NCBI RefSeq assembly: GCF_009557235.1
Contig: NZ_CP045650.1
Location: 90,001-122,000, forward strand
Reading direction: 5' to 3'
Length of the DNA: 32,000 nucleotides
Source of the DNA: Acinetobacter wanghuae
GTDB lineage: Bacteria > Pseudomonadota > Gammaproteobacteria > Pseudomonadales > Moraxellaceae
In this document: positions 1 through 32,000 of the stretch, piece after piece
Position numbering within the stretch: position 1 is the stretch's first letter
Layout of the letters: each line of letters starts with the position of its first letter
Translations under genes and position numbers: made by a program
Notes under the pieces: model-generated
The model's database searches: none
The model's input: the letters and a program-made list of their open reading frames with translations, nothing else
Told to the model about the DNA's origin: nothing

Positions 1-286
1 GTAGACTTGGCGCAACTAAACTATTGCCATAATGGAAAATAATGTCATAAGACATTTGGTAGAGCTTGGTCATATAAGGAACATTTTGAATTTTTTTCGA
101 GCTTTGCTCGCTAAAGCCAAACAGACTCATCAAAATTTCACGCTGAATGGTCTTGATCAGTTCTTGCACCACATCACTAAAACGTAAAGTGACCAATTGC
201 GCCATACCTTCAAGTAAATCAGCTTGGCTGGGCGGGGTACGATCCCACTTACAATAGGTCTCATGCAACGGGGTTAAGCTTGGCAT
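1..286 (-). CDS. hypothetical protein, N-terminal part only (ORF runs off the left edge)
   Basis: Hand translation of the minus strand from the ATG (complement of 284-286) gives an open frame, MPSLTPLHETYCKWDRTPPSQADLLEGMAQLVTLRFSDVVQELIKTIQREILMSLFGFSEQ..., that continues to position 1. It is absent from the ORF track, probably because the window edge truncates it. No family recognised. Confidence 0.5.
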   Translation of the reverse strand, partial: MPSLTPLHETYCKWDRTPPSQADLLEGMAQLVTLRFSDVVQELIKTIQREILMSLFGFSEQSSKKIQNVPYMTKLYQMSYDIIFHYGNSLVAPSL

Positions 287-525
287 TGTTCCTATCCCTT
301 CAATGGACCGCTTCACCGACATCTTTCTTTTTTGAGGTGATCGCGGTATAAATTCTTATGATCTGTGATAGTTCTCAGAATACTTTTAAAATACCGAGAA
401 TTGCAGCATTGCTATCAGGATCTTGTCTAACAATGTGGCGATTAAAATAAATTGAATGAATGTGATCTATGTCTCATTTATAAAATAGATTTTGATCATT
501 TCCTATACTTTTTTGTTATCAGTCG

Positions 526-1119
526 ATGAATGTCATTTATTTGCATGGCTTTAAAAGTAGTGCGCTGTCTATAAAAGGGCAGTTACTTGAAAAATATTGT
601 TCGAATAATCCGAATATTAATGTGCATTTGCCCGATTTAAACCAATCACCGCTGCATGTGATTGACCAGTTATCCAGTTTAATCGAGTCGATGAATGACG
701 TGGCATTGGTCGGCAGTAGCCTTGGTGGCTTTTATGCGACACATTTGGTCGCGAAGCATCATGTGCCGGCTGTACTGATTAATCCAGCAATGCGACCATG
801 GCAATTGTTCCGCGAACTCTTTGATGAGGTATTGCCTTATCAAGTTCATCCAAATTGGTGCTTGGATGATTCAGATCTTGACCAACTCGAACAATTGGCC
901 CTGCCAACTGCACAAGATGCAGACAAAATTTTAGTGCTATTGCAACAAGGCGATGAAGTTTTGGATTATCGTGAAGCACATCGCTATTATAGTGATGCTC
1001 GTCCACCTGCGATGATGATGACGGAAGCGCATGGTAATCATGGTATGGACGATTTTGCGGAGAAAATTCCGCTTGTTTTACAGTTTTTATTGGACTGCAT
1101 AAAAAAGGAAACCGAATAA
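526..1119 (+). CDS. yqiA: YqiA-family esterase (alpha/beta hydrolase, UPF0227)
   Basis: 197-aa ORF with N-terminus MNVIYLHGFKSS and a G-x-S-x-G nucleophile elbow (GSSLGG). It sits immediately upstream of parE, as in the enterobacterial yqiA-parE arrangement. Confidence 0.8.
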   Translation: MNVIYLHGFKSSALSIKGQLLEKYCSNNPNINVHLPDLNQSPLHVIDQLSSLIESMNDVALVGSSLGGFYATHLVAKHHVPAVLINPAMRPWQLFRELFDEVLPYQVHPNWCLDDSDLDQLEQLALPTAQDADKILVLLQQGDEVLDYREAHRYYSDARPPAMMMTEAHGNHGMDDFAEKIPLVLQFLLDCIKKETE

Positions 1120-1120
1120 C

Positions 1121-3001
1121 GTGTCTCAATATACGGCTCAATCTCTTGAAGTTTTATCTGGTTTAGATCCGGTGCGTCGTCGCCCGGGCATGTATACCGA
1201 TACCACTCGTCCGAACCACTTGGCACAGGAAGTAATTGATAATGCAGTCGATGAGGCACTTGCGGGACATGCCAACAAAATTACCGTGATTGTCTATAAA
1301 GACGGGTCATTGTCGGTTGAAGACAATGGTCGTGGTATGCCTGTTGATATTCATCCGGAATATGGTCAAAGCGGTATCGAAATTATTCTGACTAAACTGC
1401 ATGCCGGCGGTAAATTTAGCACCGACAACTACCAATTCTCAGGTGGTTTGCATGGTGTGGGTATCTCCGTCGTTAATGCCTTGTCGACCCGTGTGGAAGT
1501 TGCGGTACAGCGTCAGGGTAATCTATATAAAATGAACTTTGAGCAAGGTGAGCCGACAGCACCGCTTGAAGTTTTAGAAGGCAAATGTGCGAAACGTGCT
1601 ACAGGTACAACTGTCCATTTTTGGCCTGAAGCGAAATATTTTGATTCACCAAAATTCGCCTTAAAAGCCTTAAAACACAATCTGAAAGCCAAAGCCGTTT
1701 TAGCGGCAGGTCTGCAAATTAACTATGTCGATCAAATCAACGATGAGAAGATCACATGGCAGTTTGAAAATGGTTTAGTCGACTATTTGATGGACGAAAT
1801 GCAAGACCGCGAAATTATTCCGGCACCTGCATTTGTGGCAACGGGTGATGCAGACCGTGCCAGTGCTGAATTTGCCATTTGTTGGAATGTCGAAGGCGGT
1901 GAAAGTATTCAGGAATCTTATGTCAATTTGATTCCAACGGCGCAAGGCGGTACGCACGTCAATGGTTTACGCTCAGGTGTCACCGATGCCATGCGTGAAT
2001 TTTGTGAATTGCGTAATTTATTACCGCGTAATCTTAAACTCTCAGCAGAAGATGTCTGGGATGGTGTGAACTATATTTTGTCACTTAAGTTTCAAGAGCC
2101 GCAGTTCTCGGGACAAACCAAAGAACGTCTTTCAAGCCGTGAAGCCTCAGGCGTGATGCTGAATATTGCTAAAGATGCTTTTGCACTCTGGCTGAACCAA
2201 AACTCTGACATTGCCATGCAATTGGCAGAAATGGCAATTTCTAAAGCTGGTCGTCGTTTAAAAGCCGCTAAAAAAGTGGAACGTAAAAAGATTGTTGCAG
2301 GTCCAACTTTACCGGGTAAATTATCTGATTGTGTGGGGCATGACCTCGATCAATCAGAGTTGTTTATTGTGGAAGGCGACTCGGCAGGCGGTTCAGCGAA
2401 GCAAGCACGTGATAAAAATTTCCAAGCCATCATGCCGATTCGCGGTAAAATTTTAAATACTTGGGAAGTGGCATCTGATGAAGTGTTGGCATCGCAAGAA
2501 GTACATAATATTGCGATTGCGATTGGTGTCGATCCCGGTTCAGACGATCTTTCAGAACTGCGTTACGGTAAAATTTGTATTTTAGCCGATGCCGATTCAG
2601 ATGGTCTGCATATTGCGACCTTGCTCTGTGCTTTGTTTGTGAAGCATTTCCCAAGTTTGGTCGAAGAAGGACATTTGTTTGTCGCAATGCCGCCATTGTT
2701 CCGAATTGATGACAACAAAGACGTGCATTATGCTTTGGATGAAGATGAACTCAATGGCATTTTGAAAAAATGCAAAACCAAGAATCCGCAGATTACCCGA
2801 TTTAAAGGTCTGGGCGAGATGAATGCGAGTCAATTGCGTGAAACGACTTTAGATCCAAATACCCGTCGTTTAGTGCAATTGGACTTGGATGACATGCAAT
2901 TTACTTCAGGCTTACTGGATAAATTGCTTGCCAAGAAACGTGCCAGTGACCGTAAAGAATGGTTAGAGCAAAAAGGTAATTTGGCAGATTTAGTGGTTTA
3001 G
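1121..3001 (+). CDS. parE: DNA topoisomerase IV subunit B
   Basis: 626-aa ORF starting at GTG, two nt after the yqiA stop. It has GHKL ATPase motifs (EVIDNAVDEA, DNGRGMP, GGLHGVG), TOPRIM motifs (EGDSAGGSA, DADSDGLHI) and KGLGEMN. The length (no long GyrB-type insertion) and the yqiA linkage favour ParE over GyrB. Confidence 0.93.
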   Translation: MSQYTAQSLEVLSGLDPVRRRPGMYTDTTRPNHLAQEVIDNAVDEALAGHANKITVIVYKDGSLSVEDNGRGMPVDIHPEYGQSGIEIILTKLHAGGKFSTDNYQFSGGLHGVGISVVNALSTRVEVAVQRQGNLYKMNFEQGEPTAPLEVLEGKCAKRATGTTVHFWPEAKYFDSPKFALKALKHNLKAKAVLAAGLQINYVDQINDEKITWQFENGLVDYLMDEMQDREIIPAPAFVATGDADRASAEFAICWNVEGGESIQESYVNLIPTAQGGTHVNGLRSGVTDAMREFCELRNLLPRNLKLSAEDVWDGVNYILSLKFQEPQFSGQTKERLSSREASGVMLNIAKDAFALWLNQNSDIAMQLAEMAISKAGRRLKAAKKVERKKIVAGPTLPGKLSDCVGHDLDQSELFIVEGDSAGGSAKQARDKNFQAIMPIRGKILNTWEVASDEVLASQEVHNIAIAIGVDPGSDDLSELRYGKICILADADSDGLHIATLLCALFVKHFPSLVEEGHLFVAMPPLFRIDDNKDVHYALDEDELNGILKKCKTKNPQITRFKGLGEMNASQLRETTLDPNTRRLVQLDLDDMQFTSGLLDKLLAKKRASDRKEWLEQKGNLADLVV

Positions 3002-3020
3002 AAAGCGGAATCTTTCGTAT

Positions 3021-3049
3021 AAAAAAGCCCGCACAATGCGGGCTTTTTT
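3021..3049. terminator. bidirectional intrinsic terminator between convergent parE and fmdB
   Basis: AAAAAAGCCCGCA-caa-TGCGGGCTTTTTT: a GC-rich perfect stem flanked by an A-run and a T-run. Confidence 0.85.
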
Positions 3050-3058
3050 GTCTTGGGA

Positions 3059-3355
3059 TTAGACATCGCATAAAGAACAATTTACACCGCGGCAATTATG
3101 TAAAACGGAGCTGCGTGCGCTATTTTTAGTGGTTCCCGGACCTTCAACTAAAGGACCTGCCAGTTGTTCAGCACCTGAACCGGGGCGCCATTTTGTTTTC
3201 ATATTAATTTGTTGATGACCAGTGATCATCGGTTTTGCCAAAGTTTGCTGCTGACAATAACTACATTCAATCGTATCTGTTGAAATGCGAGCAATCGGTA
3301 CACGCTGTTCAAAAATCCCCTCGCAATGTTCACAGCGGAAATCGTATAACGGCAT
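3059..3355 (-). CDS. fmdB: FmdB-family zinc-ribbon putative regulatory protein
   Basis: 98 aa with a CxxC...CxxC ribbon at the N-terminus (YDFRCEHCEG ... ECSYCQ). It lies directly downstream of a formamidase gene, as with fmdA-fmdB of Methylophilus. Confidence 0.75.
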   Translation of the reverse strand: MPLYDFRCEHCEGIFEQRVPIARISTDTIECSYCQQQTLAKPMITGHQQINMKTKWRPGSGAEQLAGPLVEGPGTTKNSARSSVLHNCRGVNCSLCDV

Positions 3356-3383
3356 TTCTGTACTCCTGTACCTTGAGCATTTT

Positions 3384-3431
3384 AAAATAAAAAGCCGAGT
3401 AGCCTAAGGCTTTGGAACGGTGGCTACTCGG
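3384..3431 (-). terminator. intrinsic terminator/attenuator between fmdA and fmdB
   Basis: On the minus strand, a 10-bp stem (plus-strand arms CCGAGTAGCC 3395-3404 and GGCTACTCGG 3422-3431) with a 17-nt loop, followed by UUUUUAUUUU (complement of 3384-3393). Confidence 0.6.
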
Positions 3432-3460
3432 TGCGAAGCTTGTTTATAACTGGTTAGAGA

Positions 3461-4639
3461 TTAACGTCTGCGTCCCCAGAATTTATCATCATTGAGTGCA
3501 CCTTTAGGCAAGATGTCTTGCTCAAAGATCGAGGTCGGTAAAGACACCGTACATGCACAGTTTGGAATATCTACGATACCGCCGATACGACCTTCAACAG
3601 GTGCAGCAGTCAGCAGCATGTAAGCTTGAGAACCTGTAAAACCAAAGTTTTCAAGATATTTAATCGCTTTCAAACACGCTTGACGGTAGGCAACAGTTGC
3701 ATCTAAATAGTAGTTCACGTCATTTTCAACGCTAATACCTTCAAACGTTAACCATTGGTCATAGTTTGGTTTCACATTACTTGGCACAAAGATTGGAGAA
3801 TCGATGTTGTATTTCGCCATCCCGCCTTTGATCAGGTCAAAGCCAACACGGGTTACACCGTCCATTTCAATGGCACCACAGAAACCGATTTCGCCATCCC
3901 CTTGTGAGAAGTGAAGGTCACCCATCGAGAAGCCGGCGCCCTTTTGGTAAACAGGGAAGTAGATTCGGCTACCTGCGGCTAAATCTTTAATATCGGTATT
4001 ACCCCCATGTTCACGTGGCGGTACAGTACGTGCAGCTTCTGCCGCCATACGATCAAATTCAGCACCCGATACACCGCGAAGCACCGCAGTACGTGGATCA
4101 GGCGGGTTGGCTTGACCTTTAGGGACAAGTAAAGCTTCACGACGATTCCATTCTTTTAATAAGTCATGAGATGGCAGCGTACCCATTAAACCCGGGTGCT
4201 TTAAGCCTGCAATACGAACGCCTGGAATGTGACGTGAGGTTGCGAACAAACCTTTTAAATCCCAGATCGCTTTATCAGCTTCAGGGAAATAATCTGCAAG
4301 GAAGCCGCCACCGTTTTCTTTGGCAAATACACCCGAGAAACCAACATCTGAAATGGGTTGAATATCGAGTAGGTCGATTACCAATAAGTCACCTGGTTCA
4401 GCGCCTTCCACATAGAAAGGTCCTGTCAGGGGATGCGCACGTGTTAAATCGACATTTTTAACATCAGAAACATCATCTGTATCTTTAATTTGGGCATCAA
4501 GGAAGTCCAAACTTTCAATCAGAATCTCTTCCCCTGGCTTTACAGAAGTCAAAAACGGCAAATCAGGATGCCAACGGTTATGACCAATCTCCGCTTGTTC
4601 AGCCAGCGGAACCCCCGGTTTAATTTTGATGTGTTGCAT
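3461..4639 (-). CDS. fmdA: formamidase / acetamidase-family amidohydrolase
   Basis: 392-aa ORF. Acetamidase/formamidase-family signatures seen by eye (HNRWHPDLP near the N-terminus, REHGGNTDIKDL). It sits with fmdB and an amide/urea ABC importer. Confidence 0.85.
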   Translation of the reverse strand: MQHIKIKPGVPLAEQAEIGHNRWHPDLPFLTSVKPGEEILIESLDFLDAQIKDTDDVSDVKNVDLTRAHPLTGPFYVEGAEPGDLLVIDLLDIQPISDVGFSGVFAKENGGGFLADYFPEADKAIWDLKGLFATSRHIPGVRIAGLKHPGLMGTLPSHDLLKEWNRREALLVPKGQANPPDPRTAVLRGVSGAEFDRMAAEAARTVPPREHGGNTDIKDLAAGSRIYFPVYQKGAGFSMGDLHFSQGDGEIGFCGAIEMDGVTRVGFDLIKGGMAKYNIDSPIFVPSNVKPNYDQWLTFEGISVENDVNYYLDATVAYRQACLKAIKYLENFGFTGSQAYMLLTAAPVEGRIGGIVDIPNCACTVSLPTSIFEQDILPKGALNDDKFWGRRR

Positions 4640-4670
4640 GTTCCCATCCCCTATGTGAGGTCAAATAAAT

Positions 4671-5795
4671 TTAGTTTTTGCTGTTATCGTCTGTACCGTT
4701 GTTGTGTGAAGTGCTGTCTTCAACTTCCTTGACATGCTCAATGGCACGGACATTTATTCCTTGGGCATCACAATCAATAATGATGTGACTTGCTTCAGGG
4801 TGTTGGATAAAAAATTTGGCTAATTTGGGTTCAACTAAAACACGGAAACGGCGACCTAGTCCGCGTGCGCCAAAACGGACATCATGTCCAGTCGATAAAA
4901 ATGCATTGGCTGTTGCGGTCAGCTCAATGGTTCGACTTTGTTTACGTAAACGGTGATTGAGTTTCTCAACTTCTAAATCGACTAAGGTGCCTGCAAAGTC
5001 AGCTTCGACCGCTTGGTAATGCAAGATTCGTTCGATACGGTTTAAAAACTCAGGATCAAATTTCTTATGCAGTGCTTTATTGGTAATTTCGCTGTCATCG
5101 AGTTTGCTAAAACGTGCCAATTTTTGCAGTGGCTTCGGTAGTTTTGCCAATTGCTTTAAACGTGTCTGCGCATCTTTCGCGCCGACATTACTGGTCATAA
5201 AGATCATGCAGTTTTTAAAGTCGAGAACTTTGGTTCCTGCGGTGAGTTTTAGTGTTCCTGTTTCTAAAACATTCATTAAACCGCGAATCACTTCGGTACT
5301 GGCTTTTTCAATTTCATCAAACAGTACAATGCCGGGTTTTGAAAAACTGCCTTGAATGGCGGCTTCATCAAAAAGTGTATTGCCTTCTTTAGAACCGACA
5401 TAACCTGGAGGTGCACCTGTAAGGGCTGCTGCATAATGTTCTTGTGCCAAAGTGTTCATATCAATTCGGCAAAACGCATCAGGTTTACCGTGAATGGCTT
5501 CTGCAATCAGGCGTACAGTTTCGGTTTTACCGACACCTGTTGGACCAAGCATTAAAGTGACCGATAGTGGTCGATTGGGTGAGTTAAAGTCAGCTTTAAC
5601 CGTCACCAACATATTTTCAATTTCGTCCAACGCTTCGCTTTGTCCAATGATTCGGTCACGCACATGCTGCATGACCAAATCTGGATCAAAACTAAAGCGA
5701 GAGGTACGTGCAATACGTTCTTTGCTTTGCATCTCGTAACGTTGCTTGGCCAAAGTCTCTTGGTTGGCGCTGATGCGGTCACTGGCAAATGTCAT
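4671..5795 (-). CDS. amiB: AAA+ ATPase, ClpA/ClpB D2-like (AmiB-like)
   Basis: 374 aa with Walker A GPTGVGKTE, Walker B IVLFDEIEKA and a sensor/arginine region FGARGLGRR. GGAGG RBS before the ATG. Its position right after amiE and its size parallel amiB of the Pseudomonas aeruginosa amiEBCRS operon. Confidence 0.75.
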   Translation of the reverse strand: MTFASDRISANQETLAKQRYEMQSKERIARTSRFSFDPDLVMQHVRDRIIGQSEALDEIENMLVTVKADFNSPNRPLSVTLMLGPTGVGKTETVRLIAEAIHGKPDAFCRIDMNTLAQEHYAAALTGAPPGYVGSKEGNTLFDEAAIQGSFSKPGIVLFDEIEKASTEVIRGLMNVLETGTLKLTAGTKVLDFKNCMIFMTSNVGAKDAQTRLKQLAKLPKPLQKLARFSKLDDSEITNKALHKKFDPEFLNRIERILHYQAVEADFAGTLVDLEVEKLNHRLRKQSRTIELTATANAFLSTGHDVRFGARGLGRRFRVLVEPKLAKFFIQHPEASHIIIDCDAQGINVRAIEHVKEVEDSTSHNNGTDDNSKN

Positions 5796-5826
5796 GTTGA
5801 GTACCTCCTACTACTACACAAGTGAA

Positions 5827-6870
5827 TTAAGATGCTTCTTTTTCTAAACCTTCATGGGGTAAATTCCCGATCGGGCATTCCGCAACACCAATGGTTGAAC
5901 GGGTGATTTTCTCCACATCTTCTTGTGCTTTTTGCGCATCCAAGACCCAAGTTTTGTAGAAATCAAATGGGCAGTCTGCAACGCCTTTATCACCATCACC
6001 GTTGGTATGAACGCCTGTGTAGCCACGGTGTAAGAGTTTGAATAAATGGTTTTGTGATTGATCGTATTTACGTGCGTCACGAATTTCGTGTAGTGACAAT
6101 TGCGCGTATTGGATGCCGTTTTCTTCTGTGCCACATTCACCTAGCGTACGACCATCGAAGCCAATTACAGATGAATGACCGAAGTAAGTGTAAACGCCGT
6201 CAAAGCCTGTACAGTTCGCGACAGCAACATAGACGTTATTTGCCCATGCCATACTTTTTGACATATTCACTTGCTGTTCTGCGGCAGGGTACATATAGCC
6301 TTGGCAACGCACCACAAGCTCCGCACCTTTCATCGCGCAGTCACGCCAAATTTCAGGGTAGTTACCATCGTCACAAATGATCAGTGACATCTTGATGCCT
6401 TTCGGACCTTCAGTCACATAAGTGGTATCGCCTGGGCACCAACCTTCAATTGGGCACCACGGAATAATTTTGCGATATTTTTGAACGATTTCACCTTTGT
6501 TATTAATCAAGATTAAGGTGTTATAAGGCACTTTATTTGGGTGTTCTTCGTGTTGTTCACCTGTAATTGAGAACACGCCCCATACATTGGCTTCAATACA
6601 TGCTTGAGAGAAAATTGCAGTTTCATCACCCGGAATGGTGGCAGCGGTTGTCATCATTTCATCATGGTCGTACATAATGCCCATGGTGCTATATTCAGGG
6701 AAAACAATCAGGTCCATACCTGGAATACCTTGTTTAATCCCTTTCATCATTTCAGCAATTTTTTTTGCGTTCTCAAGAACTTCGGCTTTGGTGTGTAAAC
6801 GCGGAATCTTGTAGTTTACAACTGCTACACCCACTGTATTTGGACTACTTGAGATATCACCATGACGCAT
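5827..6870 (-). CDS. amiE: aliphatic amidase (nitrilase superfamily)
   Basis: 347 aa. It begins [21 protein letters not shown] and has the catalytic Cys context [11 protein letters not shown] and Glu context FPEYS. This closely resembles AmiE of Pseudomonas/Helicobacter as I remember them. GGAGA RBS. Confidence 0.92.
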
Positions 6871-7050
6871 TTACATTCTCCAACTTCTTACATTTAAATC
6901 AAATCTATAGTCAGAGTGTTGCGTGAAATGCTGTTTTAAAAAATACGTTGAATTGCGTATATGAATGCGTATTTAAAGCTGATTTTTATGTGTGAATATT
7001 CTTGTAATTTGGAAATGATTGATGTAGAAAAATGATGCGATCATGCCATG

Positions 7051-7075
7051 AAAAAATCCCCCGACGAATCGAGGG
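7051..7075 (-). terminator. intrinsic terminator 38 nt downstream of urtE (UUCG tetraloop)
   Basis: Minus strand reads CCCUCGA-UUCG-UCGGGGG (7-bp stem with one G.U pair) followed by AUUUUUU. A second weak hairpin, AUGAU-CGC-AUCAU plus UUUUU, follows at about 7026-7043. Confidence 0.75.
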
Positions 7076-7113
7076 AGGGTGGAGAACATTACAGCCAAAT
7101 AAAACTCAAGATT

Positions 7114-7812
7114 TTACACAGATAGATATTTACTAATCGTGGTTTCATCTACATTGGCACGGATATCTTCATAAGCAAAACGTCCTTTATCAATTACTAA
7201 GAAGCGATCTGCCATGGCCATGGTGAAACTCAAGACCTGTTCAGAAACCACAATGGTCAAATCACGTTTATCTCGAATCTCTTTTAATGTTTTGGCAATG
7301 TCCTTGATGATTGAAGGTTGAATCCCTTCGGTTGGTTCATCTAAAAGAAGCACTTTAGGATTGGTTGCCAAAGCACGTGCAATCGCAAGCTGCTGCTGTT
7401 GACCACCTGATAAGTTACCACCTTTACGCTTACGCATATCCCAAAGCACAGGAAACAGTTCATACAGGTCATCGGGCACTTTACCGTGAGCAGAAGCAGG
7501 TAATCCTGTCTGGATATTTTCAAGTACAGACATGGTCGAGAAAATCATACGACCTTGCGGCACGTAAGCGACGCCATTTTCAACACGTTGGTAAGGATCA
7601 AGTTTCTCAAGATTCTTACCATCAAGCTTAATTTCACCTTTGGTATTTTTAATATCACCAATTAGGGTTTTAAACAGGGTGGTTTTACCCATACCGTTAC
7701 GACCCATGATCGCAACGATTTCTTTGGGCTGAATTTTAATATCAAGATCATGAATGACCTGACTTTGTTTATAACCTGAACACAAAGAATTTATTTCGAA
7801 TAATCCGCTCAT
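7114..7812 (-). CDS. urtE: urea/short-chain amide ABC transporter ATP-binding protein UrtE-like
   Basis: 232 aa with Walker A GRNGMGKTT, signature LSGGQQQQ and Walker B LLLDEP. It is LivF-like and is the last gene of a five-gene Urt-type importer. Confidence 0.85.
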   Translation of the reverse strand: MSGLFEINSLCSGYKQSQVIHDLDIKIQPKEIVAIMGRNGMGKTTLFKTLIGDIKNTKGEIKLDGKNLEKLDPYQRVENGVAYVPQGRMIFSTMSVLENIQTGLPASAHGKVPDDLYELFPVLWDMRKRKGGNLSGGQQQQLAIARALATNPKVLLLDEPTEGIQPSIIKDIAKTLKEIRDKRDLTIVVSEQVLSFTMAMADRFLVIDKGRFAYEDIRANVDETTISKYLSV

Positions 7813-7821
7813 ATGGCCTCC

Positions 7822-8580
7822 TTAGTGTCCTAGATAGACTTCAATCACTTTTGGATCATTTTGAACATCGTCCATTTTTCCTGCTGCCAAGATTCTACCT
7901 TGGTGAAGAACGGTCACTTTGTCTGCGATGGTTTTAACGAACTCCATATCGTGCTCAATCACGAGCACTGAACGTCCTTGGCTAATTTTTTTCAACAGTT
8001 GCGCGGTTTGTTCACGCTCTGAGACACTCATGCCTGCCACAGGTTCATCCAGCATCAAAAGTTCAGGATCTTGCATGAGTAACATACCAATTTCGAGCCA
8101 TTGCTTTTGACCATGAGACAGCAAACCTGCAGGCGTATCGAGTAAGTCAGTCAGAAAAATCATCCCTGCGACTTCCTGAATACGGTCTTCAACGTCTTTA
8201 GTTCGTTTAAAGAACAGCGCACCAAAGACATTACGACCACGCGGGAATGACATTTCTAAGTTGTCATACACTGATAGATTTTCGTAGATATTGGGGTTTT
8301 GGAATTTACGCCCCACACCCTTACGCACAATGTCGAACTCTTTGAGTTTGGTGAGTTCGATATCGTTGAATTTAATAGTGCCTGAAGTAGCTTTGGTTTT
8401 ACCGCAGATTAAATCCAGCACGGTGGTTTTGCCTGCACCGTTTGGTCCAATGACCACGTGTACTTCGTTTTTGTCCAAGTAGAAGTTAAGGTCGCTGACG
8501 GCTTTGAAGCCGTCAAATGAAACTGTGAGATCTTCAATGACAAGGACAGGTTTTGTCATTTCTACGCCGACTTTACTCAT
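7822..8580 (-). CDS. urtD: urea/short-chain amide ABC transporter ATP-binding protein UrtD-like
   Basis: 252 aa with Walker A GPNGAGKTT, signature LSHGQKQ and Walker B LMLDEP. Its start overlaps the urtC stop in an ATGA junction (8577-8580), which suggests translational coupling. Confidence 0.85.
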   Translation of the reverse strand: MSKVGVEMTKPVLVIEDLTVSFDGFKAVSDLNFYLDKNEVHVVIGPNGAGKTTVLDLICGKTKATSGTIKFNDIELTKLKEFDIVRKGVGRKFQNPNIYENLSVYDNLEMSFPRGRNVFGALFFKRTKDVEDRIQEVAGMIFLTDLLDTPAGLLSHGQKQWLEIGMLLMQDPELLMLDEPVAGMSVSEREQTAQLLKKISQGRSVLVIEHDMEFVKTIADKVTVLHQGRILAAGKMDDVQNDPKVIEVYLGH

Positions 8581-9740
8581 TTGACACCTCCTTCTACAAC
8601 GGGCTCTGGGATATCTTCAGGGTCATTAGCTGGTGGTGGGGTAGGCTTGTCTGCTACCTTCTTTTTGAGGAAGAGCGGACGCACATATTTTTGATATACA
8701 CCTGCTAAACCATCTGGAAGGAACATCACTACGAAGATGAACAAACCACCGAGTAAGAATAACCATAATTCAGGGAAGGCTTCAGAGAAGTAAGTTTTAC
8801 CAAGGTTTACGAGTACAGCACCGTAAACGGCGCCAATTAGAGATAAACGACCACCGACAGCAGCAAGAATGACCATCTCAATAGAAGGCACAATGCCAAT
8901 AATAGTCGGTGACATAAAGCCGACTTGAAGGGTAAACATCGCGCCACCAATAGAAGACACAACTGCTGCAAAGCAGAAGATGAACACTTTGTACATCGCC
9001 ACGTCATAGCCTGAGAAACGGACGCGTTCTTCTTTATCACGCATTGCAGAAAGGAGACGCCCCAGTTTAGAGCTAAGAACAAAACGGCTGATCATGATCA
9101 CTGCAATTAAGAGCAGGGCATTGATGTAGTAAAGCACGTATTTTGCCTCGTCCGTACGAATGTCCCAGCCATGTAATGTTTTAAGGTCTGTAATCCCGTT
9201 AATACCGCCTGTGAAACCTTGTTGACCAATAATCAAGATGGTGAGAATTGCGACAATGGCTTGCATGATGATTGAGAAGTACACATCACCGACACGGCGG
9301 GTAAACATCGCAAAACCAATAATGAAGGCAAGCAAAATCGGAATAATAATGATGGCAAACAGGGTAAAGCCAAAGCTATGGAAGGGCTCCCATAACATGG
9401 GCAGACTGGTGATTTGGTTCCAGTCCATAAAATCGGGAATACCCGGTGTGGTTTGTGCCGCAGTACTTTGCATGTCTGAAGCTTCGAGCTTTAAGAACAT
9501 GGCCATGCAGTAACCGCCAATGCCAAAGAAGATGCCTTGACCTAAACTTAAGATCCCACCATGCCCCCAGCACAGCACAAGACCAATTGCCACGAAAGCA
9601 AAAGTGAGATATTTACCCATCAAATTGAGACGGAAAATATCTAAAAACATGGGCATTACAAGAAGAATCAGTACAGCAAGAATGGCAAGTCCGATCGCCC
9701 CTTCTTTACCGCCTAAAAATGCGTTTGCTAAATTTTTCAT
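8577..9740 (-). CDS. urtC: urea/amide ABC transporter permease UrtC-like
   Basis: 387 aa, polytopic and LivM-like. Proline-rich C-terminal tail. Position within the urtABCDE order. Confidence 0.85.
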   Translation of the reverse strand: MKNLANAFLGGKEGAIGLAILAVLILLVMPMFLDIFRLNLMGKYLTFAFVAIGLVLCWGHGGILSLGQGIFFGIGGYCMAMFLKLEASDMQSTAAQTTPGIPDFMDWNQITSLPMLWEPFHSFGFTLFAIIIIPILLAFIIGFAMFTRRVGDVYFSIIMQAIVAILTILIIGQQGFTGGINGITDLKTLHGWDIRTDEAKYVLYYINALLLIAVIMISRFVLSSKLGRLLSAMRDKEERVRFSGYDVAMYKVFIFCFAAVVSSIGGAMFTLQVGFMSPTIIGIVPSIEMVILAAVGGRLSLIGAVYGAVLVNLGKTYFSEAFPELWLFLLGGLFIFVVMFLPDGLAGVYQKYVRPLFLKKKVADKPTPPPANDPEDIPEPVVEGGVK

Positions 9741-9757
9741 AATTTCTCTCCTGAATC

Positions 9758-10678
9758 CTATTTACGAACTTTGATTGAGAAGAGACCTTGAGGACGCAGC
9801 ATCAAGATGATGATCACAGTCGCCAAAGTAATGACTTTTGCCACAGAACCGGACAAGAAGAATTCTAAAATCGATTGTGCTTGCGCAATGCTAAATGCTG
9901 AGGCAATTGTACCCAGTAAACTCGCTGCACCGCCAAAGACCACCACAAGGAAGGTATCGACAATATAAAGTGAACCGGCGGTTGGACCTGTAGAACCAAT
10001 CGTGGTAAATGCAGCGCCTGCGATCCCTGCAAGACCACAACCTAGTGCAAAAGTCAGACTATCTACACGTTTGGTGTTGATGCCGACAGCACCACTCATA
10101 AAGCGGTTTTGGTTGGTTGCACGTAGTTGTAGACCCCAACGTGAACGGTAAATCAGGAAATAAACAAAAGCAGTTACAGTTAACGTCACACCGACCAAGA
10201 ATAATCCATTAATTGGAATATCAATGGTTTCTGTGGGTTGATACGAACCCATCAACCAATCTGGCAGGGTCGGGCTGACTTCTTTAGGGCCAAAGACAGA
10301 ACGGAAAAGCTGTTGCATGATGAGACTTAAGCCCCATGTTGCAAGCAGGGTATCAAGTGGTCGTTGATAAAGCCGGCTAATCATCAGCCGTTCGACCATG
10401 TAGCCAATAATGCCTGCGGTAAGAAATGCGGCGATAATCGCAATCAGGAAGTAATAGGGTAAAAGTTGTGGGAAGAAACTTTCAGTTAAGGTTGAAATGA
10501 AAAAAGTGGTATAGGCGCCAATGGTCAGGAATTCACCATGTGCCATGTTAATGACACCCATTTGCCCAAAGATAATTGCAAGGCCGAGTGCCATCAATAA
10601 CAGCACACAGAACACAGAGAGACCATTAAAGCCTTGCATGGCAAAAATTGCACCGAATTCAGCAAATGAAATATCCAT
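9758..10678 (-). CDS. urtB: urea/amide ABC transporter permease UrtB-like
   Basis: Polytopic LivH-like permease. I prefer the ATG at 10678 (MDISFAEF...), which is preceded by GGAGGA, over the TTG at 10693 that opens the tracked ORF. Confidence 0.85.
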   Translation of the reverse strand: MDISFAEFGAIFAMQGFNGLSVFCVLLLMALGLAIIFGQMGVINMAHGEFLTIGAYTTFFISTLTESFFPQLLPYYFLIAIIAAFLTAGIIGYMVERLMISRLYQRPLDTLLATWGLSLIMQQLFRSVFGPKEVSPTLPDWLMGSYQPTETIDIPINGLFLVGVTLTVTAFVYFLIYRSRWGLQLRATNQNRFMSGAVGINTKRVDSLTFALGCGLAGIAGAAFTTIGSTGPTAGSLYIVDTFLVVVFGGAASLLGTIASAFSIAQAQSILEFFLSGSVAKVITLATVIIILMLRPQGLFSIKVRK

Positions 10679-10759
10679 CGCATCATCCTCCAAGCTTTAA
10701 AATTGTGTGGAATAAAAAGATCAGGAGAATGGCTTTCCCCTGATCATGTGGCTGTTAAA

Positions 10760-11998
10760 TTAGTAACCTTTAGGGAATGGGTTTGGTTTGATTAAACCTT
10801 TAGACTCGTAAACGACTTTAAACTGACCGTTGGTTTGTACTTCGGCAATACGTGATTTGCTCCATAAGTGATGGTTCGGGTCGATTTTCACATAGCCTTC
10901 AGGCGCAGTTTTCATCTCTAAACCTTTAGAAGCCGCTGTCACTTTCGCGACATCGAAGCTACCTGCTTTTTCAACCGCAGCTTTCCATAACCATGGACCT
11001 AAGTAAGCCGCTTGCGTTACGTCACCGATCACGGCTTTAGGACCATATTTCGCTTTAAACGCTTTTACGAACGCTTGGTTATTCGGGTTATTCAGGCTTT
11101 GGAAGTACTTCATTGAAGAGTAGAAGCCCTTCATGTTTTCGCCGCCAATACCGAGCAACTCATCTTCAGTGACAGACAATGTAAGCAGAGTTTGTTTGTC
11201 ACCTGTGACACCCGCTGCTTTCATTTGTTTGTAGAAGGATACGTTTGAACCACCCACAACAGCAGCGAAGATTGCATCAGGTTTTTTTAACTTGGTTTTA
11301 TTAATCAGTGAACCGAATTGCGTATGACCTAATGGATAGTATTCTTCACCGACTACTTTACCTTTCAATACTTTTTCGATGTGCGTACGTGCAATTTTCA
11401 TTGTGGTACGTGGCCAAATATAGTCAGAACCAATCAAATAGAAAGTCTTGGCTTTTTTCACTGAAGATAACCAGTTCAGTGCCTCAAGTACCTGTTGAGT
11501 CGCTTCCTGACCTGTATAGATGACATTTTTAGATTGCTCTAAACCCTCATAGAAGGTTGGGTAGTAAAGCAATGAGTTGTTACGCTCAATAATTGGCAAT
11601 ACAGCTTTACGTGATGCAGATGTCCAACAACCAAAGATGGCAGCCACGCGGTCTTTTTCAGAGAGCTTACGTGCCTTTTCTGCAAATGTTGGCCAGTCAG
11701 ATGCACCATCTTCTTGAATGATTTTGATCTGGCGACCGAGGATACCGCCTTGTTTATTAATCTGTTCAATGGCTAAACGTTCTGCTTGAATCGAACCTGT
11801 TTCAGAGATTGCCATGGTGCCTGTTGCTGAGTGCAACTGACCGACGTAAACGAATTTATCGTCTACTTTAAGTTTGGTGGTATTCACTTTAGCGGTTGCA
11901 GGAACACTTGCGTTTGTCAGCATTGGTGCAAGTAAGAATGGAACGGCAAGTACACCTGCAAGTAGCCCTGAGGTTTTTACTTTTGCTTTTAAAGTCAT
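10760..11998 (-). CDS. urtA: periplasmic urea/short-chain amide-binding protein (UrtA / FmdD-like)
   Basis: 412 aa with a signal peptide (LLAGVLAVPFLLAPMLTNASV). Type I periplasmic binding fold of the LivK/AmiC family. First gene of the importer. Confidence 0.85.
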   Translation of the reverse strand: MTLKAKVKTSGLLAGVLAVPFLLAPMLTNASVPATAKVNTTKLKVDDKFVYVGQLHSATGTMAISETGSIQAERLAIEQINKQGGILGRQIKIIQEDGASDWPTFAEKARKLSEKDRVAAIFGCWTSASRKAVLPIIERNNSLLYYPTFYEGLEQSKNVIYTGQEATQQVLEALNWLSSVKKAKTFYLIGSDYIWPRTTMKIARTHIEKVLKGKVVGEEYYPLGHTQFGSLINKTKLKKPDAIFAAVVGGSNVSFYKQMKAAGVTGDKQTLLTLSVTEDELLGIGGENMKGFYSSMKYFQSLNNPNNQAFVKAFKAKYGPKAVIGDVTQAAYLGPWLWKAAVEKAGSFDVAKVTAASKGLEMKTAPEGYVKIDPNHHLWSKSRIAEVQTNGQFKVVYESKGLIKPNPFPKGY

Positions 11999-12095
11999 GC
12001 TTTTTCCCCTGTCGAATCTGAATTGATTGAGCGCATACGCTTTTTAATTGAACTGCGTTTGGTATGGCTTAAGCCTAAGGGGAGTTAAATCATGC

Positions 12096-12121
12096 GCATA
12101 TACGTCACTTTACGTATATGC
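12096..12121. promoter_or_regulatory. perfect 10+10 bp inverted repeat in the urtA / sensor-kinase divergent promoter region (candidate operator)
   Basis: GCATATACGT-cacttt-ACGTATATGC. The core CGTATATG recurs upstream of amiE (6956-6963). A second palindrome, GGCTTAAGCC, lies at 12066-12075. Confidence 0.45.
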
Positions 12122-12206
12122 CTCTGTATAGCCATGCTTTTAGATACTGTTAGGCTGGGCATGGTTTTTGCTTTAAAGAGCAGATATTGATGAATGTTTG
12201 ACTGTC

Positions 12207-15200
12207 ATGCAACCAGATGCCCATTCGAGCCAAGCACCGCAGCGCGTGATTCCAACCCGACGTAAATACAATACGTGGGTGGTCGATGAAAGTATTGAAG
12301 ATTATGCACTTCGCTATGCGCCAAAATCGGTACGCAAATGGTCACTGTGGACAGTCACCAATACTGCCATTGCCGCGGTCAGTTTCCTTGCAATGGAAGC
12401 ATTGGGCGCAACCATGCTTTGGCAATATGGTTTTAGTAATGCATTTTGGGCATTACTGGTGGTATCGCTGATTATTTTTCTGACCAGTTGGCCAATTGCT
12501 TACTATGCCGCACGCTATAACGTGGATATTGATTTACTGACCCGTGGTGCAGGTTTTGGCTACATTGGTTCGTCTATTACATCGGTCATCTATGCCAGTT
12601 TTACCTTTATCTTTTTTGCCTTTGAAGCCGCCATTATGGCTTTGGCATTGGAACTGGGTTTAGGCTTGCCGTTAAGCATTGGTTACTTGGTGTCTTCACT
12701 GATTGTGTTACCACTAGTAGTGAAGGGCATTGGTTTCATCAATAAAGTACAAGCATTCACGCAACCCATTTGGTTATTCTTATTATTATTACCGTGGTGC
12801 TTTGTTTTGGTGAAGCATCCGAGTTTGGTACATGAGCTTGCACTTATAGAGGGCGTAAAATCCAATACTGCATCCTTTAATTTGGCATTTTTTGGTGCAT
12901 CTTGTACCGTTCTATTTGCTTTGATTACCCAAATTGGTGAGCAGGCCGATTATTTACGCTTTTTACCTGATAAAAAAAAGATTAAAAATAAATGGAACCT
13001 TGCCGTCTTCTTAGGTGGACCTGCATGGATTTTGGCAGGCTTTGCTAAGATTTTTATGGGTATGCTGTTGATGGCATTGGCACTCAAGTTTTTTGTGCCG
13101 AATAGCGAATTGACTGATCCAAACTACTTATATTGGATCGCGTTTCAACAGGTTGTGGCTCATCCCGGAGTTGCTTTATTTCTGACGGTACTCTTTGTCT
13201 GTATTGCACAAATTAAAATTAATGTCACCAATGCCTATGCAGGTTCACTCGCATGGTCAAACTTCTTTGCGCGGTTAACCCATAGCCATCCTGGTCGCGT
13301 GGTATGGCTGGTATTTAATGTTTTTATCGCGTTACTGCTCATGGAGCTGGGCGTCATTCATGCTGTAGAACGGGTTTTAGGTTTATATAGTAATGTTGCC
13401 TTGGCTTGGGTGGGGGCGATTGTTGCAGACTTAATCATTTGTAAGCCTTTGGGCTTAAGTCCTAAAGGAATCGAATTTAGACGTGCTTATTTATATGATA
13501 TTAATCCTGTCGGTGTAGGAAGCCTCTTTATTGCATCAAGTTTATCTTTGCTCTGCTACTGGGGGATTTTTGGCGAGATTGCTCAATCATTGGCGGGCTT
13601 TATTGCACTCGGCACTTCCATGCTCTGTGTACCGTTTATCGCCTACATGACCAAAGGCAAATATTATCTTGCGCGCAAAGAAAAACCTGCATTGTCCTGT
13701 GTTGAAACTCAAACCTGTGTGGTCTGTGAGCATGATTATGAAGTGGCGGATATGGCAAGTTGTCCTGCTTATAACAGTCATATTTGTTCGCTCTGCTGCA
13801 CCTTAGAAGCGCGTTGTCATGACTTATGTAAGCCGCATGCGCGTTGGTCATCTCAACTTCGAGTTTTTGCGACATGGTTCTTACCCAAATATTGGGTGCA
13901 ATATATCAATACACGTTTAAGCCTGTATATCTTGCTGTTGTTGGTGTTGGGTATCGTTTTGGCAGTGAGTTTGAGTCTGATTTATTTGCAAGAGCTTTCA
14001 AGTACGGGCTATTCTTTTCAGCAGCAGGATGCCTTACTCACGCTATTCATTAAAATTTATGCGGTTTTATTTTTATTACTCTGCGTCGCTGCATGGTGGC
14101 TCGTGCTCAATGATGAAAGTCGTCGTCAGGCACAGCAGGAAAGTAATACCCAAACCCAGCTGCTGATGGATGAGATTGAAGCGCATAAAATTACCGATCG
14201 TCAATTACAGGATGCGCGCATACAAGCTGAAAAAGCCAATGAAGCTAAAAGTCGTTATGTGATTGGCATTAGTCATGAATTGCGAACGCCGTTGAACAGT
14301 ATTTTGGGATATAGCCAACTCTTACAAAAACAAGAACAACTCTCGGACAAAGGAGAAGCTGCACTAGGAGTGATTAGTCGAAGTGGTCAGCATCTGACTT
14401 CGCTGATTGATGGATTGCTTGATCTAGCGCGAATTGAAACGGGGAAAATTTCTTTAGAAAGTTCCAATATTGATTTTCCAAAATTTCTGAATCAAATCGT
14501 GCATATGTTTGAACCACAATTCATGCAAAAGCAGCTCGATTTTCAGGTCTTCATTAGCAATAAAATTCCACAATATGTACGTACCGATAAAAAGCGCCTT
14601 GAACAAGTGCTGATTAATATTTTAGGCAATGCGCTGAAGTTTACCGTTTCGGGTCGGGTCACTTTTAAAGTCGAGTATCGTTTTCAAACGGCTTATTTTG
14701 AGATTCAGGATACAGGGTGTGGCATTGCAGAAGATGATATCGAACGTATTTTTCAGCCTTTTGAACGTGGTCATAACGTCATACAAGGCAGCTTTGCAGG
14801 CACAGGTTTAGGACTACCGATTGTGAAATTGTTGGTGGATATTTTGGGTGGCGAACTCAAGATGAACAGCCAATTGAAACAAGGTTCAGTCTTTAAAATC
14901 AAACTGTATTTACCATCAAAATCTCTGATTCACCCCATTGCAGATGTCGCATCCAATACCGTGGTTGGCTATAGCGGTCAACGCCGTAAAATTTTAGTCG
15001 TTGATAACGAACTGACGGATCGTGGTCTAGTGCTCAACTTCTTGCAACCTTTAGGCTTTATTTTGGAAGAGGCGGAGTCAGGTTTGGAATGTTTGCGCAA
15101 AGTCCCTGTTTTTCAGCCAGATTTAATATTAATGGATTTGAGTATGCCGATGCTCGGGGGGTGGGAAACGGCAAAATTATTGCGTAAAAACAAAATCACC

Positions 15201-15662
15201 AATGTCCCCATTATTATCATTTCAGCCGATGCCAACGAGCGTATGCAAAACCCTGAAACCGATGTGCTGAATGAAGATTTTTTGGTAAAACCTGTTGATT
15301 TGAATCTGCTGCTCAATAAAGTCGGCGACAAACTTGGCTTAAGTTGGATTCATCAGCATGAAGATGAACATGTGCCTGAAATCTATTTGCCGATCCAGCC
15401 AAATTTTGAGGACATTATCGATCCGATTCAGATTGAGCCCGTACAAAAGCCTAATCCCTTAACACTGAAAGAAGCGATGCAGCAATTGGAACAGCATTTA
15501 AGTATTGGTTATATCCGCGGTGCAAAAGAGCAATTGGCGCAATGTATGCAAGATTTTAGTCAGCATCAGGAACTATGGGCTCAGATTGAACAAGATTTAA
15601 AACAGTTTGATTTTAAGACATCCATTCAGCGTTTGCAGCAGCAAAACAATGCATTGGAATAG
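12207..15662 (+). CDS. hybrid sensor histidine kinase/response regulator with an N-terminal NCS1 (purine-cytosine permease-like) membrane domain
   Basis: The tracked ORF opens at TTG 12198; the first ATG is 12207. About 12 hydrophobic helices carry NCS1-like motifs (DLLTRGAGFGYIGS, ADYLRF, NVTNAYAGSLAWSNF; compare CodB LLARFSFGVKGS, ADFVRF, NDNALYASGLGFANI). A Cys-rich segment follows (aa 501-544, numbered from the tracked ORF at 12198), then 2 more TM helices and a coiled coil. The kinase core is HisKA (ISHELRTPLN, His693) plus an HATPase (DTGCGI, GTGLGL). The receiver domain has LILMDLSMP (Asp980) and a helical tail follows. Confidence 0.88.
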   Translation: MQPDAHSSQAPQRVIPTRRKYNTWVVDESIEDYALRYAPKSVRKWSLWTVTNTAIAAVSFLAMEALGATMLWQYGFSNAFWALLVVSLIIFLTSWPIAYYAARYNVDIDLLTRGAGFGYIGSSITSVIYASFTFIFFAFEAAIMALALELGLGLPLSIGYLVSSLIVLPLVVKGIGFINKVQAFTQPIWLFLLLLPWCFVLVKHPSLVHELALIEGVKSNTASFNLAFFGASCTVLFALITQIGEQADYLRFLPDKKKIKNKWNLAVFLGGPAWILAGFAKIFMGMLLMALALKFFVPNSELTDPNYLYWIAFQQVVAHPGVALFLTVLFVCIAQIKINVTNAYAGSLAWSNFFARLTHSHPGRVVWLVFNVFIALLLMELGVIHAVERVLGLYSNVALAWVGAIVADLIICKPLGLSPKGIEFRRAYLYDINPVGVGSLFIASSLSLLCYWGIFGEIAQSLAGFIALGTSMLCVPFIAYMTKGKYYLARKEKPALSCVETQTCVVCEHDYEVADMASCPAYNSHICSLCCTLEARCHDLCKPHARWSSQLRVFATWFLPKYWVQYINTRLSLYILLLLVLGIVLAVSLSLIYLQELSSTGYSFQQQDALLTLFIKIYAVLFLLLCVAAWWLVLNDESRRQAQQESNTQTQLLMDEIEAHKITDRQLQDARIQAEKANEAKSRYVIGISHELRTPLNSILGYSQLLQKQEQLSDKGEAALGVISRSGQHLTSLIDGLLDLARIETGKISLESSNIDFPKFLNQIVHMFEPQFMQKQLDFQVFISNKIPQYVRTDKKRLEQVLINILGNALKFTVSGRVTFKVEYRFQTAYFEIQDTGCGIAEDDIERIFQPFERGHNVIQGSFAGTGLGLPIVKLLVDILGGELKMNSQLKQGSVFKIKLYLPSKSLIHPIADVASNTVVGYSGQRRKILVVDNELTDRGLVLNFLQPLGFILEEAESGLECLRKVPVFQPDLILMDLSMPMLGGWETAKLLRKNKITNVPIIIISADANERMQNPETDVLNEDFLVKPVDLNLLLNKVGDKLGLSWIHQHEDEHVPEIYLPIQPNFEDIIDPIQIEPVQKPNPLTLKEAMQQLEQHLSIGYIRGAKEQLAQCMQDFSQHQELWAQIEQDLKQFDFKTSIQRLQQQNNALE

Positions 15663-15666
15663 GGGA

Positions 15667-16593
15667 ATGAGCATGTTAGAAAGTATTTTGATTGTTGATG
15701 ATATTCCTGAAAACTTAAGCTTACTGCATGAAAGTTTAGATCAGGCAGGCTATCAGGTTTTAGTCGCAACCAATGGCTTTAGTGCGATTGAAATTGCCCA
15801 TCGCTCGCAACCCGATATGATTTTGCTTGATGGCAGCATGCCTGAGATGGATGGCTTTGAAACCTGTTTGCAGCTTAAATCGAGTCCGATGACCGAGCAT
15901 ATTCCTGTGATCTTCATGACAGGCTTAACGGAAACTGAACACATCTTAAAAGGCTTTCAAGTTGGCGGGGTCGATTATGTCACCAAGCCTTTAAACATTG
16001 ATGAAGTACAAGCGCGCGTCAAAACGCATCTTTTACAAGCGCGTTTAATGCATCAACAAAAACAAATGTTAGATGCAACGGGGAGTGCAATTGTGTCATT
16101 AAACTTAAATGGAGAAATGATTTGGCAAACGCCGGTTGTCAGTGAGCTATTAAAAAGACATGAAATTGATCTCGAACATTTTCAAAAGAGTTTAAATATA
16201 TGGCTACAAGACTTACTAAAACAGCCAGACCAAGCGCATTTCATCCATGGTCAATATGGACATCAACAGCATCAGTTACAGCTCAATTTACTGACGCCCA
16301 TGGACGGCAATCGGGTTTTTAAACATGTTCTGGTTCAACTGAAAGAACAAACCCAAATGCCAAGCGCAGAGGAGATTGCACAAGCATGTCCAACCTTAAC
16401 CCCACGTGAAGCAGAGGTCATGCATTGGGTGACGATGGGTAAAACCAACCGTGATATTGCTGAGATTTTGCAGCTCAGTCCGCGTACAGTGAATAAGCAT
16501 TTAGAGCATGTATTTGAGAAGCTGTTTGTGGAAACGCGTACCGCTGCGGTGTTGCATGTAACGTCGGCTTGTCAGAATCAGGCGGTTGCTTAA
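15667..16593 (+). CDS. response regulator, REC + central domain + LuxR/FixJ-type HTH
   Basis: REC motifs are ILIVDD, MILLDGSMPEMDG and VTKPL. The C-terminal LuxR HTH reads LTPREAEVMHWVTMGKTNRDIAEILQLSPRTVNKHLEHVFEKL. The tracked ORF start (15607) overlaps the kinase. The ATG at 15667 or 15673, just after the kinase stop and AGGGG, is more plausible. Confidence 0.88.
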   Translation: MSMLESILIVDDIPENLSLLHESLDQAGYQVLVATNGFSAIEIAHRSQPDMILLDGSMPEMDGFETCLQLKSSPMTEHIPVIFMTGLTETEHILKGFQVGGVDYVTKPLNIDEVQARVKTHLLQARLMHQQKQMLDATGSAIVSLNLNGEMIWQTPVVSELLKRHEIDLEHFQKSLNIWLQDLLKQPDQAHFIHGQYGHQQHQLQLNLLTPMDGNRVFKHVLVQLKEQTQMPSAEEIAQACPTLTPREAEVMHWVTMGKTNRDIAEILQLSPRTVNKHLEHVFEKLFVETRTAAVLHVTSACQNQAVA

Positions 16594-16600
16594 TTAATTG

Positions 16601-16629
16601 TTAACCCTCTCTACAAAGGAGAGGGTTAA
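16601..16629. terminator. hairpin between the convergent response-regulator and PLD genes
   Basis: TTAACCCTCTC-tacaaag-GAGAGGGTTAA, an 11-bp perfect stem. The U-tract is weak on both sides. Confidence 0.55.
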
Positions 16630-16657
16630 TGGTTTGGAAAAAATTATATTTACAAAT

Positions 16658-17359
16658 TTATAGCTCTGTAGTGTCATTCCATAAAAAATAACCCCCATAT
16701 TGACTTGGGCGATATTCACCACCTTTTAATTTTCCTTCGTCTGTTAAAAAGTGCTTTCCATTTTCATTGAGTTTTAGAAAACCTTTCTCAACCAGTTTTT
16801 CGAGAAGATCAGCAGTTTTGAGTTTATGTTTAGCAGCAAGTTTTGATGTGGTTAATTTGCTGAAGTTATTTTCATCTTCATTATCTGTTTCTTCTGTAGT
16901 TGCTGTCTGTTTAACAGCATCAAGCGTGATTCGAACTTCTTCACTAATACGAATAATTCGCTGCGCTTCTTCATACGCATCTTTAAAGACGTCATCATCT
17001 TCATATTTGCGGACAGAAATTCCCATTTCATTATTATTGACTTGGCTAAACTCATAAAGGTTTAAGCTTGAAATAATACATTCAGATTCATTGAGATAGC
17101 ATTTGGCATGTAAGTTCTTACAAAAACTAAGACGAACATAGTCCAGTTTCTGAATCCATTTGATCTCTTCAGGATGTAAGTCACTTTTACCATAGACAAT
17201 ACGGACGTCAATCTTCAGACGATCTTTGTCTTCTAAAAGTTCTTTAATACGATCATTAAGACGTAAATAAGGACTGATGAGAATTAAACGCTCTTTGGCA
17301 TTTTTGATGAGTTCTTCTAAGAAGAAATTCGTTGCGCTCGTGTTTAAGAACTTAGCCAT
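16658..17359 (-). CDS. phospholipase D-family (HxK) nuclease-like protein with an acidic linker and a small basic C-terminal domain
   Basis: 233 aa with a single HKD-type motif, NLHAKCYLNESECIISSLNL (H-x-K-x4-E ... S-S-x-N), as in Nuc/BfiI-type PLD nucleases. No signal peptide. An acidic linker (TEETDNEDENN) is followed by a ~70-aa Lys/Gly-rich tail. A hand count of one 100-nt stretch gave 34 G+C. Confidence 0.7.
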   Translation of the reverse strand: MAKFLNTSATNFFLEELIKNAKERLILISPYLRLNDRIKELLEDKDRLKIDVRIVYGKSDLHPEEIKWIQKLDYVRLSFCKNLHAKCYLNESECIISSLNLYEFSQVNNNEMGISVRKYEDDDVFKDAYEEAQRIIRISEEVRITLDAVKQTATTEETDNEDENNFSKLTTSKLAAKHKLKTADLLEKLVEKGFLKLNENGKHFLTDEGKLKGGEYRPSQYGGYFLWNDTTEL

Positions 17360-17427
17360 TGATCCCCTCGAATGTTATCTCTTATGTTTATTTTATAAGC
17401 ATAAGATATAGGGAAAAGGGGCATCAC

Positions 17428-18159
17428 TCAACCTTTAAAAAATATGCCATTGGCGGAAACATTATGCCCAAAACCACAACCTGAAATGTCTCCACTTTGT
17501 TTTAGTAAAGCACGACGCCCAAGCTTGGCATCAAAGTCAAAAGAAATATCAATATTACAATCATTCACTCGATAGATTTTGCGCGTTTGACCAAGCGGCA
17601 TTGATGTCTCAAAAGTGCCAATGTTTGGTCCATAAATGAGACTACGCGCACCCATATATAGCCCTTCATATTGAATACTGTAGTTATTTTTACTTTGTTG
17701 AATGGTTAAGGTATTCCATTCGCCAAAACCTGCATGTTGTATATATTTACCTGTAATTTGTTTGGTATTTTGAGGTGTTGGCAACTGTTTTAAATTGAAT
17801 TGACTCATACTCGACTCAGGATATGCCAAGTACCAAGCCCGCGCCAATTGTGCTTTGCCTAATTTGGCATAGCCTAAACCGACATTATTAAAGGCAAGTT
17901 CAACGTCACGTTGTTTCATCCGGATGCCACTTTCATCTTCATTCAGCAGGCAAAACCCACTCCATGAAGCTTGCTGTTTAAATTGTTCAATTGCTTTTGT
18001 ATATTGTTTTTGATCGTAGAATTTTTTGCCCTGATAGGCATAAGTTTTTACTTTGGCACAACCTTGTTTTAGTTCTTGTGCAAAGCTAATTTCGGCATGT
18101 GTCGCGGTCGCAAGCGCAAGGTATAAGGCACTCGCTAAAACTATTTTATTCATCATCAT
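17428..18159 (-). CDS. secreted hypothetical protein (N-terminal TPR-like helices, C-terminal beta-rich domain)
   Basis: 243 aa with a signal peptide, MMMNKIVLASALYLALATATHAE. No family recognised. Confidence 0.6.
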   Translation of the reverse strand: MMMNKIVLASALYLALATATHAEISFAQELKQGCAKVKTYAYQGKKFYDQKQYTKAIEQFKQQASWSGFCLLNEDESGIRMKQRDVELAFNNVGLGYAKLGKAQLARAWYLAYPESSMSQFNLKQLPTPQNTKQITGKYIQHAGFGEWNTLTIQQSKNNYSIQYEGLYMGARSLIYGPNIGTFETSMPLGQTRKIYRVNDCNIDISFDFDAKLGRRALLKQSGDISGCGFGHNVSANGIFFKG

Positions 18160-18357
18160 GATTCGTTATCGATTGCTTTATTCATAGCAAATAAATAAAG
18201 CAAAGAACAGCGATGCGTTGTCTTATTTTGTTAGACCGATCAGGCGTTCTATGCGCAGCATAAAGCTTAGCCGGCATCACAGGTTTGTTCGTATTTTCAA
18301 TATTTCAGATGAAGATGAAATGAAGGGTATGACCTATATTCATCAAAATTTTGACAT

Positions 18358-18382
18358 AAAAAAAGCAGAACCGAAGTTCTGC
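18358..18382 (-). terminator. intrinsic terminator of the Tsx-like gene
   Basis: Minus strand reads GCAGAAC-UUCG-GUUCUGC followed by UUUUUUU. Confidence 0.85.
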
Positions 18383-18399
18383 CTGTGAGCAAATATCAA

Positions 18400-19122
18400 T
18401 TAAAAATGATATTTAACCAATGCGCTGACATCATGTTGATCAATGTCTGTGCCGTATTTATTATTCCAAACTGAATGCTCAATACCGACATACAGCTTAG
18501 TCTCAGGAGAAATGTGTTTACCAACATTCCATTTGTATTGAGACGTCCAGTTTAATTCGCTCTTATGATCAGGACCTTCAGCAGTTGACCAATCTAGGAA
18601 AGCATCTGCTAAGAATTCTTCACCAGCAATTTTAAATGGAACCGCATAAGTGATAGTCATTTGATAATCATCTTTTTGCAGGTCATTTTCAGCTTTGTAG
18701 AAGTTGATATTGGCATAGCTCGTGTATGGAATATCTAAAGAGAAACCAAAACCGTATAAGTAATTATTGAAGCTTGAGCCACCTTCCCAAGTGGTTGCAA
18801 CCAATACATCTTTGATTGGACCAAGTTCAAGTTTTTGACCTGTAACAGCACCAAGGCTAACACGTGGTGAAACTTCGAAGTAAGTCTCATTACCTGCATC
18901 TGTATTGCTACGGTCAGCGAAAGCGAAGAAATCGCCATACTTTAAGCCAGCAGCATATTCAGCAGTAATTGTTGATTGTTCAACATCATCACCAGCACCT
19001 GGATATGCATAATTTTCGCCATAAAGTGCAGTTAAGCTAAAGTCTTGCCATACAGGTGCAGCTTGTGCCACTGCAACAGTTGAAGCCAATGCACAAAGTG
19101 CCGCAATTTGTTTAATTTTCAT
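18400..19122 (-). CDS. tsx: Tsx/OmpK-family nucleoside-specific outer-membrane channel
   Basis: 240 aa with a signal peptide ending AQA. It has an alternating beta-strand pattern, aromatic girdles and a C-terminal KYHF. The overall sequence resembles OmpK/Tsx as I remember them. Confidence 0.7.
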   Translation of the reverse strand: MKIKQIAALCALASTVAVAQAAPVWQDFSLTALYGENYAYPGAGDDVEQSTITAEYAAGLKYGDFFAFADRSNTDAGNETYFEVSPRVSLGAVTGQKLELGPIKDVLVATTWEGGSSFNNYLYGFGFSLDIPYTSYANINFYKAENDLQKDDYQMTITYAVPFKIAGEEFLADAFLDWSTAEGPDHKSELNWTSQYKWNVGKHISPETKLYVGIEHSVWNNKYGTDIDQHDVSALVKYHF

Positions 19123-19664
19123 GAAATTCTTACCCCCAAAGAAAGCAGAATAAGCATACAGATTAATAAGTAAAAATAAAGTGTGATTCGACCATCGAAC
19201 GAAAAATATTCGAAAAATGGCTTATGGTCGTATGTTTTATCAGCAGATTTACTGGTGTTTAGCATAAGTTACAGCTAAATCTCATTCATCAAAATATCTT
19301 AAAAGTAAGCGTGCTTGCCATGCAGACCTATTTTTTAGATTAAAAAACCTGAATTGGTTTACATAAAAAGGCAAAGTGGGGCATTGTTTGAAGGTCAAGT
19401 TATGGCTTGAGTAAGGAGTTGTCACATCACGTTATGCTTTTGCTAAAAATCTAAAAATACTGCTTGCAAAATTTTCAGATACAGCCGATATTCGAAGTAT
19501 AAGGACACCGTTCTGCAGACTCAAAAAAGTGTTCATCATTCAAAGTGGAGGGTAACGACCAAAACGACTTGAATAAATGAAATGCGATATAAAACAGTAA
19601 TCTATAAGTGTGCCAAGTGAAAAACTTTGCACAAAAAAGTTACAAAGATTGAGGATGGTAATTT

Positions 19665-20024
19665 ATGAACATTGAGCTTCGTACAGATAAAAATATTCAA
19701 AATAGTGATCGTCTAATTGCATACGTAAATGCCGAATTAAATCAAGAATTCCAACGCCACAGTGAGCGTATTACCCATTTCTCAGTTCATCTTAGTGATG
19801 AAAACGGTCCCAAAGGTGGCGCAGAAGATATTCGCTGCATGATTGAAGCACGTCCAGCAGGCATTAAACCTGTCGTAGTGAATCATCGCGGTCATAATAT
19901 TGCGACTGCTATTCACGGTGCAATTGATCGCCTTAAACGCAGTATCGAGCATGCAATTGAGAAAAAAGACAATGTGCGCACCACGCCACTCGAATTAGCG
20001 CCTGAAGCTGACATTGAACAATAA
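19665..20024 (+). CDS. HPF/RaiA-family ribosome-associated protein (short form)
   Basis: 119 aa. The pattern MNIELR...LIAYVNAEL...ITHFSVHLSDENGPKGGAEDIRCMIEARPAG...AIHGAIDRLKRSIE fits the S30EA / sigma-54 modulation protein fold family. GAGGA RBS. Confidence 0.65.
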   Translation: MNIELRTDKNIQNSDRLIAYVNAELNQEFQRHSERITHFSVHLSDENGPKGGAEDIRCMIEARPAGIKPVVVNHRGHNIATAIHGAIDRLKRSIEHAIEKKDNVRTTPLELAPEADIEQ

Positions 20025-20040
20025 AGAATAGATTCTTATA

Positions 20041-20062
20041 AAAGCCCTGCGGGGCTTTTTTT
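20041..20062 (+). terminator. intrinsic terminator after the HPF-like gene
   Basis: AAAGCCC-tgcg-GGGCTTT followed by TTTT. Confidence 0.8.
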
Positions 20063-20152
20063 ACATAAAAAACAAATATAGTTGGCTTAGGCGAAAACAA
20101 AATCCTGTTTATTCGGCATAATAGCCGAAAACGAATTGAAGTGAGTTCCATC

Positions 20153-20695
20153 ATGTTAACGGCGCAACAACAGCTTTTTGTGCAAGCACTCGAAGAATTA
20201 AACTTAACCCAAGTCAAACAACTCTTAGCAGATGGACTCAATCCAAATTTTATTGATTTTGAAAAAGGTCCTGTGATTTCAGTTTGGTCAGATGGCTTAT
20301 TTAAATGGTGGGAAGAGATTTGCGAAGCCTATGAAGCGGGTACACCACTTAGCGCTGAACAAAAACAAGCCAATTTAGCGGTTCATCTTGAAATTTTGGA
20401 AGCGTTAATTGCAGCAGAAGTCAATTTACACCTTTGGGATGCAGAAGAAATTTATGGTCCACTTTGGGATGCAGCGAGTGCAGCATGTGCGCCTGCAGTA
20501 CAACGCTTGCTTGATGAAAAAGTAGATCCCAATAGCAAAGATGAAGATGGTTTAACTATTTTATCTTCGATCAGTGATTTATTCTTTGACTGTGATTTCG
20601 ATGAAATTAATTGGTCAGAAGCATTAGATGAAGAAAAACAAACACTTGAACTCTTGCGTAACCATGGCGCAAAAATGACCAAAGAAATCAGTTAA
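20153..20695 (+). CDS. ankyrin-repeat-like protein
   Basis: The tracked ORF opens at GTG 20141; the first ATG is 20153 (MLTAQQQ...). ANK-like repeats are visible (VKQLLADGLNPNF; APAVQRLLDEKVDPNSKDEDGLTILS). No signal peptide. Confidence 0.5.
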   Translation: MLTAQQQLFVQALEELNLTQVKQLLADGLNPNFIDFEKGPVISVWSDGLFKWWEEICEAYEAGTPLSAEQKQANLAVHLEILEALIAAEVNLHLWDAEEIYGPLWDAASAACAPAVQRLLDEKVDPNSKDEDGLTILSSISDLFFDCDFDEINWSEALDEEKQTLELLRNHGAKMTKEIS

Positions 20696-20709
20696 TTAGG
20701 TAAGACAAT

Positions 20710-21465
20710 ATGACAACACTTAAGACACTTGCATGTATTGCTTTGGCAACGAGCAGCGCCCAGATTTTTGCAGCCGAATTTGAATTTGATCGCCCGGGTA
20801 CGGGTTTTGGGACATCAACAACGCCCGTAGGACGTTTGGCATGGGAGCAGTCTTTACCGACCGCAAGCTATGTCAAATCTGGTAATGAAACCACCACAAC
20901 CTTAAATGCTGACATGTTATTGCGTACCGGTTTAACTGATAGCTTAGAGCTACAACTCGGTTGGGATGGTCCGGCATGGTCTAAAACCAAAACTGCAGGC
21001 GTATCATCTGAGCAAGATGGTTTGGGTGATGTCAGTATTGGTCTGAAAAAAGCAATTGATTTACAAGATGACAAATTATCGCTTGCTGTATTGGCACAAG
21101 CTGTCATTGCTACAGGCAATAGCGAGTTCTCTAATCGCAACGATATTTATACACTCGGCTCAACCGTAGCGTATCAATACAATGATGATGTGGATACATC
21201 CATCAGTATGTTCTACGAATGGCAAGACAGCCATTGGGCAATCACGGCTGTACCGACGTTGCAGTATAAAATTGCGGGTGATTGGTCAGGTTTTTCTGAG
21301 TTGGTGTATCGTAAAGCTGAAAGTCAAGACAATGAATATGGCTTAGGCACAGGTGTGATGTATGCCTTAAATGAGCGTACTCAACTAGATGCGAGTGTGG
21401 GCGTGGACTTAGAAGGTTCAGCACGAAGCTACAATGCGGGTCTAGGTGTTTCATTCTTATTTTAA
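20710..21465 (+). CDS. outer-membrane beta-barrel protein (MetA-pathway / 'transporter' OMP family-like)
   Basis: 251 aa with a signal peptide (ALATSSAQIFA) and alternating amphipathic strands. It ends GVSFLF, with the C-terminal Phe typical of OMPs. Confidence 0.6.
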   Translation: MTTLKTLACIALATSSAQIFAAEFEFDRPGTGFGTSTTPVGRLAWEQSLPTASYVKSGNETTTTLNADMLLRTGLTDSLELQLGWDGPAWSKTKTAGVSSEQDGLGDVSIGLKKAIDLQDDKLSLAVLAQAVIATGNSEFSNRNDIYTLGSTVAYQYNDDVDTSISMFYEWQDSHWAITAVPTLQYKIAGDWSGFSELVYRKAESQDNEYGLGTGVMYALNERTQLDASVGVDLEGSARSYNAGLGVSFLF

Positions 21466-21490
21466 AGCATAACTTGAAGGATTAGTCTTG

Positions 21491-23293
21491 ATGACTTGGG
21501 GAAAACAGCTGACTTATGTCAGTCTAGCATTGGGTATGTTGAGTAGCATGAGTTATGCTGAAACAGCGTTACTCAGTGCTGAACAAGCGCTTCCCATTCA
21601 AGTCATCTCGACCAGTCAACAGCAAGCTGAACTGCGTTGGGATATTCCTGAACAGTATTATTTATATCAGCATAAAATAGGGGTTAAGCAAGGGGCTGAA
21701 CAGCTCAAGCTCGATTTACCACCTGCCGAAAAACTCTATGATGAAAACTATGGGCAAGTCCAAGTTTATTATCAGCAACTAAAACTGAATATTCCCACAC
21801 AAGCTGGGCAAAAATATCAGGTGACGTGGCAGGGCTGTGCCAAAGATCGCATTTGCTATCCACCTCAAACCATTGAATTTAATACCGACCTTTCAGGCTT
21901 AGTTCAGCTTGAGCAGCCGACAACATCCCAAAAACGCTTTAGCGATTTAGTGACATCCTCAAATGATCATGCTGTAAATACGACGACTGCGTTTGCAGAT
22001 TCAGCGACTGCTTCTGATGTGGCGAATACATCTGTAGAAAATGATGCGGCACAAGACCAAAAATGGTCAGCACGTTTGGCAGATTCGTCTTTTGCCTATG
22101 GGATATTGTTATTTTTTGGCTTAGGTATTTTACTGGCATTTACACCGTGTTCATTGCCGATGCTACCGATTTTAAGCTCATTGATTGTTCGTGATCGTAA
22201 AGGGCTGAATGCAGGACTGATTGCCTTTACATTTGTGAGCAGTATGGCATTGATCTATGCCATTTTAGGTCTCATTGCGTCATCAGCGGGCTTGAATTTT
22301 CAGCGCTGGTTACAACAACCGAGTACCTTAATTGCCTTTAGTTCACTGTTTGTCTTATTCGCCCTAAATTTATTTGGATTGTTTGAAATCAAATTGCCGC
22401 AAGCACTGACGCATCGTCTCGATCGCGCTCAAGCCATGCAAAAAGGTGGTAGTTTGATCAGCGCAAGCATTATGGGTATGCTCTCTGCGCTCTTGGTTGG
22501 ACCTTGTATGACCGCGCCACTTGCAGGGGCATTACTGTTTATCTCGCAAACCCAAAGTCAGTGGCAGGGCGCTTTACTGTTATTTGTACTGGGCTTTGGT
22601 ATGGGTACACCCCTGTTACTCGCCAGTATTTTAGGTTCACGCATTTTGCCTAAAGCAGGCGATTGGATGAATCAAATTAAAGTGTTGTTTGCATTTATTA
22701 TGCTCGCGGTAGCGCTTTATTTTGTTCGTCCACTGATTTCAGCCGCAACCTTGCAATGGCTATCCTTGGTGCTCGGCATCGTATTTGTAGCTTATGTATT
22801 GCGCCAACTGTTTAAGCAGAGCGGTCTGCGTTGGCTATATATTCTCTGTTTAATCACGGCTGTTCCTTATATTGCCTATAGTCAATATCAGCATAGTCAG
22901 CGGTTTTTTATCACAGCGCAGTCAACTCAAGCCCAATGGCATGTGGCGACCACCGCAGCTGATTTCGAGCGTATCTTGGCAAGTGTGCCAAAGGGGCAGC
23001 GGATTATTATTGATGTCTATGCGGATTGGTGCGTGGCATGTCAGCCCATCGAACAAGGCATTCTAAAAAATCCAAACGTACAACACGCATTGGCGCCTTA
23101 CTTTTTGATTAAATTGGATTTGAGCCAATATGATCAAACTCATCAAGCTTTGCTAAATCAATGGGATATTTTGGGTCCACCGACTTACTTGTTTTTAGAT
23201 GATAGACACAAAGAAATTCGTGGTTTACGTTTAACGGGTGCCTTTAGTCAAAACGAATTACTCGCACAACTAGCCCGCTTTAAAGTGTCATAA
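21491..23293 (+). CDS. dsbD: thiol:disulfide interchange protein DsbD
   Basis: Three-domain layout. The periplasmic N-domain has a Cys pair (QGCAKDRICYPP). The membrane core has FTPCSLPMLP and VGPCMTAPLAG. The C-terminal thioredoxin fold has DWCVACQ. ATG at 21491 (the tracked ORF opens at TTG 21488). Confidence 0.9.
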   Translation: MTWGKQLTYVSLALGMLSSMSYAETALLSAEQALPIQVISTSQQQAELRWDIPEQYYLYQHKIGVKQGAEQLKLDLPPAEKLYDENYGQVQVYYQQLKLNIPTQAGQKYQVTWQGCAKDRICYPPQTIEFNTDLSGLVQLEQPTTSQKRFSDLVTSSNDHAVNTTTAFADSATASDVANTSVENDAAQDQKWSARLADSSFAYGILLFFGLGILLAFTPCSLPMLPILSSLIVRDRKGLNAGLIAFTFVSSMALIYAILGLIASSAGLNFQRWLQQPSTLIAFSSLFVLFALNLFGLFEIKLPQALTHRLDRAQAMQKGGSLISASIMGMLSALLVGPCMTAPLAGALLFISQTQSQWQGALLLFVLGFGMGTPLLLASILGSRILPKAGDWMNQIKVLFAFIMLAVALYFVRPLISAATLQWLSLVLGIVFVAYVLRQLFKQSGLRWLYILCLITAVPYIAYSQYQHSQRFFITAQSTQAQWHVATTAADFERILASVPKGQRIIIDVYADWCVACQPIEQGILKNPNVQHALAPYFLIKLDLSQYDQTHQALLNQWDILGPPTYLFLDDRHKEIRGLRLTGAFSQNELLAQLARFKVS

Positions 23294-23342
23294 AATGCAG
23301 ATTCCGCAATAGATCAACTTGCTATAGATGATGCGTTTTGTA

Positions 23343-24554
23343 TTAAATCGCTTTTACCTGTTTGGCATGCAGATTAGACTCAAGCGCAATCGTATAGCAT
23401 TTGACTAAATTTCGCCCCGATGCCTTGGCATAATACAGGGCTTTATCGGCTTGGCTCAGCAATTGTTGCGGGCGAAGCTCAGGCTTAGAGATTGCAATCC
23501 CAAAACTGGCAGTCACGTGAATGATCTCGCCTTCATCGCTTAAAATTTTAAGCTGTTGAATCGCGCTACGGCAACGTTCAGCCACTTGTTGCGCTTTCTC
23601 TAGACTCGAGTTTTTCAGAATTAAAATAAATTCCTCTCCCCCAAAACGTCCGACAATATCACTTTCACGTAATTGTTGATTCAGTACGTCACTGACTTTA
23701 ATGAGCGTTTCATCACCCTTATGATGGCCGTAGAAATCATTAATGCGTTTGAAATAATCTAAATCGAGTAATACCACAGCATAATCATTTTTTTGAGCAT
23801 CATTTAACTTGTCCAAACACTGATTAATGCTACGTCGGTTAAATAAACTGGTCAGCGGGTCAATCTGACTTAAATGCTGAATGAGTTTTTCTCGATGTCG
23901 CCATTGGCTCAGAAGAATTTCAAACAACATCATGCAAACGGCCAAAATCGGTACGATGAAATAAAACATCGACAACAACCAAAAGCCATTGTAGAAAAAC
24001 TTGTTTTGAATATTAAACAGTGGTGAATAAGGCAATTGACCGATGAAACACAGATAACCACAGATGCTTAGAAAAATCGAGGCGGGAATCAGCATGCTGT
24101 AGACCAACTTGCGGTGGAACAAGACCAAACCGACAGTGACCAAGCACACGTAAGCAATCATGGCCACGGGGCTAACCACACCCACAATATAAGCATCACG
24201 ACACAGTGAAAAAACAAAGATACCCACCGCAAGATAAGGCAAGAAGCTTTCGACCTTGCGATTGTTTTGATATTTATAACAGGGATAAATCAAAAATAAT
24301 AAAATGAAAAAGAACAGGCTATTTAAAAACAATTGTGAGCGAACAATGTCCACATTGACGAACTGCCAATATTCGGGACTGAATAAGACAAAAATATCCC
24401 ATGCCAACCAACTCAGATGTACAGCACAGCCGAGAACAAGGATCAGGATGCATTTTTTCAGGACGCTCCAATTCATGACGACATCGTCTTCAAAAAGATA
24501 TTTCGCGACTTTTTGTTTCACTAGCGCTCGAAACATAGGCGAGATTCGCTTCAT
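23343..24554 (-). CDS. membrane-anchored diguanylate cyclase (GGDEF domain)
   Basis: 403 aa. The N-terminal half has ~6 hydrophobic helices. The C-terminal GGDEF domain has RFGGEEFILIL and RxxD-like context. Confidence 0.85.
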   Translation of the reverse strand: MKRISPMFRALVKQKVAKYLFEDDVVMNWSVLKKCILILVLGCAVHLSWLAWDIFVLFSPEYWQFVNVDIVRSQLFLNSLFFFILLFLIYPCYKYQNNRKVESFLPYLAVGIFVFSLCRDAYIVGVVSPVAMIAYVCLVTVGLVLFHRKLVYSMLIPASIFLSICGYLCFIGQLPYSPLFNIQNKFFYNGFWLLSMFYFIVPILAVCMMLFEILLSQWRHREKLIQHLSQIDPLTSLFNRRSINQCLDKLNDAQKNDYAVVLLDLDYFKRINDFYGHHKGDETLIKVSDVLNQQLRESDIVGRFGGEEFILILKNSSLEKAQQVAERCRSAIQQLKILSDEGEIIHVTASFGIAISKPELRPQQLLSQADKALYYAKASGRNLVKCYTIALESNLHAKQVKAI

Positions 24555-24751
24555 ACAATGCTTTTAGCCTTGAAGTTTGTTATGAGAATTTTGAATCTTT
24601 ATTAAAATTAAATCTGTTTATAGTCACAAAGATAACATGAAATAAATGATTTTATAATGATTAATATTTGGTCTAATTAAAAATAATATTGAGGCAGTGT
24701 TTTTTTTGCTTTTGGGTGTTATTTATACATCTTTAAAAAGGCTCATAGCAT

Positions 24752-24785
24752 AAAAAAGGCAATGTTCATGAACCATGACATTGCC
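24752..24785 (-). terminator. intrinsic terminator of the esterase gene
   Basis: Plus strand reads GGCAATGTTCATG-aac-CATGACATTGCC (12-bp stem with one bulge). On the minus strand it is followed by UUUUUU. Confidence 0.8.
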
Positions 24786-24804
24786 GTTGAATGATGAATA
24801 AAAC

Positions 24805-25716
24805 TTAGTCTTTATCTAAACGATGAGCAAAGTCGGATAAATCCGCTAAGGCTTGTTTGGCTTCATTAAACCATGCACTGAACATTTGGAAGTTATGCCA
24901 CATACCGGTATAAATTTTGAACTCAACATCGACTTTGGCTTTTTCGGCTTTTTCTTTGAAGCGCTGAGCATCATCAAGTAGGATCTCTTTTGAGCCGACT
25001 TGAATATGAATCGGAGGTAAGCCGCTTAAATCGGCAAAGAAGGGTGATATTTCAGGATCGCTCCGATCCATTGATTTGGGTACATAATAATCTATGCCGG
25101 CTTCTAAGGTTTCGATCGATAGCAACGCATCATGTGTGTTGTTGTATCGTAAAGAGGGACTGCTTAAGGTCAGATCTAAAAAAGGCGAGAGCAGAATTAA
25201 ACCACTCGGCTGAGGACGCTGCTGTTTTTGAATTTTTAATGCCAAAGCGAGCGCTAAATTTGCACCGCAAGAATCGCCCGATAAAATAATATCTTTGGCT
25301 TTTATGCCTTGATTTAGCAGCGTTTCATAGACATCAAATAAAGCATCTAACGCTTCTGGATACATGGACTCTGGTGCAAGCGGATAGTCAACATGCAACA
25401 CTTGCATTTGGGTGCGCGCTGCAATTTGGGTCATAAAAGCACGATGCGTATTCATTGAGCCGAGGAAGAATGCACCGCCATGAATATGAAAAATTAACTG
25501 GGTCGCTTCTTGCTGCGGCTTGATTTCTTCTGCTTTTAAGCCCGCCAGTCTTAAGCTGCGAATCTCAATATTGTCAGCCTTTGGAAAGAGTTTACATAGC
25601 TGTTCCAATGCCATACGGACAGTGGCAGGGGGTAAATTAAAGCGACTTGGAGCGCGGATAGCGGTCTTTAAAAAACGCTCAGTCATTAATTGTTTAGTCA
25701 GTGGGCTGATATTCAT
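24805..25716 (-). CDS. alpha/beta hydrolase, hormone-sensitive-lipase-type esterase
   Basis: 303 aa with an oxyanion motif HGGAF and a nucleophile elbow GDSCG (GDSAG-type). Catalytic His context GMWHNF. Confidence 0.85.
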   Translation of the reverse strand: MNISPLTKQLMTERFLKTAIRAPSRFNLPPATVRMALEQLCKLFPKADNIEIRSLRLAGLKAEEIKPQQEATQLIFHIHGGAFFLGSMNTHRAFMTQIAARTQMQVLHVDYPLAPESMYPEALDALFDVYETLLNQGIKAKDIILSGDSCGANLALALALKIQKQQRPQPSGLILLSPFLDLTLSSPSLRYNNTHDALLSIETLEAGIDYYVPKSMDRSDPEISPFFADLSGLPPIHIQVGSKEILLDDAQRFKEKAEKAKVDVEFKIYTGMWHNFQMFSAWFNEAKQALADLSDFAHRLDKD

Positions 25717-25874
25717 GTTATTTCCGTCTTTTTATGCTTATATTGCAATTGTGGATTATTTACCAAGAATATTTACAAGGTTACACTAAATAGTCACACG
25801 CAAAAATTGAATAATTGTTGTGACTTTTTAATACTACATTGGTCTACTCACCAGACTTAGGGAAATAAACAAAA

Positions 25875-26312
25875 ATGAAAAAAATTGCGCTCGCTTTAGG
25901 ATTATTAGGTTTAACCGCATTTGCCAATGCAGCTGATCCTTTAAATGGCACAGTATGGAAAACAATTGATGACAAGACCAATCAACCCAAAGCCATTGTA
26001 AAATTTACTGAACAAAAGAACGGCACATTGTCTGCTAGCATTCAACAGGTCTTAACGCCAGGTGAAGAAAAAGCATGTTCAAAATGTGAAGGTCCATTCC
26101 ACAACAAATCTTTAAAAGGCTTAACCATTGTTAAAGGTTTGAAAAATAAAGGTGGAACACAGTATGCAGACGGTCAAATTCTTGACCCAAGCTCTGGCAA
26201 AACATACAAACTTAAAGGTAATGTTGCTGAAGGTGGCAATAAACTCGAACTTCGCGGCTTCATCGGTGTGGCAGCGTTAGGTCGTAACCAAACATGGATT
26301 CGTGCAAACTAA
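25875..26312 (+). CDS. DUF2147 domain-containing periplasmic protein
   Basis: 145 aa with a signal peptide (LTAFANA). Characteristic GQILDPSSGKTYKLKG ... LELRGFIGVAALGRNQTWIR. Confidence 0.75.
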   Translation: MKKIALALGLLGLTAFANAADPLNGTVWKTIDDKTNQPKAIVKFTEQKNGTLSASIQQVLTPGEEKACSKCEGPFHNKSLKGLTIVKGLKNKGGTQYADGQILDPSSGKTYKLKGNVAEGGNKLELRGFIGVAALGRNQTWIRAN

Positions 26313-26330
26313 TGTGCATGAAGCTCATCA

Positions 26331-26359
26331 AAAAAGCCTGACAGATGTCAGGCTTTTTT
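26331..26359. terminator. bidirectional intrinsic terminator (DUF2147 gene / yffB-like gene)
   Basis: AAAAAGCCTGAC-agat-GTCAGGCTTTTT. Confidence 0.85.
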
Positions 26360-26387
26360 ATATGTACTTTATACAGATGTGTATGAT

Positions 26388-26738
26388 TTAAGCTTGAATG
26401 GCGCGAATTGCGTTTTCATCAAAACCCGCCAAAAATCCTTGCGTGGTTTGAATAATCGGACGTTTAATTAAGCTGGTATGTGTTGTTAATGCGGCAATCA
26501 GCGCATCTTCACTTGAAAGCGCTTGTGCTTGTTCTTCAGGGCTGAGTTTGCGCCATGTTGTACCTTTTTTATTCAGTACCATATCCTGTCCTAAAGCATC
26601 TAGCCAAGTCTTCACTGTCGCGCTATCAATACTTTGTTTTTTATAGTCATGAAACTCATAGCTGAGACCCAATTCCGTCAATAGATCGAAGGCTTTTTTC
26701 ATCGAGTTACAGTTTTTAATGCCATACACTTTGAGCAT
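26388..26738 (-). CDS. yffB: ArsC/Spx/MgsR-family protein, YffB-like
   Basis: 116 aa. It begins MLKVYGIKNCNSMKKA (single-Cys YffB type) and contains GTTWRKL and LIKRPII. Confidence 0.8.
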   Translation of the reverse strand: MLKVYGIKNCNSMKKAFDLLTELGLSYEFHDYKKQSIDSATVKTWLDALGQDMVLNKKGTTWRKLSPEEQAQALSSEDALIAALTTHTSLIKRPIIQTTQGFLAGFDENAIRAIQA

Positions 26739-26930
26739 ATCAACAACCTAAAAAAATACTTATGAATGTATGAAGCTTAGCGAAATTTTAAGCTTGCGAC
26801 TATGCTTTTTGCAGCGTATAGAATTAAAAGAAAATGAAAGCATTTTTCAGTCATTTGATTGTCATAAAAGAACGATAAAATAAGTTCGATTGAAAAGATA
26901 AGTACAATAAAAGCGTTGTTCTAAATGTAG

Positions 26931-27095
26931 AAAACCCGCATTTAATCATCCTGATCATGCGGGTCTCAACTTAACGTCCAATGTTACATCCTTGAAAAAC
27001 CAATTCATCGTGAGTCGGTTTTTGTATTCATCCTACGGCGTCCAATCCTTTTGTGTCATCCTGACATGTCCTTGTGCCGTGCGCCAATAATGCGC
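26931..27095 (-). ncRNA. candidate CsrA/RsmA-sequestering sRNA (CsrB/RsmY/RsmZ-like)
   Basis: The minus strand carries eight GGA triplets within 123 nt, four of them as AGGAUG. Some can be placed in short hairpin loops. The RNA ends in the stem ACCCGCAU/AUGCGGGU plus UUUU (26931-26964), whose loop also contains AGGAUG. A possible -10 element, TATATC, lies at 27102-27097. The 5' end is approximate. No long ORF is present. Confidence 0.6.
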
Positions 27096-27153
27096 TGATA
27101 TAAGCATGATTTAAATCTACAAATGCGTCTTGTGATGTAAGCCATTGACTGTA

Positions 27154-27179
27154 ATTGAGTGAACAATCGTTCACTCAAT
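27154..27179. promoter_or_regulatory. perfect 11+11 bp palindrome between the xthA stop and the candidate sRNA promoter
   Basis: ATTGAGTGAAC-aatc-GTTCACTCAAT. No U-tract follows on the minus strand, so it is a poor intrinsic terminator. Its centre lies roughly 70-75 bp upstream of the guessed sRNA start. Confidence 0.4.
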
Positions 27180-27209
27180 ATATACATTCTATTGAACGTG
27201 CTATTTCAC

Positions 27210-28028
27210 TTAAAGTTTATAATCAATGATGACCGGTGCATGGTCGCTAAACCACGTTTCTTTATAGACCCAAGCATTGACAGTGCGCGCTTTCCAATCT
27301 GGCGAGCAGGCTTGGTAATCAATACGCCAACCGACGTTTTTTGCACGAGCTTGCCCACGGTTTGACCACCATGAATAGACTTCAGCATCTTTACGAACTT
27401 CACGGAACGTATCGACATAGCCTAAATCATCGTAGATATGATCGAGCCATGCACGCTCATGTGGCAAGCAGCCTGACGCTTTTTGATTGCCTGACCAATT
27501 TTTAATATCAATGCGTTTATGCACAATGTTGTAGTCACCGCAGACAATCACGGATTTATCTTCATCACGCCATTGTTTTAAGATTTTCTTATATTCATCG
27601 AGGAAGTGATCTTTACGTGCTTGCGCTTCATCACCTGATGAACCCGATGGTAAGTAAAGAGAGCAAATATGCGCAGTTTTTTCTAAACCTACATCAAATT
27701 CTGCGGAGATAAAACGACCTTGAGAATCTGCTAGTTCAAAACCTAAACCATCCGTTACAGACACAAATGGTAAACGGCTATAAATAGCAGTGCCTGCATA
27801 ACCCGGCTTTTCAGCAGGGAATAGGTGGGTGTACCAGCCTTCAGGCTTAAATTTATCGGTCCATTGTTCATGGTTAATACGAGACTCTTGCATGCAGATG
27901 ACATCGGCATCTGAAGTTGCCATCCAGTCAAAAATCCCTTTTTTTTCAGCGGAACGCAGACCATTTACGTTGATTGATACGACACGTAAAATTTTTTGAT
28001 CACTTGGATAGCTACTCTTTGGTATCAT
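27210..28028 (-). CDS. xthA: exodeoxyribonuclease III
   Basis: EEP-family nuclease with [27 protein letters not shown] and WFSDHAPV. I prefer the ATG at 28028 (MIPKSS..., 273 aa) over the tracked start at 28070, which would overlap pyrE. Confidence 0.9.
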
Positions 28029-28068
28029 GCTCAGGTTTAACCTCAAACTTAAAAAAATGGAGCACCTC

Positions 28069-28719
28069 ATGACAGCGCAAGCGGCTTTTAATCCACAAGC
28101 TTTTATCGAACTCGCATTATCACGTGGTGTGCTTAAATTTGGTGAGTTTACTTTAAAATCGGGTCGTGTGAGTCCTTATTTTTTCAATGCTGGTTTGTTG
28201 AATGACGGCGAAGCCTTGACTGGCTTGGCATCTGGCTATGCGGCAAAATTAACAGAATGCGATAACGTTGAAGTAATTTTTGGCCCTGCGTATAAAGGTA
28301 TTCCATTTGTTGCGGCAACTGCTGTAGCGTTGTCTCAAAATCATGGCATGAGTGTACCTTGGGGATTTAACCGTAAAGAAGCCAAAGATCATGGTGAAGG
28401 CGGTGTTCTTGTTGGTGCTGCGGTTGAAGGTAAAAAAGTGTGGATCATTGATGATGTGATTACTGCCGGTACTGCAATTCGTGAAGTCGTCACCATTTTG
28501 AAAAATGCAGGCGCGCAAATTGCAGGTGTGTTGGTTGCGTTAGACCGCCAAGAAAAAGGTCAAGGCGAATTGTCTGCCATTCAAGAAGTTCAAAAAGAAT
28601 TAGAAATTCCTGTGCATGCTTTAATTACCATGAAAGATTTGATGGATTATTTAGATGCCAAAGGCGATAAAGATGCTTTAGCGAAAATGGAAGCGTATCG
28701 TGTGAATTACGGCATCTAA
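28069..28719 (+). CDS. pyrE: orotate phosphoribosyltransferase
   Basis: [19 protein letters not shown] and the PRPP loop [16 protein letters not shown] at 28069 after a TGGAG RBS gives 216 aa (the tracked ORF opens at 28027). Confidence 0.92.
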
Positions 28720-28747
28720 AATTTAATACAAGATATTGATTTTTAAT

Positions 28748-28779
28748 AAAGCTCTATCCATGATAGGGCTTTATTTTTA
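28748..28779 (+). terminator. intrinsic terminator of pyrE
   Basis: AAAGCTCTAT-ccatg-ATAGGGCTTT (10-bp stem with one G.U pair) followed by ATTTTTAT. Confidence 0.75.
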
Positions 28780-28790
28780 TAAATGATTTT

Positions 28791-29630
28791 ATGGACAAAA
28801 CAATAATAGATTTCTTAAAATCTCATATCTCTGAGCAAACGACTCTAACGGATTGGCTATCTGTAATTATATATGCTTTTACATTAGCGGTTGCTTCGTG
28901 GGCTGCTTGGACTGCGAAAAGAGCATTAGCTGAAAATCAAAAAATTACGAGAGTGCATACAGACCCCTTCATAATAGTCAAACTTGACCATATGGTTGAA
29001 TCTATAAATTGGTTTCGATTAAAAATTGCTAATGAGAGTTTAGGGCATGCTTTCAAAATTAAAATAGAAATAAAAAATAAAAATTCTAGAAAATACAGTC
29101 TTTTGGCTGATAAGATTTTATCACGGATCAACACTCCTAATTTCATGATTAGAGGAGTAAATCATTTATCTCCTTCAGAACAAAAATTCAGTAACTTTTT
29201 TACTATGGATAAAGTAATAGAACAGGATCAGCGAAATACAGACATGTTTTTTAATTTAAATTTTGAGGTAACTGTTACTTATCAAAATAAAAATAAGAAA
29301 AATTTTTGTGATGTATATATTTTAGATTTTTCTGAATTTAAGGATGTGGAACGTATAACATCAAAGAGTGTATATGACAGGCATTTAGATGAATTTAAAA
29401 AGATAAATAAAAATTTAAGTGATTTAAAATCAGAGCAAATTAAATTTAAAAATGAATATGAAAAAGCGAACAGAGGGTGGACTGAAACAGAATTAAGAGA
29501 AAAGGTGAGCTATTTTGATAAGCAAAGAGTTATTCGTAAAGCATTAAATCAAGTACAACCCGATGATTTGGTTGACAGAAGAGTTTTACCTAGAGAGTCT
29601 ATTCAAAAAATACGAAGGAAAAATAAATAG
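28791..29630 (+). CDS. hypothetical membrane-anchored protein, very AT-rich orphan
   Basis: 279 aa with one N-terminal TM helix (WLSVIIYAFTLAVASWAAWTA). A Lys/Asn-rich beta-type region follows, then a charged helical tail. Hand counts of two 100-nt stretches gave 27 and 16 G+C, against 47 in a pyrE stretch. There is no SD sequence; TATAAA lies about 9 nt before the ATG. Confidence 0.55.
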   Translation: MDKTIIDFLKSHISEQTTLTDWLSVIIYAFTLAVASWAAWTAKRALAENQKITRVHTDPFIIVKLDHMVESINWFRLKIANESLGHAFKIKIEIKNKNSRKYSLLADKILSRINTPNFMIRGVNHLSPSEQKFSNFFTMDKVIEQDQRNTDMFFNLNFEVTVTYQNKNKKNFCDVYILDFSEFKDVERITSKSVYDRHLDEFKKINKNLSDLKSEQIKFKNEYEKANRGWTETELREKVSYFDKQRVIRKALNQVQPDDLVDRRVLPRESIQKIRRKNK

Positions 29631-29682
29631 CATAGTGTATCGAGGAGGTAGCATACGCCAAATCATCTCTAAGAATAGCTCA

Positions 29683-29709
29683 ACCCTTCTTTTTCGATGG
29701 AAGAAGGGT
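29683..29709. terminator. shared hairpin between the orphan gene and the convergent desaturase gene
   Basis: ACCCTTCTT-tttcgatgg-AAGAAGGGT, a 9-bp perfect stem. Confidence 0.55.
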
Positions 29710-29714
29710 GTGTT

Positions 29715-30701
29715 TTACGAAGCTGCTTTAGTAGCCAAAGACCGAATCACATCTCTATAACTTGGTGGAGAATCGACATAATTACGTTCACGTAACATGT
29801 TATGCATCTTAGCTAAATGCTGATGTGGTACAGATGCCATCAAATGATGCTCAATATGGTAATTGACATGAATCGGGGCAACAAAAGCACGTGCAATCCA
29901 TCCTGCTCGCGTGGTACGCGTATTGGTCAAAGCAGAAGTACTCTTTTCTAAACCTGCATGCTCTGCCATTGCTCGAATACGAAGAAACAACGGGAAAGGT
30001 GTGATATATGCCAAAGGCCATAATAAATATAATTTCGGATGACCTGCTGCCTTTAATGCAGAAAATAAAACTGCATTGGTCAACAGCATTCCTGCGCTGT
30101 TTTTAACCAAGTTCTTTGCCAAATCCAAATGGCTGCGCTCATCTTTTGGAATCGGTTTTGGATCATTAGAGACACTCCATTCTAATAGTTCCAAATCCAT
30201 TAGCACGCGACCAAATAAAAACTTAATTCCCGATTGCCCTGTTAAGTCACGTAAAAATTTACGATATAAAGAGCTGGGTGTAATTGGAAAGTTTTTGACT
30301 AGTCCTAAATCAGGATCATCTGCTTGTGAAGTACGAGCATGGTGTTTTAAATGATAAGGTCGATAATGCCCAACATCATTCCAAATGGGGCGGGCACAGA
30401 GCCAATCGGTTAAATGCGTATTCAGCCATTTACTTTTAAACAAACTATGGTGTGCTGCATCGTGCATTAAAATGGCTAAAGCCAATTGCCGACCTGCTAA
30501 AATTGCTAAAGCCACTGCACACATGAGTAATTTTCCCCACCACGGTAAATACTGCCAACTATAGGCAACCGTACCAAAGGTCATGCCAATCACTGCCCAC
30601 GTCGAAGCGACAGACCATGCGCCATGTAAATCGGATGCTGTGGTCAGCTCGCGAATTTCCTCACGGCTAAACAGTTCAGTGACACTGACTTTGCTATTCA
30701 T
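29715..30701 (-). CDS. membrane fatty-acid desaturase family protein
   Basis: 328 aa with three His boxes (HDAAHH, HLKHH, HIEHH) and hydrophobic helices. Confidence 0.85.
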   Translation of the reverse strand: MNSKVSVTELFSREEIRELTTASDLHGAWSVASTWAVIGMTFGTVAYSWQYLPWWGKLLMCAVALAILAGRQLALAILMHDAAHHSLFKSKWLNTHLTDWLCARPIWNDVGHYRPYHLKHHARTSQADDPDLGLVKNFPITPSSLYRKFLRDLTGQSGIKFLFGRVLMDLELLEWSVSNDPKPIPKDERSHLDLAKNLVKNSAGMLLTNAVLFSALKAAGHPKLYLLWPLAYITPFPLFLRIRAMAEHAGLEKSTSALTNTRTTRAGWIARAFVAPIHVNYHIEHHLMASVPHQHLAKMHNMLRERNYVDSPPSYRDVIRSLATKAAS

Positions 30702-30854
30702 TGTTATTATCCATTATTTACTTTTATCAGTTTAGATTAGCAGAGAACTGTGGCAAACCGATTGGCTTGAATTTAAAGATTTACAAAAAAGCTAAAACCT
30801 GTAGGTCTATTTCAACGACATAAAATTATCTAAAAATATGAGGTTAAAGTATAT

Positions 30855-30876
30855 AAAAAAGGAAGCCAAAGCTTCC
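30855..30876. terminator. intrinsic terminator after the NmrA-like gene
   Basis: AAAAAA-GGAAGC-caaa-GCTTCC-TATTTTA. On the minus strand the stem is followed by UUUUUU. Confidence 0.75.
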
Positions 30877-30894
30877 TATTTTATTGGGTATTCA

Positions 30895-31509
30895 TTAATA
30901 ACCGACAGTAAAACGCTGTTGAATATGATTGTTATGTTCTAACTCATCGGCAAGTGCAACGGCAAAGTCTTCGGCAGAAATTTTACTGCCATCTGAACCA
31001 ACTAGGAGTTCATCTTTACCTGTACGGAATTCACCTGTGCGTTTACCTGGTGCAAATTCAGCAGAAGGGGAGATAAACGTCCAGTCCACATCATCCGCCT
31101 GTTTCAAGCTTTCTAAAAATTGCACACCTGCTTCGGCTTCAAGCTTATATTCTTCAGGAAAATCTTCACTGTCTAAGACACGAACATTTTGATTCGGTAA
31201 ATTTAAACTTCCAGCACCGCCCACGACAATATAACGCTTTACTTTAGACTCACGTATTGCCTGAATAAGACCATTGGCATTTAAACCTTGGAAACGTACC
31301 GAACTGACCACGGCATCTTGACCTTTCAGTTCTGTAACTAAAGCTTCTTGGTCATTTAAGTCTAGATCGACGGTGAGAACACGCTCAGTGTCTGCTAATT
31401 TATGTGTATTACGCGCAATTGCTTTGACGTAATGACCACGGGAAACCAGTTCCTCTAAAATACGTGAACCTGCCATTCCTGTTGCACCAATTAAAGCAAT
31501 TTTCATCAT
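30895..31509 (-). CDS. NAD(P)H-binding (NmrA-like / atypical SDR) protein
   Basis: Rossmann motif KIALIGATGMAGSRI. About 200 aa. The start is probably one of the two ATGs at 31509/31506, after GAGGG, rather than 31518. Confidence 0.8.
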   Translation of the reverse strand: MMKIALIGATGMAGSRILEELVSRGHYVKAIARNTHKLADTERVLTVDLDLNDQEALVTELKGQDAVVSSVRFQGLNANGLIQAIRESKVKRYIVVGGAGSLNLPNQNVRVLDSEDFPEEYKLEAEAGVQFLESLKQADDVDWTFISPSAEFAPGKRTGEFRTGKDELLVGSDGSKISAEDFAVALADELEHNNHIQQRFTVGY

Positions 31510-31829
31510 AACCCTCATTTACTAATTCATCTCGTCAGGTTCAATTGCGAATACTGGACGGATGAGTATATTTATAAAATTTCATTAAATACTTTAGAGC
31601 TTATTGGGGCTTTGCACTGTTAGCTTTTTATAGTCCTATTGAGAGCCAATCAGAATAGGTGTGTACGAAATATTTTACGGATCTTGGGTTTATGTAAATT
31701 AAGCTTGGTTTATTTTGAGCGAGCTGCGATGTTCTTTACACACAATGAACCCAAATATAGAAAGCAGCCTATTGCTATTTTTTATATGTATAATATTTTT
31801 GAATAAATAATAAACACAATAGGATAACT

Positions 31830-32000
31830 ATGGATGTATTAACGCGTTTTATCATTGAAGTGGTGATTGCACTTGGGGTAAGTGGGATTACAGCTTATGT
31901 GATCACGACTGTTTTAAGAGACTTATTGGTCGATTTATGTGGCGATTTGACCCGAGCTAGATTTTGGGCACGCTTTACCATCATTATGTTGTTTTTAACG
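31830..32000 (+). CDS. hypothetical membrane protein, N-terminal part only (runs off the right edge)
   Basis: The ATG at 31830 opens MDVLTRFIIEVVIALGVSGITAYVITTVLRDLLVDLCGDLTRARFWARFTIIMLFLT..., a hydrophobic open frame that reaches the window end. Confidence 0.45.
   Translation, partial: MDVLTRFIIEVVIALGVSGITAYVITTVLRDLLVDLCGDLTRARFWARFTIIMLFLT

Follow-up and report, generated by a model that had tools for sequence, protein, structure and literature searches.

A hybrid histidine kinase with an NCS1-like permease domain as candidate sensor of urea and short-chain amides in Acinetobacter wanghuae

Acinetobacter wanghuae carries a gene for an inner-membrane hybrid histidine kinase in which a 12-helix LeuT-fold input domain is joined to an intact HisKA-HATPase core. 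Sequence comparisons suggest that this kinase is the sensory half of a two-component system devoted to urea and the short-chain amides formamide and acetamide, a reading to which a probability of roughly 60% is assigned. The kinase probably detects urea or small amides and turns on the adjoining genes for uptake and breakdown. The locus was analysed in a stretch of 32,000 nucleotides, termed the window here. A published description of a kinase or sensor of this type was not found in the literature searched. If the reading is true, the kinase would represent a widespread type of bacterial sensor.

Gene and protein architecture

The product consists, in order, of a 12-helix membrane domain, a cytoplasmic domain with eight cysteines, a two-helix hairpin, a coiled coil, HisKA, HATPase and receiver domains:

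12207-15662, plus strand: hybrid sensor histidine kinase gene, stop codon included (ORF list)
12252-12317, plus strand: conserved N-terminal cytoplasmic helix ahead of TM1 (aa 16-37, RR.YN.WV..E..EDYALR)
12324-13652, plus strand: 12-helix LeuT-fold membrane domain (aa ~40-482; AlphaFold (AF2), Foldseek, hhalign, motifs and the bridging relative P0240)
13707-13841, plus strand: cytoplasmic 8-Cys domain (aa ~501-545; C-x2-C-x11-C-x7-C-x2-CC-x5-C-x3-C)
13914-14108, plus strand: extra transmembrane hairpin, helices 13 and 14 (aa ~570-634; AlphaFold model)
14109-14246, plus strand: signalling helix/coiled coil from helix 14 to the kinase core (aa ~635-680)
14247-14444, plus strand: HisKA dimerisation/phospho-acceptor domain (aa 681-746; Pfam PF00512, E 2.6e-17; H-box SHELRTPLN)
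14586-14912, plus strand: HATPase_c catalytic domain (aa 794-902; Pfam PF02518, E 3.8e-24)
14991-15323, plus strand: fused receiver domain, Response_reg (aa 929-1039; Pfam PF00072, E 5.9e-18)
15324-15659, plus strand: C-terminal tail (aa 1040-1151; conserved helix 'L..L......GY..G....LD')

The reading frame starts with ATG at 12207, with TTG at 12198 as an alternative, and its stop codon is at 15660-15662. Counted from the ATG, the product has 1151 amino acids, and public records hold the exact 1151-aa sequence as an Acinetobacter wanghuae 'ATP-binding protein / hybrid sensor histidine kinase/response regulator'. The initial annotation was correct as to the open reading frame; its length of 1154 amino acids fits the TTG start and not the ATG. 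Chance can be dismissed as the origin of the frame: no fewer than 7,900 database proteins, and the genomes of at least 594 species, have the same N-terminal module.

The AlphaFold model of residues 1-655 (pLDDT 74.7, pTM 0.72) places about 12 transmembrane helices between residues ~47 and 481, the number first proposed. The N-terminal helix is present in the model with low pLDDT, and its residues R18, R19, Y21, N22, W24, V25, E28 and E31-R36 are invariant. Two additional transmembrane helices followed by a coiled coil had also been described, and these correspond to the long modelled helices 570-600 and 604-654, which continue into the coiled coil. Helices 13 and 14 have pLDDT values of 79-90 and a very short periplasmic loop between them; the signalling helix is unbroken up to residue 654 and displays the conserved motif ESRR.AQ.ES..QT.LL..EI.

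The HisKA, HATPase and receiver domains that had been placed behind the membrane part all score far above the Pfam threshold, and the motifs that mark a hybrid histidine kinase (SHELRTPLN, NAlkfT, DtG.GI and GtGLGL) are conserved. The conserved helix of the tail appears HPt-like from its sequence, with Tyr in place of the phospho-His, and no Pfam Hpt match is found in the whole protein or its tail. No HPt partner for the fused receiver can be recognised in the protein; modulation or drainage of phosphate is a likelier role for this receiver than phosphorelay.

Relationship of the membrane domain to NCS1 permeases

The membrane domain, the presumed ligand-binding input, is a remote relative of the NCS1 permeases, the CodB/purine-cytosine type (PF02133, COG1457; structures CodB 7QOA and Mhp1 2JLN) being nearest, but it is not a member by curated thresholds. 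A PF02133 profile search, proposed in the initial annotation as a check, gives no match for the query even at E<=10. None of the NCBIfam models matches the membrane domain, and HMMER searches of PDB sequences find nothing for it, whether they start from the single sequence or from a profile of the family. PF02133 (gathering score 23.5 bits) matches one of 44 diverse family members, P0240, at 17.9 bits, CodB itself scoring 289 bits, and is the only transporter profile in Pfam matched by any of the 44.

The proposed NCS1 likeness is nevertheless borne out, as structural comparison, profile alignment, motif collinearity and the P0240 bridge all concur on CodB-type NCS1. In Foldseek, Mhp1 and CodB take ranks 1-5 for the membrane-domain model, with E values from 1e-6 to 6e-6 and TM-scores by target of 0.61-0.72. 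Alignment of the family with CodB by hhalign gives a probability of 37% when 14 sequences are used and of 70.6% when 189 are, the register being kept over TM1-4. P0240, a kinase-less relative, is an unambiguous member of the family (hhalign probability 100%) and matches both PF02133, over its full length (E 0.0014), and the NCBIfam cytosine permease model NF008241 (E 4.3e-9). The three NCS1 motifs first pointed out are at residues 109, 247 and 339 here and at 83, 212 and 280 in E. coli CodB; they are collinear and their counterparts pair in the global hhalign alignment. With a fourth, the shared motifs are LL.R..FG..GS (TM2-3 loop), ADY/FxRF (TM6), the N..Y..L...N block (TM8) and AD (TM10). 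Automatic JGI names for proteins of the family already read 'purine-cytosine permease-like'.

The substrate site of NCS1 permeases has an aromatic sandwich formed by Trp in TM3 and Phe/Trp in TM6 (PMC9379551). By the hhalign register, the counterpart of CodB W108 is F136 (76% Phe) or F137 (94% Phe); that of CodB F204 is L239 (92% Leu) in a TM6 register taken from the low-confidence global alignment, by which the sandwich would be half retained, with Leu at the TM6 aromatic position. At the Na2 site (TM1/TM8), the N275 carbonyl and the T278 and T279 hydroxyls of CodB align with K337 (98%), V340 and T341 (94%), which would retain one hydroxyl. The equivalent of CodB N280 is also conserved, whereas the invariant E140, Q242, E245 and Q246 of the query are not found in CodB. 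The query further differs from NCS1 proteins in its 8-Cys domain, hairpin and kinase, and in its probable ligand, an acyclic urea or amide as opposed to a nucleobase or hydantoin.

Receptor or transporter

The N-terminal module behaves as a portable sensor, since GGDEF-EAL and SpoIIE outputs are found fused to it as well. In urease and formamidase operons, kinase-less relatives stand where a transporter gene is usually placed, so some members at least probably use the membrane fold for transport; in the query it is possibly a transporter as well as a sensor. A broader proposal, tentative and given less than even odds, is that the module represents an unrecognised family of NCS1-derived urea/short-chain-amide permeases with a C-terminal zinc-binding domain. 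The kinase-less members would then supply many urease, urea-carboxylase and formamidase operons with the secondary urea/formamide transporter that they lack, and fusion to a kinase, GGDEF or PP2C output would yield true bacterial transceptors, which turn urea/amide binding or flux directly into signalling. On this broader proposal, the protein would be the first NCS1-type transceptor and belong to the first two-component system dedicated to urea/amide sensing.

Alternatively, though this is somewhat unlikely, the permease-like domain is a pure receptor for urea, an amide or another small solute that has lost transport, uptake being left to UrtABCDE. Yeast Ssy1-type sensors, which evolved from transporters, offer a parallel. 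A dedicated high-affinity ABC importer encoded next door, fusions to non-kinase outputs like those of a generic sensor domain, and the apparent loss of one Na2-site Thr and the TM6 aromatic are all consistent with a pure receptor, as is the invariant K337, which from its alignment to a CodB Na2 ligand position might stand in for the cation. Against these are the operon positions of the kinase-less relatives and the extreme conservation of the LeuT-fold core motifs, as if the full conformational cycle had been kept. The pure-receptor and favoured explanations part solely on whether transport occurs.

Were the membrane domain to stem from a different LeuT-fold family (APC, Nramp, or SSS/SLC5 like that of CbrA), or were its likeness to CodB convergent, both the NCS1 label and the substrate inference drawn from it would be wrong. 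The query reaches the threshold of no curated NCS1 profile, AllW (Fur-type NCS1) is undetected by hhalign, and the Foldseek margin of NCS1 over Nramp, SSS and APC is modest, the scores of Nramp, DUR3, NIS and AdiC being 10-100 times weaker. Yet the best five structural matches are all NCS1, with SSS structures (DUR3, NIS, CHT1, vSGLT and SiaT) at rank 8 or lower, and the hhalign controls PutP (SSS), MntH (Nramp) and AdiC (APC) do not exceed 0.25%. Together with the P0240 profile matches and the four collinear motifs, this renders a different family improbable.

Neighbouring genes and synteny

As first described, the kinase gene is divergent from an amidase/formamidase/urea-type importer cluster on the opposite strand, and a REC-LuxR gene is found downstream:

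7114-11998, minus strand: urtABCDE-type ABC importer for urea/short-chain amides, the presumed regulated target (NCBIfam UrtA-E, all above curated cut-offs; Pfam)
10760-11998, minus strand: urtA (NCBIfam)
9758-10693, minus strand: urtB (NCBIfam)
8577-9740, minus strand: urtC (NCBIfam)
7822-8580, minus strand: urtD (NCBIfam)
7114-7812, minus strand: urtE (NCBIfam)
5827-6870, minus strand: amiE, aliphatic amidase (NCBIfam NF009802, 688 bits vs cut-off 427)
4671-5795, minus strand: amiB-like AAA+ (ClpB D2-type) protein (Pfam AAA_2, ClpB_D2-small)
3461-4639, minus strand: fmdA, formamidase (NCBIfam NF045496, 546 bits vs cut-off 500; Pfam FmdA_AmdA, 1.3e-163)
3059-3355, minus strand: fmdB-like zinc-ribbon ORF, 98 aa, MPLYDFRCEHCEGIFEQ... 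(by motif and position, not profile score)
15667-16593, plus strand: response regulator gene with REC, a ~120-aa middle region with no domain assigned and LuxR/GerE (Pfam Response_reg 1e-27, GerE 1.7e-18)

The response regulator gene starts with ATG at 15667 or 15673, and its product is the likely cognate NarL/LuxR-type regulator of the kinase. A LuxR-type regulator gene is immediately downstream of the kinase gene in about 70 of 80 loci. Pseudomonas sp. ABC1 and P. gingeri show exactly this synteny; in Pseudomonas loci the amiB-like gene likewise comes after a CN_hydrolase gene, and a Zn_ribbon_8 gene is present 3' of fmdA.

A survey of co-occurrence, which the initial annotation had called for, was made over 80 species loci. 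In about half of them, a Urt-type urea/amide ABC importer is encoded no more than 10 kb away. In about 20 loci this is a close UrtA orthologue with ABC genes, mostly accompanied by FmdA, and in about 20 further loci a canonical UrtABCDE paralogue (UrtA 550-602 bits), which in 6 of these is directly behind the regulator gene. A divergent branch of the family shows similar links, five of its six members adjoining urease (P0287, P0290 and P0291), urea carboxylase and allophanate hydrolase (P0286) or formamidase genes (P0288). Among the genes of the urease operons that adjoin relatives are ones for nickel functions (NicO, UreE/F/G).

Candidate operators

Two palindromic sites are located upstream of the presumed target genes:

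12097-12122, no strand: putative operator O1, perfect palindrome GCATATACGT-n6-ACGTATATGC, in the divergent urtA/kinase promoter region
6944-6959, no strand: O2, an operator-like site some 75 bp ahead of amiE, with one mismatch (ATATACGCAATTCAACGTAT when read on the minus strand)

The core of O1, TACGT-n6-ACGTA, is at 12101-12116 and can be written in a 7-2-7 form as TACGTCA-n2-TGACGTA. This arrangement is that of a NarL/LuxR-type operator: inverted heptamers with a 2-bp spacer, conserved upstream of the presumed target genes. The palindrome has one exact match in the 32-kb window (none in 100 shuffles), and O2 is the sole other match with at most one mismatch. In 1.54 Mb of related loci, 27 exact matches are found vs 0 simulated, and 21 of the 27 are 30-270 bp upstream of the kinase gene. 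Located between urtA and the kinase gene in the window, the palindrome has the same place in 21 related loci, from Acinetobacter to Burkholderiales. Four Pseudomonas/Stutzerimonas loci have an equivalent second site between urtE and fmdA. Most class B loci do not have the operator, and no palindrome common to the kinase upstream regions was found in the seven class B loci checked; direct regulation is therefore suggested for the class A arrangement only.

Were the adjacency to the urt-ami-fmd cluster incidental, the two-component system would control other genes. About 30 of the 80 loci do lack urea/amide genes within 10 kb, the 70% homologue of A. baumannii has none nearby, and P0289 lies beside flagellar genes. 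Chance adjacency is made very unlikely by the conserved 16-bp palindrome in the urtA-kinase gap, its recurrence upstream of amiE or fmdA, and synteny that is kept across classes.

The eight-cysteine domain

Between helix 12 and the extra hairpin is an 8-Cys domain that the initial annotation did not include. All eight cysteines are invariant across the family, and the domain is beta-rich in both predicted models. It has no match in a Pfam search and weak fold matches of RING/FYVE/PHD-like type (E>=0.3). It probably binds two zinc ions, and it is a candidate coupling element.

It is most improbable that the signal is instead metal, redox or nitrogen status read by this domain (zinc, nickel, an Fe-S cluster or thiol oxidation) above a membrane domain that serves as mere anchor or scaffold: the invariant cysteines between input and kinase and the nickel functions beside relatives fit such a signal, but the weak fold matches are to structural zinc fingers, the domain is also found in kinase-less relatives within catabolic operons, nickel is needed by urease alone of the three enzyme chemistries linked to the family, and a passive anchor needs no invariant polar residues within its helices, whereas the membrane domain has them and is conserved more strongly than any other part of the protein.

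Proposed mechanism

The initial annotation suggested a sensor for an amide-type nitrogen or carbon source, and this part of it gains strong in silico support from the conserved synteny, the conserved operator and the gene neighbourhoods of relatives that lack a kinase. The likely ligands are urea, formamide or acetamide, as opposed to cyclic ureides of the usual NCS1 kind. In the proposed mechanism, the permease-like domain would bind a small amide in its central cavity and might also let it through. The predicted cavity lining comprises the family-invariant polar or charged residues T133, E140, Q242, E245, Q246, K337, N339 and N342, putative binding-site residues that rest on a low-confidence alignment register. 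A rocking-bundle change would be passed by the Cys domain and/or the TM13-14 hairpin to the coiled coil and the kinase core. The phosphorylated regulator would then bind the 7-2-7 palindrome in the divergent promoter and the weaker copy upstream of amiE. Binding would activate urtABCDE-amiE-amiB-fmdA-fmdB and probably the kinase-regulator operon as well.

Comparison with known systems

Known transporter-kinases were said to use the SLC5 and not the NCS1 fold, and this agrees with the literature searched, Amt-kinases being one further known type. CbrA, CrbS/MxtR and RpuS consist of an SLC5 domain, a small cytoplasmic coupler and a histidine kinase, and SLC5/STAC kinases control genes for uptake and catabolism of the sensed nutrient (PMC13022988, PMC9100948). 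As in these proteins, an N-terminal LeuT-fold secondary-transporter domain in the query is fused to the kinase via a small cytoplasmic domain. The transporter family differs (PutP reaches 0.18% in hhalign), and neither an SSF nor a STAC domain is matched by Pfam in the query or the family members searched. The coupler is a four-helix STAC bundle in SLC5 kinases but an 8-Cys domain plus a transmembrane hairpin in the query, which also has no PAS domains, unlike SLC5/STAC kinases. Partner regulators are of NtrC or other types there and of LuxR/NarL type here.

Ks-Amt5, a fusion of Amt with a histidine kinase, is an ammonium sensor (PMC5764959). It resembles the query in having the fold of a nitrogen-source transporter as input of a fused histidine kinase. 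That fold is the Amt/Rh channel and not LeuT, the ligand is different and there is no Cys domain.

The amiEBCRS amidase operon of Pseudomonas aeruginosa is controlled by AmiC/AmiR in response to short-chain amides, AmiC being a cytoplasmic binding protein that acts on the antiterminator. Genes for amiC, amiR and amiS are absent from the gene and Pfam annotation of the window. In the fmd cluster of Methylophilus, FmdB regulates fmdA and urt/fmd transport-type genes for short-chain amides/urea (PMC10781810). Methylophilus sp. QUAN also has a kinase of the present family with an operator candidate upstream. The kinds of target genes are thus the same as with AmiC/AmiR and FmdB (amiE, amiB, fmdA and urt/fmd transport), but at the Acinetobacter locus a membrane kinase and a LuxR-type regulator take the place of AmiC/AmiR.

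Protein, domain order and chromosomal setting

The transporter-kinase fusion is encoded by one uninterrupted gene, and its C-terminal half displays the following domains.

12207-15662, plus strand: hybrid kinase gene, a single open reading frame of 1151 aa from the ATG at 12207
aa 681-746: HisKA (Pfam)
aa 794-902: HATPase_c (Pfam)
aa 929-1039: Response_reg (Pfam)

The open reading frame described in the initial annotation stands, but the length of 1154 aa reported there counts from an upstream TTG at 12198. An Acinetobacter wanghuae entry in public databases has exactly the sequence of the 1151-aa product; it is known there only as 'ATP-binding protein' or 'hybrid sensor histidine kinase/response regulator'. 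Kinase and receiver motifs are intact. The first ~650 aa have no Pfam match even at E ≤ 10, and a scan of the N-terminal 645-655 aa found no NCBIfam model.

An AlphaFold2 model of aa 1-655, with 14 homologues as input (pLDDT 74.7, pTM 0.72), displays a conserved N-terminal helix (aa 16-37), ~12 transmembrane helices (aa ~47-481), a small beta-rich domain (aa 501-541) and two further long helices (570-600 and 604-654) that run as a coiled coil into HisKA. At the other end of the protein, the tail that follows the receiver (window 15324-15659, aa 1040-1151) carries a conserved motif, 'L..L......GY..G....LD'. This is similar to the phospho-His helix of HPt domains, but Tyr occupies the expected His position; a Pfam scan of the tail gave nothing above noise and no Hpt profile match. 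The hybrid kinase has no evident relay domain. As an HPt is undetectable and the tail motif has Tyr for His, a role of the fused receiver in tuning or draining the signal is more likely than one in relay.

The region is chromosomal, as it contains the gene for topoisomerase IV subunit B:

1121-3001, plus strand: parE (PDB matches at E 1e-158)

A plasmid or mobile origin was rejected on this ground and because the exact protein is encoded on a 2.77-Mb contig. Neither Rfam nor tRNA scans detected anything in the window. Two stretches of 1-1.5 kb (19123-20140 and 25717-27209) are devoid of open reading frames of ≥150 aa, tRNAs and Rfam matches.

Relationship of the membrane domain to NCS1 permeases

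The membrane domain had been proposed to be NCS1 permease-like. The profile search that was to check this gave no support on the query itself: Pfam reports no PF02133 match, HMMER against PDB sequences found nothing on the membrane domain, whether the query was one sequence or the family profile, and hhalign did not detect the Fur-type NCS1 protein AllW (probability 1.6%). The claim is carried by fold, profile alignment, motifs and a bridging relative. In a Foldseek search of the PDB, ranks 1-5 of the matches to the model are Mhp1 (2JLN, 4D1A, 2X79) and CodB (7QOA), at E 1e-6 to 6e-6 and TM-scores by target of 0.61-0.72; Nramp, DUR3, NIS, AdiC and vSGLT rank below them. The family profile aligned by hhalign to the single Escherichia coli CodB sequence gave a probability of 37% when built from 14 sequences and of 70.6% when built from 189, in register over TM1-4. 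The same test gave 0.18% for PutP (SSS), 0.15% for MntH (Nramp) and 0.25% for AdiC (APC), and membership in any of these three families was rejected on these values.

The three motifs singled out in the initial annotation, at aa 109, 247 and 339, have genuine CodB counterparts at 83, 212 and 280. They are collinear with those of CodB and paired in a global alignment, and a fourth pair, ADL to ADY, is found in TM10. The bridging relative, P0240, has 561 aa and no kinase. Its match to the family profile has a probability of 100% (E 4e-60), and its match to PF02133 covers positions 34-418 of 440 (E 0.0014); the NCBIfam cytosine-permease model detects it at E 4.3e-9, and BLASTP aligns it with CodB itself at a pairwise E of 3e-4. 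PF02133 is also the sole transporter family matched among 44 diverse members, and the automatic JGI names of many homologues include 'purine-cytosine permease-like protein'. We conclude that the membrane domain is remotely related to CodB-type NCS1 permeases, below curated membership thresholds.

The published CodB site residues (PMC9379551) were mapped through the alignment, whose register in TM6-8 is of low confidence. The TM3 aromatic maps to a retained Phe (F136/F137). Within the low-confidence register, the TM6 aromatic F204 of CodB corresponds to Leu in 92% of sequences, and the Na2-site residues N275/T278/T279 to K337/V340/T341. The family has an invariant polar set of its own, consisting of T133, E140, Q242, E245, Q246, N339 and N342. 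Such a pattern would suit a small polar ligand.

A cysteine-rich domain and a portable module

A feature overlooked in the initial annotation lies between helix 12 and the extra hairpin.

13707-13841 (aa ~501-545), plus strand: 8-Cys domain

It displays eight invariant cysteines in the arrangement C-x2-C-x11-C-x7-C-x2-CC-x5-C-x3-C, and the usual NCS1 topology together with basic flanks would place it in the cytoplasm. A Pfam scan of the domain gave nothing above noise. Foldseek found no significant match to the isolated domain (E ≥ 0.3), and every weak match is to a binuclear zinc finger (RING, FYVE, PHD, ZZ). The domain is present in kinase-less relatives as well.

The N-terminal module, i.e., membrane domain plus Cys domain, matches at least 7,900 proteins; among the matches listed, nearly all are hybrid kinases of ~1,120 aa with identical architecture. 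An exhaustive profile search (E ≤ 1e-3) yielded 2,306 representative clusters at 50% identity. The module is encoded in at least 594 species genomes, mostly of Burkholderiales, Rhodocyclales and Methylophilaceae, with Acinetobacter, Pseudomonas, Nevskia and Methylophaga in addition. Despite its size, the family has no Pfam or NCBIfam model. Fusions of the module to PAS-GAF-GGDEF-EAL, to a SpoIIE/PP2C phosphatase and to longer PAS/HPt kinases were also detected (P0131, P0226 and other representatives), and it behaves as a portable, unnamed sensor domain.

Kinase-less relatives and likely ligand class

The branch of P0240 comprises short forms of 521-621 aa that consist of the membrane domain and the Cys domain. 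Evidence from gene context comes from six loci. One short form (P0288) precedes a co-oriented formamidase gene (FmdA, 670 bits) by 36 bp; another (P0286) is divergent from two genes, one for allophanate hydrolase (775 bits) and one for urea carboxylase (1,827 bits); and a third (P0287) is the final gene of a nicO-ureABCEFGD urease operon, after a 3-bp gap. Urease genes are also the divergent neighbours of two more, P0290 and P0291, each of which is followed by separate HisKA and HATPase-REC open reading frames, with a LuxR-type regulator also following in the case of P0291. P0289, which is kinase-fused, is the only one of the six found elsewhere, adjoining flagellar genes.

On two independent metagenome contigs, the sensor module, HisKA and HATPase plus REC form three overlapping open reading frames beside urease genes (L096, 6001-9573; L099, 1045-4453). 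This layout represents either a truly split kinase or an identical frameshift pattern that occurred twice.

The three enzyme systems are unrelated but all act on urea or formamide; with the Urt and Fmd links of the kinase loci added, they point to urea and short-chain amides as the most likely ligand class of the module. Judged from these gene contexts, its ancestral role was most likely that of a urea/amide permease.

Gene neighbourhood and regulator

Two further features of the window belong to this neighbourhood.

15667-16593, plus strand: response regulator with REC, a ~120-aa middle region (aa ~120-240) and a LuxR helix-turn-helix
3059-3355, minus strand: FmdB-like open reading frame of 98 aa after fmdA, whose N-terminus MPLYDFRCEHCEGIFEQ is an FmdB-type zinc-ribbon signature

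A LuxR-type regulator gene follows the kinase gene in ~70 of 80 species loci, and the remainder are mostly truncated contigs. A Pfam scan of the middle region of the window regulator gave nothing above noise; Pseudomonas regulators at the equivalent position lack this region and comprise only 221-228 aa. Convergent with the regulator gene is a gene for a PLD-like (PLDc_2) protein of 233 aa (16658-17359, minus strand), with no evident tie to the system.

The proposed association of the kinase with an amide and urea importer cluster is seen in two groups of loci; ~30 of the 80 have nothing related within 10 kb. In class A (~20 of 80), a closely related UrtA orthologue (68-81% identity) is accompanied by the ABC genes and, as a rule, by FmdA; in most of these loci the genes are divergent from the kinase gene, which is also the arrangement in the window. 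The complete set of urtABCDE, fmdA, fmdB, CN_hydrolase and AAA genes is found in Pseudomonas sp. ABC1 and P. gingeri. Gene order differs, being urtE-amiE-amiB-fmdA-fmdB in the window and urtE-fmdA-fmdB-amiE-amiB in Pseudomonas; amiC, amiR and amiS are absent from the window cluster. In class B (also ~20 of 80) the gene is a paralogue with 40-45% identity, which reaches 550-602 bits with the canonical UrtA model (cut-off 493). Six of these loci have it directly after the regulator and in the same orientation; in one of the six a porin intervenes.

In Nevskia, a porin-like gene between regulator and urtA (L022, 14511-15617, plus strand) is reminiscent of the Methylophilus short-chain-amide/urea porin FmdC. 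A 70%-identical homologue in A. baumannii (L088) keeps the regulator and has no urt or ami genes nearby; its divergent neighbour (8189-9805, minus strand) encodes 538 aa with no Pfam or NCBIfam match.

A candidate operator

The urtA-kinase intergenic region contains a perfect palindrome, GCATATACGT-n6-ACGTATATGC, at 12097-12122. The window has one instance of the core, TACGT-n6-ACGTA; none of 100 shuffles has it. Across 1.54 Mb of related loci, 27 exact matches were counted, compared with 0 in five Markov simulations, and 21 of the 27 precede the kinase gene by 30-270 bp, in genomes that range from Acinetobacter through Pseudomonas to Burkholderiales. A re-count over 97 loci again gave 27 matches, in 22 loci. 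The consensus is TACGTCA-n2-TGACGTA, and a 7-2-7 layout is typical of NarL/LuxR-type regulators. The palindrome is probably the operator of the regulator.

In four Pseudomonas/Stutzerimonas loci (L003, L034, L052, L089) the urtE-fmdA gap contains another copy (~4380-4680 and ~9770-9930), and a one-mismatch copy is found in the window at 6944-6959, ~75 bp upstream of amiE. A relaxed 14-base search of the window (3 mismatches) added only sites at 27124 and 27323, at chance level. A sigma-70 scan of the urtA-kinase intergenic region detected no consensus promoter. Most class B loci lack the palindrome, which limits the cis evidence to the class A arrangement, the window included; seven class B loci and L096 have no palindrome in common upstream of the kinase.

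Proposed mechanism and comparison with known systems

A ligand would bind in the LeuT-fold cavity, or pass through it, and shift the bundle/hash geometry. The shift may reach the DHp helices via the Cys domain, the TM13-14 hairpin and coiled coil, or both. STAC-mediated coupling proposed for CbrA is a parallel to this signal route (PMC13022988). The phosphorylated regulator would then switch on urtABCDE-amiE-amiB-fmdA-fmdB, and probably its own operon, with the fused receiver more likely tuning or draining the signal than relaying it. Known physiology fits this scheme.

It is quite possible that the protein is a receptor with no remaining transport, which differs from the scheme just outlined on transport alone. 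Metal or redox sensing through the Cys domain is less likely, given the extreme conservation of the membrane core and the presence of the Cys domain in operon-embedded short forms as well. Derivation of the membrane domain from another LeuT-fold family is disfavoured by the hhalign controls, and an incidental adjacency to the urt-ami-fmd cluster by the conserved operator.

Soil, water and hosts all offer urea and small amides as major sources of nitrogen. To our knowledge, no sensor is known that induces the bacterial urt/fmd/ami genes upon urea or small amides. The Methylophilus fmd cluster is credited with no more than a 'putative regulator' (PMC10781810); Methylophilus sp. QUAN has the kinase with the operator upstream (L054). 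The full-text literature covered, with subscription journals mostly outside its scope, describes no NCS1-type urea permease, no two-component system for urt/fmd clusters and no NCS1-like sensor kinase; an older account of any of the three may exist. If correct, the proposal of an NCS1-like urea/amide sensor would explain urea and amide induction of urt/fmd/ami clusters, and would provide a candidate class of secondary urea/formamide permeases and a compact set of sensor, regulator and operator for urea- or formamide-responsive gene circuits.

Transporter-kinase fusions are still termed rare in recent papers (PMC11109136, PMC13022988). The SLC5/STAC class includes CbrA, CrbS and RpuS (PMC9100948), and an Amt-kinase fusion is known (PMC5764959). 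The NCS1-like branch would represent a second transporter superfamily branch beside SLC5 and Amt in bacterial transporter-kinase fusions. We rate the present family as new relative to the known transporter-kinases in its apparent transporter lineage, its putative coupling domain and its predicted, defined regulon.

Follow-up and report, generated by a model that had tools for sequence, protein, structure and literature searches.

The window analysed here (the whole 32,000-nt stretch of Acinetobacter wanghuae DNA, numbered from its first letter) contains a 471-nt spacer (26739-27209) lying between two genes that are both encoded on the minus strand. The upstream gene (27210-28070), located next to pyrE, encodes a crc/exodeoxyribonuclease-III-like EEP protein that matches the NCBIfam xth model with 228 bits; translation probably begins about 12-14 codons into the ORF, and the homologues of the protein measure 272-274 aa. 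Compared with PDB entries, the protein scored 261 bits against NApe (2jc5), 224 bits against Pseudomonas Crc (4jg3), and 66 bits against E. coli ExoIII, the score against NApe, a true AP endonuclease, being above the Crc score. This gene is the "xthA" of the earlier note. The downstream gene (26388-26738), the "yffB" of the same note, encodes an ArsC/Spx-family protein (NCBIfam TIGR01617, 87.7 bits, above cutoff). The RNA described below, predicted to span 26931-27080, lies on the same strand as both neighbours. No csrA gene was found in the 32-kb window; in the genus, csrA is known from A. baumannii and A. baylyi, two species in which it plays an important role (PMC13643297, PMC12455638).

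Read on the minus strand, positions 26931 to 27095 carry exactly the sequence that had been quoted when a candidate CsrA-titrating RNA was proposed for this spacer. Eight GGA triplets are found (sites 1 to 8: 27071-27069, 27061-27059, 27048-27046, 27043-27041, 27033-27031, 26991-26989, 26979-26977, and 26951-26949), all of them matching the plus-strand TCC starts listed at that time, and both the four AGGAUG contexts and the CAAGGAUG motif then claimed are present. Altogether, some 125 nt of RNA hold 8 GGA, 6 AGGA, and 5 AGGAU motifs. When all 130-nt windows on both strands of the 32 kb were scanned, the peak of 8 GGA per 130 nt was reached solely at this locus, against a background mean of 0.94-1.12 and a plus-strand maximum of 5, while AGGAU occurs 5 times at the RNA locus compared with a mean of 0.07-0.10 in such windows.

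We extended the analysis to 80 crc-like loci from different Acinetobacter genomes, 75 of which carry the RNA; together with the window, the crc-like/ArsC-family spacers of these 75 other genomes make up a comparison set of 76 sequences. In the 75 carrying loci the spacer displays 8 to 12 sense-strand GGA motifs (antisense, 0 to 12, with a median of about 3), and the RNA adjoins the crc-like gene in every case. Of the 80 loci, 73 have the ArsC-family gene on the downstream side, and two of the 75 sRNA-bearing loci are short contigs that end before it. Seven of the eight GGA sites are invariant in all 76 sequences and the remaining one (site 5) is kept in 75, whereas the positions around them vary; conservation of the motifs in orthologous spacers, which had been named beforehand as a test of the proposal, is therefore borne out. 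A covariance model of the RNA (R1) matches 26930-27081 with 160.7 bits (E = 1e-43), and its search of the window and the 80 loci revealed no second copy. With regard to coding capacity, the spacer contains mechanical ORFs of 32-48 codons and no longer ones. Across the 76 orthologues no small ORF keeps its position or length, the length differences among the 76 orthologous RNA loci are not multiples of 3, and a sense-strand ORF of at least 25 codons is absent in 18 of the 76. A small-protein gene was rejected, since neither the ORFs inside the RNA nor those around it are conserved.

The alignment of the 76 sequences supports a structure with four helices backed by compensatory changes, the kind of stem changes that it had been suggested to look for. 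The overall proportion of paired cells is 97.7%, two-sided changes occur at 11 pairs and in 106 cells, and the covariation score is 0.175, as against no more than 0.051 for slid controls and none of 500 shuffles. In the predicted fold the GGA triplets lie in loops or linkers, with mean probabilities of being unpaired of 0.67-1.0 for the eight sites. Helix 1 (27035-27080) is formed by ACGGC (27080-27076) and GCCGU (27039-27035) and encloses GGA sites 1 to 4; 98.4% of its cells are paired, and in 6 genomes a G-C pair is replaced by A-U on both sides. Within it, site 1, in the context A(A/G)GGA, occupies the 5' part of the bulge (76/76; P(unpaired) 0.80), and site 2 sits in the pentaloop of the helix 2 hairpin UGUC-AGGAU-GACA (27054-27066; 76/76), whose 4-bp stem is 99% paired with compensatory changes at 2 pairs (UA/GC/AU/CG). 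Sites 3 and 4 (AAGGAUUGGAC, 27041-27048; both 76/76) fall in the single-stranded 3' part of the same bulge (P(unpaired) 0.67 and 0.75, respectively), and site 5, UAGGAUG, is in the linker past helix 1 (75/76; 0.80).

The central spacer hairpin (26995-27023), whose 5' arm is rich in A and whose 3' arm is rich in U, contains no conserved GGA. It forms 6-13 bp in all 76 genomes despite 74 distinct sequences, and changes on both sides are seen at all 7 modelled pairs. Site 6 (UCAAGGAUGU; 76/76; P(unpaired) 0.70) is the one nearest to the SELEX-type CsrA consensus. Site 7, UGGAC (76/76), may lie in the loop of a 3-bp mini-hairpin for which two registers are possible, both nearly invariant; register B (GAC/GUU) is compatible with all 76 sequences. 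The RNA closes with an intrinsic terminator (26931-26966) consisting of a two-tier stem, ACCCGCAU paired with AUGCGGGU and then AUC with GAU, ahead of the U-run; its 15 pairs are 98.9% paired across the 76 sequences, followed by UUUU. A simple terminator scan skips this structure, as its loop and bulge exceed the limits of the scan. Site 8 lies in the apical loop, unpaired in all 76 minimum-free-energy (MFE) folds with a P(unpaired) of 1.0. Both the UGUC-AGGAU-GACA hairpin and the terminator with AGGAU in its loop, as drawn in the earlier note, thus exist in the sequence and are predicted by folding, and the folding check that it called for places sites 2 and 8 in covariation-supported loops.

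Conservation does not start with the RNA itself: it sets in at a promoter module, its RNA part begins at a conserved CAC, and it drops directly after the U-run. The module includes GCATTAT (27087-27093, minus strand), near-invariant in the 76 genomes, within which CATTAT (27092-27087) is the predicted -10 element; a variable 5-6-nt discriminator separates it from the CAC. A weak T-rich element that may act as a -35 (27110-27115; TTTAAA here, TTTATC or TTTTTA elsewhere) has its conserved T positions 17 nt upstream of CATTAT. Further upstream are found a conserved block, CTTACA-N4-AAGACG (27126-27141, about -61 to -46; genus consensus CyTACA-N4-TTGnCG), of high information content as measured over 66 fixed-register promoters, and a 26-bp palindrome, ATTGAGTGAA-CGATTG-TTCACTCAAT (27154-27179, centred at about -86; genus consensus aTTGAGTGAACA-NN-TGTTCACTCAAt), a candidate activator site. 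From this arrangement we predict that transcription starts near A27080 and runs to the terminator U-run at 26931, giving a transcript of about 150 nt. Of the interval 26931-27095 originally proposed for the sRNA, the part from 26931 to 27080 stands as transcript, but the first 15 nt (27095-27081) most likely represent the -10 box and discriminator and lie outside it. An internal promoter-like site reported by a simple promoter scan was considered spurious.

GCATTAT lies 72-74 nt from the centre of the palindrome in 75 of 75 genomes (sd 0.3), whereas the crc stop codon lies 13-211 nt from the palindrome and both flanking distances vary by hundreds of nucleotides. Symmetric pair statistics of the palindrome show no strand bias (G-U vs A-C, 26 vs 42). 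A crc terminator or RNA hairpin was rejected for this element because of the missing U-run, the missing G-U/A-C asymmetry, the variable stop distance, and the fixed distance to the -10 element; these data are in favour of a DNA site rather than an RNA element. There is no canonical GacA box (TGTAAG-N6-CTTACA) upstream of the RNA, and the palindrome shares with the GacA/UvrY box TGTRAG-N6-CTYACA the core GTRA-N8-TYAC only. A canonical GacA box with the conserved CyTACA as its right end was rejected, as positions -73 to -68 show no conservation of the TGTAAG that its left half would require. A sigma-54 promoter was rejected for lack of a conserved GG at -24. In a metagenome scan for AGTRAACANNTGTTYACT with at least 120 matches, those listed comprise at least five crc-linked Acinetobacter copies, all listed copies in Acinetobacter-like contigs being crc-linked; the other listed matches are on unrelated contigs, some of those examined being apparent operators in front of lexA-like, recA-like, and TetR-family genes.

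Searches with Rfam 15, one of the checks asked for, covered the window as well as the spacer and the RNA taken separately. No gathering-level match was obtained in the whole window and the scan of the RNA alone was empty; under permissive settings the sole Csr/Rsm match was to CsrB (RF00018), with 8.4 bits against a gathering threshold of 71 (E = 5) over 24 nt. The expectation that no curated model covers this RNA is in line with these results, and by homology the RNA falls outside the Rfam families CsrB, CsrC, RsmX, RsmY, RsmZ, and their relatives. In architecture and presumed mode of action it resembles the Pseudomonas RsmX/RsmY/RsmZ RNAs (Rfam clan CL00106) and the enterobacterial CsrB/CsrC, all being short, abundant non-coding RNAs that present several GGA motifs in hairpin loops and linkers and end in a rho-independent terminator, but differs from them in the lack of detectable sequence or structure homology, in genomic context, and in its upstream palindrome. 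RsmY and RsmZ are the closest in size (about 150 nt) and in number of GGA motifs (8).

The locus itself is not new. Kulkarni et al. (2006), using CSRNA_FIND, predicted a CsrA-regulating RNA, "rsmB", next to crc in A. baylyi ADP1, with ACIAD3528 as its other neighbour (PMC1488887, Table 2). It was listed only as an "additional prediction", since no conserved UvrY/GacA-type site was found upstream (PMC1488887). The two loci share crc as flanking gene and three genes on one strand, and the grounds of that prediction (intergenic position, AGGA/ARGGA density, terminator, GGA in loops) are those found here; the match between them is one of locus and description rather than of aligned sequences. The name rsmB in ADP1 implies no homology with Erwinia RsmB. 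Set against the features used by Kulkarni et al., the present RNA (i) is intergenic, (ii) is dense in GGA, (iii) has a terminator, and (iv) exposes its GGA motifs; (v) for the UvrY/GacA-type site, it has no canonical box and a different 26-bp palindrome at a fixed -86.

In A. baumannii, an RNA named sRNA2 was reportedly annotated by Kröger et al. in 2018. It maps to 154783-154939 on the minus strand of the AB5075 chromosome (157 nt; PMC11472050 supplement), in the order ArsC-family ABUW_RS00695, sRNA2, ABUW_RS00700, pyrE (PMC12802169 supplement). In one dataset it ranked second among transcripts by abundance, with a mean of about 85,000 TPM, roughly three orders of magnitude above the neighbouring genes (ArsC-family neighbour, about 160 TPM; PMC11472050 supplement). 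sRNA2 and the RNA studied here are alike in their setting (ArsC-family gene, sRNA, crc/ExoIII-like gene, divergent pyrE), strand, and length class, and unlike in species and in the sequence of the central hairpin. An ACB-complex locus (L202, A. pittii) gave 154.7 bits with model R1 at 3919-4066, and when the AB5075 coordinates were mapped through ACB-complex loci the annotated 5' end of sRNA2 fell within 1-2 nt of the CAC and its 3' end about 8-10 nt past the U-run; length and spacing as annotated agree to within 1-2 nt. Gene order, published coordinates, and ACB-complex sequence thus identify the RNA as the orthologue of sRNA2. The minus-strand transcript of about 160 nt that had been anticipated has its counterpart in the 157-nt sRNA2, albeit in another species, and the suggestion that the sRNA was "hidden" and perhaps unannotated does not hold, the locus having been predicted in A. 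baylyi (PMC1488887) and sRNA2 annotated in A. baumannii: RNA, locus, and transcript are already known.

No CsrA link or assigned function for sRNA2 was found in the accessible Acinetobacter literature, and Intorcia et al. (2025) gave the csrB label to sRNA97 only, leaving sRNA2 unnamed (PMC12802169). The A. baumannii CsrB (sRNA97; AB5075 3495801-3495969, 169 nt; PMC12802169; PMC11472050 supplement), located 81 nt downstream of ABUW_RS16775, annotated "endonuclease", was enriched by CsrA RIP-qPCR (PNAS 2026; PMC13643297). It is comparable to the present RNA in genus, size, and expression profile, sRNA2 and sRNA97 peaking in identical samples of the Hi-GRIL-seq dataset (PMC11472050 supplement), and differs from it in locus. 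A review (PMC13516227) attributes three A. baumannii sponges, CsrB, CsrC, and CsrD, to Singh et al. (2025).

Taken together, we conclude with a probability of about 0.82 that the spacer encodes an independently transcribed sRNA of about 150 nt, most likely a sponge of the Csr/Rsm type, orthologous to sRNA2 and to "rsmB" of ADP1. Motif density, conservation, structure, promoter geometry, and gene-order orthology were computed here, whereas the existence and abundance of the transcript are taken from the A. baumannii literature. The architecture originally ascribed to the RNA is that of a Csr/Rsm sponge, and GGA density, invariance in 76 genomes, covariation-supported loops, the terminator, and the promoter module all agree with it. 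The RNA would be expressed from its own promoter (-10 CATTAT, a weak -35, and upstream elements including the palindrome, to which a dimeric activator would probably bind at about -86), the exact start in A. wanghuae being predicted from this geometry, and transcription would end at the intrinsic terminator, the loop of which presents one of the GGA sites. The eight GGA motifs would be displayed in hairpin loops (sites 2, 8, and perhaps 7) and in linkers or bulges (sites 1 and 3-6), and, as neighbouring sites are spaced by 5-42 nt, up to about four CsrA dimers could be accommodated per RNA molecule. In this way the RNA would sequester CsrA and keep it from the mRNA targets whose leaders contain GGA.

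A base-pairing or dual-function sRNA associated with Hfq, for which CsrA titration would be secondary or absent, appears improbable to us. Its GGA-rich stretches would serve as seeds for UCC-containing mRNAs, or its Hfq-binding site would be the A-rich arm of the central hairpin. sRNA2 reads were indeed modestly enriched in exponential-phase Hfq pull-downs (1377/3436/24 in tagged vs 222/40/45 in untagged samples; PMC12802169 supplement), and sRNA2 chimeras occurred in Hi-GRIL-seq controls, for which the authors left authentic interactions possible (PMC11472050). Nevertheless, among the lines listed in the available part of the Hfq RIL-seq tables at least 8 concern sRNA2, some of them "as-sRNA2", as compared with at least 119 for csrB (PMC12802169 supplement), and the very high abundance of sRNA2 could explain a background recovery with Hfq. 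A conserved A-rich tract does lead into the central hairpin, but with no clean AAnAAnAA or (ARN)n repeat, and what is invariant in the RNA is eight copies of one trinucleotide in loops and linkers rather than a single extended seed. Moreover, Hfq binding is compatible with a sponge role: RsmY of Pseudomonas binds both Hfq and a CsrA-type protein.

The position of the RNA, 130 nt downstream of the crc-like stop codon and on the same strand, would also suit a 3' UTR and terminator of the crc/exodeoxyribonuclease-III-like mRNA, possibly processed to a stable 3' fragment, with the palindrome past the stop codon forming, in principle, an RNA hairpin. This we judge very improbable, since the palindrome keeps its distance to GCATTAT and not to the stop codon and has neither the G-U vs A-C asymmetry nor the U-run of such a hairpin, and since sRNA2 is annotated as a discrete RNA with its 5' end at the conserved CAC and accumulates far above its neighbours. 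Least probable of all is a sponge for another RNA-binding protein, in the manner of the decoy RNA CrcZ of the Pseudomonas Crc/Hfq pathway (PMC12802169). The constant vicinity of a crc-like gene in all 75 carrying loci would fit such a decoy; the repeated invariant unit, however, is GGA or AGGAU as opposed to the A-rich motifs of CrcZ-type decoys, the flanking protein is nearer to an AP endonuclease than to Crc, and Intorcia et al. proposed another RNA, sRNA99, as CrcZ-like in A. baumannii (PMC12802169).

Within the Csr/Rsm-type sponge reading favoured here, CsrA binding and titration by the RNA would follow from the motifs and their presentation. A bolder version, in which the RNA would be a fourth CsrA sponge, dominant by abundance, independent of GacA, and driven by a dimeric regulator at the -86 palindrome, we consider doubtful. 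If true, the Csr network of Acinetobacter would have two independent inputs, of which the new one could tie to carbon-catabolite control in view of the invariant crc-like linkage.

Since earlier work had already described this locus, its transcript, and the class of RNA, the gain made here is incremental. It consists of a covariation-backed structure, eight invariant motifs, transcript boundaries, and a sharply defined promoter module for an RNA that is the second most abundant A. baumannii transcript in one dataset, yet has no Rfam model, and these data suffice for genus-wide annotation and for the design of promoter and GGA mutants. CsrA is conditionally essential in A. baumannii and governs desiccation tolerance, metabolism, and a virulence switch; RNAs that set the level of free CsrA are therefore central to that biology.

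The sRNA, a predicted minus-strand RNA of about 150 nt (27080 to 26931), lies in a 471-nt spacer (26739-27209) which contains only short mechanical ORFs, in keeping with the earlier note, where no credible ORF had been seen. The spacer is bounded upstream of the sRNA by an EEP (exodeoxyribonuclease-III-family) gene (27210-28070, minus strand, divergent to pyrE) and downstream by an ArsC/Spx-family gene (26388-26738, minus strand). The minus-strand sequence quoted in that note for 26931-27095 was confirmed exactly, together with its eight GGA triplets (plus-strand TCC starts at 27069, 27059, 27046, 27041, 27031, 26989, 26977 and 26949; neighbour spacings of 10, 13, 5, 10, 42, 12 and 28 nt), the AGGAUG context of four of them, and the occurrence of CAAGGAUG in the minus-strand RNA. 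When every 130-nt window on both strands of the 32 kb (41% G+C) was counted, the mean was about 1 GGA and the plus-strand maximum 5, and a count of 8 was reached at the sRNA alone; AGGAU occurs 5 times at the sRNA, versus a mean of 0.07-0.10 per 130-nt window. Such GGA clustering is far beyond chance expectation.

The EEP protein matches the Neisseria AP endonuclease NApe at 261 bits, Pseudomonas Crc at 224 and E. coli ExoIII at just 66, and the A. baylyi gene at this position was named crc (Kulkarni et al. 2006, PMC1488887). The mechanical ORFs of EEP (286 aa) and pyrE (230 aa) meet head-to-head and have 44 nt in common (28027-28070); since their homologues are shorter (272-274 aa and 216 aa, respectively), the true starts probably lie further in, and the two divergent genes probably share a short promoter region. 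On the other side of the ArsC-family gene, a 145-aa ORF (25875-26312, plus strand) gave no NCBIfam match, its A. pittii counterpart being a DUF2147 (PF09917) protein; the gene order DUF2147, esterase (Abhydrolase_3), GGDEF is common to the window species and A. pittii.

Scanning genomes with the EEP protein as query yielded 80 loci, nearly all from different Acinetobacter species, the nearest relatives of the window being uncultured Acinetobacter bins, A. cumulans and A. gandensis. In 75 of the 80, the spacer (or the sequence downstream of the EEP gene) contains 8-12 sense-strand GGAs, with an antisense median of about 3, and the ArsC-family gene comes next in 73 of these 75, the remaining two being short contigs that end before it. 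Among the five loci devoid of the sRNA, one is a truncated 853-nt contig, and the other four come from more distant genomes, where the EEP gene is not followed by the ArsC-family gene. The sRNA was not found in two Moraxella species, M. haemolytica and M. nasicaprae (loci L203-L205), where just 85 nt separate the EEP gene from a convergent phosphoribosyltransferase-like gene, leaving no room for it. At these Moraxella loci a TetR-family regulator gene precedes the EEP gene, and the pyrE/ArsC arrangement is absent. Alignment of the orthologous spacers revealed a single, sharply bounded conserved block, extending from a palindrome through an invariant GCATTAT to the terminator U-run, beyond which conservation collapses; seven of the GGAs are invariant (76/76) and the eighth is kept in 75 of 76 sequences.

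Four minus-strand helices were supported by a covariance model built here and by an alignment of 76 sequences (the window and 75 loci) fitted to it: (i) an outer stem in which ACGGC pairs with GCCGU, (ii) the hairpin UGUC-AGGAU-GACA, as the earlier note had proposed, (iii) a central hairpin, which forms 6-13 pairs in every genome and differs in sequence in 74 of 76, and (iv) a two-tier terminator. In this alignment, which by its construction favours the modelled structure, 97.7% of cells are paired, and 11 pairs and 106 cells changed on both sides. The covariation score was 0.175, versus at most 0.051 with partners slid, and none of 500 shuffles reached this value. A plain MAFFT alignment also showed the central hairpin and the covariations of helices 1 and 2. 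Single-sequence folds left the GGAs mostly unpaired (mean P(unpaired) 0.67-1.0), the one in the terminator loop being unpaired in every sequence; around GGA site 7, a possible 3-bp hairpin is nearly invariant in both registers.

If CATTAT (27092-27087) is taken as the -10 box, transcription would start at A27080. CATTAT is preceded at 17 nt by a weak T-rich -35, a conserved CyTACA-N4-TTGnCG block occupies -61 to -46, and a variable stretch of 5-6 nt separates GCATTAT from a conserved CAC. The 26-bp palindrome (27179-27154, minus strand) is centred at about -86. Its centre lies 72-74 nt from GCATTAT in 75/75 genomes, whereas its distance from the crc stop codon varies from 13 to 211 nt and the next gene begins 89 to 489 nt past the terminator; the palindrome is therefore part of the sRNA promoter and not of the upstream gene. 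Symmetric positions co-vary without a bias for G-U over A-C (26 vs 42), which favours a dimer-bound DNA site over a hairpin in RNA. Compared with the GacA/UvrY box TGTRAG-N6-CTYACA, the palindrome has the same core, GTRA-N8-TYAC, with the same spacing, but its inner and outer positions differ. Among the matches listed, the 18-mer AGTRAACA-NN-TGTTYACT also precedes lexA-like genes, a recA-like gene and a TetR-family gene, sometimes in two copies, on unrelated non-Acinetobacter metagenome contigs (L149 at about 4480, L122 at about 9157, L146/L177, L158 and L140). Such placement points to SOS-box and TetR-type operators of the type GAAC-N4-GTTC, and hence to a motif type used by several dimeric repressor families.

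A second conserved element (26848-26865, minus strand; about 4139-4165 in the A. pittii locus L202) follows the sRNA terminator, ahead of the ArsC-family gene, in most of the 76 spacers; it is an imperfect inverted repeat ATGTCA-N4/5-ATGACA(T) that reads ATGACAATCAAATGACTG in the window. In A. baumannii, 'as-sRNA2' (154720-154767, plus strand), an Hfq-chimera-forming RNA, adjoins the equivalent position. The inverted repeat may act as operator or promoter, either of the ArsC-family gene or of a transcript on the opposite strand.

Among the four CsrA-regulating sRNAs that Kulkarni et al. (2006, PMC1488887) predicted for Acinetobacter sp. ADP1 is 'rsmB', which is flanked by crc and ACIAD3528, shares their strand and was listed without a conserved upstream site. 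In A. baumannii AB5075 the gene order is ABUW_RS00695, sRNA2, ABUW_RS00700, pyrE (Intorcia et al. 2025, RIP-count table, PMC12802169). There, sRNA2 is a 157-nt minus-strand transcript (154783-154939; mean TPM about 85,000), second in a table apparently sorted by mean TPM, and ABUW_RS00695 (154228-154578, minus strand) is annotated 'arsenate reductase' (Hamrock et al. 2024, PMC11472050). The A. pittii locus, of the ACB complex, carries the sRNA at 3919-4066 (154.7 bits). As UUUUC lies 212-214 nt from the ArsC-family ATG in ACB-type loci and the annotated sRNA2 3' end in AB5075 lies 204 nt from that gene, this end falls 8-10 nt past UUUUC; the annotated 5' end maps to the conserved CAC within 1-2 nt. 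Both placements presume that members of the ACB complex keep the same spacing. The transcript of about 160 nt foreseen by the earlier note, its strand, size and 5' end are thus supported experimentally in a congener.

Another A. baumannii RNA, sRNA97, is annotated csrB; CsrB was enriched by CsrA RIP-qPCR (PNAS 2026, PMC13643297), and sRNA97 and sRNA2 peak in the same two Hi-GRIL-seq samples (PMC11472050). According to a review (PMC13516227), Singh et al. 2025 named three sponges, CsrB, CsrC and CsrD; our literature search, whose scope did not extend to Singh et al. 2025 itself, found no text tying sRNA2 to CsrA. In AB5075 (3495801-3497172 region), csrB lies 81 nt downstream of the 'endonuclease' ABUW_RS16775 on the same strand, a layout paralleling that of sRNA2 downstream of an exodeoxyribonuclease-III-like gene, and which may stem from an ancient duplication of a nuclease gene together with its sRNA.

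Judged from sequence, a Csr/Rsm-type sponge is the best explanation of the sRNA. The eight GGA sites would offer room for as many as about four CsrA dimers, and high abundance would make the RNA an effective competitor for CsrA. The readings as a base-pairing, Hfq-dependent sRNA, as the 3' UTR of the upstream gene, or as a decoy for Crc/Hfq are all weakened. The predicted sponge would work like RsmY, RsmZ and CsrB but, unlike them, falls outside the Rfam families: no Csr/Rsm family was matched at its gathering score, bearing out the supposed lack of a curated model. The suggestion that the RNA may be unannotated holds for Rfam and not for the orthologous transcript, which is already annotated. 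As the orthologue of sRNA2 and of the 2006 prediction, the sRNA is already known; our analysis adds a genus-wide structural alignment, the near-complete invariance of the eight sites (seven at 76/76, one at 75/76), predicted transcript boundaries in the window organism, and a rigid promoter module with a palindrome, whose binding regulator is the one point that could raise the interest of the locus.
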